This document shows positions 1 to 64,000 of a stretch of 64,000 nt of DNA, piece by piece (the stretch's first letter is position 1; every line of letters begins with the position of its first letter). The notes under the pieces are model-generated. The model saw nothing but the letters and a program-made list of their open reading frames with translations. It was not told where the DNA came from and made no database searches. The stretch lies in assembly GCA_963924565.1 (NCBI GenBank), contig OZ004612.1, forward strand, positions 10,602,001-10,666,000. Direction: 5' to 3'. The stretch comes from Ascidiella aspersa (lineage: Eukaryota). Both the position numbers and the translations under genes were made by a program.

Positions 1-89
1 AATGCATTTCAATACAAATAGCAAGTCCACAATGGCATGATAATTCTTTGCCAAATATCATTCGTGGTGGCGAATGGAATTTAATCGCT

Positions 90-449
90 CTACTTTTCAG
101 CAGAAGCAAGGGGGTTCTTCAGAACTATGATGACTGAATCCCCTCGCAAGAACATTTTGCTGATAAATCTGTCCCTGTTGACTGGCTGCTGTTTCTTTTT
201 TCCCTTTCCCTTCTTTGGGGCCTCGGTCCACATTTCCTTAACATTTTCCAAAACCATGTTGCAATGTCGGTCAAAAGCCTTCACTCTGGCCAGCAACTTT
301 CGGTTGTTTCGGCAATTGATGAGGATCTGAGTGTTGTTCTTTACCGAGTCTGTAAGAACGGAGAGAGGTCCAGTTTGAAATTCTTCCTTTTCAAGCTGTT
401 CAAGCTCGTCGGAAGTAAGCTCACTTTTTGCTTTTCCCTGCAGCGCCAT
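90..449 (-). CDS. SNRPD2: Small nuclear ribonucleoprotein Sm D2 (single-exon CDS, 119 aa)
   Basis: ORF contains [44 protein letters not shown] and [21 protein letters not shown], matching the invariant SmD2 sequence. A pyrimidine tract plus AG acceptor lies about 55 nt upstream of the ATG. Confidence 0.97.
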
Positions 450-2406
450 TGTTTATTAAATGTTGCGTAATAGAAAACTTTGTCAGTCAAAGTTATAGAA
501 AATCTGTTTAAAAAAACAAAAATTAATGCCACAAAAATTGCTTTGGAATAACACTACATGGACTCAATGCTCAGTCTACAGCAATTGTTATCTAACCTAA
601 AATGCGGAGCAAACAAGACATGCTTTTAGATTTTTAACTTTATTACTGAGCGGTTTATATCAAAATTTAAAACAGTGCACAAGCAACAAATTAAAAACAA
701 TCACTGTAGTAGGCCAAACATAAAGAACACATATACCTCAAAAAGAACATCGCATGTTGGCACAATAGATCTGCATAGTTTTATGGTAACACATATTACA
801 ACATGTGCTTTCTTAAGTTTCACCTTTGTTGGGCAATTAAAGGGTTTCTTTAAGTTTACAAATTTGTTTGATTTTATCAGTAAATTGGTTGCAAATTTTA
901 TCAACTTTATTGTTTGAATTTATCAGTTAATACCAATATAATACAGCAAAAAAATAATATTATTAGGCATTTATAGGCAATAAATATAACAAAAACTGAA
1001 GATTTTAAAGTATAAATTTTAAAGATCAGCCGTTAAAGCATAATAGACCATAAACAAATATTGGGAGACATTATGCAAGAACTTATGTTTTTTTCTTTTC
1101 AAACTATTTCGGTAATAAATCAATACTCACAAATATATAAAATAACAGAAAACAACAGCAAAGAAAGCTGTGCATTGGTTGGGTCTTGCAATATAGACCA
1201 GCGCCCCATTTTATTTGTTTTGAATTTTAAAAGAAATGTAAGCACTCTCGAGAAACTCTTATTTAAACTTGAAGAAAACTAATACATTTAACGTAAAGCT
1301 AACGATTCGCGCCCGGTTCATTTTTTGTCTTACGCATGTAGTTTTACATATCCAATGAGACGAACCACTTTTTAAACAAATGTGAAGAGCACCCGGTGTA
1401 TTAATAAAGTGCAGACCATTCATCTCTGAAAGCCTTTAAAAACTTAAAATTATATTAAATATTTTAATCAAGCTTACAGGTATATAAGTTGGAATGAAAC
1501 TTGATGAGATTGTTACTATTATTATACTCTCATCATCTCACGCGATTTAGTGTTTTGGTAGAAGCACAAATATTATAACAAAAATGGACTAGGTTTATGA
1601 GCTTATACTTAAAAATTCTAATCATTTTAGACTTTAAGTTGTACAAATTCAAGCGATAATTTTAACTGGTCATTTCTGTTGGTCTAGCTGCCTGATTTTT
1701 GTTAACTGTTTGCTCAGAAATGCACTAATTTCTGACAGATCGGGTGCTCGTTTTTTAGCACTCAGTTTAGAGTGGCAAACAGAGGTTTGATTATAACCGT
1801 TGGCTTTGTTTATTTTTATAACATATAAGTGCAGAAAACGCATTTGTTAAGTTGACAAAACTTTTATTGCAGAGTTCTATGTTGCGCACGGGGCCTAGGC
1901 TAAAAGGATGCTCCCAAAGTGCGAATACACGGCAAATAAGCTTCACAAGAAGCACAAATATGTTGCTATTGCGTAGTTGCTTGTCAAATATGTAAAAATA
2001 CAGTTTAAAAAGATGCGATAGCCGTTTAGGACATATTATAAGTTTTTCCGACTAACTACTAGGCCACTGTTACCTCCGCAGAATAGACAGGGAAGGAAGG
2101 GACTAAAAATTATACTGGCCTTGATGAGAGACGTAGGCGGTCTCTGACAAAGACAGTGCAGAGTATATAAACAGACACGAGAAGAAGGCGATATAAATAG
2201 AATATAAGCAAAAAATATCGTTTTGCAGATAAAGTTACCGCAAGACAGAGGTAGAGTCGCTACAGCCGCGTGCAGTTTTATTTGTAACAATCATGTAAAA
2301 AAATTAAAGCATAGATATATCTTCGAGCCAAATTCCTTAATCAAAGGAGATGGCGTCATCAAAAGAGCGTTAAGTTCCCGATGGCTTTTCTATAAAGTCA
2401 TTTCGA

Positions 2407-5400
2407 CTATTTGCGTGTCAAAAAAGCAAACATTGACGCTTTTTTGATTAGCTTTCTCCAGGCATGTTTAGACGCGGCTCCGTGACAGCAGTAAAGATAA
2501 AAAATGAACACTCCTTGAAGTCCGTTGACTGCCACGTGGATGGATGAAAACGCGATCGAGGCTCTGCTTGATGGCAAGCCTAAAAGTTTGAAAATTACAA
2601 GCTTTAGGGCTAGGCTATACGAGGTCCGTATTAAATGACGACAGTATTTGGACTTAAGTTATTTCGCGAATGACTTACTTGGCTGGGAGTTAAACTCATT
2701 TCAAAATGAATTGTTTAGAGCACTGCGAAATATGATAAACTAACTGCATTTTAACACGATAAGTACGGTAGCTAAAGTTTGTTCTATAGGTCGAATTAGA
2801 ACACCTTTAAACATAAATTATCATGTAATATCAGCATTTATGCGTCAACAGTATGCCTGGCACCTATTTTAGTACTAATTCGAAAAGAGTGAATCAGCAC
2901 TAATTAATAGACAAATCACCTGATAGAAAACCAAAGATCCATCCTATTCCCAAAACCGGCAGGAGAGTGAGCACCGCTTTAAGGCTTAACTCCACGTGGT
3001 GAATCGCCTGGTGATTCCGCTCTTCTTCGGGCTTGAACTTGTTCGCGTCCACGCTTTTGCCGTAGACAAAGTAGGCGACATGGCCTACGATGAATGAGTT
3101 TATCAGCGACAGTACCAGCAGTGGTGCCATCAGGCTGCTCACGTACAATGCGGTTGACTGTGAATTGACCAGGCAGTGGAGGTACTTTCGGAAATGATAC
3201 GGGTCCCGGGCGACGCCGCTGTTATTTCGATGATCCACCGATGTCTCGATCATGTTGCGGAAGAACGGATTGATCTCCATGTAAGTTCCGTCTAGAAAGC
3301 ACCAAGCGTCATTTAACTGAGGCCTACAAACATATACCCAAGGGGTAAACGAAGTTTGTTTGCAAACACAATATTTTCAGCGATAAAATTAGTTTTCCTT
3401 TTCAGGAAAAAACGCTTGTAGCGATTTTTAAATTTCAGGGGGTAAAAAAATAAAAAGGCGATTTTTATATTTTTTATTTGTTTCAAATAAAATATTTGGC
3501 AATTGAATAATGTTAAAAAAAGACAGAAGGTCGTGCTTCGATTTGTTTCTACTTAACAAGCATGTAACACAGTTTCATACATTTAATTAAAATCTTACTC
3601 AAGTGGCCGATTGTAGCCGCAATAACAACAATAACCGCAGGGGTTCCCCATCCCAAAAGAAGGCGCGAAACGTCCCAGCTTCGACGGTTCATAGCCTTCA
3701 TGCAATTGAAGAACGACTTCGATGTCTTTGAACTTAATGTCAATCCTTCATTCAGCATCCAGAATCCTAAATTGAGAGCTTTTGTATATGTGTAGTATAC
3801 TGAAAACGTCGGTACCGGTATAGGCCTTTAAACGTATGTAATAGACCTTTTATTGACAGCAAATAGAGTTTCAAAAAGTTGTATTGTGAACTGGTGGCGT
3901 TCATACTATTTAGGCTACTGAAGAAGCGTACCATTTTGGTAGAGCTGTCATGTCAATGCATGCTATTGAGTTAAACTAAGCATTACAAAATCGAGTTGAT
4001 AAAGTTTTTATTTTGGTTTAAATAATGGAAAACATGTCATTCCTGTTTGTCAACACTATAGTTATTTAATAAATATGCTGTTGCTACCAGGCATAGTATA
4101 TTTAAAACAGGTTCCTCTGGCAATATATATTATTTTCTACCAACGTTTCGGCTTACTATCCGGCAAGCCTTCGTCAGGGACTGACACACAAAGCCAACAA
4201 TTTTATTTTACTTTGCGTCTTGTTGGCTTTGTGTGTCAGTCCCTGACGAAGGCTTGCCGGATAGTAAGCCGAAACGTTGGTAGAAAATAATATATATTGC
4301 CAGAGGAACCTGTTTTAAATATACTATAGTAATTTATCAAAGCTAAGCCCATAACCTTAAAGCAGTGTTTCTCAACCTTTGTTGGCAACGACCTAAATAC
4401 AAAGCGTAAAGATAACAGCGAAACTTTTGAGACCAATTCTTTTCACTGAACTTTTTTATAAGCGAAAATATTAGAATAAATTAGATCAAATTAAATTAAT
4501 AAAAGGCATGTCTTTGTATTGCTTCCTCAATTTTTACAATTATTTAAGAATTATTCCCACAACCAAAAGCAATTTATCCAAACATATAAAACAAACTGCA
4601 GTCGGCGACCCAACCAAATTAACCGGCAACACATTTGCTTTAAACGACAGATTTACATGTTGTGCAATGAGACCGCTTTTCCGTTTAGAAACACTGCCTT
4701 AAGAATTTCTGAAAATTTTAGACCAAACTGTTAGCCTTAAGAGAATGCCGGCTACCAACCACACCTGAAGCGAGCAGAAAGTAATGGGTGGTTATCGCTT
4801 CAATTTCGCACGCAGTGGCGCTGCGGAGCGCCAGGTCGTGCATCAGTTTGAAGGCGTAAAAGAGAAGAAGTGCCAGGGCCAGATTGACTTGAACCAGAAG
4901 GCGGTCGCCCGAGTAGGACTTGCGCATTACCAGTAGGTATATGACAGTGATGAGCAGGCAAAACACGGACAGGCCGACAGCAACGAAAGAAGCTATCTGC
5001 GAATTAAAAACTTTGATTATAAACTCCCATTTCGCAGGAGACGTTGCATTGTGATTACGGGCGACAAAAACGTAGCACGAAAGTGTTGCAACAGGTGATG
5101 GTCTACGCAAAGTGTTGCACCAAGCATACACTTATCCTTATGCTGAATCATTTAAAAATATTTCGATTAGTTATTATTCAAATAGACCCCGACTTAGAAA
5201 AATAATGCCATATTTTTGCCATATTTAGCGTTATTATAAAAATCAGTTTGTCGAGCCAGAGATTCACACTGTCATGGTGGTTAATTAACTGGATTTACAT
5301 GTAATGAGGAAATCCTAAATATTAAATCCTAAAAAAGAATGCTTAGTGATGCGTTGAAATGTAATGAAAACTCGCAAAACGTGAAATAGTTATTATGGGT

Positions 5401-8400
5401 TATTAATAACTGGTTCAGTCCATGAAAGTATTTCCGTACAAGAGTTTGAAAATGAAACAAAGTAACCGAAATAACCTTCGTAATAAATGTGACGTGATAG
5501 GCGGGCATTTGTGTTGTGTTGATATTATAGCTAACAATTGCAAACATTTGTTTGTGTCTGTAAGTTGGATCAGATAACGATAACATACATTGAAAAACAT
5601 TTGTTTAAAAACGGTTACATTGAAAACATAACGATTCGTTTAACAAGCGAATAAAATACATACCAAAACAGCAAAAAGAATCTTTAAAACCAAAAGGAAA
5701 TAAAAAATACTGTTCTAACAACAAAACAAAAAATAACATTATAGAAAACGCATTTTTAAAATAAATATACAGCAAGCTTGGATAAGCAAATCCTTTAAAT
5801 AAATCAGTAGTTCTTAAAGTTTTTTTTGACGCCTTTAAAACATTTATAGGACTTGCTACTAGGGATGTTCAAAATAGAATCCCAAGGTATTCTAGAATAA
5901 TAGGTTTCGAATCTAGAATAACGAATCCAGAATAGCGAATCCTAGTATATTTTTATTAAATTATTTAGCCTCGATTTTGTTTGGGGAAGAGGTTAATCTT
6001 TATCTACCTTACAGGGCCCACAATCACAGCAATAAATCGCCCAAACAATTTGCTAACATGTGTACATTATAATTAAAAAAAATCTCCCATTTACATTCTT
6101 AACAACTGTCATCTGAAGCCGTTCTGTTAACTGTAATATGTCAACTGTCCAGGCTGTGTCCAAAACTTATATTTTTGCCAATAGTGAGTACATATGCAAC
6201 ACTGCACGCAGAACTATTTAGCAATTCGGTCGTGTTTTTTCAAGCATTGTTGGGTCTTAGGGCTTCTTTTTTGACTAACATGATCTGTTATGCAGCCAAA
6301 TAATGTACTGCAAAGAATACAGAGTTACTATTGACTTTAGCCGCTCGCCCAATAACGCTTGATTGACGCTTAATTATTAGACGAATGTTACCGCGAGACG
6401 CGGTAATTGGTCGCCCGAAAAAACGCTGTACTACGAGGTTACATTTAAAGCAACCACTACAAATTGGTCGCCGCAGCGACAGGCCAACTTTCCACACGCG
6501 TTTGTACAATTAGTCGCAGCAACAATCGACGATAAAACATTAAATTATATCTGTTCCAATTACCCGAAATAAACGGCAGAATGGGAAGGATTCGATATTC
6601 TACTTTGAACATCCCTACTTGCTACAAACCCAACGATATAGGGATTGTGCTAATTCTCATTTATTGGTTTGTGCACATGCCTGGGGATAATAATAATATA
6701 TATTAAACAGTTTATAACCGCAGTTGAGCATTTATATTCGTAACGCCTTTGATAATAATAATTAAAAAGGCGCACCCTAGCAGAGCGTCGCGACGCACAG
6801 TTTGTGAAATTAACAGAACACAAAAAAGAATCCGACTCTACAAAATAACAAGACTAAATGTAGAGCGATACCTACAAACGGTTTACCTTTATGCCGTGCG
6901 GTATGGAGTGTCGGTGGAAGGCGAGTATTACGGCGAACATGGTGGTGTGGTTGCACTTGCATCTCACCCGCCCGTCCACTACCCTTGCCTCAGCACAGCC
7001 CCGAGTTGCCATCTCCGCGACGTCGTGGTCGATAAAGGTGCAGCGGTACTCGATCTGCGTCACCGTCTCGTCTCCTCCCATCTGCCGCGCGTACTCGTCC
7101 GCGCACGAGTCGCCGCGCACGTCAGCCGAGTAGACGAGTTTCGAAGAACGCGCGGCCCGCATGCCTCTCGTCTCGGAGTAGGCCGAAGCCGAAAGCAGCG
7201 TGGCGCCAGTCGGTAGCCTGAAGGCCACTTTTTCCGGCTCGCTTTTGGGCAGAAAAAGCGACAAGTTGCTCAAGGGCAGGTTAATTTCCGCCAGAACCGC
7301 GACGAAGCCTCTTTTTCGTTTCGTTATTGCCTCGAAGCTTTCAACAGCCATGCGGGTAAAATTGGCAGACGCGTTTCGCGAGCGAACCACGCAAATTGCC
7401 ATGGCCGGTATCGTCCCCTCGCTGAAGTTCCGGCCCGGCCGAGCCCTGGCCATATCTTCGAGGCCCTTGTGGACCCGCCTGAGTTTACCGGACAGTTGGA
7501 CGGCCGATTCCGCTTGACCCGGGTAGAGAATTTCACGCGTTACCTTGTAAAGTTCAGCAAACGAAAAGTAGTCCGGTCGAAAAAAACCTGCGAAAAAACA
7601 TTGTACTTCAGTCGTTTGCTGAATACGTGTCGTGTCCTTTACCCTCTTCTGTACTAACCTGCGGCACCGCCTCGTATATGTTTAGGCCTGACAGCGCTCA
7701 CTCTTTGTTTTTCTGCAAAAATAATAAAATTAGAATCGTTGCTGTTTTTTGCAAACAGACTAGGAACGGTATAAACAACTTTAAGTGGAACACCTTAGGC
7801 CCAGTCTGGAGGATATGTAATTAGTAATAACGAAACAAAACATTTTCATTGTAAAATTGGTTTTATTTTCCTTTCACAAGTAAAGTAGTACATTCATAGT
7901 TGGGGTTTTTATCTTACGAGCCGCTTTTTTAAGCTCATGTTGGGTGTATTTTGGATGAAAACAAGTATTGAGTAATTTTTTAAAATTAATGAACAGAAGT
8001 ATACAGTCACTGGTGCTTCGACGCCATGTCACGAGACAACGGTTTTTATATAGTCATGCTCCTCAAAATACATATTAGCAGACCCGCCATTAATGTCCAT
8101 ATTTATTTCTCGGAAATAAAGCGACCCGACATGAGTAGCGCCTAATTAAGCTGTTGTAGCGAACTTTCGAATGTCGCATCATGCTTTCTATATAGTTTTA
8201 ATTTAGTAATGCCATAATAATAGTCACTGTGGCTAAACATTCAGAGGTAATACCTCAAATTAAAAACTCCGTAAATTGCAATTTTTGTATCCCGTATTTG
8301 CCACAGAGACCCCGAAATATCTTTCTATACATGTTGAAATGGCAGTTTTAATTAATTCAGTCAATAAGGCCGTTAAGCAACACTTTTATAAAGGGCTGGA

Positions 8401-10456
8401 AAATTACAATATTGATCTGAACAATAACAAATTTTGCGTTGAAAATTTTTATGCATTGAAAACGTGCAAAGCATCATCTCAACGCACCATGTTTTGTCAC
8501 AAACACTTGGATTCAACTTACCACAGAGAAAACGCTTGTTGGAATCGCAGGTTTCATAAGTAAGCCCCACAGATGTTAACTTGGCGCATCGTTTTCGGTA
8601 ATCCGCTTGGTTTCTTGATAAAAGATTGGGATTTTTCGCTTCTGAAAAGGAAATGTAAACATGTTTGCCTTTCGACTGAGTTAATTGCTAGGTTATCGTC
8701 TAAATTTGCCCCACACATTTATTAAAGCGTTGGCGCAACAGGGCTTCTAATAGGAATGTTAGATAATATAAAATCGTAGCATGATGCCAATCAGTATAGG
8801 ACCAATCTGATACTAAGGAGGTATCGGTCATGATTTGCGATTTAAAGTGTGATTGCTATTCTTTGAAATAAATTTATCAAAAGTTATACAGAATGACAAT
8901 TATATTGAGTAACCTAAACATCGTAACAAATTTTGGCCAAATATTTTGTCACAAATGACCTTCAAGCGTTTCAATTTTATCTATTTTGCTGGTTTGAACA
9001 TATGGTGTTGTACCAGATCGGACCGCGGTACTTCTGGTCTTAATTAATAGGCTCCTGCTTTTGTTAGAAATAGTTCGGCACAAAAGGAAACTTACCGACC
9101 CAAGTTTGTTGAACGTTTCCAATTTCTTCAAAACAGCTCGCAATTTTAAATATTTGATCTGTACTGAATATCGATGGAAGGTGACCTCCTCTGCTTTCGC
9201 ACACTTGCTCTGCACCCGTCTTTACCGTGACGTCATTCGTTGTGAAGTACATTGCGTCTAATACAATATGGCAGTTTAGGTTAGTAATTACAAAATGGCA
9301 GCGGTGAGTTTTTATGCTTTTAAGCCCATTCAAAAAAGAATAACAATTTTAAAGATACCTATGCTCTAAGATGCGTTTGCAAAGGACAGTAAACTTGTAA
9401 ATACAAATTGTAATTAGTGGTCATTAGCGTTCAAAATGATATATTAAGTTTACACTTTGTGATTCTCTCATCATCTCCCATAAGTTTTATGTGTTCAAAA
9501 CAATAAATAAAAATAGGCACTGTATTACCCATGAGCGTTGTGAATTGTTGTTTAATGAAAGTTTAAGCTAATAATTTTCTGTTTGTTACAGCATTTTGTT
9601 ACTTACCGTAGATTGGTCCACACGCAGATTGGCACTCTTCTTTTGTTAAGTTAAATTGCATGCATTCTAAAAAAAAATAATTGTGAACTTAGGTTTCAGT
9701 ACACAAACTGGTTGTTATGTTTTGTTTACTGTATTTCTAGTTTTCTAATTTCTGGTAATTATAAAAACCTGATGACACAGATGCGGTATAAATCTAAATT
9801 GTTCTTACTATCATTTTACTCAACAGTCAAAATGGAGGCACATGATCTAACAAAGCGATGTCAAACATGCAACCAGCAAAAATCCAAATATCTAATATTA
9901 AAAATTGAGAAAATAAAACGGTGCACCATGAAAGGTTGTCAGGTGCGTCGCTGACGAATAGAAAAAAAACATAATTTATATATTTTTTTTAATTGTTTTA
10001 CTTTTTCGTTCGGTTTAGTTCATTGAGCATACAACACTTTAAAGAATGTAGGTTACAACTATAAGGCATAAAAAAAAACTTGCAAGAAATTCAACAGAAC
10101 TACCGGCTTATTTTCCAGAATGTGCGTTTTTTTCGAATTTCAGCCAAAAATTGTAAGAAACGCAGCGTTAATATTGATTGTAAAACGATTTTTGTTTTAT
10201 AGTTTTGTTAGTATTCTTCCGGCGAAGTACTCAAACATTCCACGAGATCCTCATTAGGACTTGAGTTGGACATCCCTGAATTAATATACCATATTTTACC
10301 TATAGATCCAAATAGTTTCTATACTCTTGAAACAGTTTCACCATATTAAAAAAACTTACCTTCGACATCAGGAATCATTGCAAAGGACAACTGAAAGAAA
10401 AGGCAACTAAAAAGTAATTTTGCCGTTTTCGTAAACGTGAAGATAAATCGTGACAT
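2407..10456 (-). CDS. Adhesion GPCR with signal peptide, C-type lectin-like domain, GAIN/GPS and 7TM; 10 exons: 10456-10360, 9666-9607, 9257-9096, 8641-8522, 7712-7659, 7587-6887, 4996-4765, 3766-3599, 3291-2920, 2579-2407
   Basis: All exons have GT-AG boundaries with compatible phases. CTLD-like AEQVCESRGGHLPSI..WV and C..TYETCDSNKRFLC; GPS motif GC..CKCNHTTMFAVIL; family-B/adhesion TM signatures VQVNLALAL, HYFLLASGFWMLNEG, LGWGTPAVIV, LLPVLGIGWIFG, VNGLQGVFIFYLYC. Confidence 0.9.
4093..4327. repeat. Perfect inverted repeat (arms 4093-4200 and 4220-4327, 108 bp each, 19-nt spacer); probable Penelope-like element pLTR remnant
   Basis: The arms are exact reverse complements on base-by-base reading. 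Each carries a hammerhead core. A flanking 13/14 direct repeat is present: actatagttattta (4055-4068) / actatagtaattta (4323-4336). Confidence 0.9.
4241..4280 (+). ncRNA. Minimal type I hammerhead-ribozyme-like motif (mirror copy on - strand at about 4140-4179)
   Basis: CTGACGA(A) 4243-4250, helix II ggcttgc/gtaagcc (7 bp with one G-U) around a cggata loop, then GAAAC-GTT 4271-4278. Helices I and III are minimal or weak. Confidence 0.65.
4363..4696. mobile_element. Non-autonomous hAT (Buster/Charlie-like) MITE in aGPCR intron
   Basis: TIR cagtgtttct/agaaacactg; degenerate TSD ccttaaag/ccttaaga. Confidence 0.7.
5860..6617. mobile_element. Non-autonomous hAT (Ac-like termini) element in aGPCR intron
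   Basis: 21-bp TIR tagggatgttcaaaatagaat with 1 mismatch; perfect 8-bp TSD cttgctac (5852-5859, 6618-6625); subterminal gaatc/agaata repeats. Confidence 0.9.
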
Positions 10457-10758
10457 CTTTCTAATTAATGTCAATAACTTGCTTTTATTCTTGCTTGGAA
10501 GGCGATTTTAAAACTAGTATTCACGTCCCACAGTGTATAAAAGCTCTCTGTTCGAATTCTGTATTTAAAAAACGCACACTAATTCAGTTATCTAAAACAG
10601 GCGCCGTAGGGGCACGAACATGTTGATTTTTCATTTAAAGGAAACCTAAAAATAAAATAATGATTCCGGAGTTAGACTGTAACGAAGAAAGGCGTTAGGA
10701 GACTTCCTATGCAAATCACATCACGACGTCTGACGTATCATAATGTGTCAAGCATATT

Positions 10759-13171
10759 TAGGCTTGCCATACGTCCCGGTTTAGCCGGGACAGTCCCGGT
10801 TTTAAGGCCTTGTCTTGGTGTCCCGCCCGGTTAACCAATTTGTCCCGGATTTTTCAATTTTAGATTTACAAAAAAAAAAATAAAACTGTAAAAACTCTTA
10901 AGTTAGCCATTTAGCAATTCTTTCTCAAAACTAAGTAATACTTTCTACTATTTATTAAAACTTTTTACTTTTCATTTTTTACTTTCAAGCAAATTTTTTT
11001 AACATTAATTAATTATTTTTCCAGCGGGTGTTAAGAAATATTTTTCTGGGGGTAAGGTTGTTGAGGTTTTTTTCTTTTTTGTGTGTGGTGAGTAAAAAAA
11101 TTGAATGGATATTATCCGGCGGGTGCTGGCAAATTTTTATACAAGAAATTTTTTTCACGTATGACGCAGTTTGGTGCCGGTATTATTTGCTCGAATATTA
11201 CGCAAGTCTAAATAATTGCTGTTACAACTTAAAGGTTAACGTTTGTTAGTAATTCTGGATCGATAAATGTCATCATTACAAATTAAATTGAAGTCATAAC
11301 ATACTGATTGCCTCAATAGAAATAAGTTTTAATGTTTGCAACTTAAGACTTATATGTTTAAAAACTTCTTGTTGTCTGTTATTCGCGCAAAATTTAGCTA
11401 GAATTATTCGCATTTAATGCGGCGGTTTTAATTGTAACCTATTTTCAGTTTCAACAGAGATATTGCTTATGTTGGACGCAATATGGTACAAGGATTACGT
11501 TTCACGTTTGTGAGTGCTTCCAAAAGTGCTTTATGGACATACTTTGTTGCATTGTATAAAACAACTGTGTGTGAAGATAGCAACTTAATCTCAAAAAACG
11601 AAGAATTGAATTTGTTTATTTAAGAATTTGTTTATTTATTTGGACGCAGTATGGTACCAGGATTACGTATTTGCTGAATATCACGCAATGCGAACAATGG
11701 CTGCTATACAACTTAAGGTTTTACGTTATTGAGTGGTTCCCTATTGATATATGTCACTGGTTTTCGTTACGTAAAAGATGTTTGACGTGCTTAGCCGTTG
11801 GGTATTTAGTCGTTTCGATGCAAATAAGCACACATTATTTGGAATTTGGTTTCACAAAATGTAAAATTTTAGTTTGCGAAGACGAAGAATTAGATGTTTT
11901 ACAGTTACGCAGATAAATGCGATAATTTATTAACACGCCATCCGATTAAATGCTGCTTCCACACAGGCTAAAGAATGTGACTCCATTTGTGGGGAATCGT
12001 TTATTTAACACAGGGTTTCCCAAACTTTTTTGGACCATGGACCACTATTTGTGAATCTTATTTTTCGCGGACCGCAATACAAGGCAAAAAAAATAAAACC
12101 GAATTTTATTACAAAACATAAATCATTAATTTTCGGAGTTATTTGTGAAAGGCAAACTCGTAAGTCAGAGACACGGAAAGTCTTCCACACATTTTTGCGT
12201 ATAGGCAAACGGTTGGAATGATCTCAACAAAACCGCAAATTCTGAATGGCGATAAGAATATATTATTACGTCATAGACGAGAAATACGTTAATTTTTCGT
12301 AAACAACTTTTTGACTAGAACGAAGGCGCAACAAGTAACATTTACGATACTGGATAGCAAAAGCTTTCGAAATCATTAAGTTGTGAATAACTGCGGCAAC
12401 TATCTTTAAAAGGGTACTTATGTGTGACTTTTCAATTTCTCGTCATATCGCCACAGACCACCAGTCCAGTCGTCGCGGACCACAGTTTGGGAAACCCTGA
12501 TTTAACCCGGTTCAGACACAATAAGCAAAAAAATAGTCAAGGAACGACCAACATATATGCTGTATAACAATTAACTATTAGAGAAATTAAAATGTTTTAT
12601 TTAAAAAAAATTAAAATGTTTACAACTTTACATATTATTTAACCTACAAGCCAGGATATTAGGCTGTCTGTAACATTGCTTTTTAGTAACATGGTAAATA
12701 ACCTTTTTAAATCATCGGCAAAAATATGCGGCTCAAGCAAATGACGCAAGGTACAACATAATATGTAATAGTTTTCAGAGGCAAACTTGATGGAATCCTA
12801 CATTTTGTTCAACTTATACTTAAGAAAGATTTGGTTCGGGAATACCAATTTGTACACAGCGCCTTTGCCAACATGTACGGCCTAATATTGTTGCTGCTTT
12901 CACGAGGGCCGCATCCCACTCTAATTGTAGAAAGTATTTACCCGACTCATTTTATTCACAATACAGAACATTACTTTCGGTTAGAATTTAAATTACTTAG
13001 ACAAACCACCCTTAAAAATAGGGCCCTGAAAAATAACCCCTGACAAAATATAACGGCAACCCCGTTAAGTAAATTATTTACATTAAATTATTCTATATAA
13101 GATCTACATCAAGTTTATTTGCAGTTTCAATATGCGTCCCGGATTGACGTTCCTAAAAAATGGCAAGCCTA
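10759..13171. mobile_element. 2.4-kb non-autonomous hAT (Blackjack-like termini) just upstream of the aGPCR start
   Basis: TIR taggcttgccat/atggcaagccta; perfect 8-bp TSD agcatatt (10751-10758, 13172-13179); subterminal gtcccgg repeats; second partial copy at 40445-41308. Confidence 0.92.
12011..12499. mobile_element. Buster/Charlie-like hAT MITE nested in the 10759-13171 element
   Basis: 16-bp TIR cagggtttcccaaact/agtttgggaaaccctg; TSD atttaaca/atttaacc; ggaccac subterminal repeats. Confidence 0.88.
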
Positions 13172-14260
13172 AGCATATTGCAATTGGTATGGCCTTTTTC
13201 ACCCTTTATACAACACATTGGACGCCTGACTATACTTTCACTATCGGTTTTCGCGCTTCACAATTATATATATATATACATATGTGTTTTAGGTTTCCTA
13301 GAGATTTTTGACTTTTTGTTGATTGCGCTAACGAAGGACTTTACTAAGGAGAAGACTCTCGGTAGTATGACATGGTACATCTTTTAGTCATTTTACTAAA
13401 ATGCTGAACGCAACTAATATGGTGCTATTTATTAGCAAAGTTTGAAAGTTAGGGTTATTTTCAGGAGAAATTCAAAACTAGTAATTGTTTTGAAAATGTG
13501 AAAAAAATCTTCTACTTTATGCTTAACCGGTAATTTGACAAAAAGTCGAAAATTTGTTCTTTCAAAAAATCAATTTTTGCAAAACAAGACGATCGAGAAA
13601 CAAACACACGTATGTGGGTGTCAATATGACAAACTAACCCTTAACAAATTAGTATATGCCTAACACGAATTAGTGAAGGTACCAGTGCCAAAAAGGTAAC
13701 AATAATGTTGTTTTAAAATAAGGTAATTTTTTCACGAACTGTGCAGCCACGATAAAGCTACGGTAACATAGGATGTTTAGAAATGCATCACTTTTGTAAG
13801 CAAAAGTTAATAAGAACGTGAAGTTTGGTGAAATGTCAACATTTAACGGCGATCAGTGTTATGATTAGTAATTAAGTTTATCCACATTGTTTCAATAGTT
13901 AATCAGCTGATAACAAAGTCAACACACAATTATGAAAACTTTTGTTGGAAAACTTAGTATAAAACATAAATATGGAAGACTTGCTTTAATTTACAGAGTT
14001 TGTAATACGCTTTAAAACCTCGAGGAAACTTTCTTAAATCTCATAAAGTGCATGTTATATACAGAAAAACAAAACATGAAAAATGAAAGGTGTAGCCTTT
14101 AATAAAAACACGAAAAACATTGATAAAATAAAGCCAAAACATTAATCTGCAGCAATAAAACCAAAATGTTAAGGAACATGATACAAACAAATCTATGAAG
14201 TGCACTGCATAGTCCTTGTATGCTAAAGCAAGTTAAAATCATGATAAAAATGCATAATAA

Positions 14261-15127
14261 TCATGACAAAATGGCATGGTAATGCCACAAAGGATGTTCA
14301 TAGTCTGAATTGGATGGATGATCATCAATCAACTGTTTTATCTGTGGAGGAGGTTGCAAACCAAGCTCAACAGCTCGTTCCCATCTCTCAAGTCTTGTCA
14401 TACCTTAATATGTATTTATTCCGAGAAAATGGAGGCAATTACTAAAATTTTTCATTAATGTTTAGCTTGATAACAAATTTCAATAACTGATGATGATCCA
14501 AGTTCATAGCAAAACATCATTTTCAAGATGATGTTGATTTACTCGAAATTTATTATCAAGCTAAATTAGAGATATATATACATAGTGTACATAACTTGTA
14601 TGTTCACTTTTTGACATGCCACTTAATTGTACTATTTGACAAATGAAAATGTAAAGGAAAAAAAAAAATACGTTGTTTAATTTGATAAACCTATTCTTAG
14701 TTTTTAGAAACAGCTCTAGAAAACTAAAAGTTTACTCTGTTTTAAATAAAAATATAGTTTAAAAAAAAACATTTACAGGAATGATGTCTGTAAAAACTTG
14801 ATTCGAACCTTGACTTGGGCCAAATGTTGAATCCATATCGAATTGTCTCAAAAATGTTATGTCTTCATTTGGAACTTTTTCCTTTAATGTTAAACCAACA
14901 TTTGTCTCAGTTTTGTCAGCTGCCTTTAAACCTTAGAAAGAGTATGTTAAAAGCTTCACTTTAAACCAATTATAATCTCTTTGCTTCAAACTTCATGCTT
15001 TGATTATACACCTAAATTAAAAAAGAAAAACTTTGGTTGCAACTATACATTTACTTTTTGTTGATGCACTTCGTAAATTCTTTGATTTTCTTATGTGGTC
15101 AGTTATCTTTGCTTGGTTCACAGCCAT
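14261..15127 (-). CDS. POLD4: DNA polymerase delta subunit 4 (p12); exons 15127-15055, 14931-14809, 14403-14261
   Basis: Not in the ORF track. The spliced product has an N-terminal PIP-like QAKITDHI and C-terminal FLRQFDMDSTFGPSQGMTRLERWERAVELGLQPPPQIKQLI..HPLW, matching the p12 motif LRQFD..GP..G.TRL.RW.RA..GL.PP. Intron phases agree. Confidence 0.9.
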
Positions 15128-16426
15128 GTTTCAGATGTATAGTTTTAACCTAAAGTAATTAGAAATAGATCAAATGAGTTAAAAAATTATTATTGAACTC
15201 CACACCAAATTTTATTACAAACAATGTCTGAATCCTTGTTGTACATCTTAAGCTATAAAGGACTTCAAACATATTTTAGTTATTTGACACTGGTGCAACT
15301 TTCTTTGTTTTTCAATATAACTTTGCAAAGGGACGAAAATCGGTATGGCAAAGCTGCTTTGCCGAAGCGGATCTTTTGTCATGCCCATGGGCGACCATAA
15401 ACACATTCAATTAGCCAGTTGAGTTGAATGGCCAAACGTAATCCAGGTTAAACAGCAAAACGTCCACTTAAAAAACGTCCAGCCAAATTTTATAAACCAA
15501 AGATGTTACACGCGCCACGCAAGTTGCAGTAGGAAGCAGCTTTCTACTAAAAAGTCACAACTTAAGTATTAAAGTAAATGTTTCACAACATTGCGACATT
15601 CAAAAATACAATGGCGTAACTCCACCTTTCATTGTTTACTCGCATGTTTACCAAAGCGTGAAATTATGTTTTTTACGCTTGATTGGGGTTAAAATACTCC
15701 ATGCGTGATCTCACTGATCTTACTGATTTCTGAAGGATGGGGTGTCTTTTGGTTGCGAGCTGAAATGTTATTTACATCATTAATTTCCATCCATTTTTTG
15801 GCCCCATATATCATTTAAATATATATATTTGTGCAATGAACCACTTAAAATAATACCTCAATAACTAACTTGGCAACATACAACTTGAATTTTATCTTGG
15901 CAAACAGGCAACAAATTGTCTTTATAACTAACTCAGTTTTATCCTCTGGAATATTCACAATTCGTCTCAGGAATGTGTACAAACGAGTTAGACCCTCTAA
16001 AAAACGAATAACCATGATTGTTATGCAGGCGTGCATACAATTATAAAGTGTTATGTAGTTTTTCTAAGTGCAGTGCTTACACTGTTGCATTTTGGTGCAA
16101 ACCAGTTCTTTGTTATGCCTATAAGGCTATCACACACTAACTGAGTTCCGTGTCTTTATTAACTTATTGTGGAAAGTGTGGCAAGTGGCCTTGCAAGTTT
16201 TTGTTTTACAAACCCAACCTGCACCGCCAAAAAATAAAATATGCACCCCGATTTTCCTATTTTGTGCACCCCAATTTTTTCGGCCATACACTTGCCATAT
16301 TTTGTCTAGATCTGCCATACTTTCCAAAGGTTTAACAACTTTTAGACCATAAAGTTATTATGTGCAATTGCAATCAACTAAAAAAAAATCACATTTATTA
16401 CTTTACAGATTTTTTTTTAGTTATTT

Positions 16427-19400
16427 ATGATGTTTGTTTTTTTGTATGTTATTTTTTTTGTTGTTACTTTTTGTTTTTGTGAATCATTTACTCAAAATTT
16501 CAATGCTGATGATAAACTGCTTCAGAATTCATTTGACAAGTTTATCCATGACTTTAACAAAAGTTATGCATTCGGAAGTTCCGAGTACAAGTACAGATTT
16601 AACAACTTTGTGGTAAGACAAGTGAACTTTTTTTAAAAACCTTCATAAATATTTTTATATTATTTGTTCTAGGCTACCATTACAAGAATTCAGAAAAAGA
16701 ACTCTTTGAGTTTGTTTGTACAACCAGAAGGCAACCAGTCAACCATATATGGTATTACAAAGTTTTCAGATCTGTCACCAAAGGAATTTAAAGGTTAGAT
16801 CATCGTAAATGCTATTTTATTTTTTGATTATAAATTATTTATTGTCGTAGAATCCTTTCTTTCCAAAAGCACCCAAACGGAAAATCATGCAAATCAGTTA
16901 TTAATGGAAAGTTATAAATTCCCAAAAATGTGGGATTGGAGAGCCAAGGGCATTGTATCTCCTGTAAAAGATCAAGGAAAGGTATGAAGTTGCAATAAAT
17001 TGAAATATTGTATTGATATCCTAACATTTTATTAGTAGGGTGATTATTTTTTACCTAAAAGCTATAATATGAATATTTTTATAATATATTTTTTTTGACC
17101 AAATTATTTTTATTTTGTTAAAATTTGACCTGTCAGAAATGCATGGATTTAAACAACGTTTATTGAATAAAGTACTTCATTAGTGTCTTGGTTTTTATAG
17201 CCACTTTTCATATTTTACTGATGAACAGTTGAAGGCAAATCATATATTTTTTCGGGTTTGTGTGAAACCCTTAAAAATGCCTAGTTGACATTTGTTGCAT
17301 ATCAAAAAGAAAAAAAAGCTATAAAAATGCAAAAAAACAAGACGCTAAATATTTTATTTGCCTGAGTTACCTAAAGACCTACCTTATTATTAAAATAGAT
17401 TATGGGTTTATTGTAAATCACCACCGAAAAAAGACACAGCAAATACTGTTAATACATTTATTACACGACTATCTGATTTATTACTCAACTATACTATCTG
17501 GAAAAATTGAGTTCCGTCTATTGTTATTATGAAGATTTAAATGTTGTTGGATGTACTTTAAAACATTGTTTTTTTTTATATAAATGTAAACTGATTGCCA
17601 ATTTTAAAGAATCTCTTTTTAGTTTTTGGTAATTTTGTAAATGAATTTTGTGCATTTATTAAACGATTTTGACTTTTTTGTTAAGTCAAAAATAATCACC
17701 CTAATTGTAGGCTAATTTGTAATTTGTTACAAACATTTTAATTGGGGTAAAGTAACGTATTGTTTTTCCTGAACAACATATGCATGGTGTTACATTATTT
17801 TGTTTTAAGTAAACACTGTTTTATTTTTCAGTGTGGAAGCTGTTGGTAAGAAACAGTGTTTACATTTTTAAAAGTATATTTCTTTAAGTTCGTTTATAGT
17901 TTGCTAATGCTTTAGTTTTGTTGGCAGGGCATTTAGTGCTGTTGAGAATGTTGAGTCAATGTGGGCAAAATCAAACAAATTGATTAAGCTTAGCATTCAA
18001 CAAGTTGTGGATTGTAGTACCACAAACTTTGGTTGTAGTGGGGGCTCTCCTTGTTCCGCTCTTGCATGGCTGAAACACGTAAGAAACTAATCCTGTTTTT
18101 CATTAATTTGACTAAACCTGTAAATGTCTTAAAACGCCCCACAAACCTCATTCAGGTACACTTTATGTTGAGTGTATTTTTTTGATTACTTTTAAACACC
18201 ACTTATATTTTTTAAAGCAGAAAAAAATGTAATTAATTTATTTTTAGAACAAAGTCCGCCTAGTAGAAAGTAATCTATACCCCTATCATCAGGTTGCTGG
18301 ACATTGTCATAATGAAAGCTTGTAAGTATTAAGTTATGGGTAGGGTTGTTTTACACAACTTTAGTCAGACTTTGGTTCATTGCCTGTTACATTGAGTCTC
18401 AAGTCAGCTCCTACTCTGAAAAAAAGTAGGATGAATTACATGATATAAGCCATTACAACTATTTCCAATTACACTAGTTTTACTGTGTTTTACACTAGTG
18501 GTTTTTAGATTTGTTGACCCCTACTTATAATACTGCTTTTGGGTTGTCAGTTATAATGTGAATAAACTCAAAAAAGCAGAAGGTTTGCCCCTAGTAATCC
18601 TACAATGTATTTTGTTCATGTATCACTTCATGATGGAATACTAAACAGATTTAAAGCAGGCACAATTAAAAGGTGTTAATACAGCGTCAATCACATATTT
18701 AAACTGGCCAGAGCCTTATTCACATATCAGATGCAACCATTTGTGTTAAGACACTGCATTATAAAAGGTATTTTATTAGTTTCAATAAAAGTTGCAGATT
18801 TAAATCCTGAGGAATTTAAATCCTTAGGTCAGAGTCTTTAGGTCTATAGTGGTGAGTACCTTGTTTTTACCACATAAATATACTAACTACCATTTTAGGC
18901 AACCATTTGGAGTTGGAGTTGGACAATTTTTTTGCGGCAGGTTAGTGTTGTATTTAAAAATAATTAACTTTAAGAACATCATATGCTTAATGCGTCGACC
19001 GTATTTGTTTTCTTCAGCTGCCAGGGTCGATGTCCTGATGTTGAAATGAAGGAAATGTTACCAATCTTGTTCGCTAATGGCCCTCTAGCAATATCTGTCA
19101 ATGCTATTAGTTGGCAGGTCGGCATATTTAGTATTTTGTGTGTCACTCATAAATAGCTTTATTTGGTCTTTCTGTATGTAGGACTATGTAGGTGGAATTA
19201 TTCAGCATCATTGCTCTCATGATACCGCTAACCATGCAGTTCAGATTGTTGGTTATGATGTTACTGGTAAGTAAATATTAGTTTTGAGGTTATGTAATTA
19301 CAATAGTTTTAAAGTTTTTAAAATTAGGAATTTTTGGACATCTGCTAGGTGGCAGGCGTTAATAACTTAACGATCAAATAAAACATTCTAGGCATATATA

Positions 19401-20765
19401 TTGGGATCCAACCCGCCTAGCTATTTAATTCAGAACCGCTGAAAAATATTTTTTCTAGGTGTTTAATACGCTAATTTATCAACGCATTAGCGCATCTAAC
19501 CTAGCCTGCTGTTAGAATAATGTTCATGAAAATGTTTTACTAAAACCCGTCAACAAACTTTATACATGAAGGATGGGATAACTTAAAGGCCTGACAATTC
19601 ACGTCGCAGATAACTGTTAAAATTGACAATCGCGGGCCAAATAGGCTATAAAATTTTGTGTCATATATTATTAATTTAATTTAAAACTATTTAACAAAAA
19701 CTGTTAAAACTGTTAAGCTTTGTGAAATTGTCGGTCATTTTATATATATACAAAATTTATTGCATCTGATAACTTACAATTGCATTTTATCTTTAATAAA
19801 GCAATGCTCCGCAACAACAGGGTTTACAATTTTCAGGGTAATTACGCCGAGCGCTATTCATACACTAATTGTAACTATATGCTTTTAAAGTCCCAAAACC
19901 ATCCGCGAACGCCAACCAAGATAAGTTTGTGGGACACCAACTGAGATAAAAGAAATTACAGTGCGTTTTGAGCTTAGGAATTATGCGGTTTTGGTATAAA
20001 GTTGGAAATCGTGTTGCTGCATAGTTTAGACGCGCTAATGACCTGGTAGTTAAGTTTGTTTAAAAGGTATTTTTAAATCACGACATTTGCAATTGATAGT
20101 AGTAACATAAGACTGGATTTTATACGAAATCTTCATGTAAAAGCACAAGTAAAAAAGCCTGATACAGCGAAACACACTGTATTAAAGGCAATGCCGGAAG
20201 ACATTTAAAAAAAAAACTGTTTGATTTAGTAATTTTATGGGATAACTTTTTTCTGAAAATACATCGCAACAGCTAGAAGTTTTCTATGCCAAAAATATCA
20301 ACTAAGCACGAAGCTATACGGATTTGCGCTCACCAGTTTTCGACGAAAAATGCTGTGAACAACAGAGAATGACAATGCCGAGATATAGCCATATACAGCA
20401 ATTCATCCTGTATGTCTAAATTTGTTAAAAAACAGTTTTTAAGTAAAAAATCTCTTCACAAATACCGCTTGACTTTTGTTGGTTGTTAATTCGGTTTGCT
20501 TATCATTTTAAACTATTATTATTAGCGTTTCTCAGTTATAAAACTTGTTCTTGCAGGGGAAATTCCGTTTTGGATTGTTCGAAACTCCTGGGGTACGGAT
20601 TTTGGAGAAAACGGATTTTTGAGAATCAAAATAGGTGGCAACCTTTGCGGTATGTGTTTCACAGAGAGACCGTTCTAAATTTATAAATGCAATTATAATG
20701 AATATTTTTATCCTTTTTTAGGTGTCGCTAACTCCTACGCTGGCGTCATTTCAACTTTTGATTAA
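16427..20765 (+). CDS. CTSO: Cathepsin O (papain family C1A); exons 16427-16612, 16673-16793, 16851-16981, 17832-17845, 17928-18078, 18248-18321, 18899-18940, 19018-19117, 19182-19267, 20557-20649, 20722-20765
   Basis: Signal peptide, I29 propeptide ([14 protein letters not shown]), WDWR, DQGKCGSCWAFS (catalytic Cys), NHAVQIVGY (His), WIVRNSWG (Asn). [14 protein letters not shown] is characteristic of cathepsin O. All introns are GT-AG and in phase. Confidence 0.92.
17036..17703. mobile_element. TIR element (hAT-like tagggtg termini) filling most of CTSO intron 3
   Basis: 16-bp TIR tagggtgattattttt/aaaaataatcacccta; no clean TSD recovered. Confidence 0.65.
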
Positions 20766-20975
20766 AAGTTCTTATGATATTACTTTTTGTTTTCACCTTA
20801 TAATCTTGTTAATCTTTTTGCTTTTTTGTATCACTGTTGTGAACATGTTTCCACCTTTACCTTATGCAATACACTCAAGTTTGTATAAAGTCTTATTGTT
20901 ATAACATCACGAAAAACTTTCTGCCTCAGGTTGTAGCAATTGTTCAATATAGAGTGGGAAGAGATATCAACACTT

Positions 20976-21033
20976 TGTTTGAGGACTAAATTGTCTGTTT
21001 TGGCCTGTTTGAGGACTAAATTATCTGTTTTGG
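20976..21033. repeat. 30-bp tandem duplication downstream of the CTSO stop
   Basis: tgtttgaggactaaattRtctgttttgg occurs twice in tandem. Confidence 0.8.
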
Positions 21034-23032
21034 TGTGTATTTTACTCATCTTACATTTTGCCTTTTTCCTCTTTTTAAAATAGCGAAGTTACACATCCCA
21101 TGAACTTTTTGTTAATTTGTGCGCCAATTATCTCTTCTGCAGGTCTCGTTTTATAAAGTCAGATAAAAACAAAAGTTAACTATTAGGGAAAATGTTAAAA
21201 TTTTCCTCACACAAAACTGCCTCAAACAAACCGCTTCTAAATAACCCTCTCTTTAAGCGCCATCCGGGAAAAACTAAACACCAAGAAGCACGTTTGTAAC
21301 GTTGCTAAAACTTTTTAAATGCATTGGCCTAATATAGTCAGCGGTTTTCAAACCGCTAGTTTTTATTCGGTCAATGACTGACGCCTAGTTACTGCCACGG
21401 CTCTGTCGTAGCTAATTTAATTGTTACCAACATTTTAACTGAAGCCGTACGTGAGTTCTTAGTTCGGGTTTTAGATTGAATTAACTACAAGAAAAGTAAC
21501 CTGACAAACACAACAGTTAACCCAGCATACAAGTTTATTAAGCATCACACACCTTGGTCAAATAAGTCCTGAAGAAAAGTCAGGACGACATAAAATCGTG
21601 ACGTTAGTTGCATATTTTAAAGGTGGTAACTGACACTGATGGATAAGTGTTTTCTGATGCGTTATATCCGGATCGTGCAAATTTGAGTAACCTTTCGGCT
21701 TGGTTGAATCCAAACAGTGGCTGGAGCTGATTTTTATTTAAAAAAATGCGAACAAGCTGTTAACGCGAATATATTCGGACATACATTCTGGTTCGTAAAT
21801 CGGAAAGTACAAATGACACTCTTCTTTTAGTTAAATACCAATTTATTTTCGCTTTTCTGAAAGCTGTTAGTTCAGAAAACGTTGTAATAAACAGTACCAG
21901 AACTGGCCCACTGGGTAACAAAAACACTATTATCATGCAAAGGTTACGGGTCGTTTACGAGAGAGTGCCAGGTAGTCTGCTTACAATTACATACTCAAAA
22001 CTATCGCTATTAAGTTTTTATGTAAATAATAATATTTTTATAAGTTACTTAATGAGCGCGAAAAGGTCGCAAAAAGTGTTGTTAAAGTTGCTGGTCAAGT
22101 GTAAGTAAGATAAGGAGCAAACAAATTTCATGTTAAATATTTACTTGAGGTTTGCAAATGTTCTACAGCGTTGCCTATTTTACACTGTTTGCTGACGCAT
22201 GAAAAAAAGAGAAATGACCTAAAATCCGTATCAATATAGTCTATTGTGTGATATTGCACTTCTAAAATCAAAGTTTTAACAACAAATTTATTATATTTAA
22301 TCGATATACAACTAACATATTTATAATGGTGATTAGAAAAGCCAGACATAAAGAAATGTAGGCAAATCATATGCTTAATTTTACGTAAACGACTTGGATA
22401 ATTAGCAAAACGTGGGGTCGTGTTTTTCCTCTGATAGTAAATACGAAATGACAGTGCAATTTAGCAAGAACAGTTTAGCTCCGCCTGTAGTATTTGTGCA
22501 AGTGTGTTTAAAACTTGTTAAACTTGTACTGCGCTTGCTTTGTTCTTTATTTGCTAGTGTATACGGCATTTATTCATTCTAAGGTCATTATTTTATTTTT
22601 TTAACGCATATTTTTTGTTGGTTGCAACTTGCAAAGACATATAGCAGGCCAGGTGCACAACATGCGGCCTTAAATGAACAAGTTTATAAGTATGGCAAAA
22701 TGTGCACCGGCGATTGTTTTTCAACAGACTCGACCTGAACCCTTATAAATAGATTATTCCATACAATAACCTCTAACATCTTTAATTGTCATTTTTGTGC
22801 TTACTAAAAATATTTTGATTTTTGTGTGATTGGCTGCTGCTGAATGCTTTCAAAAGAGTAAAAATGAACTTTCCTTCTATGTGTATCTATACCTTTGTCA
22901 TGCGATTTAATATATTAATTTAATGTAGTGTGAAACCAATTTATTGTAAGTGCAAATCTTATATGTACCTGTGTTTGTAGGAGGTCTGTTGGCTAATTTT
23001 TACATAGGTATCATTTTGAACTTTAGGAAGCT

Positions 23033-25252
23033 ATGGGGAAACAAAAATTGAAGGCAAAGGCCCGAAAGGACAAGTACTACCAGCTTGCAAAGGAGACTGG
23101 GTACAGAGCTAGATCGGCATTCAAGCTTTTGCAACTCAACAAGAAATTTAACTTTCTTCAGTCTTCCCAAGTTCTCATTGACCTGTGCGCTGCCCCTGGT
23201 GGCTGGCTGCAAGTCGCTTCAGAGCACATGCCTGTAAAGAGCATCATTATTGGTGTGGATCTTGTTCCAATTAAACCGATCCCGCGGTGTATAACTTTTC
23301 AGGATGACATTACAAAGGAAAGCTGCAGGTCGCAAATCAGAAATGAGCTTCACAGTTGGAAAGTGGATTGTTTTTTAAACGATGGTGCGCCAAACGTTGG
23401 AAAGAACTGGCTCTTTGATGCTTATTCACAATCGGTCCTGGCACTTCACGCTCTTAAACTTGCCTGCGAGTTTTTAAAAAAAGGTGGATGGTTTATAACC
23501 AAGGTATTTCGTTCTAAAGACTACCAAGCTCTTATGTGGGTTTTCGGACAACTTTTTAACAAAGTTCATGCAACAAAACCACAAGCTTCGAGGAATGTCT
23601 CCGCTGAAATTTTCGTGGTATGTCAAGGTTACAAGTGCCCTGATAAAATTGATAACAAGTTTTTTGATCCTAAATCTGTTTTCCAAGATGTGGAAGGTAA
23701 AACCAGAGATATAAGTATTCTGGATTTTGAGCCAAAAAAGAAAAAGAAGGCCAAAGGTTACAGTGAGGAACGCGATTTGCTATTCCAACGCAAAACTGTA
23801 GAAGAATATTTGCAATCACCAAATCCATTACAGCTTCTGAGTGAAATTAATGAGTTGGTATTTTCATCAGAAGAAGAAAAAAGTCACAGTTTAGTCACAA
23901 AGGACGTCATTGAAAACGTCAAGGACATTAAAAGCCTTGGCAAGAAAGAAATTAAGGGTTTGTTGAACTGGCATCGTAAAAGGCGAAAAATGGATGCTCC
24001 GGAGGTAGACATCAGTGAAAAAGCTGACGAAGATGAAATTGATAGTGAAGAAGAGATTGACCGGAAGCTGGAAGAACTAAAAGAAGATGAAGCGAAAGCT
24101 TTAAAAAGGAAAAAAAAAGTTGTGATTAAAGAAAGAACAAAGCTAAGGGAGAGAATGAGTCATATGGCACAATCGATTGCTGTCCAAGAAGACATGGAAC
24201 TGTTTGCACTGAAAAATGTCGAGTCAGCAAACAATTTATCTGAACTAACAGAGGATGTTGATGTTGATCAAGCATTAATGTCCGATGATGATGAAGAGGA
24301 AGAAGATGGGGACCAGCAGTCCGATCTTGAAGAAGAATCTGCTTCAGAAAATGAAGAAAACAATAACATGACAAAAAATGTTGCAGCTGCTGATGATAAT
24401 GAAGAATTTGATGAATTTGAGACCCAGTTATGGTTCAACAAAGATGTTTTTAAAAAGATTAACGAAGATGAAAACGAAAATGATGAAGTCGCACATGCTG
24501 AAAACTATTACAAAAAAAAAAGTGAAAAGGCTGTCCATGATAATTTTGTGAGTAAGACTGCTAAACCAAAGGAAGAAACAGAAGTGGAGGCCTCTGACTC
24601 TGACAGTGATTCGGATGATGAAGCAGTTGATAAGGTGAAGACAAAACAACAGCCTAAAGCCATTAAAAGACAAAATTATAAAATGGATGCAGATGGTCTA
24701 GCTCTTGGTACTGTCATTTCCACATCAAACAAACGCAAACGGGACATAATTGATGACTCATTCAATCGTTATACTTTCAATGACAAGGAATGCGATCTCC
24801 CTGATTGGTTTTTAGATGACGAAAAGAAGAGAGTTTTCAAATCGCATCTGGACAAGCATGTTCCGAAAGACCTGGTGAGCTTCTACAAAACAAAGCAAAT
24901 GCAGATTAATGACAGGACTGTGAAGAAAGTTGCTGAGGCAAAAGCAAGAAAAAAACGAAAAATGATGAAGAAAATGGAAAAAGTTCGTAAACAAGCGGAA
25001 GGCATTACTGACTCTGCTGAGATGTCAAACAAGGAAAAGGCTGCTCACGTCAAGGGGATTTATAAAAAGGCAGGGCTTCTAGGTAAAAAGAAGGAGCACA
25101 CAACCTATGTATTTGCCAAAAAAGGAACAGGCAAGAGAGTACGTAGGCCTCCAGGAGTTGCCGGAAAATTCAAGGTGGTTGACAAAAGAATGAAAAAAGA
25201 CTTGCGCGCAGACAAAACCAAGTCTGGGAAATCTGGGAAAAGAAGAAAATAA
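23033..25252 (+). CDS. FTSJ3: Pre-rRNA 2'-O-ribose methyltransferase FTSJ3/Spb1 (intronless, 739 aa)
   Basis: DKYYQLAKETGYRARSAFKL, SAM-binding IDLCAAPGGW, K-D-K-E tetrad (AFKL, NDGAP, FITKVF, SAEIF), acidic middle region, Spb1 C-terminal domain (FNRYTF..LPDWF, KKVAEAKARKK, FKVVDKRMKKD). Confidence 0.97.
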   Translation: MGKQKLKAKARKDKYYQLAKETGYRARSAFKLLQLNKKFNFLQSSQVLIDLCAAPGGWLQVASEHMPVKSIIIGVDLVPIKPIPRCITFQDDITKESCRSQIRNELHSWKVDCFLNDGAPNVGKNWLFDAYSQSVLALHALKLACEFLKKGGWFITKVFRSKDYQALMWVFGQLFNKVHATKPQASRNVSAEIFVVCQGYKCPDKIDNKFFDPKSVFQDVEGKTRDISILDFEPKKKKKAKGYSEERDLLFQRKTVEEYLQSPNPLQLLSEINELVFSSEEEKSHSLVTKDVIENVKDIKSLGKKEIKGLLNWHRKRRKMDAPEVDISEKADEDEIDSEEEIDRKLEELKEDEAKALKRKKKVVIKERTKLRERMSHMAQSIAVQEDMELFALKNVESANNLSELTEDVDVDQALMSDDDEEEEDGDQQSDLEEESASENEENNNMTKNVAAADDNEEFDEFETQLWFNKDVFKKINEDENENDEVAHAENYYKKKSEKAVHDNFVSKTAKPKEETEVEASDSDSDSDDEAVDKVKTKQQPKAIKRQNYKMDADGLALGTVISTSNKRKRDIIDDSFNRYTFNDKECDLPDWFLDDEKKRVFKSHLDKHVPKDLVSFYKTKQMQINDRTVKKVAEAKARKKRKMMKKMEKVRKQAEGITDSAEMSNKEKAAHVKGIYKKAGLLGKKKEHTTYVFAKKGTGKRVRRPPGVAGKFKVVDKRMKKDLRADKTKSGKSGKRRK

Positions 25253-25478
25253 CCTTTTATGAACATGTTTTAAATTTATGTGTTTTCTATAGGCAAACCA
25301 AAATAGTTGTGTGGAATTTGTATAAATGTTTTGACAGTCAACTTTTGAAGTAACTTTACCTTGAATTTAACCAATAAATTGTAATAATCTTTAAGTGTAG
25401 TATCATTACATTTACGGTTTTGTTATTCTTTTCTCACTGCAAACTTTTGGATTTCAGGTGCTTAAAAAGTTGTAGGGC

Positions 25479-27089
25479 ATGGGATCCAAAACTTTGTTTT
25501 TTAATGCAAAAATTTGGACATCTGCAAGCCAGACAAGATCATGGATGGTGGTTGATTCCCAAATCGGTGAAATTATGCAGTGTGGCTTTGCAGATGACCA
25601 ACCACCAAAAGATGAACCAATAACTAAGGTTGATATGAAGCAGAAGTGGATATTTCCAGGCTTCCATGACTCACACATGCACATTGAATCATTTGGACTG
25701 GCTTTAGATAAAGGCCATCTTGGATTACCATCCACAGTTACAGAATTACAGAGCCGTTTAGCCTGCAAGATTAATGATCTACCCACTGAAAGCGATTGGC
25801 TTGTTGGCTTTGGTTGGGATCATGACTTAATGGACCGTATGCCGACTTGTGAAGATTTAGATAAGGTTAGTAAGGGCCATCCAGTTGTGCTTCACAGGGT
25901 TTGCCTGCACATATTAGTAGCCAATAGCAAGGCACTTGAACTAGCTCATATAAGTGATAAATCTCCAGATCCAGAAAATGGTGTTATCGATCGTTTTCCT
26001 GCTAATCATCCAAAAGCTGGTCACCCAACTGGTGTTTTAAGGGAAGACGGAGGTGTTCATTTGATGGCCAAGGTAATTCCTTCCATAACGAGTGAGCAGA
26101 AAAAAACTAACATAAAAGCAGCACTAAATGAATGTGTCAAAGTTGGACTTACCAGTGTGCACACAGTTGACCAGTGCAGTTGGAATGAATATGTTGAACT
26201 TGCAAAGGACAACCAACTACCAATACATTGCTATTTTTCTGCTTGGTATGTTGATATAGATACTGATAATTTTCCTTCCAAGCCTTATGAGTCCTACAAT
26301 AATCTTTCCTGTGACTGTGTAAAAATATTTTTGGATGGCGCTTTAAATACCCAAACTGCAGCCTTGACTCAACCCTACGTTGGTAGCGACAGTAATTGTG
26401 GAGTCATGTTGTTAACTGACACTGAAATTGAATTAGCGTTTAACAAAGTTACCAAGGCTGGATTTAGAATGGAAATTCATGTTATAGGCGACAGGGCTGC
26501 CGAAGTGGCATTAAATTATTTGGAAAAATGCAAAGTGCCTCCTGAAAACCGCACCATCTTTGTCCACTGTCAAATATTGCGTTCTGAGCTTCTGAACAGA
26601 ATGCTAAAAAATGGAGTAGTACCAACTCTCCAGCCATCATTTGTTCCAACAGATTCCAAGCAGATCCGAAATCGCTTGCCGGAATCCTTGCAGCAATGTA
26701 TTTATCCGTGGCGGACTTTAATCAAGAAGGGAATTCCATGTGGTGGAAGCAGTGATGCTCCAGTCGAGACCATCAACCCTTTACAAGGAATCTATGATGC
26801 AATTTTTAGGCCTGATTTAATGTTTAATGATGGAAGGCCCTTTATTGAAAAAGAATGTTTAACATTTGAAGAAGCTATTAATCTTTACACCATTGGATCT
26901 GCATTCGCTGATAAGGCAGAAAAATACAAGGGAAAAATTAAAGCAGGATTTCAGGCAGATTTTGTTGTACTTAATGTACCGTTAGATAAAAGTGGAAAAC
27001 CTAGAAACCTCATTAAAAACCCTGAGCTAATAAAAACTTGTAGTATAAAACAAGTCTGGGTGAAAGGAAAATGTTTGTGGGAAAATTAA
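25479..27089 (+). CDS. YtcJ-like metal-dependent amidohydrolase (Amidohydro_3 type), intronless, 536 aa
   Basis: PGFHDSHMH (HxH), WLVGFGWD, H.LVANSKALELA, PTGVLRE, VKIFLDGAL, IHVIGDRA, VHCQ, GGSSDAPVE..NPL.GI, EAINLYT.GSA, KGKIKAGFQADFVVL: the motif series of the YtcJ/NfdA/LAF3 family. Confidence 0.9.
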   Translation: MGSKTLFFNAKIWTSASQTRSWMVVDSQIGEIMQCGFADDQPPKDEPITKVDMKQKWIFPGFHDSHMHIESFGLALDKGHLGLPSTVTELQSRLACKINDLPTESDWLVGFGWDHDLMDRMPTCEDLDKVSKGHPVVLHRVCLHILVANSKALELAHISDKSPDPENGVIDRFPANHPKAGHPTGVLREDGGVHLMAKVIPSITSEQKKTNIKAALNECVKVGLTSVHTVDQCSWNEYVELAKDNQLPIHCYFSAWYVDIDTDNFPSKPYESYNNLSCDCVKIFLDGALNTQTAALTQPYVGSDSNCGVMLLTDTEIELAFNKVTKAGFRMEIHVIGDRAAEVALNYLEKCKVPPENRTIFVHCQILRSELLNRMLKNGVVPTLQPSFVPTDSKQIRNRLPESLQQCIYPWRTLIKKGIPCGGSSDAPVETINPLQGIYDAIFRPDLMFNDGRPFIEKECLTFEEAINLYTIGSAFADKAEKYKGKIKAGFQADFVVLNVPLDKSGKPRNLIKNPELIKTCSIKQVWVKGKCLWEN

Positions 27090-27481
27090 CATGATGGTTT
27101 GTTCGATTTAAAATACGTTATACGTTATCTTAATGTTAATTATCCAAGAAAACAGAATAAAATTCATGTGGTGTTTTTATGTATTTTTTAGCTCTGTTCT
27201 TGTTACTACATGGGAAAAAAGTTTGGTGAAATGTGTGTTTACTTTGTCATTGTACTGAATAATAATGCATGCACAGTATTTTTTATAATGTTATAATCTT
27301 GCATACACTGTATGCATGTTGATGTCTGGTACTAAAATAGCATGATGCAACATTTAATTTTAATTCATATCTTTGTATAAGTTTATTTTGTACATTCCTA
27401 AGTGCAATTGAAAAGTTTTAATTATTATATTACAGATATTTCATAGTCTGGGTTTAACCTAATATATTAATCACGCAAAAA

Positions 27482-28722
27482 ATGGTCCTCCAAGGTATTT
27501 GTGTTCTTACTGGCGATTATGGCACTATCGAGTTTCATCAAGAGGGAGATCAATGCAGCATCAAAGGTAAGCAAATTGGTTGTTCCATAGGCTCGTATTT
27601 TTTACTAACCAGTGCAAAATTGCTTCTTTATTACATGAAAATTGTATGCGTTAGATAACATGTGTTAACTGAAGCAAACCTTTTCCTTATAATAACTTTC
27701 TTATACACCTTTAGGCTAAAACCATTTCCACTAAAACGGGCCAAACGTAACATTTAAAAATTACATTTGCGTATAATTTAAAAATGTATTTTGGGGTTTC
27801 ATTGTCGTGTGTCTATATAGTATTTGGGAAAGTTTTGTATGCCTTTGGTGAAGTAAAGCACAATTATTGATAAGCTGGTCGAATCCCAAGGCGTTTTGTT
27901 CTAGCAGGGCGTCTTAAACACGCTCTGCACACCCACGTTCAGCGCCTATGGATGTTTCTGTGGTAGAAACTTTTAGCACTTCATCTGAAGAACATGTTGG
28001 CTGTTATAAGTGTTGTCCATACATTTTTGTGTATCGTTTAGTCTTCTATTATAATTTTAAGTTAGAAAATTAGCTTATAAATGTGATAATATTGCCAATT
28101 AAAACCGTCAATTAGGTACCAGTGCTCATATTCAGCACTCTGCTCTTTGGTTAAAAAATGTGGACCTACTACTTTCATTGTGATACACAAATAAACACCA
28201 GTGCATTTTTTTAGATGAACTCTACCTTTTGTATACTTATTCTGTTCAAACACAAACGTTTAGACAGCTGTGCATATGAGACTATGTAAAACAAGTGAAC
28301 AATGAAAAAAAAACTTGAACTTACATAGTTCTTTTACCTCTTGTGTGGGAGCAGGCAAAGTGAAAAATCTGACACCTGGTGAGCATGGCTTTCACATTCA
28401 CGAGTTTGGCGATCATAGCGGTGGCTGCACAAGTACTGGTGGTCATTTCAACCCTGAAGGTAAGGAACACGGGGGGCCAGAAATGGTGGAAAGGCATTTT
28501 GGCGACCTGGGAAACATCACAGCAGACGAACAAGGGGTTGCTGAAGTCAACATGACAGATAGCTTAGTCTCCCTAAGTGGAGCAAACTCGGTCATTGGAA
28601 GAGCTGTTGTCGTGCATGCTGACAAAGACGACCTTGGCCTGGGAGGTCATGCAGACAGCAAAAAAACTGGACATGCTGGAGGAAGAGTGGCTTGCGGCGT
28701 TATTGGAATTATGAAGAAATAA
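27482..28722 (+). CDS. SOD1: Cu/Zn superoxide dismutase (cytosolic); exons 27482-27566 and 28355-28722
   Basis: Exon 1 [22 protein letters not shown] splices in phase 1 to [64 protein letters not shown]. Metal ligands and both Cys are present. Confidence 0.96.
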
Positions 28723-29568
28723 ATGTTTGTTCTCAGTGATCTGTTATGTTTAGGTGTATATTCTAGAGATATGACTAATATACAGTGTGAATTCCAATTG
28801 ATTAATCGTGTGTTGCAAAGTCGTTGTTAATAAAGCTTCAATTTTCACTTTAAAAATACTCTCTTTAACACAAAACTTGTATAGTTTTCCTGCAACAAAA
28901 ATATTCACTTCTAAAAATAGTTTCTGTAAAAAAATTGACATCTGCAGTTTGTAAAGAAAGGTAGACTAAAAAACAAAAAAAAAGTACTGCTTATATAAAC
29001 TTTTTCAGGAAGCTTAATTAAAAATTCAAAACAAGTTTTGGCCTTTGAGGGTAGGTAAACCTTTCTAACATAAAAAATTATGTATGTTACAAAGTAAGTG
29101 CAAATACTTTATTATTTACACAGTACATTTTTGATTTAATATTAAAACAACACAAAAAGCCTAGGTAAAAGTGTAATTGGCAACCAAAGATTCAAGCCAG
29201 AAAAGGGTAAATACAACTAGTAGTCTATAGAAGGCTTCACATAAGATAAGAAAACATAGGACAGTGCGAGGAAATCTGAGACTATTGTGTTGTGCAACTT
29301 AAACAATGGTCAACCTGACCCAGGAGCAGCCCTGCTGAAGGTGACTAAATTAGCCCTGGTTAAAATTTTAGCAACCACTTTGTGAATAAAAGGTATGTGA
29401 CTGTGTGCAATTTGCACTTTAAAAAAAAACTAAATAAAAATATGGGTCCACAAGAGCTTCAAATAAACTATAAAAATGTTAAGTTGTGGTATAGCACAAT
29501 TGTACAATTTATTAAATAGAAATATTGCTTTATTTGTAAACAAAGTTTAACAACAGAAAACAGCTTTT

Positions 29569-30777
29569 TCAAGAAATGGCTTGCGTTACTGGTGGTGCTT
29601 CTACATGGGTAGCCATTGATGTTACTGCCAGTTCATAGGATTTTGATTCAAAATTGCAAATGGAATCACTGACATCGTTTTTCATGTCACTGTGTGGAGT
29701 CATCAGGTGATTTGATCTTTGTCTATCAATGTTGGTATCACATTCCTTGTGTTTGCCTTCAACATTGCTTGCTCCAGCATAAATGTTAGCATCTGGGTAT
29801 AGACTTAATAGAGCCTGTTGGGCAGCAAGGTACCTTTTTCTTCTGTTCATCTTGTACAGCGCAATCCTCTCTTCCTCTTCTTCCAGGGTTTCACTTACAC
29901 CGACTGGGGAGTTTAGTATTTTTGACACAATAGGGCTACAAAGTCTTGAATTGCTTGATTTTGGAGGCACTGTTTGCGAGTAGGTGACTATGTACGGCAG
30001 CCACCGTAGACTGTCATTAAAATTTTGACAGACTTCTTCAATTTCATCTCTTTCCTTGCAAGCCTTTATTGGACTTATAACAGATGGACAGGAGTATGTG
30101 GATCTTGATTTTCTTGGACGGCCTGAATTCAGATTAAACAACAACAGTTGGTAGTTTTAATTGAGGCAATCCTGTGTTAAATAATAATAAACTAGCTAGC
30201 TTACCTATAAAATTATTCTACAAAGTGTCTTAAAATTAAATCATTTTATGTTTTGGTTGATTTAAACTAATCTGACTTTGTGAAGTTTAAATTTTTATGA
30301 CTAAATATTAGTGCTACAATCTGCTGCCTACCCTAAATATAGTTTGGTTAAATTGACTTAAAATATTGTCTCTTGTTACTGTTACCAATGAGAACTACTG
30401 GTATATAGACAGTTAGACATCCATTATATCAATTGTTGTAGTGGAAAATAACACCATCCATTCATGACTAGCCTACTCATCAAAGGTACAATTTTTCCAC
30501 TTTGACTCGTTGTTTACACACACAGAAGCTATTTTGGTAATCTGAGGAACATATAAGAATTTACCAAGATCAAAAACTTTTTATAATGGGAAATAAACTC
30601 ACCCAATGAGTCTGGACTTCCGGTGGCTGATGTACTGGATGCAGATGACCGCTTTCCTTCCTTGAGTTTTCGTTTTTTTCTTCTCTTCTTCTTTAATTTG
30701 TCAACGGCACTTGTACTTACCACTTTTCTGCTGCTGAGACTGGAAACTTCCATCTCAATTCCTGCACAAACTAGCAT
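29569..30777 (-). CDS. LIAT1: LIAT1-like protein (ligand of ATE1 / C17orf97-like); exons 30777-30603 and 30122-29569
   Basis: N-terminal Lys-rich tract KLKKKRRKKRKLK, Ser-rich linker, and NDSLRW...EEEEERIALYKMNRRKRY, resembling the Liat1 domain as I recall it. Phase-1 GT-AG intron. The start could be the second Met. Confidence 0.7.
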
Positions 30778-31159
30778 TTTACATGTTTATATAGTGAGCT
30801 ACTATAACAAAATTAGGCCTCAGTAATTTGGTTAGCTTTTTGAACAAAGGTTTATAAAACTAGAAAAAGAAATCCTGATAGAACTTGACTTTAATTTTTA
30901 GCTATTAACCATGGCAACCCAAAGCAAACATTGTGTAATGTTTATTGTTTAAATAAAGAAAAAAACTACCAGGCTAAAAGTTCAATAAAATGATGTTAAC
31001 ATGGATTGTTCTTGCTTTATCTTACCTTAATAATGGATGATAACTTTTAACCTGACGACGTGAATTCCAGTTAGGCTAAAGCTTAAATAAAAACTTCACA
31101 ACATTATTAACTTTTTTATGAAAAAAGCCATACAGTATTAAATAGTCGGGCGCTGGTCT

Positions 31160-31330
31160 AAAATCTTACCACAACGCACATTATATGGGTTAGGGTGCGA
31201 GTTTGGGTTGAGCCAGAAAGTATTAATAATAAATATTGAATATAACAATACTTGACCTACCTATACCCAAACGCTAAGTTGCACCCTAAACCAAATATTG
31301 TGCGTTGATTTAATAATTGTGGTATAGGAT
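31160..31330. repeat. Degenerate fold-back element with ttaggg/ccctaa-like motifs
   Basis: caacgcacattatatgggttagggtgc is mirrored by gcaccctaaaccaaatattgtgcgttg about 80 bp downstream. Confidence 0.6.
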
Positions 31331-32261
31331 CTAAAAAGATTCAAGAGTTACTTGTTTAGAGAGCCTTTTACTACAATTTTATGCATTTTTACTAAACCAC
31401 TGTCACAATTATTTTGCACGAAAAATACCTAGTATGGGCAAAAGTCTCTTAACACATGTCAAGTGGTCGTCTTCGTAAACTCTTGTGAAATAAATAAATG
31501 CTTCTTCATGCTACGCTGTAGACACTTAGCAACTAAATTAGGCCACTTGGCGGACAACTTTGTACAATGTTTTTCATGAAGGTTGTCGTAATAAAATAAA
31601 AAAGTATTTTGCTACGAACAAAACAAAAAAGTAAATCAGATGCTTGGTAATTTTGTCTAATAACCTGTAAAATTCCTTGAGTGTTTTATTTTTTTTTTAA
31701 ATTGCACACCACTACAAAATACAAATCTACACTCAACCTTTGGCTGTGGTCCCAAACAGTGATGAATTTAAAACCTAAAAGTCAATTTCTAAGCTAATCA
31801 AAATTTAAATTTAACCAAATCTTAATTTTATTTTACGCTTTGCGCGATTGTATTTTACTGCCATTGCTTATTTGCGCACGAGTTCAACTAAGATTAGTGG
31901 ATTTTTCTATGATTACTTGATTTATGGCATAACAAATTAAACAAAAACTAACCTACTGTGTTTGACTTATTGAGGATGCGCAAATAATACTATGATGTCG
32001 TGACTTGCAGCCCGTGAAATCTATATCCGGGGTGTTGATTTGACGACCAACGTGTGATCTTCATGACCATAAAGCGCGGCCCACAAGACCTTTATAAAAC
32101 AAAATAACATAAAAAGTTCTAAAAAACGTTCTTTTGCACGTTCTGTTGAAACCAAGCTGTCTTAACACTAGTTTTAACACTAAACCTGTTTCAATATACA
32201 ATTATACATGTAATCGCATTTTGCGTATTTTAAGATTTTTGCGTGTGCTATAGGTATAGGC

Positions 32262-33050
32262 CAGTGGTTCCCAAACTGTGGTACGCGTACCACCGGTGGT
32301 ACGCGAGAGTCTTTCAGGTGGTACGCGACGATTTTCAGCATACGTATAAAATTGCGAAAACTCTCAACTTTTAAGACTTTCAGATTGGGTAATTTGCCAT
32401 GCTGCGTTTTAGTTACATTTAATTTTCGGTTTCGCACGTTTATGACGTAACACTTATCTTGTTCAAGATAATAAAATGCTAATTGTTGGCTGGTTTAATG
32501 TGTATGCAGTACTGTACGAGCTCATACCAGCAGTGTAGTATTGTCGTATGTAAAATGATTAGGGCGATTATTTTTTTTACTTGTCAAAATTATTTCAAGT
32601 CAAAATCGAATAAAAATGAACATAAATCGTTTACAAATTAACCACCGAGGTCTCTCTGATTTGGACAAACGGATTGAACAGTTTGTTGTCTTTCTTTGCG
32701 TGTGATTTGCAATTATCCAATTTCCTATTTCAATAACTAGGTCTTGGTTAATTTTGTGCAATTAGTTTTACGTTGCATTTCAATTGTTTACATCTCATTT
32801 TTTCTAAAATAACCGTTTTCTTTGGCATTTTTATAGTTTTCTTTTTGAAATGACCAAAATATCAACTAAGTATTTTCTTGACTTTTGCATAAACCCGAAA
32901 AACTGTTGAAGACGCCAAGACACTAACAAAGTACTCCAAACAACAATAAGCTATTTAAATCAATGTATTTCTAACCTGGTCTTAGGTGGTACATGAACAT
33001 GGTACAAAAGCTCAAATTGGTACGCGAGAAAAAAAGTTTGGGAATCACTG
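32262..33050. mobile_element. Non-autonomous Buster-type hAT element (789 bp)
   Basis: TIR cagtggttcccaaact/agtttgggaatcactg; perfect TSD gtataggc (32254-32261, 33051-33058); ggtacgcg subterminal repeats. Confidence 0.92.
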
Positions 33051-33403
33051 GTATAGGCTATACTACCAATGAACTTTCAATAAGTAAAACCTAAGTATTT
33101 GGCCAGTTTGCTTGTCTAAAATTTGAGAATATTCCGTGTGTCAAACTTAATGTATGACCTCCGGGCCCCATATGCTGCCTTTTTCAAAGAGTAATTTGCC
33201 GCTGTAAAGATTCCGTTTTTTGTTCCTTCGGTGAGACCACGTTAACTGATTTTAATAACTGTCTTAAATGGGTTGATTTGTTTTAAAACAAAAATATTTC
33301 CAATTAATTGGACCTTCGGCGCAAAGTAAAGTCGAACTATTTCCTAGATCGTGGTTTTTCGGCGCACAAAAACATCAAAATTTAAGTGGGCGCTCGTGCC
33401 ACT

Positions 33404-33698
33404 CTATATTTCACTATAAACTAAACTAGTACATTGCAGTAAATTAAATTGATTTTGTTTATTAGTGTCGAAATCTGTTGTTTCCAATGTTTCTCTTTCA
33501 ACGCTAAGAATAGCAAGGTCACTGAGACAATCCGCCCCATTAATGCACGCAGATACAACAAAATAAGTCTTAATTTGCTGAACGACGGCTTGCAACTTGC
33601 AATTGAAATTGCTATTGTTAACAGAATTTGTAGTGAAATTCGCAGATTCGGAAATACGTCATCCCCATAAAACAAAATGAAGCCAAAAAACTCTAAAG
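33404..33698 (-). pseudogene. Degraded hAT transposase, C-terminal dimerization-domain part (host of the Buster insertion)
   Basis: YGDDVFPNLRISLQILLTIAISIASCKPSFSKLRLI..LRA.M then frameshifted LSDLAILSVERE. The catalytic CERSFS motif is mutated to CKPSFS. Confidence 0.85.
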
Positions 33699-33946
33699 CA
33701 GTGGTTCCCAACCTGTGGTCCGCGGACCACTGTTGGTCCGCGGAACAATTCGTGGTGGTCCGTGGATCAACTGATACCTTCTTATTAAAATTTTGTTATT
33801 TCGAGTGTCCAGACTGTGCAATCTGTATAGTGGTACTGTTCTGAATTGTGGTCTTTGCTCAGTAGGTATTTGGCAGTGTTCCGGGGTGGTTGTGTGTGTT
33901 ATGCCCGGTATCATGCTCTCCATCAATCACTGCATTATATAATAAC

Positions 33947-34008
33947 TAGGGCTGTGAAAATATGCCCTTTAATATATGCCAAATATTCCCTTTAAATTCA
34001 CAGCCCTG
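33947..34008. mobile_element. 62-bp hAT micro-element nested in the 5' leader of the Buster element
   Basis: 12-bp TIR tagggctgtgaa/ttcacagccctg (terminal base mismatch); perfect 8-bp TSD ataataac (33939-33946, 34009-34016); internal atatgcc / cccttta repeats. Confidence 0.85.
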
Positions 34009-34116
34009 ATAATAACTGTTATCTCATTTTCTATAACCGTATTATTTTATTTCAGTTATCTCCATTTTCTAGTTATAAGAATGTTACAGCTAAATTTAAC
34101 TTACTAATTTGAAACA

Positions 34117-35982
34117 ATGAACACCAAGCAGATGTCATTACAAAGTTTCCTTGTACCGGGCAAAAGGCCAATAGAAGAAAGAGATGAAGGCACCTTAAAA
34201 TCAAAGAAAATTAAAGATTTGAACAGACAATACCAAGAATCATATTTAAAATATGGATTTATATCGACAGGCGATTCGCACAAACCAAACCCACTCTGCT
34301 TAGTATGCGGTAAACAGCTTTCTAATGATGCCATGAAACCCTCAAAACTGATTCGCCACTTGAACACCAATCACCCTAATTTAAAAGAAAAGCCTCTCGA
34401 TTATTTTGAGAGAAAGAAAAGGGAACACGAGAAACAGAAGACATTTCTAAGGGCTTCCACATCAATAAATGAAAAAGCATTGACAGCATCATATTTGGTG
34501 GCTAACCGTATTGCTAAGGTAAAAAAGGCATTTACCATAGGAGAAGAATTAATCTTGCCTTCCACTAAAGATATTTGCCGTGAACTTCTAGGAGAAAATG
34601 CTGTTAAAAAGATAGAACATGTGCCTTTGTCGAATAACACTGTCAGTAGGCGCATTCAAGATATAGCCAAAGACATCGAGGAACAATTATTAGAGAGGAT
34701 TAATTTGTCACCGTGGTACGCACTCCAAGTAGATGAATCAACAGATGTCGACAACAAGGCAATACTTCTTGTTTATGTGCGATATCTATATCAGGAGAAT
34801 GTACATGAAGATTTGCTATGTATTCTATCTTTGTCAACAAAGACCACAGGAGCCGAACTTTTCAAGGCAATGGATAATTATATATCAATGAAATTAAAAT
34901 GGTCATTTTGTGTTGGTATATGTACAGATGGAGCTGCTGCCATGACTGGTCGAATTTCGGGTTTAACTTCACGGATTAAAGAGGTTGCACCAGGGAGTGA
35001 ATCTACTCATTGTATCATTCACAGAGAAATGCTGGCAAGCCGTAAAATGTCGCATGAATTTAACAATGTATTGAAGGACGCGGTTCAAGTTATTAACCAC
35101 ATTAAAGCTCACGCTCTTAATTCGCGTCTTTTTGCACAGCTATGTGAGGAGATGGACGCAGATCACAGACACCTTCTCTTACACACAGAAATAAGATGGT
35201 TATCCAGAGGAAAATCACTAAACAGGGTTTTTGAATTACGAGAGCCATTGAAAAAATTTCTTGAAGAAAAGAAATCTCCGCTTGCAGTTCATTTTAGTGA
35301 CAACGTATGGATTGCCAAATTGGCTTACCTGTGTGATATATTCAGCCTGCTTAACGAATTTAATTTGTCACTCCAAGGAAAAATGAAAACAGTTTTCAGT
35401 TTGGCAGACAAAATTGCTGCATTCAAAGCCAAGTTAGAGCTATGGTTAAAACGCCTGGACAAAGACATCTTGGACATGTTTCATACATTAACTGTGTTTT
35501 TGACCGAGACTGAAACTGAATCATCAATCTCACAGTTGATACACGATCACTTATCAATGCTTTTAAAAGAGTTCGAGCGTTACTTTCCGACTTCTAAAGA
35601 CCCCCGAAATGGCAAAGAATGGATCCGCAACCCATTTGTCAATAAACCAGTGGAATTAAGCATGTCTGTAGAACAGGAAGCCAAATTATTAGAGATCAAA
35701 AATGATGGTGACCTTAAATCTATGTTTGAGGAAAAAACTTTGACGGAGTTCTGGATGAAAGTCATGGCCGAATACCCTGCGATTGCTACAGCAGCATTAA
35801 AATGCTTATTGCCATTTCCGACATCCTATTTCTGTGAAGTGGGGTTTTCTGCGATGACAGTAACAAAAACAAAGCATCGAAGTAAGCTTGAGATAAGCGA
35901 CACGCTACGAGTGTCATTGTCTCCAATTACTCCTAGATGGAACAGACTGATTGCGGAGAAGCAAGCGCAAGGTTCACATTGA
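34117..35982 (+). CDS. Buster-type hAT transposase (ZBED5/SCAND3-like), 621 aa, uninterrupted
   Basis: BED-like finger PLCLVCGKQLSNDAMKPSKLIRHLNTNH; D (LQVDESTD), D (CTDGAAAM), CxxH (HCIIHRE), RW (EIRWLSRG), E (YFCEVGFS); Buster-typical C-terminus KQAQGSH. Confidence 0.96.
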   Translation: MNTKQMSLQSFLVPGKRPIEERDEGTLKSKKIKDLNRQYQESYLKYGFISTGDSHKPNPLCLVCGKQLSNDAMKPSKLIRHLNTNHPNLKEKPLDYFERKKREHEKQKTFLRASTSINEKALTASYLVANRIAKVKKAFTIGEELILPSTKDICRELLGENAVKKIEHVPLSNNTVSRRIQDIAKDIEEQLLERINLSPWYALQVDESTDVDNKAILLVYVRYLYQENVHEDLLCILSLSTKTTGAELFKAMDNYISMKLKWSFCVGICTDGAAAMTGRISGLTSRIKEVAPGSESTHCIIHREMLASRKMSHEFNNVLKDAVQVINHIKAHALNSRLFAQLCEEMDADHRHLLLHTEIRWLSRGKSLNRVFELREPLKKFLEEKKSPLAVHFSDNVWIAKLAYLCDIFSLLNEFNLSLQGKMKTVFSLADKIAAFKAKLELWLKRLDKDILDMFHTLTVFLTETETESSISQLIHDHLSMLLKEFERYFPTSKDPRNGKEWIRNPFVNKPVELSMSVEQEAKLLEIKNDGDLKSMFEEKTLTEFWMKVMAEYPAIATAALKCLLPFPTSYFCEVGFSAMTVTKTKHRSKLEISDTLRVSLSPITPRWNRLIAEKQAQGSH

Positions 35983-36193
35983 TTTTTGTTAAATTGTTAA
36001 CAAAATCATTTTTATTATTATTATTTTTATTGTTTTCGTTTGACAGGGTTTTGTACTAAATATACAAATAAAACTGAAGTTGTGTAATTAAGCCGACATA
36101 ATATTAAATATAAACTATCAGTCCTCTTGTGGGCCGCGGTAAAATTGTCAATCGCCAAATGGTCCGTGGGAATAAAAAGGTTGGGAACCACTG

Positions 36194-36650
36194 CTCTAAA
36201 GGACTCCAAAAGGAGTTTCTGGTAGAATTTCAGTTCGATTACTAATAAGCATTCGGCAATCACCAATTTCAGTGAAAAGTTCGTTGCCATTGATGTCCGT
36301 GTCGTAGAAATTCTCAAAATCTACACAATTTCGATGCATATTGCATCCTCGTCTGTGTCGGATAGAAGAGTCTTGACGTCCAACAAATATCCAAATTTAT
36401 TGTTCAGGTCTTTTAGTCGTGAAGAACGTGTTGACATCTCTTGTTGAAACCGATCAAATAGATTCTTTAAAACGCGGACAATTTCTTCTTCTGATGAAGG
36501 TCTTAAATATTTTGCCAGTTCCCCAGACATTCTCTTACGTCACCGAGCTTTTTTGGGCAGATGTGTCTATTGCAGTTTTACGTATTTTTATTAATCTTGT
36601 CGACTTTTTTCATCTAGGTTTGTTTTTTTGTCAGCGGAGTATATCGAAGT
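36194..36650 (-). pseudogene. Degraded hAT transposase, upstream part (continues into 33404-33698)
   Basis: Frameshifted fragments MSGELA..EEEIVRVLKNLFDRFQQEMSTRSSRLKDLNNKFGYLLDV. Removing the Buster insert and one TSD restores SPLEFFGFILFYGDDVFP across the junction. Confidence 0.75.
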
Positions 36651-37932
36651 AAGAAACAAAAATATATAATACTCGCGAGCTCTTAGTCAATATTTAACTT
36701 TATGTAGTGATTTTAATGGTTTAGTTTGGTGTTCATTCTGTTTTTTGTTATGATATCATACACTGTACATTAAAATTACACGTGTAGATGACTGAAGACA
36801 TTGTTCATGGATTTGCGAGCTTCGCTCCTTATTTTTAATAGTTTTTCAGTTGCTGGGCTATATGAATGCTACATTTTACGACCAGTCACGGCTATATTTA
36901 GTCGGGACAATATGCTATAGTTGTAAGTTGTGCAATTGGGTTGGGCACCACTACTACGCCTGTGCAAACTCTGTTTTTTTGCCCAACTTTACGATTCAAA
37001 CTTCAAAAAGGTCTGTTATATTTACTTGTTTTTTTCCTGGTTCGTTAACAATTATTTTTAGCACAAAGTCGCTGTGAGTACCTTTGCATGTTTTGCGACG
37101 ATATAACGTCCATAAAAGATATAACGGTCCTATGCAAATTATAGTTTGGCCACCTGTTTTTAGTTAGATCAACCAAATAAACTGAACAGTTTTCGAGCTA
37201 CGTGCGACCAACGAAGCACTTTACTATTTTTTATGTTGTCTATCTAATATGTAATTAAAAAATACTCAATTGGTTGTTGTAGGGGGGCGAAAGCGCATGA
37301 CAATTACCAAATGGGGGCTCGGTTTAATAAACGTTAAAAAACACTAAGCTAGACGAAACCAACTGCACGCAGAATTAGTATCTTGGCTGATATACTAAAC
37401 TGCACAAGAAACGGAATGCTGATTTTAAAAACTTTAATAATATTAAAAAAGTACATCACCCAAAGTGTTATTAAACAAAATACCGTTATTGTGGCCTAGA
37501 AGTAAGTTATCATCACATAAATGTATATGTGTATGCTGCCACCTGCCAGCACAAGGCATATCAAACTTACACCCATCCATTAAGTGAGCTTTGTTTATGA
37601 AACTCAAACGGGCTCACAATTAAAGTAACATAAGATTAAACTAAAGCAAACTGAGAATCCATAGGAAAGGTTTGGAAAAGCTATTGAGGTATTTAGTTAA
37701 TTGAATTAAATAGCAATATGGGTACAGCTATGTCACTATTGCAAGGTGAAGGTTGGATTTGGCACCTGATTAGTGCAAACATACAAACAAATTAAAACCA
37801 TATATCACACAAATAAAAATGGAGGAATAAAAAATATTTGATAAAAAATTTATTCAAATTAAAAAGAAACAGATAAGAGGATTTTTTTAATTTTAAATGA
37901 ACTTTTTTTCTAAGGGAACAACTGTAAATTGA

Positions 37933-39700
37933 TCAGCAACAAAAATCTTTTTTCCACTTTTCCAACAATTGTGTTGTTACTTGTGTTCCCCCACAAACTA
38001 TTACTAAAATGTTTTGCACTTTTTTAAGCAGTTCATTTTCATTCTGTAGTTCAAGGAAATAGTCGTTGTAGAAAACAGACAAAGAAGCAGCACAAGCTGG
38101 CTCAACTAGAACTTTTTCATCATCTATAAACAGAGCAATTAATTTAGTTTAAAAATATTCTTAAACCAACTATTTAAGGCAGTGGTTCTCAGCCGGAGGG
38201 GTGCCGCAGCTCTCTAGGGTTCTTTTTTTAATGCTTAAGGGCGCCAAGAGATAGGTTAAATTATTTAGGATTCATTTTATTACTTAATTAGTAAGCTTCT
38301 TGTTGCACAGTCAATGTGCTGTTTCAATCTCGTTTATAGCAACGTTACAGTAAACCACTCAGCAAAAATACAAGCAAGGGGCCACGAACTATTTATAATT
38401 TCTTTCCGCAAGCCAAAAAAGGTTGGTTCCGCAAGCCAAAAAGGTTAGGAACCACTGATTTAAGGCATTGGGTAGTATATAGACCAGTGCTTTTCAACCT
38501 TTTTGCTGGAGTGGAACCCTATGGAAACATTCCACTGACTCGAGAAACCCCAGTGCAATAATTCCACTGGGTCAAGGAACCTCAGTGTAATAAACACAAC
38601 TCAATTAGCTAAACAATCTAGAAATTGCGGAACCCCTTGACTGTACTAGCGGAACCCTCGTTGAAAGCCACTGATATAGACTATGCCATGGTAAAAGTCC
38701 AATTTAATACAAATTAATAACTTCATCAAAGTTGTATTCACCTAGGAACTGGCACATGCTTGAAACCACATCTTTATCTGACACACAACAAGAGACAAGA
38801 GGGTGATTCTTGAAAGCATCTAATGCTGCTTGACACACAGTTTTGGCTCCAAGCGATTTGGCGATGCTGTTAATGACAAATAAAAAAGTTAAATACCATG
38901 TTTATACAAGTTTAGTAAATTAAGACGAATTATGGCGGTTGTAAAATAAAAATGAAACAGCTGTCAAACACTGAATACTTTAATTATTTTAATATGGAAC
39001 CAGATTTATAAATGTGATTCCTCTGAGTAAAATTACAATAAGTACATTGATTAACAAAGATACAAAATACTTACCTATCTATGCCTGGCAGAGTTATCAA
39101 GTGTCCGGCTTTTATGGCTTTATTCAGACTGTCGGCTCCAAATGTTTCTGCAGCTAGAACAACAACGTCATTCCATCCCCGCGCTTTCAAACCTTCCACA
39201 ACACCACAAAGCAAACCACCACCTCCAACAGAACAGACCACCAAGTCAGGTTTTTCTTCAAGCTCGGAAATCACACTGCTGTGGCCCTTCCACAGTAGAG
39301 GGTGGTCAAATGGTGGAACATACGAAAACCCATCTTTTTCTGCAAACTGCAGGGCTGCCTCATTGGCCTCATCCCACACTGCCCCAACTACATTCACGTT
39401 GGCACCTTCCTCTTTCAAGCGATTCACAGTTAATTCAGAGGTGGTTTTAGGGACAAATATGGTTATTGGAGTGTTAAGCTTATTGGCAGCATAGGCGGCA
39501 GCAAGACCTGCATTGCCCCCAGAAGAACACACCAGCTGCTTGCAACCAGCTTCAACAGATTTTTGGCACATATACCCGACACCTCGAATTTTAAATGACC
39601 CGCTTGGTTGACAATTTTCGAATTTTAAATAGACTTTGCACCCAACTTTCTTACTAAGTACATTGCTTTGCCTACAAGGCGTTTTGAAATGTAGACTCAT
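37933..39700 (-). CDS. SDS: L-serine/threonine dehydratase (SDS/SDSL family); exons 39700-39075, 38866-38742, 38123-37933
   Basis: PLP lysine motif YLKFENCQPSGSFKIRG, SSGGNAG, PPFDHP, SVGGGGL, SIAKSLGA, LVEPACAA, VIVCGG. GT-AG introns are in phase. SDS and SDSL cannot be distinguished. Confidence 0.92.
38180..38457. mobile_element. Buster-type hAT MITE in SDS intron 2
   Basis: TIR cagtggttc/gaaccactg; perfect TSD atttaagg (38172-38179, 38458-38465). Confidence 0.88.
38485..38673. mobile_element. Second Buster-type hAT MITE in SDS intron 2
   Basis: TIR cagtgcttttcaac/gttgaaagccactg; perfect TSD atatagac (38477-38484, 38674-38681); ggaaccc repeats. Confidence 0.88.
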
Positions 39701-40444
39701 GTCTGAAAATAGCCCCTAAAAGAAAAGAGGGGTGTCAAAAAAAAGAGCATGTATTATGTATACAAATACAACAAAATTTGATTGAGGATATTGTGTAGTT
39801 CGAAAACAGTCATAATGTAAAAGTTGGCCAGAGAACTTACAAGTACTACCCAGATTGGAAACCTTAGTGTTCAACTTTTGGATAATAATTCCGAAAGATG
39901 TAAAAGCGGCTTAAAATTGCGCGGCTGCAATAAAGTTTATGCCTAATTTTGCGTGGCTTACAGCTGGGCTGCATCATGTTATTCCTTTCCCGCGAAATAT
40001 ACAAAATTTCCAATCTTGGCCAACAGCAATGCAAATGTAGTGCACCAAATCTACAGCTATTTGTTTTCACAATATAAATAAAGACGTTTATTTGGTTGGG
40101 TAATCCCCTTAAATATCTTAATATTATTGCTGTTAGGTTATTATAAGCTACGCATGGCATCCTTTAATTAAATGTATTTCTAGACTTTACGCCGAAATAG
40201 AGGCGCAACTAAAATAATACTCTATTGGAACGCATGAAAATATTTAAATATGCCGTCACAGCGACGTTATAAAATAAACAACTTTAAAATGACCACTGAT
40301 CTTGAAACCATAGAGATCAGTGGGATAACATTCACAAAAGATCAACTGGCACCTCAGTTTAAATAAAATTAACTAAATAGTGACAAAATGTTAATTGTAG
40401 TGGTTCTTCAGCTGGGGTCTGCGGAACCCTGGGAGGCCATTAGG

Positions 40445-41308
40445 TAGACTTGCCATACGTCCCGGTTTTGCGGGGACAGTCCCGGTTGTAAGGCCTTGTC
40501 CCGGTGTCCCGGCCGGATAATCAATTTGTCCCGGAATTTTCAATTTGAGGGTTACAAAAAAAATGTAAAAATTTCTTTCTTGTATGTGGTAAGTAAAAAA
40601 AATTGAAATGGATATTATCCTTCCGGTGCTGGGAGATATCTTTTTGAGGAAGGTAAGCGAGCGCGGTCGCAAACCGGTCACCGTTAAGCAATTTTTATTT
40701 TCAAGGATTTTTGTCACGTATGACGCAGTTTAGTTTAGGTAAACAATAGCTGTTGCAACTTAAAGTGTAACGTTTGTTAATAATTCTGGATCGATAAATG
40801 CAACGGGTTAGCCTACAAACAAAATTAAAGTCATAACATACCGATTGCCTTAATAGAAATAAGTTTTAATGCTTTCAACTTAAGACTTATATGTTTAAGA
40901 ACTTCTTGATGTCTGTTACCGCGCAAAATTTAGGTAGAGCTTGCAAAATTTCTCCATTAATGCGGCGGTTTTAATTGTAACCAATTTTCAGTTTCAAACG
41001 AGATTTTACTTACGTTGGACGCAGTATGGTACCAGGATTACGTATTTTGCTGAATATCACACAATGCGCTGTACAACTTAAGGTTTTACGTTACTGAGTG
41101 GACGTAAAAGATGTTTGACGTGCTTAGCCGTTGGGAATTTAGTCGTTCCATTTCAAATATTCACAAATTAATTGCGATTTTGTTTCAACAAAATGTAAAA
41201 TTTTAGTTTGCGAAGACGAACAATTAGATGTTTCACAGTCACGCACATAAATTCGTTAATTTATAACAAGCCATCCGATTATATGCTGCTTCCACACATC
41301 AGGCTAAA
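40445..41308. mobile_element. Truncated second copy of the 10759-13171 Blackjack-like hAT element
   Basis: Begins tagacttgccatacgtcccgg and is colinear with 10759-11972 (e.g. ctggatcgataaatg, gcttagccgttggg, tgctgcttccacac). It is broken at about 41310 by another hAT terminus (cagggatgtccaacc). Confidence 0.85.
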
Positions 41309-41821
41309 GCAGGGATGTCCAACCAGCGGCCCGCGAGTCGCATTGCGGCCCGCCTGATGTTTACGTGCGGCCCACCACCTTTTCTAACTTTCAGTAGCGT
41401 TAAACAAATTGTTTTGACTATCATCAAAACGTGTGGAACGCGCAGTATTTGATGTAGGCCTCATCTTATAATTTTCCAGAGATTATTATGGAGTTTAGTG
41501 TAACATTTCAATATCCATCAACACTTGTGCATCCATTATTGTTAAGCAAGATTAGTGTTTTTCGAAGTGTTTGTTTTTGCGGATCGTTTTCAGGAAATAT
41601 ATAAACCCAAGTCTGTCGTGCCATGGCACGATACGTCATGTTAACTCAATTTTTCGTCCTTTGCGCGATAAGGCCGAGATTTACTTGCATATAGACGAGT
41701 TCACTTTGCGTTCACGCCGTTCAGTGCTATGTAGACTATAGTTTGTATATTCATACCGAACTTAATGTTATAGTAACTTTTGCACCCTATATTATTAATT
41801 TTCTCGTTTTATTCATTAAAG

Positions 41822-42316
41822 CAGGGGTGTCCAACAAGCGGCACGCGACCTAATAAAAAATGGCACGCAAGTCCCCCAAAAAACACTAAAATTGTTATTT
41901 AGTCAATTGCCAAAAAAGCTCAATTTGCTATTCAGCCAATTGTCAGAAAATACTAAGTTTGTTATACAGCCAATTGCCATTGTTTGTTCACAATATAAAA
42001 CAATCGCGGCAATCGCGACAACCAACAATTACTTTTGATATAGTCACATTATACTGTGTGGAGGCTAGCTTTCACATAATATTATATAGCTTGATGTGAA
42101 AAAACAAGAAGTCAGTTAACCGAAAACACTTTGATGTAGTGATGCGCATTTCTACTAGACATTTTTTTCAAGTTTAAATAAACGTTTTTACTGTTTTCTT
42201 TTTTTGGTAAAAAAGCGCTTTTATTATTATGTTTGGTTTGGTTACGAAAATTTGGCACGGGAAGAAGTTATAAGATAAAAATTGGCACGCCGGCATGTTT
42301 GAGTTGGACACCCCTG
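41822..42316. mobile_element. Buster-type hAT MITE (495 bp)
   Basis: Perfect 14-bp TIR caggggtgtccaac/gttggacacccctg; perfect TSD cattaaag (41814-41821, 42317-42324); ggcacgc subterminal repeats. Confidence 0.92.
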
Positions 42317-44947
42317 CATTAAAGGGTTCCGCAACATTATTAAGGAGGCCCGCAAGGTGAAAAATTGGGGAAGAATTGGGTTAGGCTCCATTTTGTTCAT
42401 TTATATTTACGCATTTTTAATCTACCTTTTATTCTTAAATTTCGTTATTTTGTTTATATATCTTTCATTTAATGTAATTAAATTAATTAATCCTAAATAT
42501 AGTTTTAAAAAGGGCAAAAAAATCAAAAATCATATTTTTGCCCCTATAGGCTACGGCGTTCCGGCATCATTTTTATTTTTTTTCACCGAAGTATAACCAC
42601 AGTTCAGAAAAAAAAAAACGTGGCCGTACTTTTGGATTATTTCTATATTTAGGCTACAATTATAAATAATTCTAATAAAAATGGATATATTGCGATATTT
42701 AGAGAAATCTTTCGATTTGTTGATGTAGGCCTACATAACATAACTATAGAGTAGTACAACCAGATATGTATCGCCGTTGACAGAATTCTGCTAATGACAG
42801 AATTGACACAGTTGGGTATGTAGTTGGCAGGTAGGCTATCCAGTAAGGAACTGCAGCTGTTACCAGAGTCTGTTTCTTGATCAATAAAATGGCTTTCTCA
42901 AGAAAAAGGCAGCTGTACAAGACTGGAGCCTTTTAAACCATTGTGCTCCGCATCCTCAACACGTGATTTCTATGTTTAATGGGCCACTTGTTGAAAGGCT
43001 GGTGTGACGCATATCGTTTATTTAATCAATGGTTGTAGCCCACATAAAGTTAGGGTAGGTACGGTACCTACCTATAAGTGTGCAATTTTAAACAAACTGG
43101 TTTAGCTTAGTGAGTATTGTAAATGCATACCATTTTCTAGCGATGTAGTCAGAGAACCATGTACGGTATAAGATTTAGATTTAATACGGTTTTTTGTTTT
43201 TAGATTATTGTTTGTGTTTCGTAACATAAACAGTAAACAGTTTTAACCTGAATAAATGTTCACCACTAATTTATCAAAACAGAAATTTCCCCGCTATAAA
43301 CACCTTTGTAAAACTGTTAAACAGCTCGGTAAATCGTGATCATTAGTTCAGATGCTATCCGTTATATAGGTTTCAAGGCCCAATGGATGTTTTACGCTAT
43401 ACTGTCGTACATATCATGTACGAAAAGTCGTTGGATCACGATGTACAACTTTTAAAACATCTTTTCCACATCTGTAATTGTAAATTGGCATTTCGTTTTT
43501 TGGCCCAACTCCACTTACGAATTATTAAAAACGTCATTTAAATTTTTTTATTGTTACATTTTTTAGTTGTCAAGGGTGTTTTGTAATACTAATACTGTAT
43601 TATTAGTTCATTTTCGATTTGTTAAGATCGATATCGACAATTTTTTTTTGGTTAATTGCACTGGAAAATAATTTTAGGGTATAATGCCTAAATTGGATTT
43701 AGTGTCGTAAAATATTTCATCTTTAAATTTTCTGTACAATAATTTACAAAAATATACCTTTAATGTACAAAACTCTTTATTGGGTCGCATAACATACCGG
43801 CAATGACGTAATGTACAAATTTATTGTTCATCGAATCATCTTCAACCTAGTATTATCGGACATAACACTACCCTTGAGATATATAGATAACGTCAATTTG
43901 AAAACACGATATTTTTTGTATCCTTTGGGAAGTTCTTGATACCTTTCTCGTTATGTTTAAGACAAAAAATAGAAGTTTTGAGCAAAAAAAATTGAAATTT
44001 TGACAAATTTTTACATTTAAGGGATACATCTATTTATTCATCGTATTGTTGTAAGAAGCACCGCATGAGTGTTTATATGCGTCGTTTTTGATGTTTTACT
44101 GACTACGGTAAAATACAAATTAGTTATTTGTTCAGGTTTATGCAAAACTATTTTTAGTCATATCTACAAGATAAACAGCTATAAAAATGCCAAAGAAAAA
44201 CAAGACGCTGGTTATTTTAGAAAAATGTTGAAAACAGTTGAAATACAGGGTGAAAATAATTGCAGAAAATTATATCTAAGACCTAGCATGTTGTCGAAAT
44301 AGTAAATAAGATCATTGCAAATCACAAGCGACAAAACACAGGGACAATAATGTCCAACACATTGGTCCAAATCAGCGATACACAACTCTCCGAAGCAAAA
44401 TCGAAATTAGAGCTGAACTTAATGCGGTAAACCTGGCCAGGGTGGTTCGCATATACCGTAGAAACCTGTAATAAAAAAATATAATACCGGTAAAAGGTTG
44501 TTGAATGTAGTTCAAAACTAAATTTTGATAAAATTTAAACTAAACGACAGTTTCAAAAATCTGACTAGCGTTTATTTTTAATTTTGTAAACAATATTTGT
44601 GCATTTTAAATTAATTTTGACTTGAAAATATTTTGACAATTTTTGACCTATAACTAGAAAATTTTTGACGAAATTTTTGAAATTTTTTACCAATCGAAGA
44701 ATATGAGCCTACTAAAAAATGTTTATTTGTCGTTTCAAAGGCAAATAAAGTGGCGAAGAATCAGCGAAGAACGGTGAAATAAGTCTCGAGGCAGTTGAGC
44801 ACGAAGATGTAAGGAATTTCCTAAACCAAACATTTAAAGTTAAGACGTCCGAAGACAAACAGTACAGACAAGACACGATGCAAAATATTAGTCATACAGC
44901 TAAATCTATAGTTGGACGTGTTATATACCACCTCTTAGGGCTTAGGC

Positions 44948-45589
44948 CAGGGATGTCCAACATTTTATTATAGTGGGCCGCATTGACACTTGAAATAATT
45001 TAATGGGCCGCAGAATCTATTGAGTTTCAAGATTAAGTATTGGCCTTCAAGGCCCGTTTACACTACAGCTGCACTGAGCTGCGCTGGGCGTAAATTGCAT
45101 TTAAATTCTATTGTGGCGAGCGTTTCACGCTTTGCTAAACTCAAGCCCCGTGCAGCAGCTGCAGCTAGCTTAAAGTTACGCTTTGCTTAACTCAAGCCCC
45201 GTGCAGCTGGAAAAAAATACGCTTTGGAGCGATTTACACGCTTTGCTAAACTCAAGCCCAGTGCAGCTATAGAAAAACATTACGTTTTGTCGCGATTTTT
45301 ACGCCCAGCGCAGCTCACTGCAGCTGTAGTGAAAACAATTCCACGCCCAGTGCAGCTCAGCTCCGCTCAGTGCAGCTGTAGTGTAAACGGGCCTTTAGAG
45401 TTATAACGGGCCTTTAGAGTTATATATATATATATATATAGTTTTACCCATCTAATACTATTGGTGCGCCCCTAAAAGCTGACTGGTACATTTTAATTAG
45501 GCTAATATTGAACTTTTAAAATACTACTTGGGAGTGAAAATGACTAGCGGGCCGCACAAAAATTTCATGCGGGCCGCAGGACATCCCTG
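44948..45589. mobile_element. hAT MITE carrying a nested Harbinger-like MITE
   Basis: TIR cagggatgtcc/ggacatccctg; near-TSD gcttaggc/g-ttaggc; gggccgca subterminal repeats at both ends. Confidence 0.8.
45050..45394. mobile_element. PIF/Harbinger-like palindromic MITE
   Basis: 30-bp perfect TIR aggcccgtttacactacagctgcactgagc; flanks tca/tta (TWA-like); three internal copies of acgctttgctWaactcaagcccMgtgcagc. Followed by a 19-bp tandem duplication and (ta)n. Confidence 0.8.
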
Positions 45590-48384
45590 GTTAGGCGAAT
45601 AGTTACAAAGGAAGTAACATTGCACAGATGCAGAGCGGTAAACCCATTTCACAGCGTCAATTTCAAAATTGCCCACTGAGAAATTGGCATATTGCTGATA
45701 TCACAAAACAATGCTTTACGAATTATTATTATTCATTGATTGTGATGCGAGAATCTGCACTTGGTGCGCGCTTGGCTAACGCCGGGGACAAGCCTCAATC
45801 AATCCCTCTTATTCATTATTCAAGTACAAGTTTTTGCGTTAGCGCAAGGGGCCCGGGGGATTGCCAAGCCTATAAGATGAGTCGGCAGGGTAAAGCAAAA
45901 CGCCAATGCGTCGGAATGTCGTAAGGACAGCATAAGCAACGTGCTGGTTACCGTACGCATACTTAAGGTGCGGCAAAAATGCGGTTTTGTGTTCGTCGTA
46001 ACAGCCGTTTCGGCAAAATAAAATTCGCAAGACACCGTGCGTTGAGTTTGAGTGTGGTTATAGCGTTTGTAAAGTATGATTTTAGATTTAGAAGAAGTGG
46101 CGGTCTATAATTGCCGTAATCGTGTCTTACTTTATTGCGAATTGCGTTGTGCAATATTTGTGCCGCTAGCTAACTTGTGCTGCATGAAGCTAAGATATTT
46201 ACCGATAAAGAATCAAAATCAGCACGAAATTTAAATATAACTTTCGACAACAGACCCAGCGTAAATGCGTCAAAACCCGATATGACAAAGCATGAAGATA
46301 TTTCCAGGTTGGCAAGAAGTGTGGCCTTTCATGGCTGAAACTCGACACCAGTACACCCAGCAGCCAATTATATTGCCTATGAATATTTAAAACCGTTTTA
46401 GTCGCGCCTGCAGTTGTAGTCTATCAGCCATCGAAGTGCTTCGTTCCGTACGATGTCTTCAGGCCGCTTGATTAACTCAAACGCATCGCGAAACGAGGTG
46501 CGAGAGACCGCTTTGGCACTGCTGTTGTCGGCAACAGGTGGCTTAGCGCTGGGTCTGCAGTGGCCCAACATGCAATGCAGGTGCAATTTTTGCTGGAGGT
46601 TGCTGAACCGAAAACTGCGTTAAACGTCGTTGACAGATTACGGACAGCATGTTGCTGAAAGGAAAGAAAAGGTTTCGAGTACTATTGTTCGCAAACACAA
46701 AGGTGTTTGTTTTGACAAGGTGTACGTTACACTTAACTTGTTGTTCTTAATAACTATATTTTATAATATGCTTTAAAAACAGTAAAATGCTTGACGATTT
46801 TTACTGTTGCTGTACGGCTATTTGGTACCGTGTTCTAGTAGCTTTCACTGAATCATTTTGATTTCGTTCAGTAATTTAGGCGATGTTAGTTAGAAGAGAA
46901 CTTTTGTAACAAACTGCGATTTTACATTCGTGATGTGTTGTTGCTTCCTTTCTTACATAATAAAAAAGGTGCTTGTAGTGCGCTGTAAACAGTTCGGATC
47001 AAACAACTTTAGTTATTGACTATTGTGGGTAACTTGACGCCTTGAAATGGTTTCGACTTTCCCGGAGATGTATGTTAGTCACAAGGCAGAACAAAACATG
47101 GAAACAGTCATCCAGCACATAGACGTAACGTGCGCTACATACAGCATACAGCCAGTATAGGCTCTCAGCTGCCAGCAGGTCCCATTAGGAATATATCACT
47201 ATGTTAATTATACGAGCGCTCATGTTCGGTCGACGTTACTGTTGTCTGTACACATGTGCGGAAAAATCAGAAAGGTCTGGGCGAAGTATAGTCGATTAGT
47301 CGTATACCTTTAGTAAGCCATTGTTTCAAATATTTGTATGGTTAAGCAGAAATGAAGATTTGTCTCCTTTTATCGATTAACTTACCAATCATATAATCCA
47401 TCTTATATTCATAGTAGGCTGTGGAAATTATATTACTCTTCACCGCGAGTGATTCTATTTTATAGAGAACTAAAGCCTATATTATATAAAGTTTGAAATA
47501 AATGAGTCGACATTTTCCTTTATCTTACTATTCACAAAAACACAGTGTTCATAGTTCCCGACTGTTTTGTGATCAATAACTACAACGGCCTTCCGTGACA
47601 AATAATTACCAATAGTAGGCCTATGTGAATTGACGAACATTAGTCTTGTAGTGACGGTAACTTGAGTAGCTGAAATAAAGTATTGGAGCGCAGTTGATTT
47701 AGAACCAGTTAGATAGGGAAGGAAAACAATTACTGTTGGTTTGGACATTAAACAGGCAGAACCAACGAGTTAAAATTGCAAAGACAAGATTAAGTCACAA
47801 GAAAGTTCGAACTAATCAGGTTATGGCAAAACTTAATATTTATAAAAAAGATCTTTTGCCCTTCTAAGAAATAACGAAATCAGTCGTAAATCAATATTTA
47901 TTCGAATAAAGACGAAATATGCCTCAATGGCCAACTATATTTATATTAACTTCTCCTAAAATGTGGCATAATTAATATAGAACAGTCTAAAGAACAATCA
48001 GGTTACGGTTTAATTTAAGGAATAAATATTTGGACAGGTTTCGGAAAACTTTTTTAGGACGTTTCGTGTTACTGTTAGGTGCAATTGGCTTGGGTTATAT
48101 CGCTAAACCATTTAACTTGATAAACTGGCGCTGTAATATATTGTTGTGTTAAACACACCTAACCATCGCATAGCGAGAATGTTTCAGTTTTTGTATGTTT
48201 CTTAATCGCACAACTGTCTATATGTCTAGCCCTAGCGGATTGTACAGTAACCACAGACTTTCCAGATTAAAAAAACTACATTTTTTGTTGATTTATTGTT
48301 TACTGCAGGTTCGACTTGTTCGAAAATATCCAAGATCCTGATAAGCGATGCCTGTGTTGGCGAGTTGATTATTATAAGGTGTAA

Positions 48385-51300
48385 ATGGCGACTAGAAGGT
48401 TACCCCACAGGCGACAGGACAATATTGCGTGGGGCCTTGCGGTCATCCTGGCTATAGTTTTCGGAACAGTTTTGCTGACAAAATACAATGCTCCGATCAG
48501 ATTCGACAATAGCCTGCAAAGGTTTCGGCGAGAAGCGTCGGGTAACGTTTCTTCAGAGGCTGCCAACAAGACAAGAGATAAGCCTATCTATCCGCCGGAC
48601 ATTTTCGACTTAAATATGAGGCGACAAGGTAAAGCTTAGAGTCTATAACCATATAGTAACATTGACGTGGATAACTTAAAACATTGCTGCAAAAGTACCA
48701 TACATACTTGCCATGAAAAGGGTTTAATTGTTTAACGATATTGATCAGGGATTCTAATTGACATCCAGCTAAAATTGCGACAGTTTGGTAAAAAAATTGT
48801 CTATAGATGTGTGACTCCACAAAACCGATATTTTAAAGAATATTTAGTTTCAATATGCAATAAACAAAACAGTTAAATATTATATACGACATGGCCACTG
48901 CAACCAAGTCAATAACATACTTTAACAATAAGGAATTCATATTAATATCGCAAGAGCGCCGTTTTTGGTTTTACGCTAATTCCCAATTTTTAAAACCTTT
49001 GTTACGACGCACTGTTTTTTTTTTCATTCACAGGTGCTGTTGTCCTACATACAATCGGTATGCTGTACATGTTTGTGGCATTGGCAATCACGTGCGACGA
49101 GTTCTTTGTGCCGGCCTTGGAGGTAAGGTCAACCTTTTTGTCAAAGATTGCATCTAAAATGTATGAGGAGCCGCTTAGGCCGCTTATAGGGCTTTGGACG
49201 CTTTGGCTAAGCTTCTAAGATTGTGACATAAGACGCTTTGGGAGTATATATTTTTAGATTTGAGGTTTTGCTTAGTTAGTCGTTAATTTTTGGGCGTTAT
49301 TGGGTGCGAGTCAATTTTTGGAGGTCTTTCTAACGTTAATACCTTATGATGAGTATAAAAAAATATTTAATTATAATATATAAAATTTCCAAGCCAACTG
49401 CATCGACCCAAGAAATTTCGTAGAGCATTGTCCCTCAACCAGGTTTTGCCGGTTCATTGGAAAAAAAGCGTGAAGAGTTGAAACAAAAGGCTTAAACCAA
49501 TTCGTTTACGAAATCACATAACATATTTTTTGAGACTTTGATGATTCCTATCTTGTTTCTTAATTAAATCCAAGCGAAATGCCAAAAGCCGACCTGATTG
49601 CGAATACATTCGCAGGTAACTAAGTTATATTATGTTGATATATGGAACCCCAAAATCTGTGTCATAAATAAACGGTACAGTGTAGACGTATCTTGCACTC
49701 ACTGGCGAGAGTTCTGGAGTATTTTACTTCACTTGGCAGCAGGCTTTTACAATAACTCACATATAACAGCTTCGTTAATGTACCAAACTACCGACATCCG
49801 GCTAAAAACTGTCACCAACTTGACTCATTTAACTCAGATTTACATTCGTTGATAAGATGCACGTAACGCGGAAAAGGGTAAATCCAATTTAATTTTGTCA
49901 CAGTCTGCGTTTGCTTGCAGGTCATTATTCGTCGACTAGACATTTCTGATGACGTGGCAGGGGCCACTTTCATGGCGGCGGGGGGAAGCGCCCCAGAGCT
50001 GGCTACATCCATAATTGGATTATTTCTCGCCAAGAGCAACGTGGGAATAGGTAAGGCTAACGTTCCTGGTATCCTAAACTCATCACAGCTTTCAGTCGTA
50101 GAATTTCAGTGAAGTAACTCACTTTGGTTTCTACATGTTCAGGACAGACGCTTTGTGACGGAAAACACCCATGCAGCAAGCATTCTTATATCTTTTTTTG
50201 TCAGCATTTTGTGTGATGACGAGTTAAAACTATTTATTCGGATCTGATTTTTTGAGACACGTGCCTAACCAAGTATAGTGCGGCCGGCGGCCACAAAAAC
50301 ACACTACACTAACTTTAAATCCAATTCAGTGTTATGCGGCGTACAAATGACACAAATCTGTTTACAAAGACAGCCAGTACAAAGTCATTTTATACTTGTT
50401 CAATAAACGCATGCTTCGCTTTATGAGAGACGGAAACGGTCTCGCGATTCCTCAACGCCTAATTCTCATCTGTTTCTTTGCACGCCTTATTACTTTGGAT
50501 TACTATGTTTATAATAAACTGGTTCAGTTTAGAACCATTTGTTTCGTTAATCGTACAATTATTTATGTGATGAAATGCTTAAAATTAATTGTTTTTAGGG
50601 TGATGAGCCTACGAATTGGCTGTGTAAACTTGCTACAAAGAAACGATAAAATATTGAAGTTTTACGTAGTTAGTGATTTTCAAATACCGTATTGAAAATT
50701 CGTTTATTCTTCGCTAAAGTCTTGCTCGAGAACATACACAGTTAAATATAAATTATAATACCTCTAATTAACAAGCGTATACATATACCCGAACATCAGA
50801 AAATGCCATAAAACCCAATTATTTGACTGTAATGAGCGGATTAAACAAGTTTGTAGGTAAAATTGTGACAGTTTGGTAAAACGTTTGTCTATAGATTTGT
50901 GACTAAAAAACGATATTTTAAAGAGTATTTAGTGTTAATATGCAATAAACAAAACAGTTAAATATTATATACGACATTACAAGTGCAACCAAGTCAATAA
51001 CATACTTTAACAATAAGAAATTCATTTGAATATAGGAAAAACACTGTTTCTGGTTCAACACCAATTCCTAATTTTTCTATTATATATATTTAAAGTTTGA
51101 CACCTATTCGTGCAAGGGATTTTGCCGGTGGTTATAATTGACAGGTTTGCACCTTCTTATTTTGCAGGAACCATCGTGGGTTCGGCGGTGTTTAACATCC
51201 TTTTTGTGATCGGGATGTGTAGCCTCTTCAGTCGCGAAGTGCTCCAGCTTACTTGGTGGCCACTCTTCCGTGACTGCCTCTTCTACGTCATCAGTCTGGC

Positions 51301-54300
51301 CGGCCTGATCGGGGCCTTCAGCGATTCCAATATACAGGTGCGATTTTTGATACGTTTATTAGAAAAAAAAATGGAAGGTTAAATTATTCATAGAGCAGTA
51401 CTTGGCTACTCTTGAGTAGTTTCATCAACGGTGTTATTTCGTTTCAGGGATTTTTAACGCCTTTTTAGGATCTTCTTAAATTTTGGTAGTTTTACACCGA
51501 TTGACCAACAAAATCCCGTTAATTGTCGAACTTTTTGAATTACAGATTCTGGTATAGTTTTTGAATTACAGATCCTGGTACAGTTTGCAATTGATTTTAA
51601 AATCATTTCGTACTTTAGGGAGTTATCTTAAATTGTTTTGAAAATCAGCGTTGTCTAAGATTTTTGTACTTAATTAAGTATTTTTGTGACCCAATGATAC
51701 TCAGTCCAGTTCAGTGGCACTGTACAATTGCTCGAGCATTCACTTAAATTTAACATATTCCATTGGTTTGCAAAGTGACAAAGGTTCAAGAAACTTCTGT
51801 TTTAATGCAATATTTCTTAAACTGGTTGCTTATGAGCATAATAAGGCATACTTGGTATTGAAACTAATGGTAAATCTATGCTATCCTTGGGGATTCATTA
51901 CAGGCCAAAAAGGACCTTCGTTGTCTTGTTATATTCGTAATCATTGTTGGAAGAAAATTACAACACGCATGCTAATATCGGCTCGCTTTGCAGTTCCTTG
52001 TCACGGTGATTGATGAACCGGACGTCTCGCGAACAGTACGCCATGTGGTCGGGATTAAAACATTGTCCCGTGCTGCCCGACTATATAATAGGAGGCTTTT
52101 TTCTACACACTTTTCTTTTCTACGCACCTTGAACCCAAACGCCCGTAAAACCGCATGCGACATGACCGTAGACTGTAGAGCATAGACCTTTAAAGCCGCT
52201 GCTAATCACCCTTGCTACAATGTACTACTTGCGCACATCGTCTTCGAGAGATGCGTCATGAGAGATTTCTCTGGTTTTGATCTGGTGTGGATTACGTCTG
52301 AGTATAGGCGTGGTTTCACAGGATTTAACGCACAGATGACTTTCGCTGATTGTGGCTGACATCGTTTAAAAGTGTTGCAATCACGTGATTTTATTACGAC
52401 TTTGGTACCAGTTTAAAGTATTTCAAGTATAAGTCCAGTCGTTTGCAAAAATAACAATTAGCAAGTCAGGTCACAGTGCAAATGTATTTTAAACATAAAA
52501 TCATTTAACACATTTCATTCTGAGCAATATTTCTTGCAGTAAACACAAAACAAAACGAAACAAATGTTGAATGAAATTGTACTGTAGATCCCATTCAATG
52601 TTAAGTTGCTTGTACTAACAGAATGTAGCAAGCATTGGCGTATGGTTTTTTCTCTACTAGCTTCTCTCTGAACCTGTGTAGCTGAGTTGGCAGAGCGACG
52701 GTCCCGGCTTGACCGGAGTTCGTGAGTTCGAACCTCACTGCAGGCTAGTTGTATTACGGCTAGATCACAGTTGTCGTGAACACATGTGTGTGTATATTTC
52801 ATTAAATGAACAACTAAATGAGTCATTACAACACTGAAATGACAATTATTTACAACACTGAAATGACAAATACTTTGCAGCGCTATTTTAACAAAGGAAT
52901 GTTGTTATAATTTAAAAAATAATATTGCTTTCGAAACGTCGAGTTACCTAAATTGACGATTCTTCGTTTTATGGAAAGACTTTTCATATAGGTTGCCCAA
53001 TTAATTTTTCGCCATGCTATCAAAGTAATTGCTTGTAATTTTAAAACCGACTTTCTAATAAAGAATGCATTGTTTTATCGATTGTTGATTCCAATAAACT
53101 TTGTATTGAATCGAAAGCGAACGCCTTGGGCATGGCTAACCTTTGTATAGTGAAAACAAAAGAGTAAAAAATCGACTCGTATAGCCCGTTTCGCTTTTCA
53201 ATCACAGCTCTGGTGTAGAAACTCGCGAGCTAGTAATTGCGTTCGATACTTTCCGGTCAGTATTCTTGCCGGTTCGGGTACTGGATTGATGGTATGGATC
53301 CAATCAGTGCCGCTGACTCTCTTGTCTCGATTGATGACCATTTGAGAAACTGGTCGCCGAATATCCAATTAGGACGACAATTTAGTTTGTCGGCTTGCTA
53401 ATTGCTTGGGTCCTTTTGTCGAGCTATCACCGAGAAAGGCATCAATACTGCTGGGCCTTGCTGTCTTTAGCAGGGCCGTGACAGAAATATATTTGCTCGC
53501 TTACTTAAAGCGGTGTCAACGTGCGGTGAAACACACCTCTGCAATATGCTTTTAATTTAGGCAGGGTTTATCACTGCATGGAACTCATTAGAGCACGTCG
53601 TTAGTACAGTTACATGGTATTCCGTGCGTTAAAATTCTCGCGTGCCCTCCCCCTTCAATATCATGACCAATACTGCCTTTGTTTTGTTATTTTTTCACTT
53701 GACTGACGTTTCATTTTTTTATGGCGGGCTCCTAAAACTCTGCTACTTACGGCCTAATTATCTGAAAAGGGATTTGAAATTATGTCGTATTGTCACAAAA
53801 AATGCATTCAGAGACTAAAGAAAATTATAGCTTTTCAAAGACCAAAAATTGGATCGCTCGACTTTTTTTATATAATCTGAAAACAGTAAAGGCAAGTTTG
53901 TGGCAAAGCTGCTGACGAAGTACTTAGGACACCAAGTAAGCAGAATCGGATATCAGATGTTGGCGTGAACAAGAATTACGTAACTTGCAAGTCCGATTCC
54001 TTTGAAATTAAGTATTTCATTGCTTTTTTGACCTTTCACGTTGGTGACAGGTATTGTATTACAAATTTATTTGTTTAAACAATTTTTTGCAATGTCCGAA
54101 AATATCGGACCGTAGCCGACATCCGATACCCGGTACTAGAAAAGGGGGTTGAGTCGCTACCGATCCAAAACTAACTTTATTTTCCGTTTAGCCATGGTTT
54201 GTCATCTCACCCGGCTATATGCAAGACCAGGTTGGTCCTGAATTGCCATGCCTGGGTCCACAGTATTTTTTCAAACTTGGTTTTAGTGGTTACCTGTCTA

Positions 54301-57300
54301 ACATGTTGCATGTTGACGAAAACTTTTTGTCCTTAAAGATGCCGGTCCGGTGTGTATTCTGTTCGCCATTTGTCCGAACTGAACGATGACGCGAAATCAT
54401 TGGACTATTTTCATATGATAATGTTCACCGCAGCCTTCATGACTGCGACGTCATGTGATACCGTAGAAATAATGTCGCCAACCTAAATTTAAAAACTAGT
54501 AATTAGGTAAAGCCGGATACGAGGACCTCCCTCAGATAACTTCCAAAAACCCTTGCGTTAAAATAGCAGTAACTTCGTATTGTCTTATGCCACTCATTTT
54601 CTCGGAAAAGTTCCTTAGTAATTAAAGAAGGCAGGCGTTATTTCACGCAGTGTTAAACGTCCCAAATGAAAATTATTTTTACACTGTTGGAGAGTACCGG
54701 AAGTACATTATAGACCTTTTGTCGTGCCGATAACTTTTGAAATATTAAATAGTTTATATTTAAGTCTTGGTCGGCCTTTGTCGATATTTTTTCGTTAGGT
54801 GGTGTCTTGTGTTTTTAACCCTGATACTAAAAACCGTAGAATATAGTTATCTTCAAACAAAGTCGATTATGCCTAAAAATTAACAACATATGTGATGAGC
54901 GATTTTACATTTCTGGTTCTTCATCGTTGGTGCAAAATGTGTTCGATCGCTACGGTCTTAAATTACTGAAAAACTTCAGTAAGGAGCAGCCAGAAATGGC
55001 GGTCCGCTTTGGGCCAACGTTTACATACACCTAGCGCCGTTTTCTCTTTATTTTAATATTTATTTCTTCAAAAAATAATACACGAGCAAGTTCGTGCTCC
55101 AGGCGCCGCGGTTGACTCGAGGCCATTATCGAGCGCGGCCTCGTCTATCAATAATGTACGGCCTCCGCGCCTGTCCTTCGTCTTCCGCTGTACAAGTGCT
55201 CTGATTAGAAATAGATCGGGCCCTCGTTGCAATCAGCGACTGCTAATGTCGTTTCACAATCTGCCGACGCAAGTTAAGCACCGCCGAGTTTACCCGTCGC
55301 GTAATTGTACGCCGAATCCAGTTTTTCCGAGCTGTAAAATCCAGTTTTTCCCGAGCTTCCTGGGAACTCAGAACCGTGATTTTCGTAGCAGTGTGTTTGT
55401 ATTTTTGCGTTTGATGTTCCGAATAAATACATCTATCTAACAAAATCTATCTGTATTCCTTGTGCCTAAGTATGTGGCCCACTTTTTTATCATGATTTTT
55501 TGGATTTCTAAACTTTCTTTCTCGCAACGTATATATAGAAGACTACGAAATAATTGTGTGTTCTTAATTTGCAACGTTTATTTACCTTTAGATTGGCTGC
55601 GTCAGATCTGTCGTCGTAACAGCAGCGCAGGCGCACTTATAGTTTAATATATATTTAATTGTTAAGTTTTTTGTTATTTAAACAGTTAAATGCCATTGAT
55701 ACCACATAACAATTAACCGTTGTTAATAACAGGTCAACAAAACACCACCTATATGGGCCACAAGCGCTGATTCAACGGGTGTAATAGAAATGAAACAGCA
55801 AAATTACGAGAATGGTATTATCCCTTAATCCGTTTTTTCAATAGGTATTGTCAGTTTGAGAACAATTGCGGTGTGTATTTCGTTTTTTGTAATTTCAAAA
55901 CTTGCAACTGCTTGGGAGAAGAATGCGATTGAAACAAGCATTAGCGTGGTAACGATACCGTTTTTTACGTGAAGTAGCCTAACCGAAGAAACGCGAGGTG
56001 TAATCACGTGCCAGTAAAAAAAATATAAAAAAATTGTCCTATCAGAAACAAGGAGCATTACGTCATGATAAAAATACCGCCAACGCTTTGAAAGTCACGT
56101 CGCTTGCTAATTGAAGCTCGCACACTCTCGCTGTACCGCAGACTTCCCCAATTCGATTGCGCTAACCAGGACAGCCTTGACCGTTTTGTTCCTATTAAAA
56201 CAATCAAAGAGATAAGAGGGCAAGGCCCCGCGACAGATCGCCGGTTCACTTTGACTTTTTGTCGGGTGTAATTGTTTCGAGTATCGACCCGCGTTTTGAT
56301 TTGGCCAAGATTGCCGCCAAATTGACCTCATCGTCCCTCGGGCCCAAAGGCAGATTTTAATTTTTTAAATACCGCCGATTTGGGCGTACAGCAAGGTTGT
56401 TGGTTGCCCTATAGCAGGGGTCGGAAACCTTTTTAGCTTAGGGAGCCATATAAGCCAAATATTCTTGGTTATATTTCCATGAGAGCCATACAATGTTTTT
56501 TTTACATCTAGTTATAGGTTGGAAAAATAAGAATTTGAACAGGGCCCTTTATTTTGTTTTTACTTAAAGACATCACATACTAAGCACGAAAAAAACAATT
56601 AGGTAAGCTTGCTAAACTTTCATTACGTTGTCCCGTCGGAAGAGCATGGAGTGCATTTGGAAATAAAGAGATTCCTTCAAAATGGAAAAGTCCCGAAAAT
56701 ACAAGTAGAATTCGCGTGAATTGCCGAAAAATTCACAACTATATGTGATTAAAAAAAAAAAAAAGGAAAAATAAAGTTAGGAAGGAGACCGTGATCGCGT
56801 GGAGTTTTATTTTAATCGTGCTAACAAATGATAGATGGCAATTTCAACATCATATTTGTTTTTATAAAATTCACTGCTTTATGGCGGGTTTATTGCACTG
56901 CCTGGTTTACAAAATTGTGATTACACATTTAACACTTTCCTAATTTTCCTCTTAGGGGAGAAAAAAATTGGATTTGTGCTTTATTTAGATAATGACAACC
57001 GACATTAAAGTACAGCCTCGCGATCCGATACCGACTTGGTTTCATTCGACAATTTCGGTAAAATTGAAACAAGCCAAAAATAGCGTGTGGCAACACCCAT
57101 GTCTTAATATTAATTAACATTGTTTGACTTGGTGATAACTTATCATTTCCAGACGAAATCTATCCCACCAGGCAGTGATGTAAAGAGGGAACTGTTTTCA
57201 AATGACTTGACTTGACTTAAGATTTTTGGACAATTGACCTGGTTAGAAATGAAGTGTTTTCATTATGCTATTGTTTTGTATAAAATTGAGCTATTTATGC

Positions 57301-60300
57301 CATTTTTACATAAAACAATTAGCTTGCTATTTATTGCGTTGTTCTTCTTTTCTCAGTAAAGTTGTTTCTCATAAAAGCACGACTTTACCAAATCTATTAG
57401 TGTAACGTTTTAATTTCATAGCAAGGATGTTACTTGAAGTTGACTTGCTTTAATTACGACTTTGACTGGAAATTTTTATTTATTTAGAAATACTTGACTT
57501 GGATTCAAGTTATCTCATAAATGTCTTGACTTGGACTTACGTCATTTTGAATGACTTGTTTACAACACTGCCACCAGTACTGCGCCGGTATCTTCTAATG
57601 GCTGAAATGCCCTTTAGAGCCAGGTTTCAAATAAACTTTTATCGAAAAATGCACCAAACAAGCGGGACTGTTATAGTAAACAAGCGGCCGTGTAGCCATG
57701 GAAAAAGCGGAAGGAGTTAAGAAAAACCGGCACCCACTGTCGAACGACTATGTTTCACTCAGCGGCCTTAATTACGACAGCGAAAGGCTCTTTCGTTGCC
57801 TCTGCGCCTTTGACGAGGGAGCTATAAAGCAAGGGAAGAGCGAACACTTCAGCTTTGCCAAATGGGATAGGAGCCGTTCCGAAAACTCACGTGCTCCACG
57901 TGCCTTTGGGTCGCTGGGCAGCGCGACCGATTACTTACCGTAATTGCGGGCCTTCGCCGCTTGGCGAAAAAGAGTGGCGCTTGAACCTGGCCGACCGCAA
58001 CTCCATCCTAGAAGCACTTTCTAGGTGGCAGTTGCGCGCCTCAAGTAGGGCTGTCCGTTAAGGTCCTTTAGGGCAATAAAAATGGTCTTTCGATCCGATA
58101 CCGTGTGACTTTATTGTTATAAGTGATTGAAACGATAAGTGGACTGGCGATGCTTTTCTGGTTATCAAGCCCAAATTTGCTTTTTAGTTTCAATGTCTAC
58201 CTATCTTATCATTTTAATGTTTTTTAAAACCTTACCTTGTAAATTAAAAACCTTATACGTTGCCACGCAAAACATGGCCGAGACGCATGGATTATTATCG
58301 CATCGGCACCAATACCACTTGACAAACGGACTAATGTACTGATTATCTTGTTTGGTATAAGTATCTTCGATCTGCCGCGACGTCGGCCTATACTTGGCCA
58401 GTGCGCCCGATGCGTCCGCGGCAGCCACACTTCGCGCGCACGTTTAAAAATTAATTGACGCCCTAATGAAAAATTCAGGGCGCCTTCAGTAGCAGGCCCA
58501 GGGCCTTGTCAGGCGATGACCGGCCGCTTTGCTACTATAATGGGTCGTCCACACAGGAGAGGCCTAGGCCGCAGTCCGAGCCTCCCCTGAAACGCCTGCC
58601 AAGTTTGTCGCCACGAGTATAAAAAAATCTTTTCTGTGACTTATTTCTAGCTGAGCCCCGAAATTCGCTTTCCATATTTTTGAAAGTCCTTGCTTAGGCC
58701 TGTTTTGCCTGGCCCGGCAATATGAAATGAAATTTGTGTATCTGGCCAAAGCGAAACCCACAATGAGCCACGTGTGTCTACACCTATCCTTTATTCCCCC
58801 TTGTCACAACAGGTCTGCTCAATCTTAACTGTTGATGTGAGCAATTTTGTATATAGGGCCTATATAAAAGAAGTAAATATTTAACCTTGGGAATACGGTC
58901 TTCCGTGAAATAAAGAAACGTACTAAAATACATTTTGCCTCAAATTAAGTGTACGCCATGTCAAAATGTATCGTTATTTAAAAACCCCTCTCTCTGACTC
59001 TAATTGATTAAAGTTCGATCGATTTAGGTTAACCTTTCCGAAGGCTTCCGTTATACAATTGATCCATATTCCTTTAATTGTGCATTTTGAATGATTTGCC
59101 GTTGGTCGAAAGGATTTTAGAAGACATTTTATACTGTTCAAATCCGCAAAAGACTCTAAACAAAAAAATTAACTGTATTTGTTTTTTGCTGACTGCGGAC
59201 TTTAATCTTCCCAAAAACTCAAACACTGTCAGACTATATCATTTGTCCTGAATTCGTTTTTAAAATCTAAAATTCTTTACTTGATTCTTTTAAAAAATAC
59301 GTGTGCGGCATTTTTATCCACTCTCGTTCCATATTCGTGTCACCACTGGGTGTTGACACTAAAACCGCATTTTTAAAGTTCAATTTTTACGCTTTTTTAT
59401 TTTTATACCCTGCTGAAACTTAACGAGCTCTACAAATCAAAGTATAAATACGTCTGACTATTAAACTACGTAAGGTTTCAAAGCTAATTCGGTTCAGATG
59501 GATTAATTATTGTGTTTTGTAATTTTGACTTTTATCCTTCCAGTATTACGAGAGTCTCATCCTGCTGGCGATTTATCTCTTCTACGTCACTTTTATGAAG
59601 TTTAACTCACAGATCGAGGGCTGGGTAAAGTCAAAGCTTCCCTTCGTATCGTCGACGCCCGACAAAAAGCAGGTAGAACTTAATTGGAAGTTAGGATAAT
59701 CTACTCATTTCGGTTAGCTCTTCCGAGACTATACCAGTGTACTATGATATGTGTTATAGTTGGTTGGTGCGTCTTCGGAGGGCCAGATTGCAGTTCTTTC
59801 ACTGATATGGTACTGTACAGTAGATCCCCTTCTATATAGAGTTTGTACTTTTTGTAAATAATAAATAGATTGCGGCACCCCTACAAGATTTTACCGTAGG
59901 TAAATCACTAGAATGTCACAATAAACGGAACAAAACACATCAACTCTACGCAGCATAGGAAGTTAACCAAAGAGTTGTTGAAGTTAAGCAAAAATCAGAC
60001 TCTTGAACATTGCCAAATATGTCGCGGCACTCTTGTACAATACAAATGGCACGCTAGGGTGCCGCGGCACCACGGTTGAGAACCACACTGGTTTAGCACA
60101 TTAGAAGACTATACTGGTGTACCATGATATGTGTTATAGCTGTCTTCTGGAGGGCCAGATTGCAGTTCTTTTACTGATTTGATATGGTACTGTACAGTAG
60201 ATCTCCTTCTATATGAAGTTTGTACATACGAACAGGATGTAGTAGGCAGTGGTCCTACTATGGTTGTTGCTCAGTTAGTAGAGCGACAGTCCCGGCTTGG

Positions 60301-63300
60301 CTGGAGGTCGTGAGTTCGAACCTCACCGCCTGCTAGTTGCCCTAGGACTTAGCCTTGCACGAAATCATAATTGTTCAAATGATTTATTTTAGCCTTCTCT
60401 AAAGGCTCTCCCGGTGTAGAAGTTAGGATTTGCGAAATATCTATGTGTGTATGATTTATTGTTGAAAGTAAATTAAAATTTATTTATTTTAACTGGTTGG
60501 TAAGAAATTAGGTTTTCAGGTTTTTGCAAGATGAAAATATATTAGGTTTCTGTTTATTGACTTTTCCTAATTAAAATGAAAAAATGACATGCTGAGAAAT
60601 AGGAACTATAGCAGTTATTTTTCTGTAAAACTTTAAAATGAATTTTCATATCCATGAAGTATTAACATTCATATTTTTTTAGATGTTTGAATTTTTATTT
60701 TATGTTAGATATCATATTTATATCCACAATAGTGCGGAAGATGACCAAATGTATTTTTTTAATAAAAGAAACATTTTGTTTACATGGGTTATGAATAACC
60801 TGGAACCGTTAAAAGAATTTTAGTCAAAACATCATGCATTTTGGACTTAAATTTATTTCTCTCTAAAGATTTGTACTCCAGTCACAGACTCTCAATCAGC
60901 CGATTAATAAGAGGCATTTAGGCCTAGGCGTAACCGTCTGGGTGATTATCCTGACCTATAATACATGGTATAATTCTGTTTGAACGAAAGGGGACTAAAT
61001 GATAAAAAAATGGGTCGTAATCATTCATACTCATTTATAAGGCATGACAACCAGTCCCTGGGGTTTCTAACAGCAGGGAAACTTGGCTTCTAAAAAGACC
61101 CTCGAAAAATAAGACAAGTAACATTTTAATTAAAATTGTAGATTAAGTTGGCTTCATTATGAAATTTTCTCTTCTAATTTAAACGAATTAGAAACAAACA
61201 TTTTAGTTTACCAGAAGAGCTTTTAATACCGTGTAACATAACTGTTTGTATGGCAACTCATATAAACGCAAGTTAGGGTTAAGCCCTTGGGTTAAGGATA
61301 GAAATTAGGGTTATTAACCGCTATTATACAAACCCCTTGAACCACCCAATAGGAAAACCTTAACATGTGTCAATTTGTTTCGTGTAATTTGAAAAAGTAA
61401 TGATTTTTATCTAGGCAATCTCGACTAACGACCGCAGTTCATTAGCAGCGTTGGTAAGGACAATGTTGCGAAAGGTCGCCGCGATACAATTATCTTTCGA
61501 TCGCCCTTGGGTCTGTGTCACTAATGACGACCCTAATGGATGATGCGTCTGCGAACGGCAAGGCCAATTACCGTTTAACCAGCCGTGCTATAGTGACGTT
61601 TAAAAGAAACAACGCTGGTCGACAGACTTGACGACTGCCACATGTGGCGTTTATCAATTGGCGCTTGCAATTATAGCATGAAACATCTTATTGTGCGGTA
61701 TAGTTCTAAGTGTAACGCATAACACCTAATCTGTGAAACAAGGTATGGAGGAACAATTGTGCATATACCGTTGTACATGTGTGACATAAAAATGTGGGTA
61801 AATTTAAAACAATTTACACTCAAATAATGTCCGTTAAAATAAAAATATTATGTAAAGAGACCTGGTATCAGCAAGGGCGTGTTTTCTAGTTTATTCTTAA
61901 TTAATACAGGGCGATTCTTTTTAGAACCTTAAAGTTAAATTTTTAACAAATTTTGGCCTAAAAATATACTTTTTTGACAAAATTTTGACGTGTCATGAAT
62001 GCTTTAATTTATTCAACGCATTGTCTTATGAAGTACTGCATTAGGTTTTGATCATTAAATGACGATCGGCAAAACACAGTTCAGTTATTATTTCGGATTT
62101 ATGCGAAACTATGGAAAATTCTTAGTTGATTTTATACCAACAAGAACCTAAGCATAAAGACCTAGCATATTGTCGGAATAGGAAATACGGTAATTAATAA
62201 TCACCAGCGAAGAATGACACACCATTCTCAATACATTTGTCCAAATTAGAGATACACAACCAACTATCTAAAGCAAAAAGTTTTCTGTAAATTTTTATGT
62301 TAACATTGTGAAGCGCTTAGTCGACAACGTTAGTTAGTTCCTAAGATAAACCCAAGTTGGTTGCTAACAAAAACGGTATGTTTTACTAGAATTGATAAGA
62401 GGTTGTTAAACAGTTTTTCAGACCTTTTAATAATTCAAATGTGATAGTCAGGAGACTTTTATCCAACACGGCGATATTTATTTTAAAGTTAAAATTCAAC
62501 GTCAAATTAAAGCAAGAACACAAGATGCAACACAAGTTCGCTTTTAGGAAGCAAAGATCAACACGGCCTTTGAAACGTGCTTTTTGAATAGCGATCTATA
62601 AATTTGCTGATTTTTTGCAATAGTGTTGCAATTAGCCAAACTCACCAGCAATTTAACGTTTTCTTTGCAACAAAGTGTAGGTCTCCTTTACCAATGCTGT
62701 TTTTACAAGACAGATGACTAAAAATGTACATATCGTAATATTTTAACGTAAGGCGCAGATTTTTCAAACTGTCGGGAATTTATTCTCCAGTTTAAAGGCA
62801 GCTGTCTTTGAGCAAGGACGCACTTGTGTTGCGCTATTCAAGCAAATACTGCGTTGTTAGTGACGCCGGCGCAATCCTTTGGATTGAATGAAAATGATTT
62901 ATCACCTTTAAACTCATTGAAACTGATTGTTGTAGGGCAACCCGTATGTCATCTTTTCCAAAGAATGATGAATGGTACTCCGATGACACTAAAATCTGTC
63001 CAAATGTTCTCTTTTTTGTTGCCTTTTAAACAGAACGATGAGTTTTTCAGAGTTTTGTTTTGTTTTGTTTATTTTTATTCATAATATATCCAATCTTTCA
63101 TTTTTATTCACAATATTTCCAATAAAATAAAGAAGGGAAACACCAAGTATTCATGGTGTGACGCTGCCAAAGGAATTGACAAAAAACACAATTTTCGTGA
63201 ATGTAACACTTGTGTTAAATAGATATGTACCTATAGTGTATAAATATATATAAATATATAAAGATTTTGGGGGGCAGCCTTGAAAACTCTACTATCAAAA

Positions 63301-63505
63301 TATTATTTGGACGATACATGTGCAAATACGCAGTCTTTTGCTCTCGAAATTTGAACTATACTTTCGCATGTTGATCGCCAGGCGCCGAAAAGCGTGAAAG
63401 CGATCGTGGAGGCCATTTCCAACCCGATGGCGCCGCGCACCAAGAGCACCTTCAGCTACGGCATCGTACAACTCATGATGCACAGCCTGGACCCAGCAAC
63501 CGACG
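48385..63505 (+). CDS. K+-dependent Na+/Ca2+ exchanger (SLC24/NCKX, NCKX1/2-like), 3'-incomplete; exons 48385-48628, 49034-49122, 49921-50050, 51168-51337, 59544-59672, probable 61415-61453, 63382-63505
   Basis: [39 protein letters not shown]; alpha-1 repeat [19 protein letters not shown]; [21 protein letters not shown]; LTWWPLFRD; [16 protein letters not shown]; loop motif [12 protein letters not shown] resembling NCKX1/2 QLMIHTLDP. GT-AG phases agree. Confidence 0.93.
48770..48990 (+). repeat. About 215-bp intronic repeat, copy 1 (copy 2 at about 50860-51075)
   Basis: Shared blocks gacagtttggtaaaa, aatatgcaataaacaaaacagttaaatattatatacgacat and tgcaaccaagtcaataacatactttaacaataag. Confidence 0.85.
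50860..51075 (+). repeat. About 215-bp intronic repeat, copy 2
   Basis: Colinear with 48770-48990. Confidence 0.85.
52672..52825 (+). mobile_element. tRNA-derived SINE, copy 1
   Basis: A-box tagctgagttgg, B-box gttcgaacc, cloverleaf-like head (52672-52746) with a non-canonical anticodon loop, and a tgtgtgtat + AT-rich tail. Related copy at 60262. Confidence 0.75.
57173..57570. mobile_element. Non-autonomous hAT-like element with gactt subterminal repeats (SLC24 intron)
   Basis: TIR cagtgatgtaaa/tttacaacactg; TSD ccaccagg/ccaccagt. Confidence 0.8.
59727..60225 (+). repeat. About 120-bp direct repeats (59727-59847 and 60107-60225) bracketing a hAT MITE right-end fragment
   Basis: Both copies share atgatatgtgttatag, ggagggccagattgcagttcttt and gatatggtactgtacagtagatc. 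Between them lies gggtgccgcggcaccacggttgagaaccac. Confidence 0.8.
60262..60480 (+). mobile_element. tRNA-derived SINE, copy 2
   Basis: ttgctcagttagtagagcgacagtcccggcttggctggaggtcgtgagttcgaacctcac..gctagttg, homologous to 52676-52751, with a similar tgtgtgtat + AT-rich tail. Confidence 0.72.
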
Positions 63506-64000
63506 GTAATACGAACACTGATTAAACTGCGGTCAGAACTTTCTTTTACAATACAAGAGCTATTGCCATGTGATTTTATGTTATGGCCATTAACACAATC
63601 AAATAGTAATATTTCAAAAATAAATAAAAGTTTTGATTTCAAGGTCCAAATGTTTTACTCAACCTATGTTAAATTTCACTATAAAACTAACGTGGAATTT
63701 CTCCTTAAACCTCAGTTCATTTGAGTAATGAGTGGTGTACGATTCAGTGATTAATATGCCAGTGAACTGTTCTCACCCATTTTGTTGCTTTGGTTTGAGT
63801 AAATTTATCGTTATGTCATGAAATATTCATTTTCGCAATACTCCAGTATATTCAACAGTCTTCAATATTAAAAGACATGTGTAATTACAGGCTAAAAGCT
63901 TTACGCAGCAAATATTGGCATGCGTTGCGGCAATTACTTTCCTCAAGGTACGCCAGTGGTAGCCAAACTTTTTTGTCCCGGCCAAAATACTCTGTCAAGC

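What the first reader, a model, noticed from the sequence alone, without database searches (positions are those of the whole stretch)
22970..28722. Candidate three-gene operon FTSJ3 - amidohydrolase - SOD1 resolved by trans-splicing
Seen: three same-strand genes with only 226 bp and 392 bp between stop and next ATG. Each gap contains an AATAAA (25373, 27156), then a T-rich stretch and an AG acceptor (tttcag 25452-25457; ttacag 27430-27435) 21 and 46 nt before the next ATG. There is no obvious upstream donor and little room for a promoter. Known: tunicates have polycistronic operons in which the upstream 3' end lies close to the downstream spliced-leader acceptor. Inference: co-transcription of a ribosome-biogenesis methyltransferase, an orphan hydrolase and SOD1, showing how a foreign gene could gain expression without its own promoter.
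Basis: inference. Interest (0 to 1): 0.7.

Follow-up and report, generated by a model that had tools for sequence, protein, structure and literature searches.

The report
Conserved sea-squirt three-gene operon candidate
Three tightly packed sea-squirt genes (an rRNA methyltransferase, a metal-dependent hydrolase and superoxide dismutase) are also linked in other sea squirts and are likely read as one transcript that a spliced leader cuts into three mRNAs, an ordinary arrangement in these animals, and the middle gene is neither an orphan nor a recent bacterial import.

Summary
The anatomy is as described: FTSJ3 (23033-25252), an Amidohydro_3/YtcJ-like gene (25479-27089) and SOD1 (27482-28722), with gaps of 226 and 392 nt. 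An operon is likely (about 0.72). The genome holds 573 matches to the Ciona spliced leader plus GT. Stranded RNA covers both gaps, and a rough 3'-end model puts the upstream mRNA ends near the next acceptor, as in Ciona operons. Both gaps are CpG-depleted. The three genes are linked in Clavelina and Ciona, judged by accession order and contig length. No leader-bearing read was seen, so trans-splicing itself is not shown. The AATAAA motifs are at chance level, and reads run through the one at 27156. The hydrolase is not an orphan: it is 51-58% identical to tunicate relatives, groups with annelid and stramenopile proteins, and a clade with any of three sampled bacterial groups is rejected. A foreign gene gaining expression inside an operon is already published for Hydra flp. 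Verdict: likely a new, old member of a known kind of operon.

The parts
21000..22499 (.). CpG-undepleted stretch upstream of the unit; likely holds the shared promoter (inferred)
   Evidence: CpG o/e 1.01-1.19 in three 500-nt bins, falling to 0.61 at 22500
22444..22980 (+). Transcribed non-coding leader, likely an outron of FTSJ3; 11 upstream ATGs
   Evidence: X4 depth 10 at 22517-22562; X3 piece 22444-23211; ATG list; 1-nt deletion allele at 22542 inside the only 44-aa + strand ORF
22963..22980 (+). Best-scoring acceptor upstream of FTSJ3 (AG 22979-22980); candidate trans-splice site
   Evidence: score 11.3, no ATG between it and 23033
23033..25252 (+). FTSJ3/Spb1 rRNA methyltransferase, 739 aa, no intron in the CDS
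   Evidence: Pfam FtsJ, DUF3381, Spb1_C; 72% to Phallusia, 63% to Ciona intestinalis
25253..25457 (+). Gap 1: likely FTSJ3 3' UTR running up to the next acceptor
   Evidence: X4 mean depth 6.44 in 25208-25441 against 0.15 in an intron bin; X3 piece 24002-25689 unbroken; an end at 25457 fits better than 25395; CpG o/e 0.22
25373..25378 (+). AATAAA, chance-level motif, likely not the main poly(A) signal
25452..25457 (+). Acceptor tttcag, candidate SL trans-splice site of the amidohydrolase
   Evidence: score 8.7, matched in 1.6% of random stretches; no SL read seen
25479..27089 (+). YtcJ-like metal-dependent amidohydrolase (Amidohydro_3), 536 aa, intronless, single copy; substrate unknown
   Evidence: HxH 66/68, H334, H363, D426 present (their role as metal ligands is recalled); nearest solved chains 3icj and 3igh are uncharacterised hydrolases
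27090..27435 (+). Gap 2: likely amidohydrolase 3' UTR reaching to about 27370-27435
   Evidence: X4 depth 10 at 27104, 12 at 27184, 2 at 27312 and 27357; X3 piece 26493-27428; fit of the end position
27156..27161 (+). AATAAA that reads run through; likely not the main poly(A) signal
   Evidence: depth 12 at 27184, where the model expects 0-0.6 if the mRNA ended at 27180-27191
27174..27191 (+). Alternative, better-scoring acceptor in gap 2; not the start of most SOD1 mRNA
   Evidence: score 7.6; depth only 2 at 27312 and 27357 against 27 at 27477
27430..27435 (+). Acceptor ttacag, candidate SL trans-splice site of SOD1
   Evidence: score 2.7, chance level; last AG but one before the ATG; depth rises from 2 to 27 between 27357 and 27477
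27482..27566 (+). SOD1 coding exon 1
27567..28354 (+). SOD1 cis-intron, 788 nt, GT..AG
   Evidence: 16 X4 reads and one X3 contig span the joint
28355..28722 (+). SOD1 coding exon 2 (whole protein 150 aa)
   Evidence: Pfam Sod_Cu; translation
28829..28834 (+). AATAAA, likely poly(A) signal that ends the unit
   Evidence: an end near 28850 reproduces the three SOD1 depth values, an end near 28740 does not

Best explanation
FTSJ3, a YtcJ-like amidohydrolase and SOD1 lie head to tail on one strand and likely form a Ciona-type operon, in which one promoter near 22.4 kb would make a single precursor that the 16-nt spliced leader is predicted to resolve at the acceptors 25457 and 27435 (and probably 22980). 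The upstream mRNAs likely end at or close to the next acceptor, so the gaps are mostly 3' UTR and the AATAAA motifs inside them are largely passed over. Shown: genes, strand, gaps, SL gene copies in the genome, RNA across the gaps, CpG profile. Inferred: single promoter, leader addition, exact 3' ends, and adjacency in other species (from accession order and contig lengths). The arrangement is likely ancestral for at least the Ciona/Clavelina/Phallusia-related ascidians. The amidohydrolase is likely an inherited eukaryotic gene with patchy retention.
For: SL exon+GT matches 573 times in G000 against 1 for the control. In one stranded RNA run (552 reads laid, about 6% of the run read) gap 1 has mean depth 6.44 against 0.15 in an intron bin, and no joint enters either acceptor while the SOD1 intron shows 16. 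A 3'-decay curve set on the convergent gene reproduced SOD1's end. It rejected an amidohydrolase end at 27180-27191 (0-0.6 expected, 12 seen), fitted 27370-27435, and favoured 25457 over 25395 at all 3 plateau values tried. CpG o/e is 1.0-1.2 upstream of 22500 and 0.32-0.73 in all ten 500-nt bins from 22500 to 27499, with 0.22 and 0.60 in the gaps. Clavelina: XP_076815375/376 are consecutive, and CAK8680272 (a fused FTSJ3+hydrolase model), 273 and 274 (SOD1) are consecutive. C. intestinalis: all three lie on a 9,518,626-nt contig, with UniParc ids ...C085/086/087. C. savignyi: H2YL40, H2YL38, H2YL26. [quoted passage not shown]
Against: No SL tail appears among the 24 loose-end rows shown (36 rows hidden), and no pile-up of read starts is listed at 25458 or 27436. 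The tool may not list tails of 14 nt or less, but that is my inference. The depth budget cannot tell a step at 27436 from a ramp starting near 27400. The 27435 acceptor scores at chance level. About half of Ciona genes are trans-spliced anyway (PMC1488885), so SL genes in the genome do not imply an operon. In L002 no FTSJ3 lies within 3.4 kb upstream and no SOD1 within 2.4 kb downstream, although that organism's genes share contig lengths. Styela FTSJ3 and SOD1 hits lie on different contigs. Only 1 of 7 unnamed tunicate-clade hydrolase clusters shares a contig length with an FTSJ3 hit; 4 of 7 share one with a SOD1 hit. Depth is low, comes from one library, and the calibrating poly(A) sites are themselves inferred.
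Confidence: 0.72

Rival explanations
1. FTSJ3 and the amidohydrolase form a two-gene operon, while SOD1 is driven mainly by its own start site near 27400-27436 inside the hydrolase 3' UTR (hybrid unit).
For: Weak acceptor at 27435 (2.7). Depth is only 2 at 27312 and 27357, close to intron level, and SOD1 depth (27) is twice the hydrolase's (12). A ramp from 27400 fits the depth budget as well as a step at 27436.
Against: Gap 2 with its flanks is CpG-depleted (0.49). Hydrolase RNA appears to reach 27370-27435. Hydrolase-SOD1 is the more widely shared link (4 of 7 unnamed clusters, plus Clavelina and Ciona). PMC1488885 (section 17) reports that operon members accumulate to uncoordinated levels.
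Confidence: 0.16
2. Three separately promoted, closely packed genes whose 3' UTRs overlap the next promoter; the AG sites are monocistronic trans-splice sites with short outrons, or are unused.
For: No SL read and no read-level proof of a dicistronic molecule. A contig across two genes shows no single transcript. Ciona outron lengths peak near 100 nt (PMC4691747 passages). The gap exceeds 3.3 kb in L002.
Against: There is no uncovered stretch in gap 1, and it has 1 CpG in 226 nt. The acceptor at 25457 is strong. The FTSJ3-to-hydrolase order is kept in Clavelina.
Confidence: 0.1
3. The amidohydrolase is a bacterial gene acquired by a tunicate ancestor and expressed by landing inside an existing operon.
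For: It is intronless, most of the lower-ranked named relatives are bacterial, and no vertebrate or insect name appears among the best 120 hits.
Against: Capitella (41%) and oomycetes (36-39%) rank above all named bacteria (at most 34%). The 12 named eukaryotic rows are split from 9 bacterial rows by a branch with support 100. AU tests reject tunicates+Bacilli (p 2.5e-6), +Clostridia (7e-41) and +Acidobacteria (1.2e-4). An oyster proteome paper names an 'amidohydrolase ytcJ' (PMC4531390 passage; sequence not checked). FTSJ3 is intronless too. One weaker test, tunicates plus all bacteria on one side of a branch, was not rejected (p 0.26); it only moves Capitella next to the stramenopiles.
Confidence: 0.08

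Closest known systems
Ciona intestinalis SL-resolved operons (Satou et al. 2006, PMC1488885; 2008, PMC2760879)
   Same: Same strand, same 16-nt leader encoded in the genome, single-exon 5' genes, no AAUAAA within 40 nt of either boundary, upstream RNA apparently reaching the acceptor. Three-gene operons are common there (185 of 1,310).
   Different: Here leader addition and poly(A) sites are not mapped at base resolution. Whether the Ciona orthologues are already a listed KH operon could not be checked: the gene-model supplement was too large to read, and the SLOPPR supplements use other identifiers.
Hydra RFC140-flp operon (Dana et al. 2012, PMC3273482)
   Same: A housekeeping gene upstream and an intronless, patchily distributed gene downstream, resolved by leader addition; the paper states the same idea of expression without an own promoter.
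   Different: flp is absent from other opisthokonts except Clytia, whereas this hydrolase has annelid and stramenopile relatives and does not group with the sampled bacteria.
YtcJ-like amidohydrolases (Pfam Amidohydro_3; PDB 3icj, 3igh)
   Same: Full-length match (Pfam E 1.5e-74; profile to 3icj E 2.9e-70) with the histidine and aspartate motifs present.
   Different: Belongs to a eukaryotic subgroup; no NCBIfam family reaches its cut-off; substrate not determined.

Membership tests
Ciona-type SL-resolved operon | Adjacent genes on the same strand | tested here: met
   RNA on the + strand throughout
Ciona-type SL-resolved operon | Organism encodes an SL RNA | tested here: met
   573 matches to SL exon+GT, control 1; 584-nt tandem arrays
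Ciona-type SL-resolved operon | Downstream cistrons carry the SL | tested here: inconclusive
   no SL tail in the 24 loose-end rows shown, 36 hidden; short tails may not be listed
Ciona-type SL-resolved operon | Less than 100 nt between the upstream 3' end and the downstream 5' end, typically poly(A) at the acceptor G | tested here: inconclusive
   rough fit puts the ends at 27370-27435 and nearer 25457 than 25395; no poly(A) junction was seen
Ciona-type SL-resolved operon | No AAUAAA/AUUAAA within 40 nt upstream of the boundary (16 of 18 Ciona cases) | tested here: met
   the nearest lie 79 and 274 nt upstream of the acceptors
Ciona-type SL-resolved operon | Unresolved dicistronic transcript | tested here: inconclusive
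   X3 piece 24002-25689 crosses gap 1, but X3's kind is not on record and a contig is not a molecule
Ciona-type SL-resolved operon | One promoter at the 5' end, none between cistrons | not testable with these tools
   needs CAGE or TSS-seq; the CpG profile is only consistent with it
Horizontally acquired gene (criteria of PMC3273482) | Anomalous distribution | tested here: inconclusive
   named eukaryotic hits are tunicates, one annelid and stramenopiles; most hits are unnamed
Horizontally acquired gene (criteria of PMC3273482) | No introns | tested here: met
   single ORF here and in L002; uninformative, because 38% of Ciona operon genes are single-exon
Horizontally acquired gene (criteria of PMC3273482) | No homologues in other animal lineages | tested here: not met
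   Capitella 41% over 99% of the length; sister to the tunicate group (support 98 and 78)
Horizontally acquired gene (bacterial donor) | Nests within or beside a bacterial group | tested here: not met
   3 of 3 AU tests reject it; only 9 named bacteria were sampled
YtcJ-like amidohydrolase (Amidohydro_3) | Full-length domain with HxH, two further histidines and the late aspartate | tested here: met
   motif roles recalled

The most novel reading that the evidence does not exclude
This is one of the oldest surviving ascidian operons. A hydrolase retained in only scattered animals, perhaps acquired from another eukaryote, was fixed between two housekeeping genes in an early ascidian. It has stayed co-transcribed ever since, even where the gap grew beyond 3 kb, because it has no promoter of its own.
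Probability: 0.15. Interest if true: 0.55.

Novelty: new member of a known kind. Interest (0 to 1): 0.3.

Why it matters
About a fifth of Ciona genes lie in operons (PMC2760879), so one more is ordinary. The modest value here is comparative. The same three genes are linked across several ascidian groups, which makes the locus a ready test of how long such operons last, what happens when a gap expands (L002), and whether trans-splicing itself makes the upstream 3' end, a question PMC1488885 leaves open. It also warns that a 1302-aa Clavelina FTSJ3-hydrolase 'protein' in databases is likely a mis-fused operon model.

Tried and rejected
AATAAA as evidence: rejected, chance level and read through. 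Cis-splicing from an upstream exon within 22400-29400: no such joint reached the listing threshold of 3 reads. A fourth coding cistron at 22448-22582: rejected, no NCBIfam match and a frameshifting allele in 4 of 10 reads. Non-coding RNA gene in or near the unit: Rfam finds only a tRNA-like match at 52672. Metagenome scan: 1 of 80 loci (L002) was tunicate-like, and none of the 80 held FTSJ3 or SOD1 (the SOD1 query had a wrong exon boundary and was redone). Run search: no RNA holder listed; the one raw RNA run came by species label. The protein atlas only returned Amidohydro_3 clusters. Earlier findings: nothing in two look-ups. Literature: no paper on this cluster turned up (one search listed 20 of 2,041 papers, none with FTSJ3). 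Supplements: could not be read, file 1 was not searched, and searches gave nothing useful, so an existing KH operon entry cannot be excluded. Trees: one search used 68 rows (window, hits 1-60 minus one short row, 8 further named rows); searches used 21 named rows with LG+G4 and a short search.

Full report
Observation. Pfam names the genes FTSJ3/Spb1, Amidohydro_3 and Cu/Zn SOD. The closest named relatives are from Phallusia, Clavelina and Ciona, so the window is ascidian. It is G000:C6:10602001-10666000 of a 308-Mb genome, and the hydrolase is single-copy there. SOD1 has one 788-nt intron and one distant paralogue in the genome.

Chance. I built splice-site matrices from 11 introns of the window and drew 5000 random non-coding stretches per length. 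AATAAA occurs in 34% (226 nt) and 50% (392 nt) of them. An acceptor as strong as 25457 near the end occurs in 1.6%, one as strong as 27435 in 30%. So only the first acceptor is unusual by sequence alone. Gap 1 has no credible donor. Gap 2 has two donor-like sites and a better AG at 27191.

Machinery. The Ciona leader (PMC1488885, passages) followed by GT matches 573 places in G000 with at most one mismatch, against 1 for the reversed control, largely as 584-nt tandem repeats. The organism can therefore likely trans-splice. This says nothing yet about this locus, since about half of Ciona genes are trans-spliced.

RNA. All read evidence comes from one lay of four runs on 22400-29400. X4 is stranded raw RNA (552 reads laid, about 6% of the run read). 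X1 and X2 behave as DNA. X3 is not on record; I read it as RNA-derived because it holds the spliced SOD1 joint and has zero depth at 28016-28249. In X4 the three genes and both gaps are covered on the + strand. Gap 1 has mean depth 6.44, an intron bin 0.15. In gap 2 depth is 10 at 27104, 12 at 27184, 2 at 27312 and 27357, and 27 at 27477. The only spliced joint listed is the SOD1 intron (16 reads). Against my reading: no leader tail is among the 24 loose-end rows shown (36 hidden), and no pile-up of read starts is listed at either acceptor. The leader would leave at most 14 unmatched letters, which the tool may not list; that is an inference. Trans-splicing here is not shown.

3' ends. Coverage in this library falls steeply before a 3' end. 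I set a simple decay curve on the convergent minus-strand gene (end assumed near 29090) and checked it on SOD1: with an end at 28850 it predicted 22.9, 17.7 and 1.31 against 27, 20 and 1.72. For the hydrolase, an end at 27180-27191 predicts 0-0.6 at 27184, where 12 was seen; ends at 27370 and 27435 bracket the data. For FTSJ3, 25457 fits better than 25395 at all three plateau values. The model is crude, and its anchor sites are inferred from motifs. It nevertheless points to upstream mRNAs that pass the AATAAA motifs and end near the next acceptor. That is the Ciona pattern: poly(A) added at the acceptor G, and no AAUAAA within 40 nt in 16 of 18 cases (PMC1488885 sections 13, 14, 17). For SOD1's 5' end, the depth budget fits either a step at 27436 or a ramp from about 27400.

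5' end. RNA is present well upstream of 22980: depth 10 at 22517-22562 and an X3 piece from 22444. The stretch has 11 ATGs, a polymorphic frameshift in its only 44-aa ORF, and ends in the best acceptor of the region. Its length of about 540 nt is in the range of Ciona outrons (mean 438; PMC4691747 passages). Its fairly high depth, and the dip to 2.43 at 22634-22867, are unexplained. CpG o/e is 1.0-1.2 from 21000 to 22499 and 0.32-0.73 in all ten bins from 22500 to 27499. This fits one methylated transcription unit with its promoter upstream (gene-body methylation in ascidians is recalled; PMC3333190, abstract only, says the CpG signal at ascidian starts is modest).

Other species. Adjacency is inferred from identifiers, not from coordinates. 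Clavelina: FTSJ3 XP_076815375.1 and hydrolase XP_076815376.1 on one contig with SOD1. A second annotation has CAK8680272.1, which is FTSJ3 (1-759) joined by five residues to the hydrolase (765-1302), followed by SOD1 models 273 and 274. PMC2760879 (passages and section 10) describes such fused models as a typical operon artefact. C. intestinalis: all three on a contig of 9,518,626 nt, with three consecutive UniParc ids. C. savignyi: H2YL40, H2YL38 and H2YL26. Of 7 unnamed tunicate-clade hydrolase clusters, 4 share a contig length with a SOD1 hit and 1 with an FTSJ3 hit; megabase contigs do not prove adjacency. Against: Styela FTSJ3 and SOD1 hits are on different contigs, and no Styela hydrolase is named among the best 120. 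In L002 the hydrolase has an AG 8 nt before its ATG but no FTSJ3 within 3.4 kb upstream and no SOD1 within 2.4 kb downstream, though its organism's FTSJ3 and hydrolase share contigs as short as 10,260 nt and the upstream DNA stays CpG-poor.

The hydrolase. It has 3,264 relatives at E 0.001 or better among 7,996 candidates scored. The tunicate group is 51-58% identical, Capitella 41%, oomycetes 36-39%, named bacteria 30-34%. In a 68-row tree the tunicate clade is sister to two unnamed rows, then to Capitella, inside a group with stramenopiles and apart from all 10 named bacteria. In a 21-row tree, AU tests reject a clade of tunicates with Bacilli, Clostridia or Acidobacteria. A looser constraint that only moves Capitella was not rejected. 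An oyster proteome names an 'amidohydrolase ytcJ' (PMC4531390, one passage). Vertical descent with many losses is the simpler account; an old transfer between eukaryotes is not excluded. The nearest solved structures are uncharacterised metal-dependent hydrolases. It likely hydrolyses a small amide with bound metal; the substrate is unknown, and nothing links it functionally to FTSJ3 or SOD1.

Known and new. Ciona has 1,310 candidate operons, 185 of them with three genes. The idea that a foreign gene gains expression by landing in an operon is published for Hydra flp (PMC3273482, abstract and discussion). I found no paper on this cluster, but supplements I could not read may list the Ciona orthologues as an operon. 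PMC7986045 was seen as passages, section 26 and a supplement search; PMC11136907 as a supplement search only.

Verdict. Likely a real, old operon of the known Ciona type (0.72), with a hybrid unit (0.16) and independent genes (0.10) as rivals. The orphan and foreign-gene reading is not supported. Interest 0.3.

Noticed in passing
G000 C1, C2, C3 (L082-L091): SL RNA gene copies share the 16-nt exon and GT (and, on C3, about 300 nt upstream) but continue into at least four different sequences after the donor; runs of 584-nt units alternate with spacers of about 7.8-8.4 kb. Possibly SL RNA subtypes or a co-repeated unit.
   Followed up: partly
window 22444-22980 +: The upstream non-coding RNA is nearly as deep as FTSJ3 itself (10 against 8-15 just downstream), with a dip at 22634-22867; inefficient trans-splicing or a separate short transcript.
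   Followed up: partly
window 16427-20767 +: Eleven-exon papain-family (cathepsin-like) protease gene on the same strand, 1.7 kb upstream of the transcribed leader, with a 14-nt exon at 17832-17845. Connection to the unit untested.
   Followed up: partly
window 21390-21565: Dispersed repeat of about 170 nt (21 other matches), clustered on C1, C2 and C7, three copies within about 15 kb of SL gene copies on C2.
   Followed up: no
window 27858-27955: Very high-copy short repeat inside the SOD1 intron (contig depth in the thousands).
   Followed up: no
window 29569-30156 -: Expressed convergent gene (195-aa exon, no Pfam or NCBIfam match) whose 3' UTR reaches to about 29090.
   Followed up: partly
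Clavelina CAK8680272.1 (P0373): A 1302-aa database protein that is FTSJ3 joined to the hydrolase by five residues; likely a mis-fused operon model, a real read-through fusion was not tested.
   Followed up: partly
window 39071-39715 -: 214-aa open frame with a strong PALP (PLP-dependent enzyme) match.
   Followed up: no
window 33421-35982: 624-aa ORF with a weak BED zinc finger and a nearby weak hAT dimerisation match on the other strand; likely transposon-derived.
   Followed up: no
window 2900-7681 - and 90-452 -: Adhesion-type GPCR exons (GPS, 7tm_2) and an LSM-domain exon.
   Followed up: no
window 52672-52746 +: tRNA-like match with 34.9 bits; possibly a tRNA-derived repeat.
   Followed up: no
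L004 9113-11512: In an unnamed contig the hydrolase sits at the end of a 799-aa open frame; P0022 (812 aa) carries GDSL-lipase Pfam domains in addition.
   Followed up: no

What the first reader, a model, noticed from the sequence alone, without database searches (positions are those of the whole stretch)
25479..27089. Intronless bacterial-type YtcJ amidohydrolase embedded among animal housekeeping genes: HGT candidate
Seen: a complete 536-aa single-exon ORF retaining the expected metal-binding motifs (HxH, H in IHVIGD, H in VHCQ, D in SSDAP). It has its own upstream splice acceptor (25456-25457) and AATAAA (27156). Base composition and CpG scarcity match its neighbours, which argues against contamination. 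Known: the YtcJ/NfdA/LAF3 family is widespread in bacteria and also present in plants and fungi; I know of no vertebrate orthologue. Inference: either an old, ameliorated horizontal acquisition expressed through host operon signals, or an ancestral gene lost in vertebrates. The substrate is unknown. Intron absence is weak evidence here because FTSJ3 next door is also intronless.
Basis: partly seen in the sequence, partly recalled or inferred. Interest (0 to 1): 0.75.

Follow-up and report, generated by a model that had tools for sequence, protein, structure and literature searches.

The report
Ancient amidohydrolase gene kept in tunicates
This sea-squirt gene for a metal-dependent amide-cleaving enzyme is real, intact and expressed, but it is an old gene shared with annelid worms, single-celled eukaryotes and Asgard archaea rather than a bacterial import, and its Ciona counterpart was already described in print in 2026.

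Summary
Window 25479-27089 (+) is an intact single-exon 536-aa ORF, a full-length Pfam Amidohydro_3 (YtcJ-like) protein with all six metal-site residues. It is single-copy on a chromosome-scale contig, lies between an intronless FTSJ3 and a spliced SOD1, and is transcribed from the + strand.

The title claim, a bacterial-type HGT candidate, does not hold.
- Orthologues occur in Phallusia, two Ciona species, Styela and four annelids.
- Tunicates plus annelids form one clade (100/99), inside a eukaryote clade (91/96).
- That clade includes choanoflagellates, Capsaspora, ichthyosporeans, oomycetes and algae.
- Its nearest prokaryotes are Asgard archaea (97/82).
- All named bacteria are separated from it (100/100).
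- Forcing tunicates together with bacteria is rejected (p-AU 0.007).

Forcing Holozoa plus animals into one clade is not rejected (p-AU 0.15). I favour vertical descent with many losses, including in vertebrates (about 0.55), over an old eukaryote-to-animal transfer (about 0.33).

The Ciona orthologue KY21.Chr11.125 was published in July 2026 as an HGT candidate of "unclear" source, so the core finding is already known. The substrate is unknown and operon/trans-splicing is untested. An earlier scan note (s1-791100) covers this same stretch as an operon candidate.

The parts
25479..27089 (+). Single-exon CDS (536 aa plus stop) of a YtcJ-like / Amidohydro_3 metal-dependent amidohydrolase
   Evidence: ORF. 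Pfam PF07969 E 1.5e-74, full length. Single copy in the genome. RNA reads from the + strand.
25674..25682 (+). Codons of the H66-x-H68 (HxH) metal-binding motif
   Evidence: Invariant in 18/18 and 52/52. Aligned to the HxH of 3ICJ.
26322..26324 (+). Codon of K282, at the position of the metal-bridging (carboxylated) lysine of binuclear amidohydrolases
   Evidence: Invariant in 18/18 and 52/52. Aligned to K in VKLFVDG of 3ICJ. The modification itself was not tested.
26478..26480 (+). Codon of H334 (IHVIGD)
   Evidence: Invariant. Aligned to H in VHAIGD of 3ICJ.
26565..26567 (+). Codon of H363 (VHCQ)
   Evidence: Invariant. Aligned to H in EHAS of 3ICJ.
26754..26756 (+). Codon of D426 (SSDAP)
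   Evidence: Invariant. Aligned to D in STDSP of 3ICJ.
25456..25457 (+). Candidate 3' splice (trans-splice) acceptor AG, 21 nt upstream of the ATG
   Evidence: Present in the sequence after a T-rich tract. Use not shown: no loose ends were reported here at a depth of about 4.
27156..27161 (+). AATAAA polyadenylation signal candidate, 67 nt after the stop codon
   Evidence: Sequence. RNA depth is 9.1 in bin 27127-27257 and falls to 2.1 in 27258-27388.
23033..25252 (+). Upstream neighbour: intronless FTSJ3/Spb1 rRNA methyltransferase (context)
   Evidence: 739-aa ORF. FtsJ, DUF3381 and Spb1_C domains.
27482..28722 (+). Downstream neighbour: Cu/Zn superoxide dismutase, with first coding exon to 27566, intron 27567-28354 and second exon from 28355 (context)
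   Evidence: Sod_Cu E 2e-45. GT..AG joint in 16 reads from 14 starts. Sequence.

Best explanation
This is a resident, expressed, single-copy tunicate gene. It encodes a probably cytosolic YtcJ-like amidohydrolase and is the orthologue of Ciona KY21.Chr11.125.

Mechanism (inferred from conserved residues and family knowledge). The protein forms a TIM-barrel metal centre ligated by H66, H68, K282, H334, H363 and D426. That centre activates water to cleave a C-N amide bond of a small N-acyl or N-formyl compound. The substrate is unknown.

Origin. The gene is not a bacterial import. It belongs to a eukaryote-wide but patchily kept clade whose closest prokaryotic relatives are Asgard archaea. The tunicate and annelid genes are sister groups. 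Most probably the gene was already in the bilaterian ancestor, and likely earlier in Holozoa. It would then have been lost many times, including on the vertebrate line.

Shown here: the intact ORF, the conserved site, transcription, genomic linkage and the tree topology. Inferred: vertical descent, catalytic chemistry and cytosolic location.
For: Gene and site. Full-length PF07969. Six ligand residues invariant in 18/18 and 52/52 sequences. 3ICJ and 3IGH match at E 1.6e-41 and 9.8e-41, and 1.1e-97 and 2e-94 with a profile.

Residency. One copy in 308.6 Mb, and the window lies at 10.6 Mb of contig C6. DNA contigs of two samples bridge the gene to FTSJ3 and to SOD1 (table 8). GC equals that of FTSJ3, and CpG o/e is 0.40.

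Expression. Reads of RNA run X4 lie in the same orientation as those across the SOD1 intron, at depth 1-13 with about 6% of the run read.

Constraint. Of 12 variants in the CDS, 7 are synonymous and 5 are not, on 337 against 1271 sites. That gives pN/pS of about 0.19.

Phylogeny, careful LG+G4 tree of 67 rows:
- bacteria against the rest, 100/100
- Asgard plus eukaryotes, 97/82
- eukaryotes, 91/96
- tunicates plus annelids, 100/99
- annelid group 98/95, and tunicate group 100/96 with Styela outermost
The same groupings appear in quick site-heterogeneous trees and in a 260-row FastTree.

AU tests. Tunicates plus bacteria is rejected, p 0.0067. Named Holozoa plus the animal clade as one group is not rejected, p 0.146.

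Distribution. Holozoan protists have the gene: Monosiga, Hartaetosiga, Salpingoeca, Capsaspora, Amoebidium, Chromosphaera and 'Clim_evm'.

Prokaryote scan. The 7 best of the 80 kept loci are archaeal, including Promethearchaeum syntrophicum MK-D1, at 35-40% identity. Bacteria reach 29-35%.
Against: No maximum-likelihood tree places the animal clade next to choanoflagellates or Capsaspora. The eukaryote backbone is unresolved, and the sister of the animal clade is an unnamed EukProt sequence (P0017, 97/92).

Non-rejection at p 0.146 is weak support, and it comes from LG+G4 only. The site-heterogeneous AU test did not finish.

Vertical descent needs a dozen or so independent losses in animals. 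The authors of PMC13390645 judged HGT among eukaryotes 'more parsimonious' (section 13).

A fly copy (Bradysia coprophila) nests inside oomycetes at 100/99. So this family does reach animal assemblies by transfer or contamination.

The patterns of the prokaryote scan were derived from an alignment holding four Asgard sequences, which favours finding Asgard genes.

Activity, metal content and location were not measured.
Confidence: 0.55

Rival explanations
1. Old eukaryote-to-animal horizontal transfer. A protist gene entered one bilaterian lineage before the crown groups formed, and tunicates and annelids share it through a second transfer between animal lineages. It has been fully domesticated since.
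For: The distribution among animals is very patchy. Named animals in my lists are only 4 tunicates, 4 annelids and 1 fly. The animal clade does not sit with named holozoans in any ML tree. The Bradysia copy nests inside oomycetes at 100/99, and joining it to the animal clade is rejected at p 2.8e-74, which shows such events or contaminations occur. PMC13390645 favours this reading as more parsimonious (section 13).
Against: The tunicate and annelid groups are reciprocally monophyletic (100/96 and 98/95), not nested in one another. Any transfer would therefore predate both crown groups, close to the bilaterian radiation itself. No donor lineage is identified. Holozoa monophyly is not rejected. 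Animal-to-animal transfer has no known routine mechanism (general knowledge).
Confidence: 0.33
2. Direct horizontal transfer from a bacterium into the tunicate lineage, as for cellulose synthase, followed by amelioration.
For: The gene is single-exon. The family is mostly prokaryotic: 16061 representatives at E<=0.001. RefSeq names the Ciona and Styela proteins after Bacillus YtcJ.
Against: Named bacteria are 29-35% identical, against 41-43% for annelids and 35-40% for Asgard archaea. Bacteria are split off by a 100/100 branch. Tunicates plus bacteria is rejected at p-AU 0.0067. The intronless state is shared with the neighbouring FTSJ3.
Confidence: 0.03
3. Contaminant or assembly artefact: the ORF belongs to an associated microbe or protist, not to the animal.
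For: None found beyond the prokaryote-like gene structure.
Against: The gene sits at 10.6 Mb inside a chromosome-scale contig. Contigs from two DNA samples run from FTSJ3 into the gene and from the gene into the SOD1 intron (table 8). Its GC matches FTSJ3 and its CpG o/e is lower than both neighbours'. Orthologues exist in at least four named tunicates.
Confidence: 0.01

Closest known systems
Ciona robusta KY21.Chr11.125, 'metal-dependent hydrolase' with a YtcJ-like domain (Tamura, Oda-Ishii & Satou, Genome Biol Evol 2026, PMC13390645; sections 6, 13 and 15 read)
   Same: Taken as its orthologue. The Ciona intestinalis RefSeq 'putative amidohydrolase YtcJ' is 54% identical over 99% of the query and lies in the same tunicate clade. 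That this RefSeq protein corresponds to KY21.Chr11.125 is inferred from the shared name and domain, because no KY21 sequence was available here. The paper already reports the patchy metazoan distribution, the closeness of tunicate and spiralian proteins and the proximity to oomycetes. [quoted passage not shown]
   Different: This is another ascidian species, whose closest named relative is Phallusia at 58-59% identity. The paper's main text mentions neither Asgard archaea nor choanoflagellates or Capsaspora, and it leans to HGT among eukaryotes. My trees place the whole group in an Asgard plus eukaryote clade, and they do not reject holozoan monophyly. Its supplementary trees (Fig. S7) were not seen.
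PDB 3ICJ and 3IGH, 'uncharacterized metal-dependent hydrolase' (deposited molecule names)
   Same: These are the only solved close relatives, at E 1.6e-41 and 9.8e-41, or 1.1e-97 and 2e-94 with a profile. The next best solved structure scores 1.2e-12. All six metal-site residues align.
   Different: They are prokaryotic proteins without a known substrate. The window protein's alignment to them covers residues 50-500. No structure prediction could be made here.
Characterised YtcJ-like / PF07969 enzymes: N-substituted formamide deformylase NfdA, epsilon-lysine acylase SmELA, metal-dependent bile salt hydrolase BwBSH1
   Same: Same Pfam family and the same set of six predicted metal ligands. All cleave an N-acyl or N-formyl amide bond (passages of bioRxiv 10.64898/2026.04.05.716592, and of PMC10699109).
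   Different: No sequence of these enzymes was compared here. No NCBIfam equivalog is matched: the best score is 26.6 bits against a cut-off of 375.4. BwBSH1 is a 101-kDa protein with extra domains. Substrate specificity therefore cannot be carried over.
Tunicate cellulose synthase CesA (bacterial HGT into tunicates; as described in PMC13390645, section 6)
   Same: A gene absent from vertebrates, present across tunicates, and detected by the same published screen.
   Different: CesA is a bacterial transfer restricted to tunicates. This gene also occurs in annelids and groups with eukaryotes and Asgard archaea, not bacteria.

Membership tests
Amidohydro_3 / YtcJ-like metal-dependent amidohydrolases (PF07969) | Full-length match to the family profile above the curated cut-off | tested here: met
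   252.6 bits against a cut-off of 29.7, profile positions 3-470 of 472. 18/18 animal-clade members match.
Amidohydro_3 / YtcJ-like metal-dependent amidohydrolases (PF07969) | Six metal-site residues (HxH, K, H, H, D) | tested here: met
   H66, H68, K282, H334, H363 and D426 are invariant in 18/18 and 52/52 sequences and aligned to 3ICJ. The count of six conserved metal-binding residues for YtcJ is from a figure legend.
Amidohydro_3 / YtcJ-like metal-dependent amidohydrolases (PF07969) | TIM-barrel fold with an inserted beta-sandwich domain | not tested
The fold is inferred only from sequence homology to 3ICJ and 3IGH.
Amidohydro_3 / YtcJ-like metal-dependent amidohydrolases (PF07969) | Metal-dependent hydrolysis of an amide bond | not testable with these tools
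   Needs recombinant protein and assays.
Bacterium-to-tunicate HGT genes (CesA type) | Closest relatives are bacterial and the gene nests within or beside a bacterial clade | tested here: not met
   Bacteria are separated by a 100/100 branch. The tunicates plus bacteria constraint is rejected, p 0.0067. The best prokaryotic loci are Asgard archaea.
Bacterium-to-tunicate HGT genes (CesA type) | Restricted to tunicates among animals | tested here: not met
   Capitella, Helobdella, Owenia and Dimorphilus orthologues form the sister group at 100/99.
Vertically inherited metazoan gene | Animal sequences monophyletic and branching in species-tree order | tested here: inconclusive
   Tunicates plus annelids are monophyletic, each phylum is monophyletic and Styela is outermost among tunicates. 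Only two phyla are sampled, and the Bradysia copy lies elsewhere.
Vertically inherited metazoan gene | Animal clade sister to unicellular holozoans | tested here: inconclusive
   Not recovered in ML trees, but not rejected by the AU test, p 0.146.
Tunicate operon gene resolved by SL trans-splicing | Reads carrying a spliced leader at the acceptor upstream of the ATG | tested here: inconclusive
   None was reported at 25457/25458, but local depth was about 4 with about 6% of the run read.
Tunicate operon gene resolved by SL trans-splicing | Same-strand neighbours with short spacers and continuous transcription | tested here: inconclusive
   The spacers are 226 nt (FTSJ3 stop to ATG) and 392 nt (stop to SOD1 ATG). 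Depth is never zero in the spacer bins (3.6 and 2.1), which overlapping UTRs explain equally well.

The most novel reading that the evidence does not exclude
The tunicate/annelid YtcJ-like amidohydrolase is a relic of the archaeal (Asgard) inheritance of eukaryotes. On this reading the enzyme was present in the last eukaryotic common ancestor and passed vertically through Holozoa to the first bilaterians. Among animals it survives almost only in tunicates and annelids, so vertebrates lost an enzyme that their closest invertebrate relatives still use, in Ciona in neural, blood and endostyle tissue.
Probability: 0.4. Interest if true: 0.45.

Novelty: already known. Interest (0 to 1): 0.3.

Why it matters
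Claims of gene transfer into animals often rest on a 'bacterial-looking' intronless gene that vertebrates lack, and this case shows how such a call changes with wider sampling.

- Once annelids, unicellular holozoans and Asgard archaea are included, the gene looks like old eukaryotic stock with heavy loss.
- That view tempers one of the eight HGT candidate groups published for Ciona in 2026.
- It points to an uncharacterised amide hydrolase that tunicates kept and vertebrates lost.

For the scan itself, the finding is a correct observation of a gene whose status is already in print.

Tried and rejected
Phylogeny runs that did not finish. The 'careful' site-heterogeneous (PMSF) tree of 80 rows was not finished in three runs, so I used the quick PMSF trees and a careful LG+G4 tree. 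The AU test under PMSF was not finished in three runs, so I repeated it under LG+G4. By the tool's own notes that model rejects true clades somewhat more often.

I therefore could not test introns in the Ciona, Styela or Capitella genes, or synteny of FTSJ3-YtcJ-SOD1. Styela isoforms X1 and X2 only hint at a multi-exon gene there.

Naming of hits. 0 of 10 clusters carried a name, 4 of 10 and 7 of 10. These sequences remain unnamed:
- P0017, the sister of the animal clade
- the P0144/P0134/P0138/P0029 group
- P0011 and P0012
- P0013, P0135, P0275 and P0277, which sit inside the annelid group
- P0174, a long branch
- the five to eight 'Tun_unk' rows (five, eight), which I call tunicate only because of their place in the tree
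A last word search with P0017 found no close relative of it.

Other animal YtcJ-like proteins. They are mentioned in print for Nematostella (JGI 202708; passage of PMC4877951) and for Crassostrea gigas (passage of PMC4531390). PMC13390645 cites InterPro counts of 14 spiralians, 4 ecdysozoans and 3 echinoderms. None of these appeared by name in my listed hits, so whether they belong to this clade is untested.

Function. NCBIfam gave only sub-threshold hits, so no substrate-level name can be assigned.

Literature. Searches for a published Asgard link ('Asgard', 'amidohydrolase', 'eukaryogenesis': 1 unrelated review) and for 'N-substituted formamide deformylase' with 'metazoa' (0 papers) found nothing. 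These are only two searches. PMC6006793 concerns ACY3 and is unrelated. They may already show protist or archaeal relatives.

Rejected: contamination and a direct bacterial origin (see the rival explanations).

Labelling slip. In some searches I labelled P0164 'Creolimax'. Its source name is Clim_evm4s159, probably Corallochytrium (recalled). It is a holozoan under either reading, and I relabelled it from then on. The labels 'Eug_' for EG_transcript_7241 (guessed to be Euglena) and for Artemidia (a diplonemid, recalled) come from memory.

Group definitions. The Bradysia group tested was defined after the tree was seen. The eight-row tunicate set tested likewise includes four unnamed rows (P0002, P0004, P0010, P0011) counted as tunicate only from their place in earlier trees.
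Full report
OBSERVATION

The window holds an ORF at 25479..27089 on the + strand: 536 codons with an ATG start. It matches Pfam Amidohydro_3 (PF07969) at E 1.5e-74 in one stretch. That stretch covers profile positions 3-470 of 472, with residues 51-532 matched. The gene is therefore complete in a single exon.

There is also K282 in VKIFLDG, at the position of the bridging lysine.
- All six residues are invariant in 18 of 18 sequences of the animal clade (alignment A1).
- They are invariant in 52 of 52 sequences that include protists, Asgard archaea and bacteria (A3).
- They align to the same residues of the two close solved structures, 3ICJ and 3IGH. Both are deposited as uncharacterised metal-dependent hydrolases, at E 1.6e-41 and 9.8e-41.
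- With a profile these score 1.1e-97 and 2e-94, and the next solved protein only 1.2e-12.

The AG at 25456-25457 and the AATAAA at 27156-27161 are in the sequence.

GENOMIC CONTEXT AND RESIDENCY

The upstream neighbour (23033..25252, +) is an intronless 739-aa FTSJ3/Spb1 protein with FtsJ, DUF3381 and Spb1_C domains. The downstream neighbour is a Cu/Zn superoxide dismutase. Its intron, 27567-28354 with GT..AG ends, is spanned by 16 RNA reads from 14 start points.

The window lies at 10,602,001-10,666,000 of contig C6, in a 308.6-Mb assembly of 75 contigs. A six-frame search of that assembly finds exactly one copy.

DNA contigs of run X1 cover 24900-27949 as part of a 10.5-kb contig that extends 7.5 kb further upstream. 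Contigs of a second sample (X2, carrying its own variants) bridge 24900-25689 and 25863-27884 (table 8). X1 may be the sample behind the assembly, and both runs belong to one study.

Composition: the CDS has GC 0.395 against 0.393 for FTSJ3. Its CpG o/e is 0.40, against 0.64 for FTSJ3, 0.52 for SOD exon 2 and 0.95 for the whole window. Such gene-body CpG depletion is what long-resident, germline-methylated tunicate genes show; that link is my inference from general knowledge. Contamination is excluded for practical purposes.

EXPRESSION AND CONSTRAINT

One RNA run of the same species label (X4) was laid on 24900-28800, with about 6% of the run read and 228 reads laid. All reads have the first mate on the - strand, the same as the reads across the + strand SOD1 intron. 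The transcript therefore comes from the + strand.

Depth over the CDS is 3-8 in the 5' third and 5-13 in the 3' third. It is about 0 in 26210-26471. The tool warns that dips are no finding, and no joint was reported there.

Depth is 3.6 in the FTSJ3-gene spacer bin and 2.1 in the gene-SOD1 spacer bin. That fits either read-through (polycistronic) RNA or overlapping UTRs. No loose ends were reported at the candidate acceptor. At this depth that says nothing about trans-splicing, and the earlier scan note proposing a three-gene operon (s1-791100) remains untested.

Twelve variants fall in the CDS, six from RNA run X4 and six from DNA sample X2. Seven are synonymous and five are not, over 337 synonymous and 1271 non-synonymous sites, so pN/pS is about 0.19. 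The numbers are small but consistent with purifying selection.

RELATIVES

The word search lists these named relatives (120 listed of 3265 hits among 8000 scored candidates):
- Phallusia mammillata, 58%
- Ciona savignyi, 58%
- Ciona intestinalis 'putative amidohydrolase YtcJ', 54%
- Capitella teleta, 41%
- oomycetes, 36-39%
- named bacteria, 30-34%

The exhaustive representative search found 16061 proteins at E<=0.001. Cluster look-ups named Styela clava (43%), Helobdella, Amoebidium and Achlya (4 of 10 named). A second look-up named Monosiga, Hartaetosiga, Chromosphaera, 'Clim_evm4s159', Vitrella, Prorocentrum and Artemidia (7 of 10 named).

A profile of the non-tunicate animal sequences added further names:
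- two annelids, Owenia and Dimorphilus
- Capsaspora and Salpingoeca
- Ectocarpus, Aurantiochytrium and a chrysophyte
- nine rows named as Asgard archaea (Heimdallarchaeota, Kariarchaeaceae, Promethearchaeota)
None of the 120 listed rows carried a bacterial organism name.

A scan of one genome per prokaryotic species kept 80 loci of 578 confirmed. The seven best are archaeal, at 35-40% identity: Hermodarchaeota, the cultured Promethearchaeum syntrophicum MK-D1, three Heimdallarchaeota and two unnamed archaea. The other 73 are bacterial at 29-35%, mostly Bacillota. One caveat applies: the search patterns came from an alignment that held four Asgard sequences.

No vertebrate, cephalochordate, echinoderm, mollusc or cnidarian name appears in any list.

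TREES

A 260-row FastTree already split an 88-row clade from a 172-row clade. The first holds every named eukaryote; the second holds every named bacterium.

The careful LG+G4 tree of 67 rows gives these supports, as ultrafast bootstrap / SH-aLRT:
- bacteria against the rest, 100/100
- Asgard plus eukaryotes, 97/82
- eukaryotes, 91/96
- tunicates plus annelids plus unnamed kin, 100/99
- the annelid-containing group, 98/95
- the tunicate group, 100/96, with Styela outermost and the window protein sister to Phallusia (100/98)

Quick site-heterogeneous trees agree on these groups. The backbone among eukaryotes is unresolved. The sister of the animal clade is an unnamed EukProt protein (P0017, 97/92), not the choanoflagellates.

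AU tests under LG+G4:
- Tunicates held with bacteria: rejected, with a log-likelihood difference of 83.8 and p 0.0067.
- The animal clade held with the seven named unicellular holozoans: not rejected, with a difference of 35.9 and p 0.146.
- The animal clade held with the Bradysia copy: rejected, p 2.8e-74. This group was defined after the tree was seen. That fly protein nests inside oomycetes (100/99).

INTERPRETATION

A direct bacterial origin is contradicted. The gene has been in the tunicate lineage since before the split of Styela from the Ciona/Phallusia side. It shares a common ancestor with the annelid genes that predates both crown groups.

Two readings remain.

(a) Vertical descent from an early eukaryotic, possibly Asgard-derived, gene through Holozoa and the bilaterian ancestor, with many losses. 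In favour:
- the reciprocal monophyly of the two phyla
- the presence of the gene in seven unicellular holozoans
- the non-rejection of holozoan monophyly
- the fully host-like composition

(b) An old transfer from a protist, plus a transfer between animal lineages. In favour:
- the extreme patchiness of the distribution
- the failure of ML trees to join animals to choanoflagellates
- the Bradysia example
- the published authors' parsimony argument

I put (a) at about 0.55 and (b) at about 0.33.

MECHANISM

The six conserved residues are the ligand set of binuclear amidohydrolases. Characterised members of this Pfam family hydrolyse N-formyl or N-acyl amide bonds:
- NfdA
- an epsilon-lysine acylase (SmELA)
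- a metal-dependent bile salt hydrolase (BwBSH1)
- aminoacylases
This comes from passages read.

The alignment to archaeal homologues starts at residue 1, so there is no presequence; a cytosolic location is my inference. I therefore commit to a cytosolic metal-dependent hydrolase of a small N-acyl or N-formyl compound. Chemistry and substrate are inferred, not shown. NCBIfam offers no equivalog.

WHAT IS KNOWN

Tamura, Oda-Ishii and Satou (Genome Biol Evol, July 2026, PMC13390645; sections 6, 13 and 15 read) list the Ciona orthologue KY21.Chr11.125 among eight groups of HGT candidates.
- They give its source as 'Unclear'.
- They note that tunicate and spiralian proteins are close and that the group lies near oomycetes.
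- They state that they cannot decide between HGT among eukaryotes and multiple loss, and they prefer the former.

The main text does not mention Asgard archaea, choanoflagellates or Capsaspora. Its supplementary trees were not seen.

VERDICT

Novelty: already known. Interest: 0.3.

Noticed in passing
P0359 (Bradysia coprophila 'putative amidohydrolase YtcJ'): The only named ecdysozoan homologue nests inside oomycetes (100/99) beside an unnamed metagenome protein at 65% identity. Joining it to the tunicate/annelid clade is rejected (p 2.8e-74). It is either an oomycete-to-fly transfer or contamination of that assembly.
   Followed up: partly
window 27913-28043 (inside the SOD1 intron): DNA contigs of both samples break at about 27949-27955. 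Short 31-mers there reach depths of 3500-8000, against about 63-96 elsewhere. This marks the edge of a high-copy repeat in the intron (tables 2, 7 and 8).
   Followed up: no
window 26210-26471: RNA depth is 0-0.2 in two adjacent bins in the middle of the CDS, which hold the K282 codon. The flanking bins show 1-5, and no joint was reported. The tool warns that dips are no finding. Divergent alleles or sampling at 6% of the run are likely causes.
   Followed up: no
window 27477 (A-run just upstream of the SOD1 ATG): A 1-nt deletion is seen in 16 of 27 RNA reads from 13 starts, but in neither DNA sample. It is a length polymorphism of the RNA donor or slippage in a homopolymer (table 4).
   Followed up: no
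P0336 (Heimdallarchaeota LC_3): One Asgard homologue falls inside the bacterial clade (98 with P0152), while the other named Asgard sequences group with eukaryotes. Asgard genomes therefore carry two different YtcJ-like lineages.
   Followed up: no
P0022, P0149, P0351: Some protist members of the eukaryote clade, for example the Aurantiochytrium sequence, are fusions of the amidohydrolase with a GDSL/SGNH lipase domain (PF13472, PF00657). This hints at a lipid-related amide substrate in those lineages.
   Followed up: no
window 23033-25252: FTSJ3/Spb1 is encoded by a single uninterrupted 739-codon ORF with all three domains. Intron absence is therefore a local feature of this gene cluster, not a mark of foreign origin.
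   Followed up: yes
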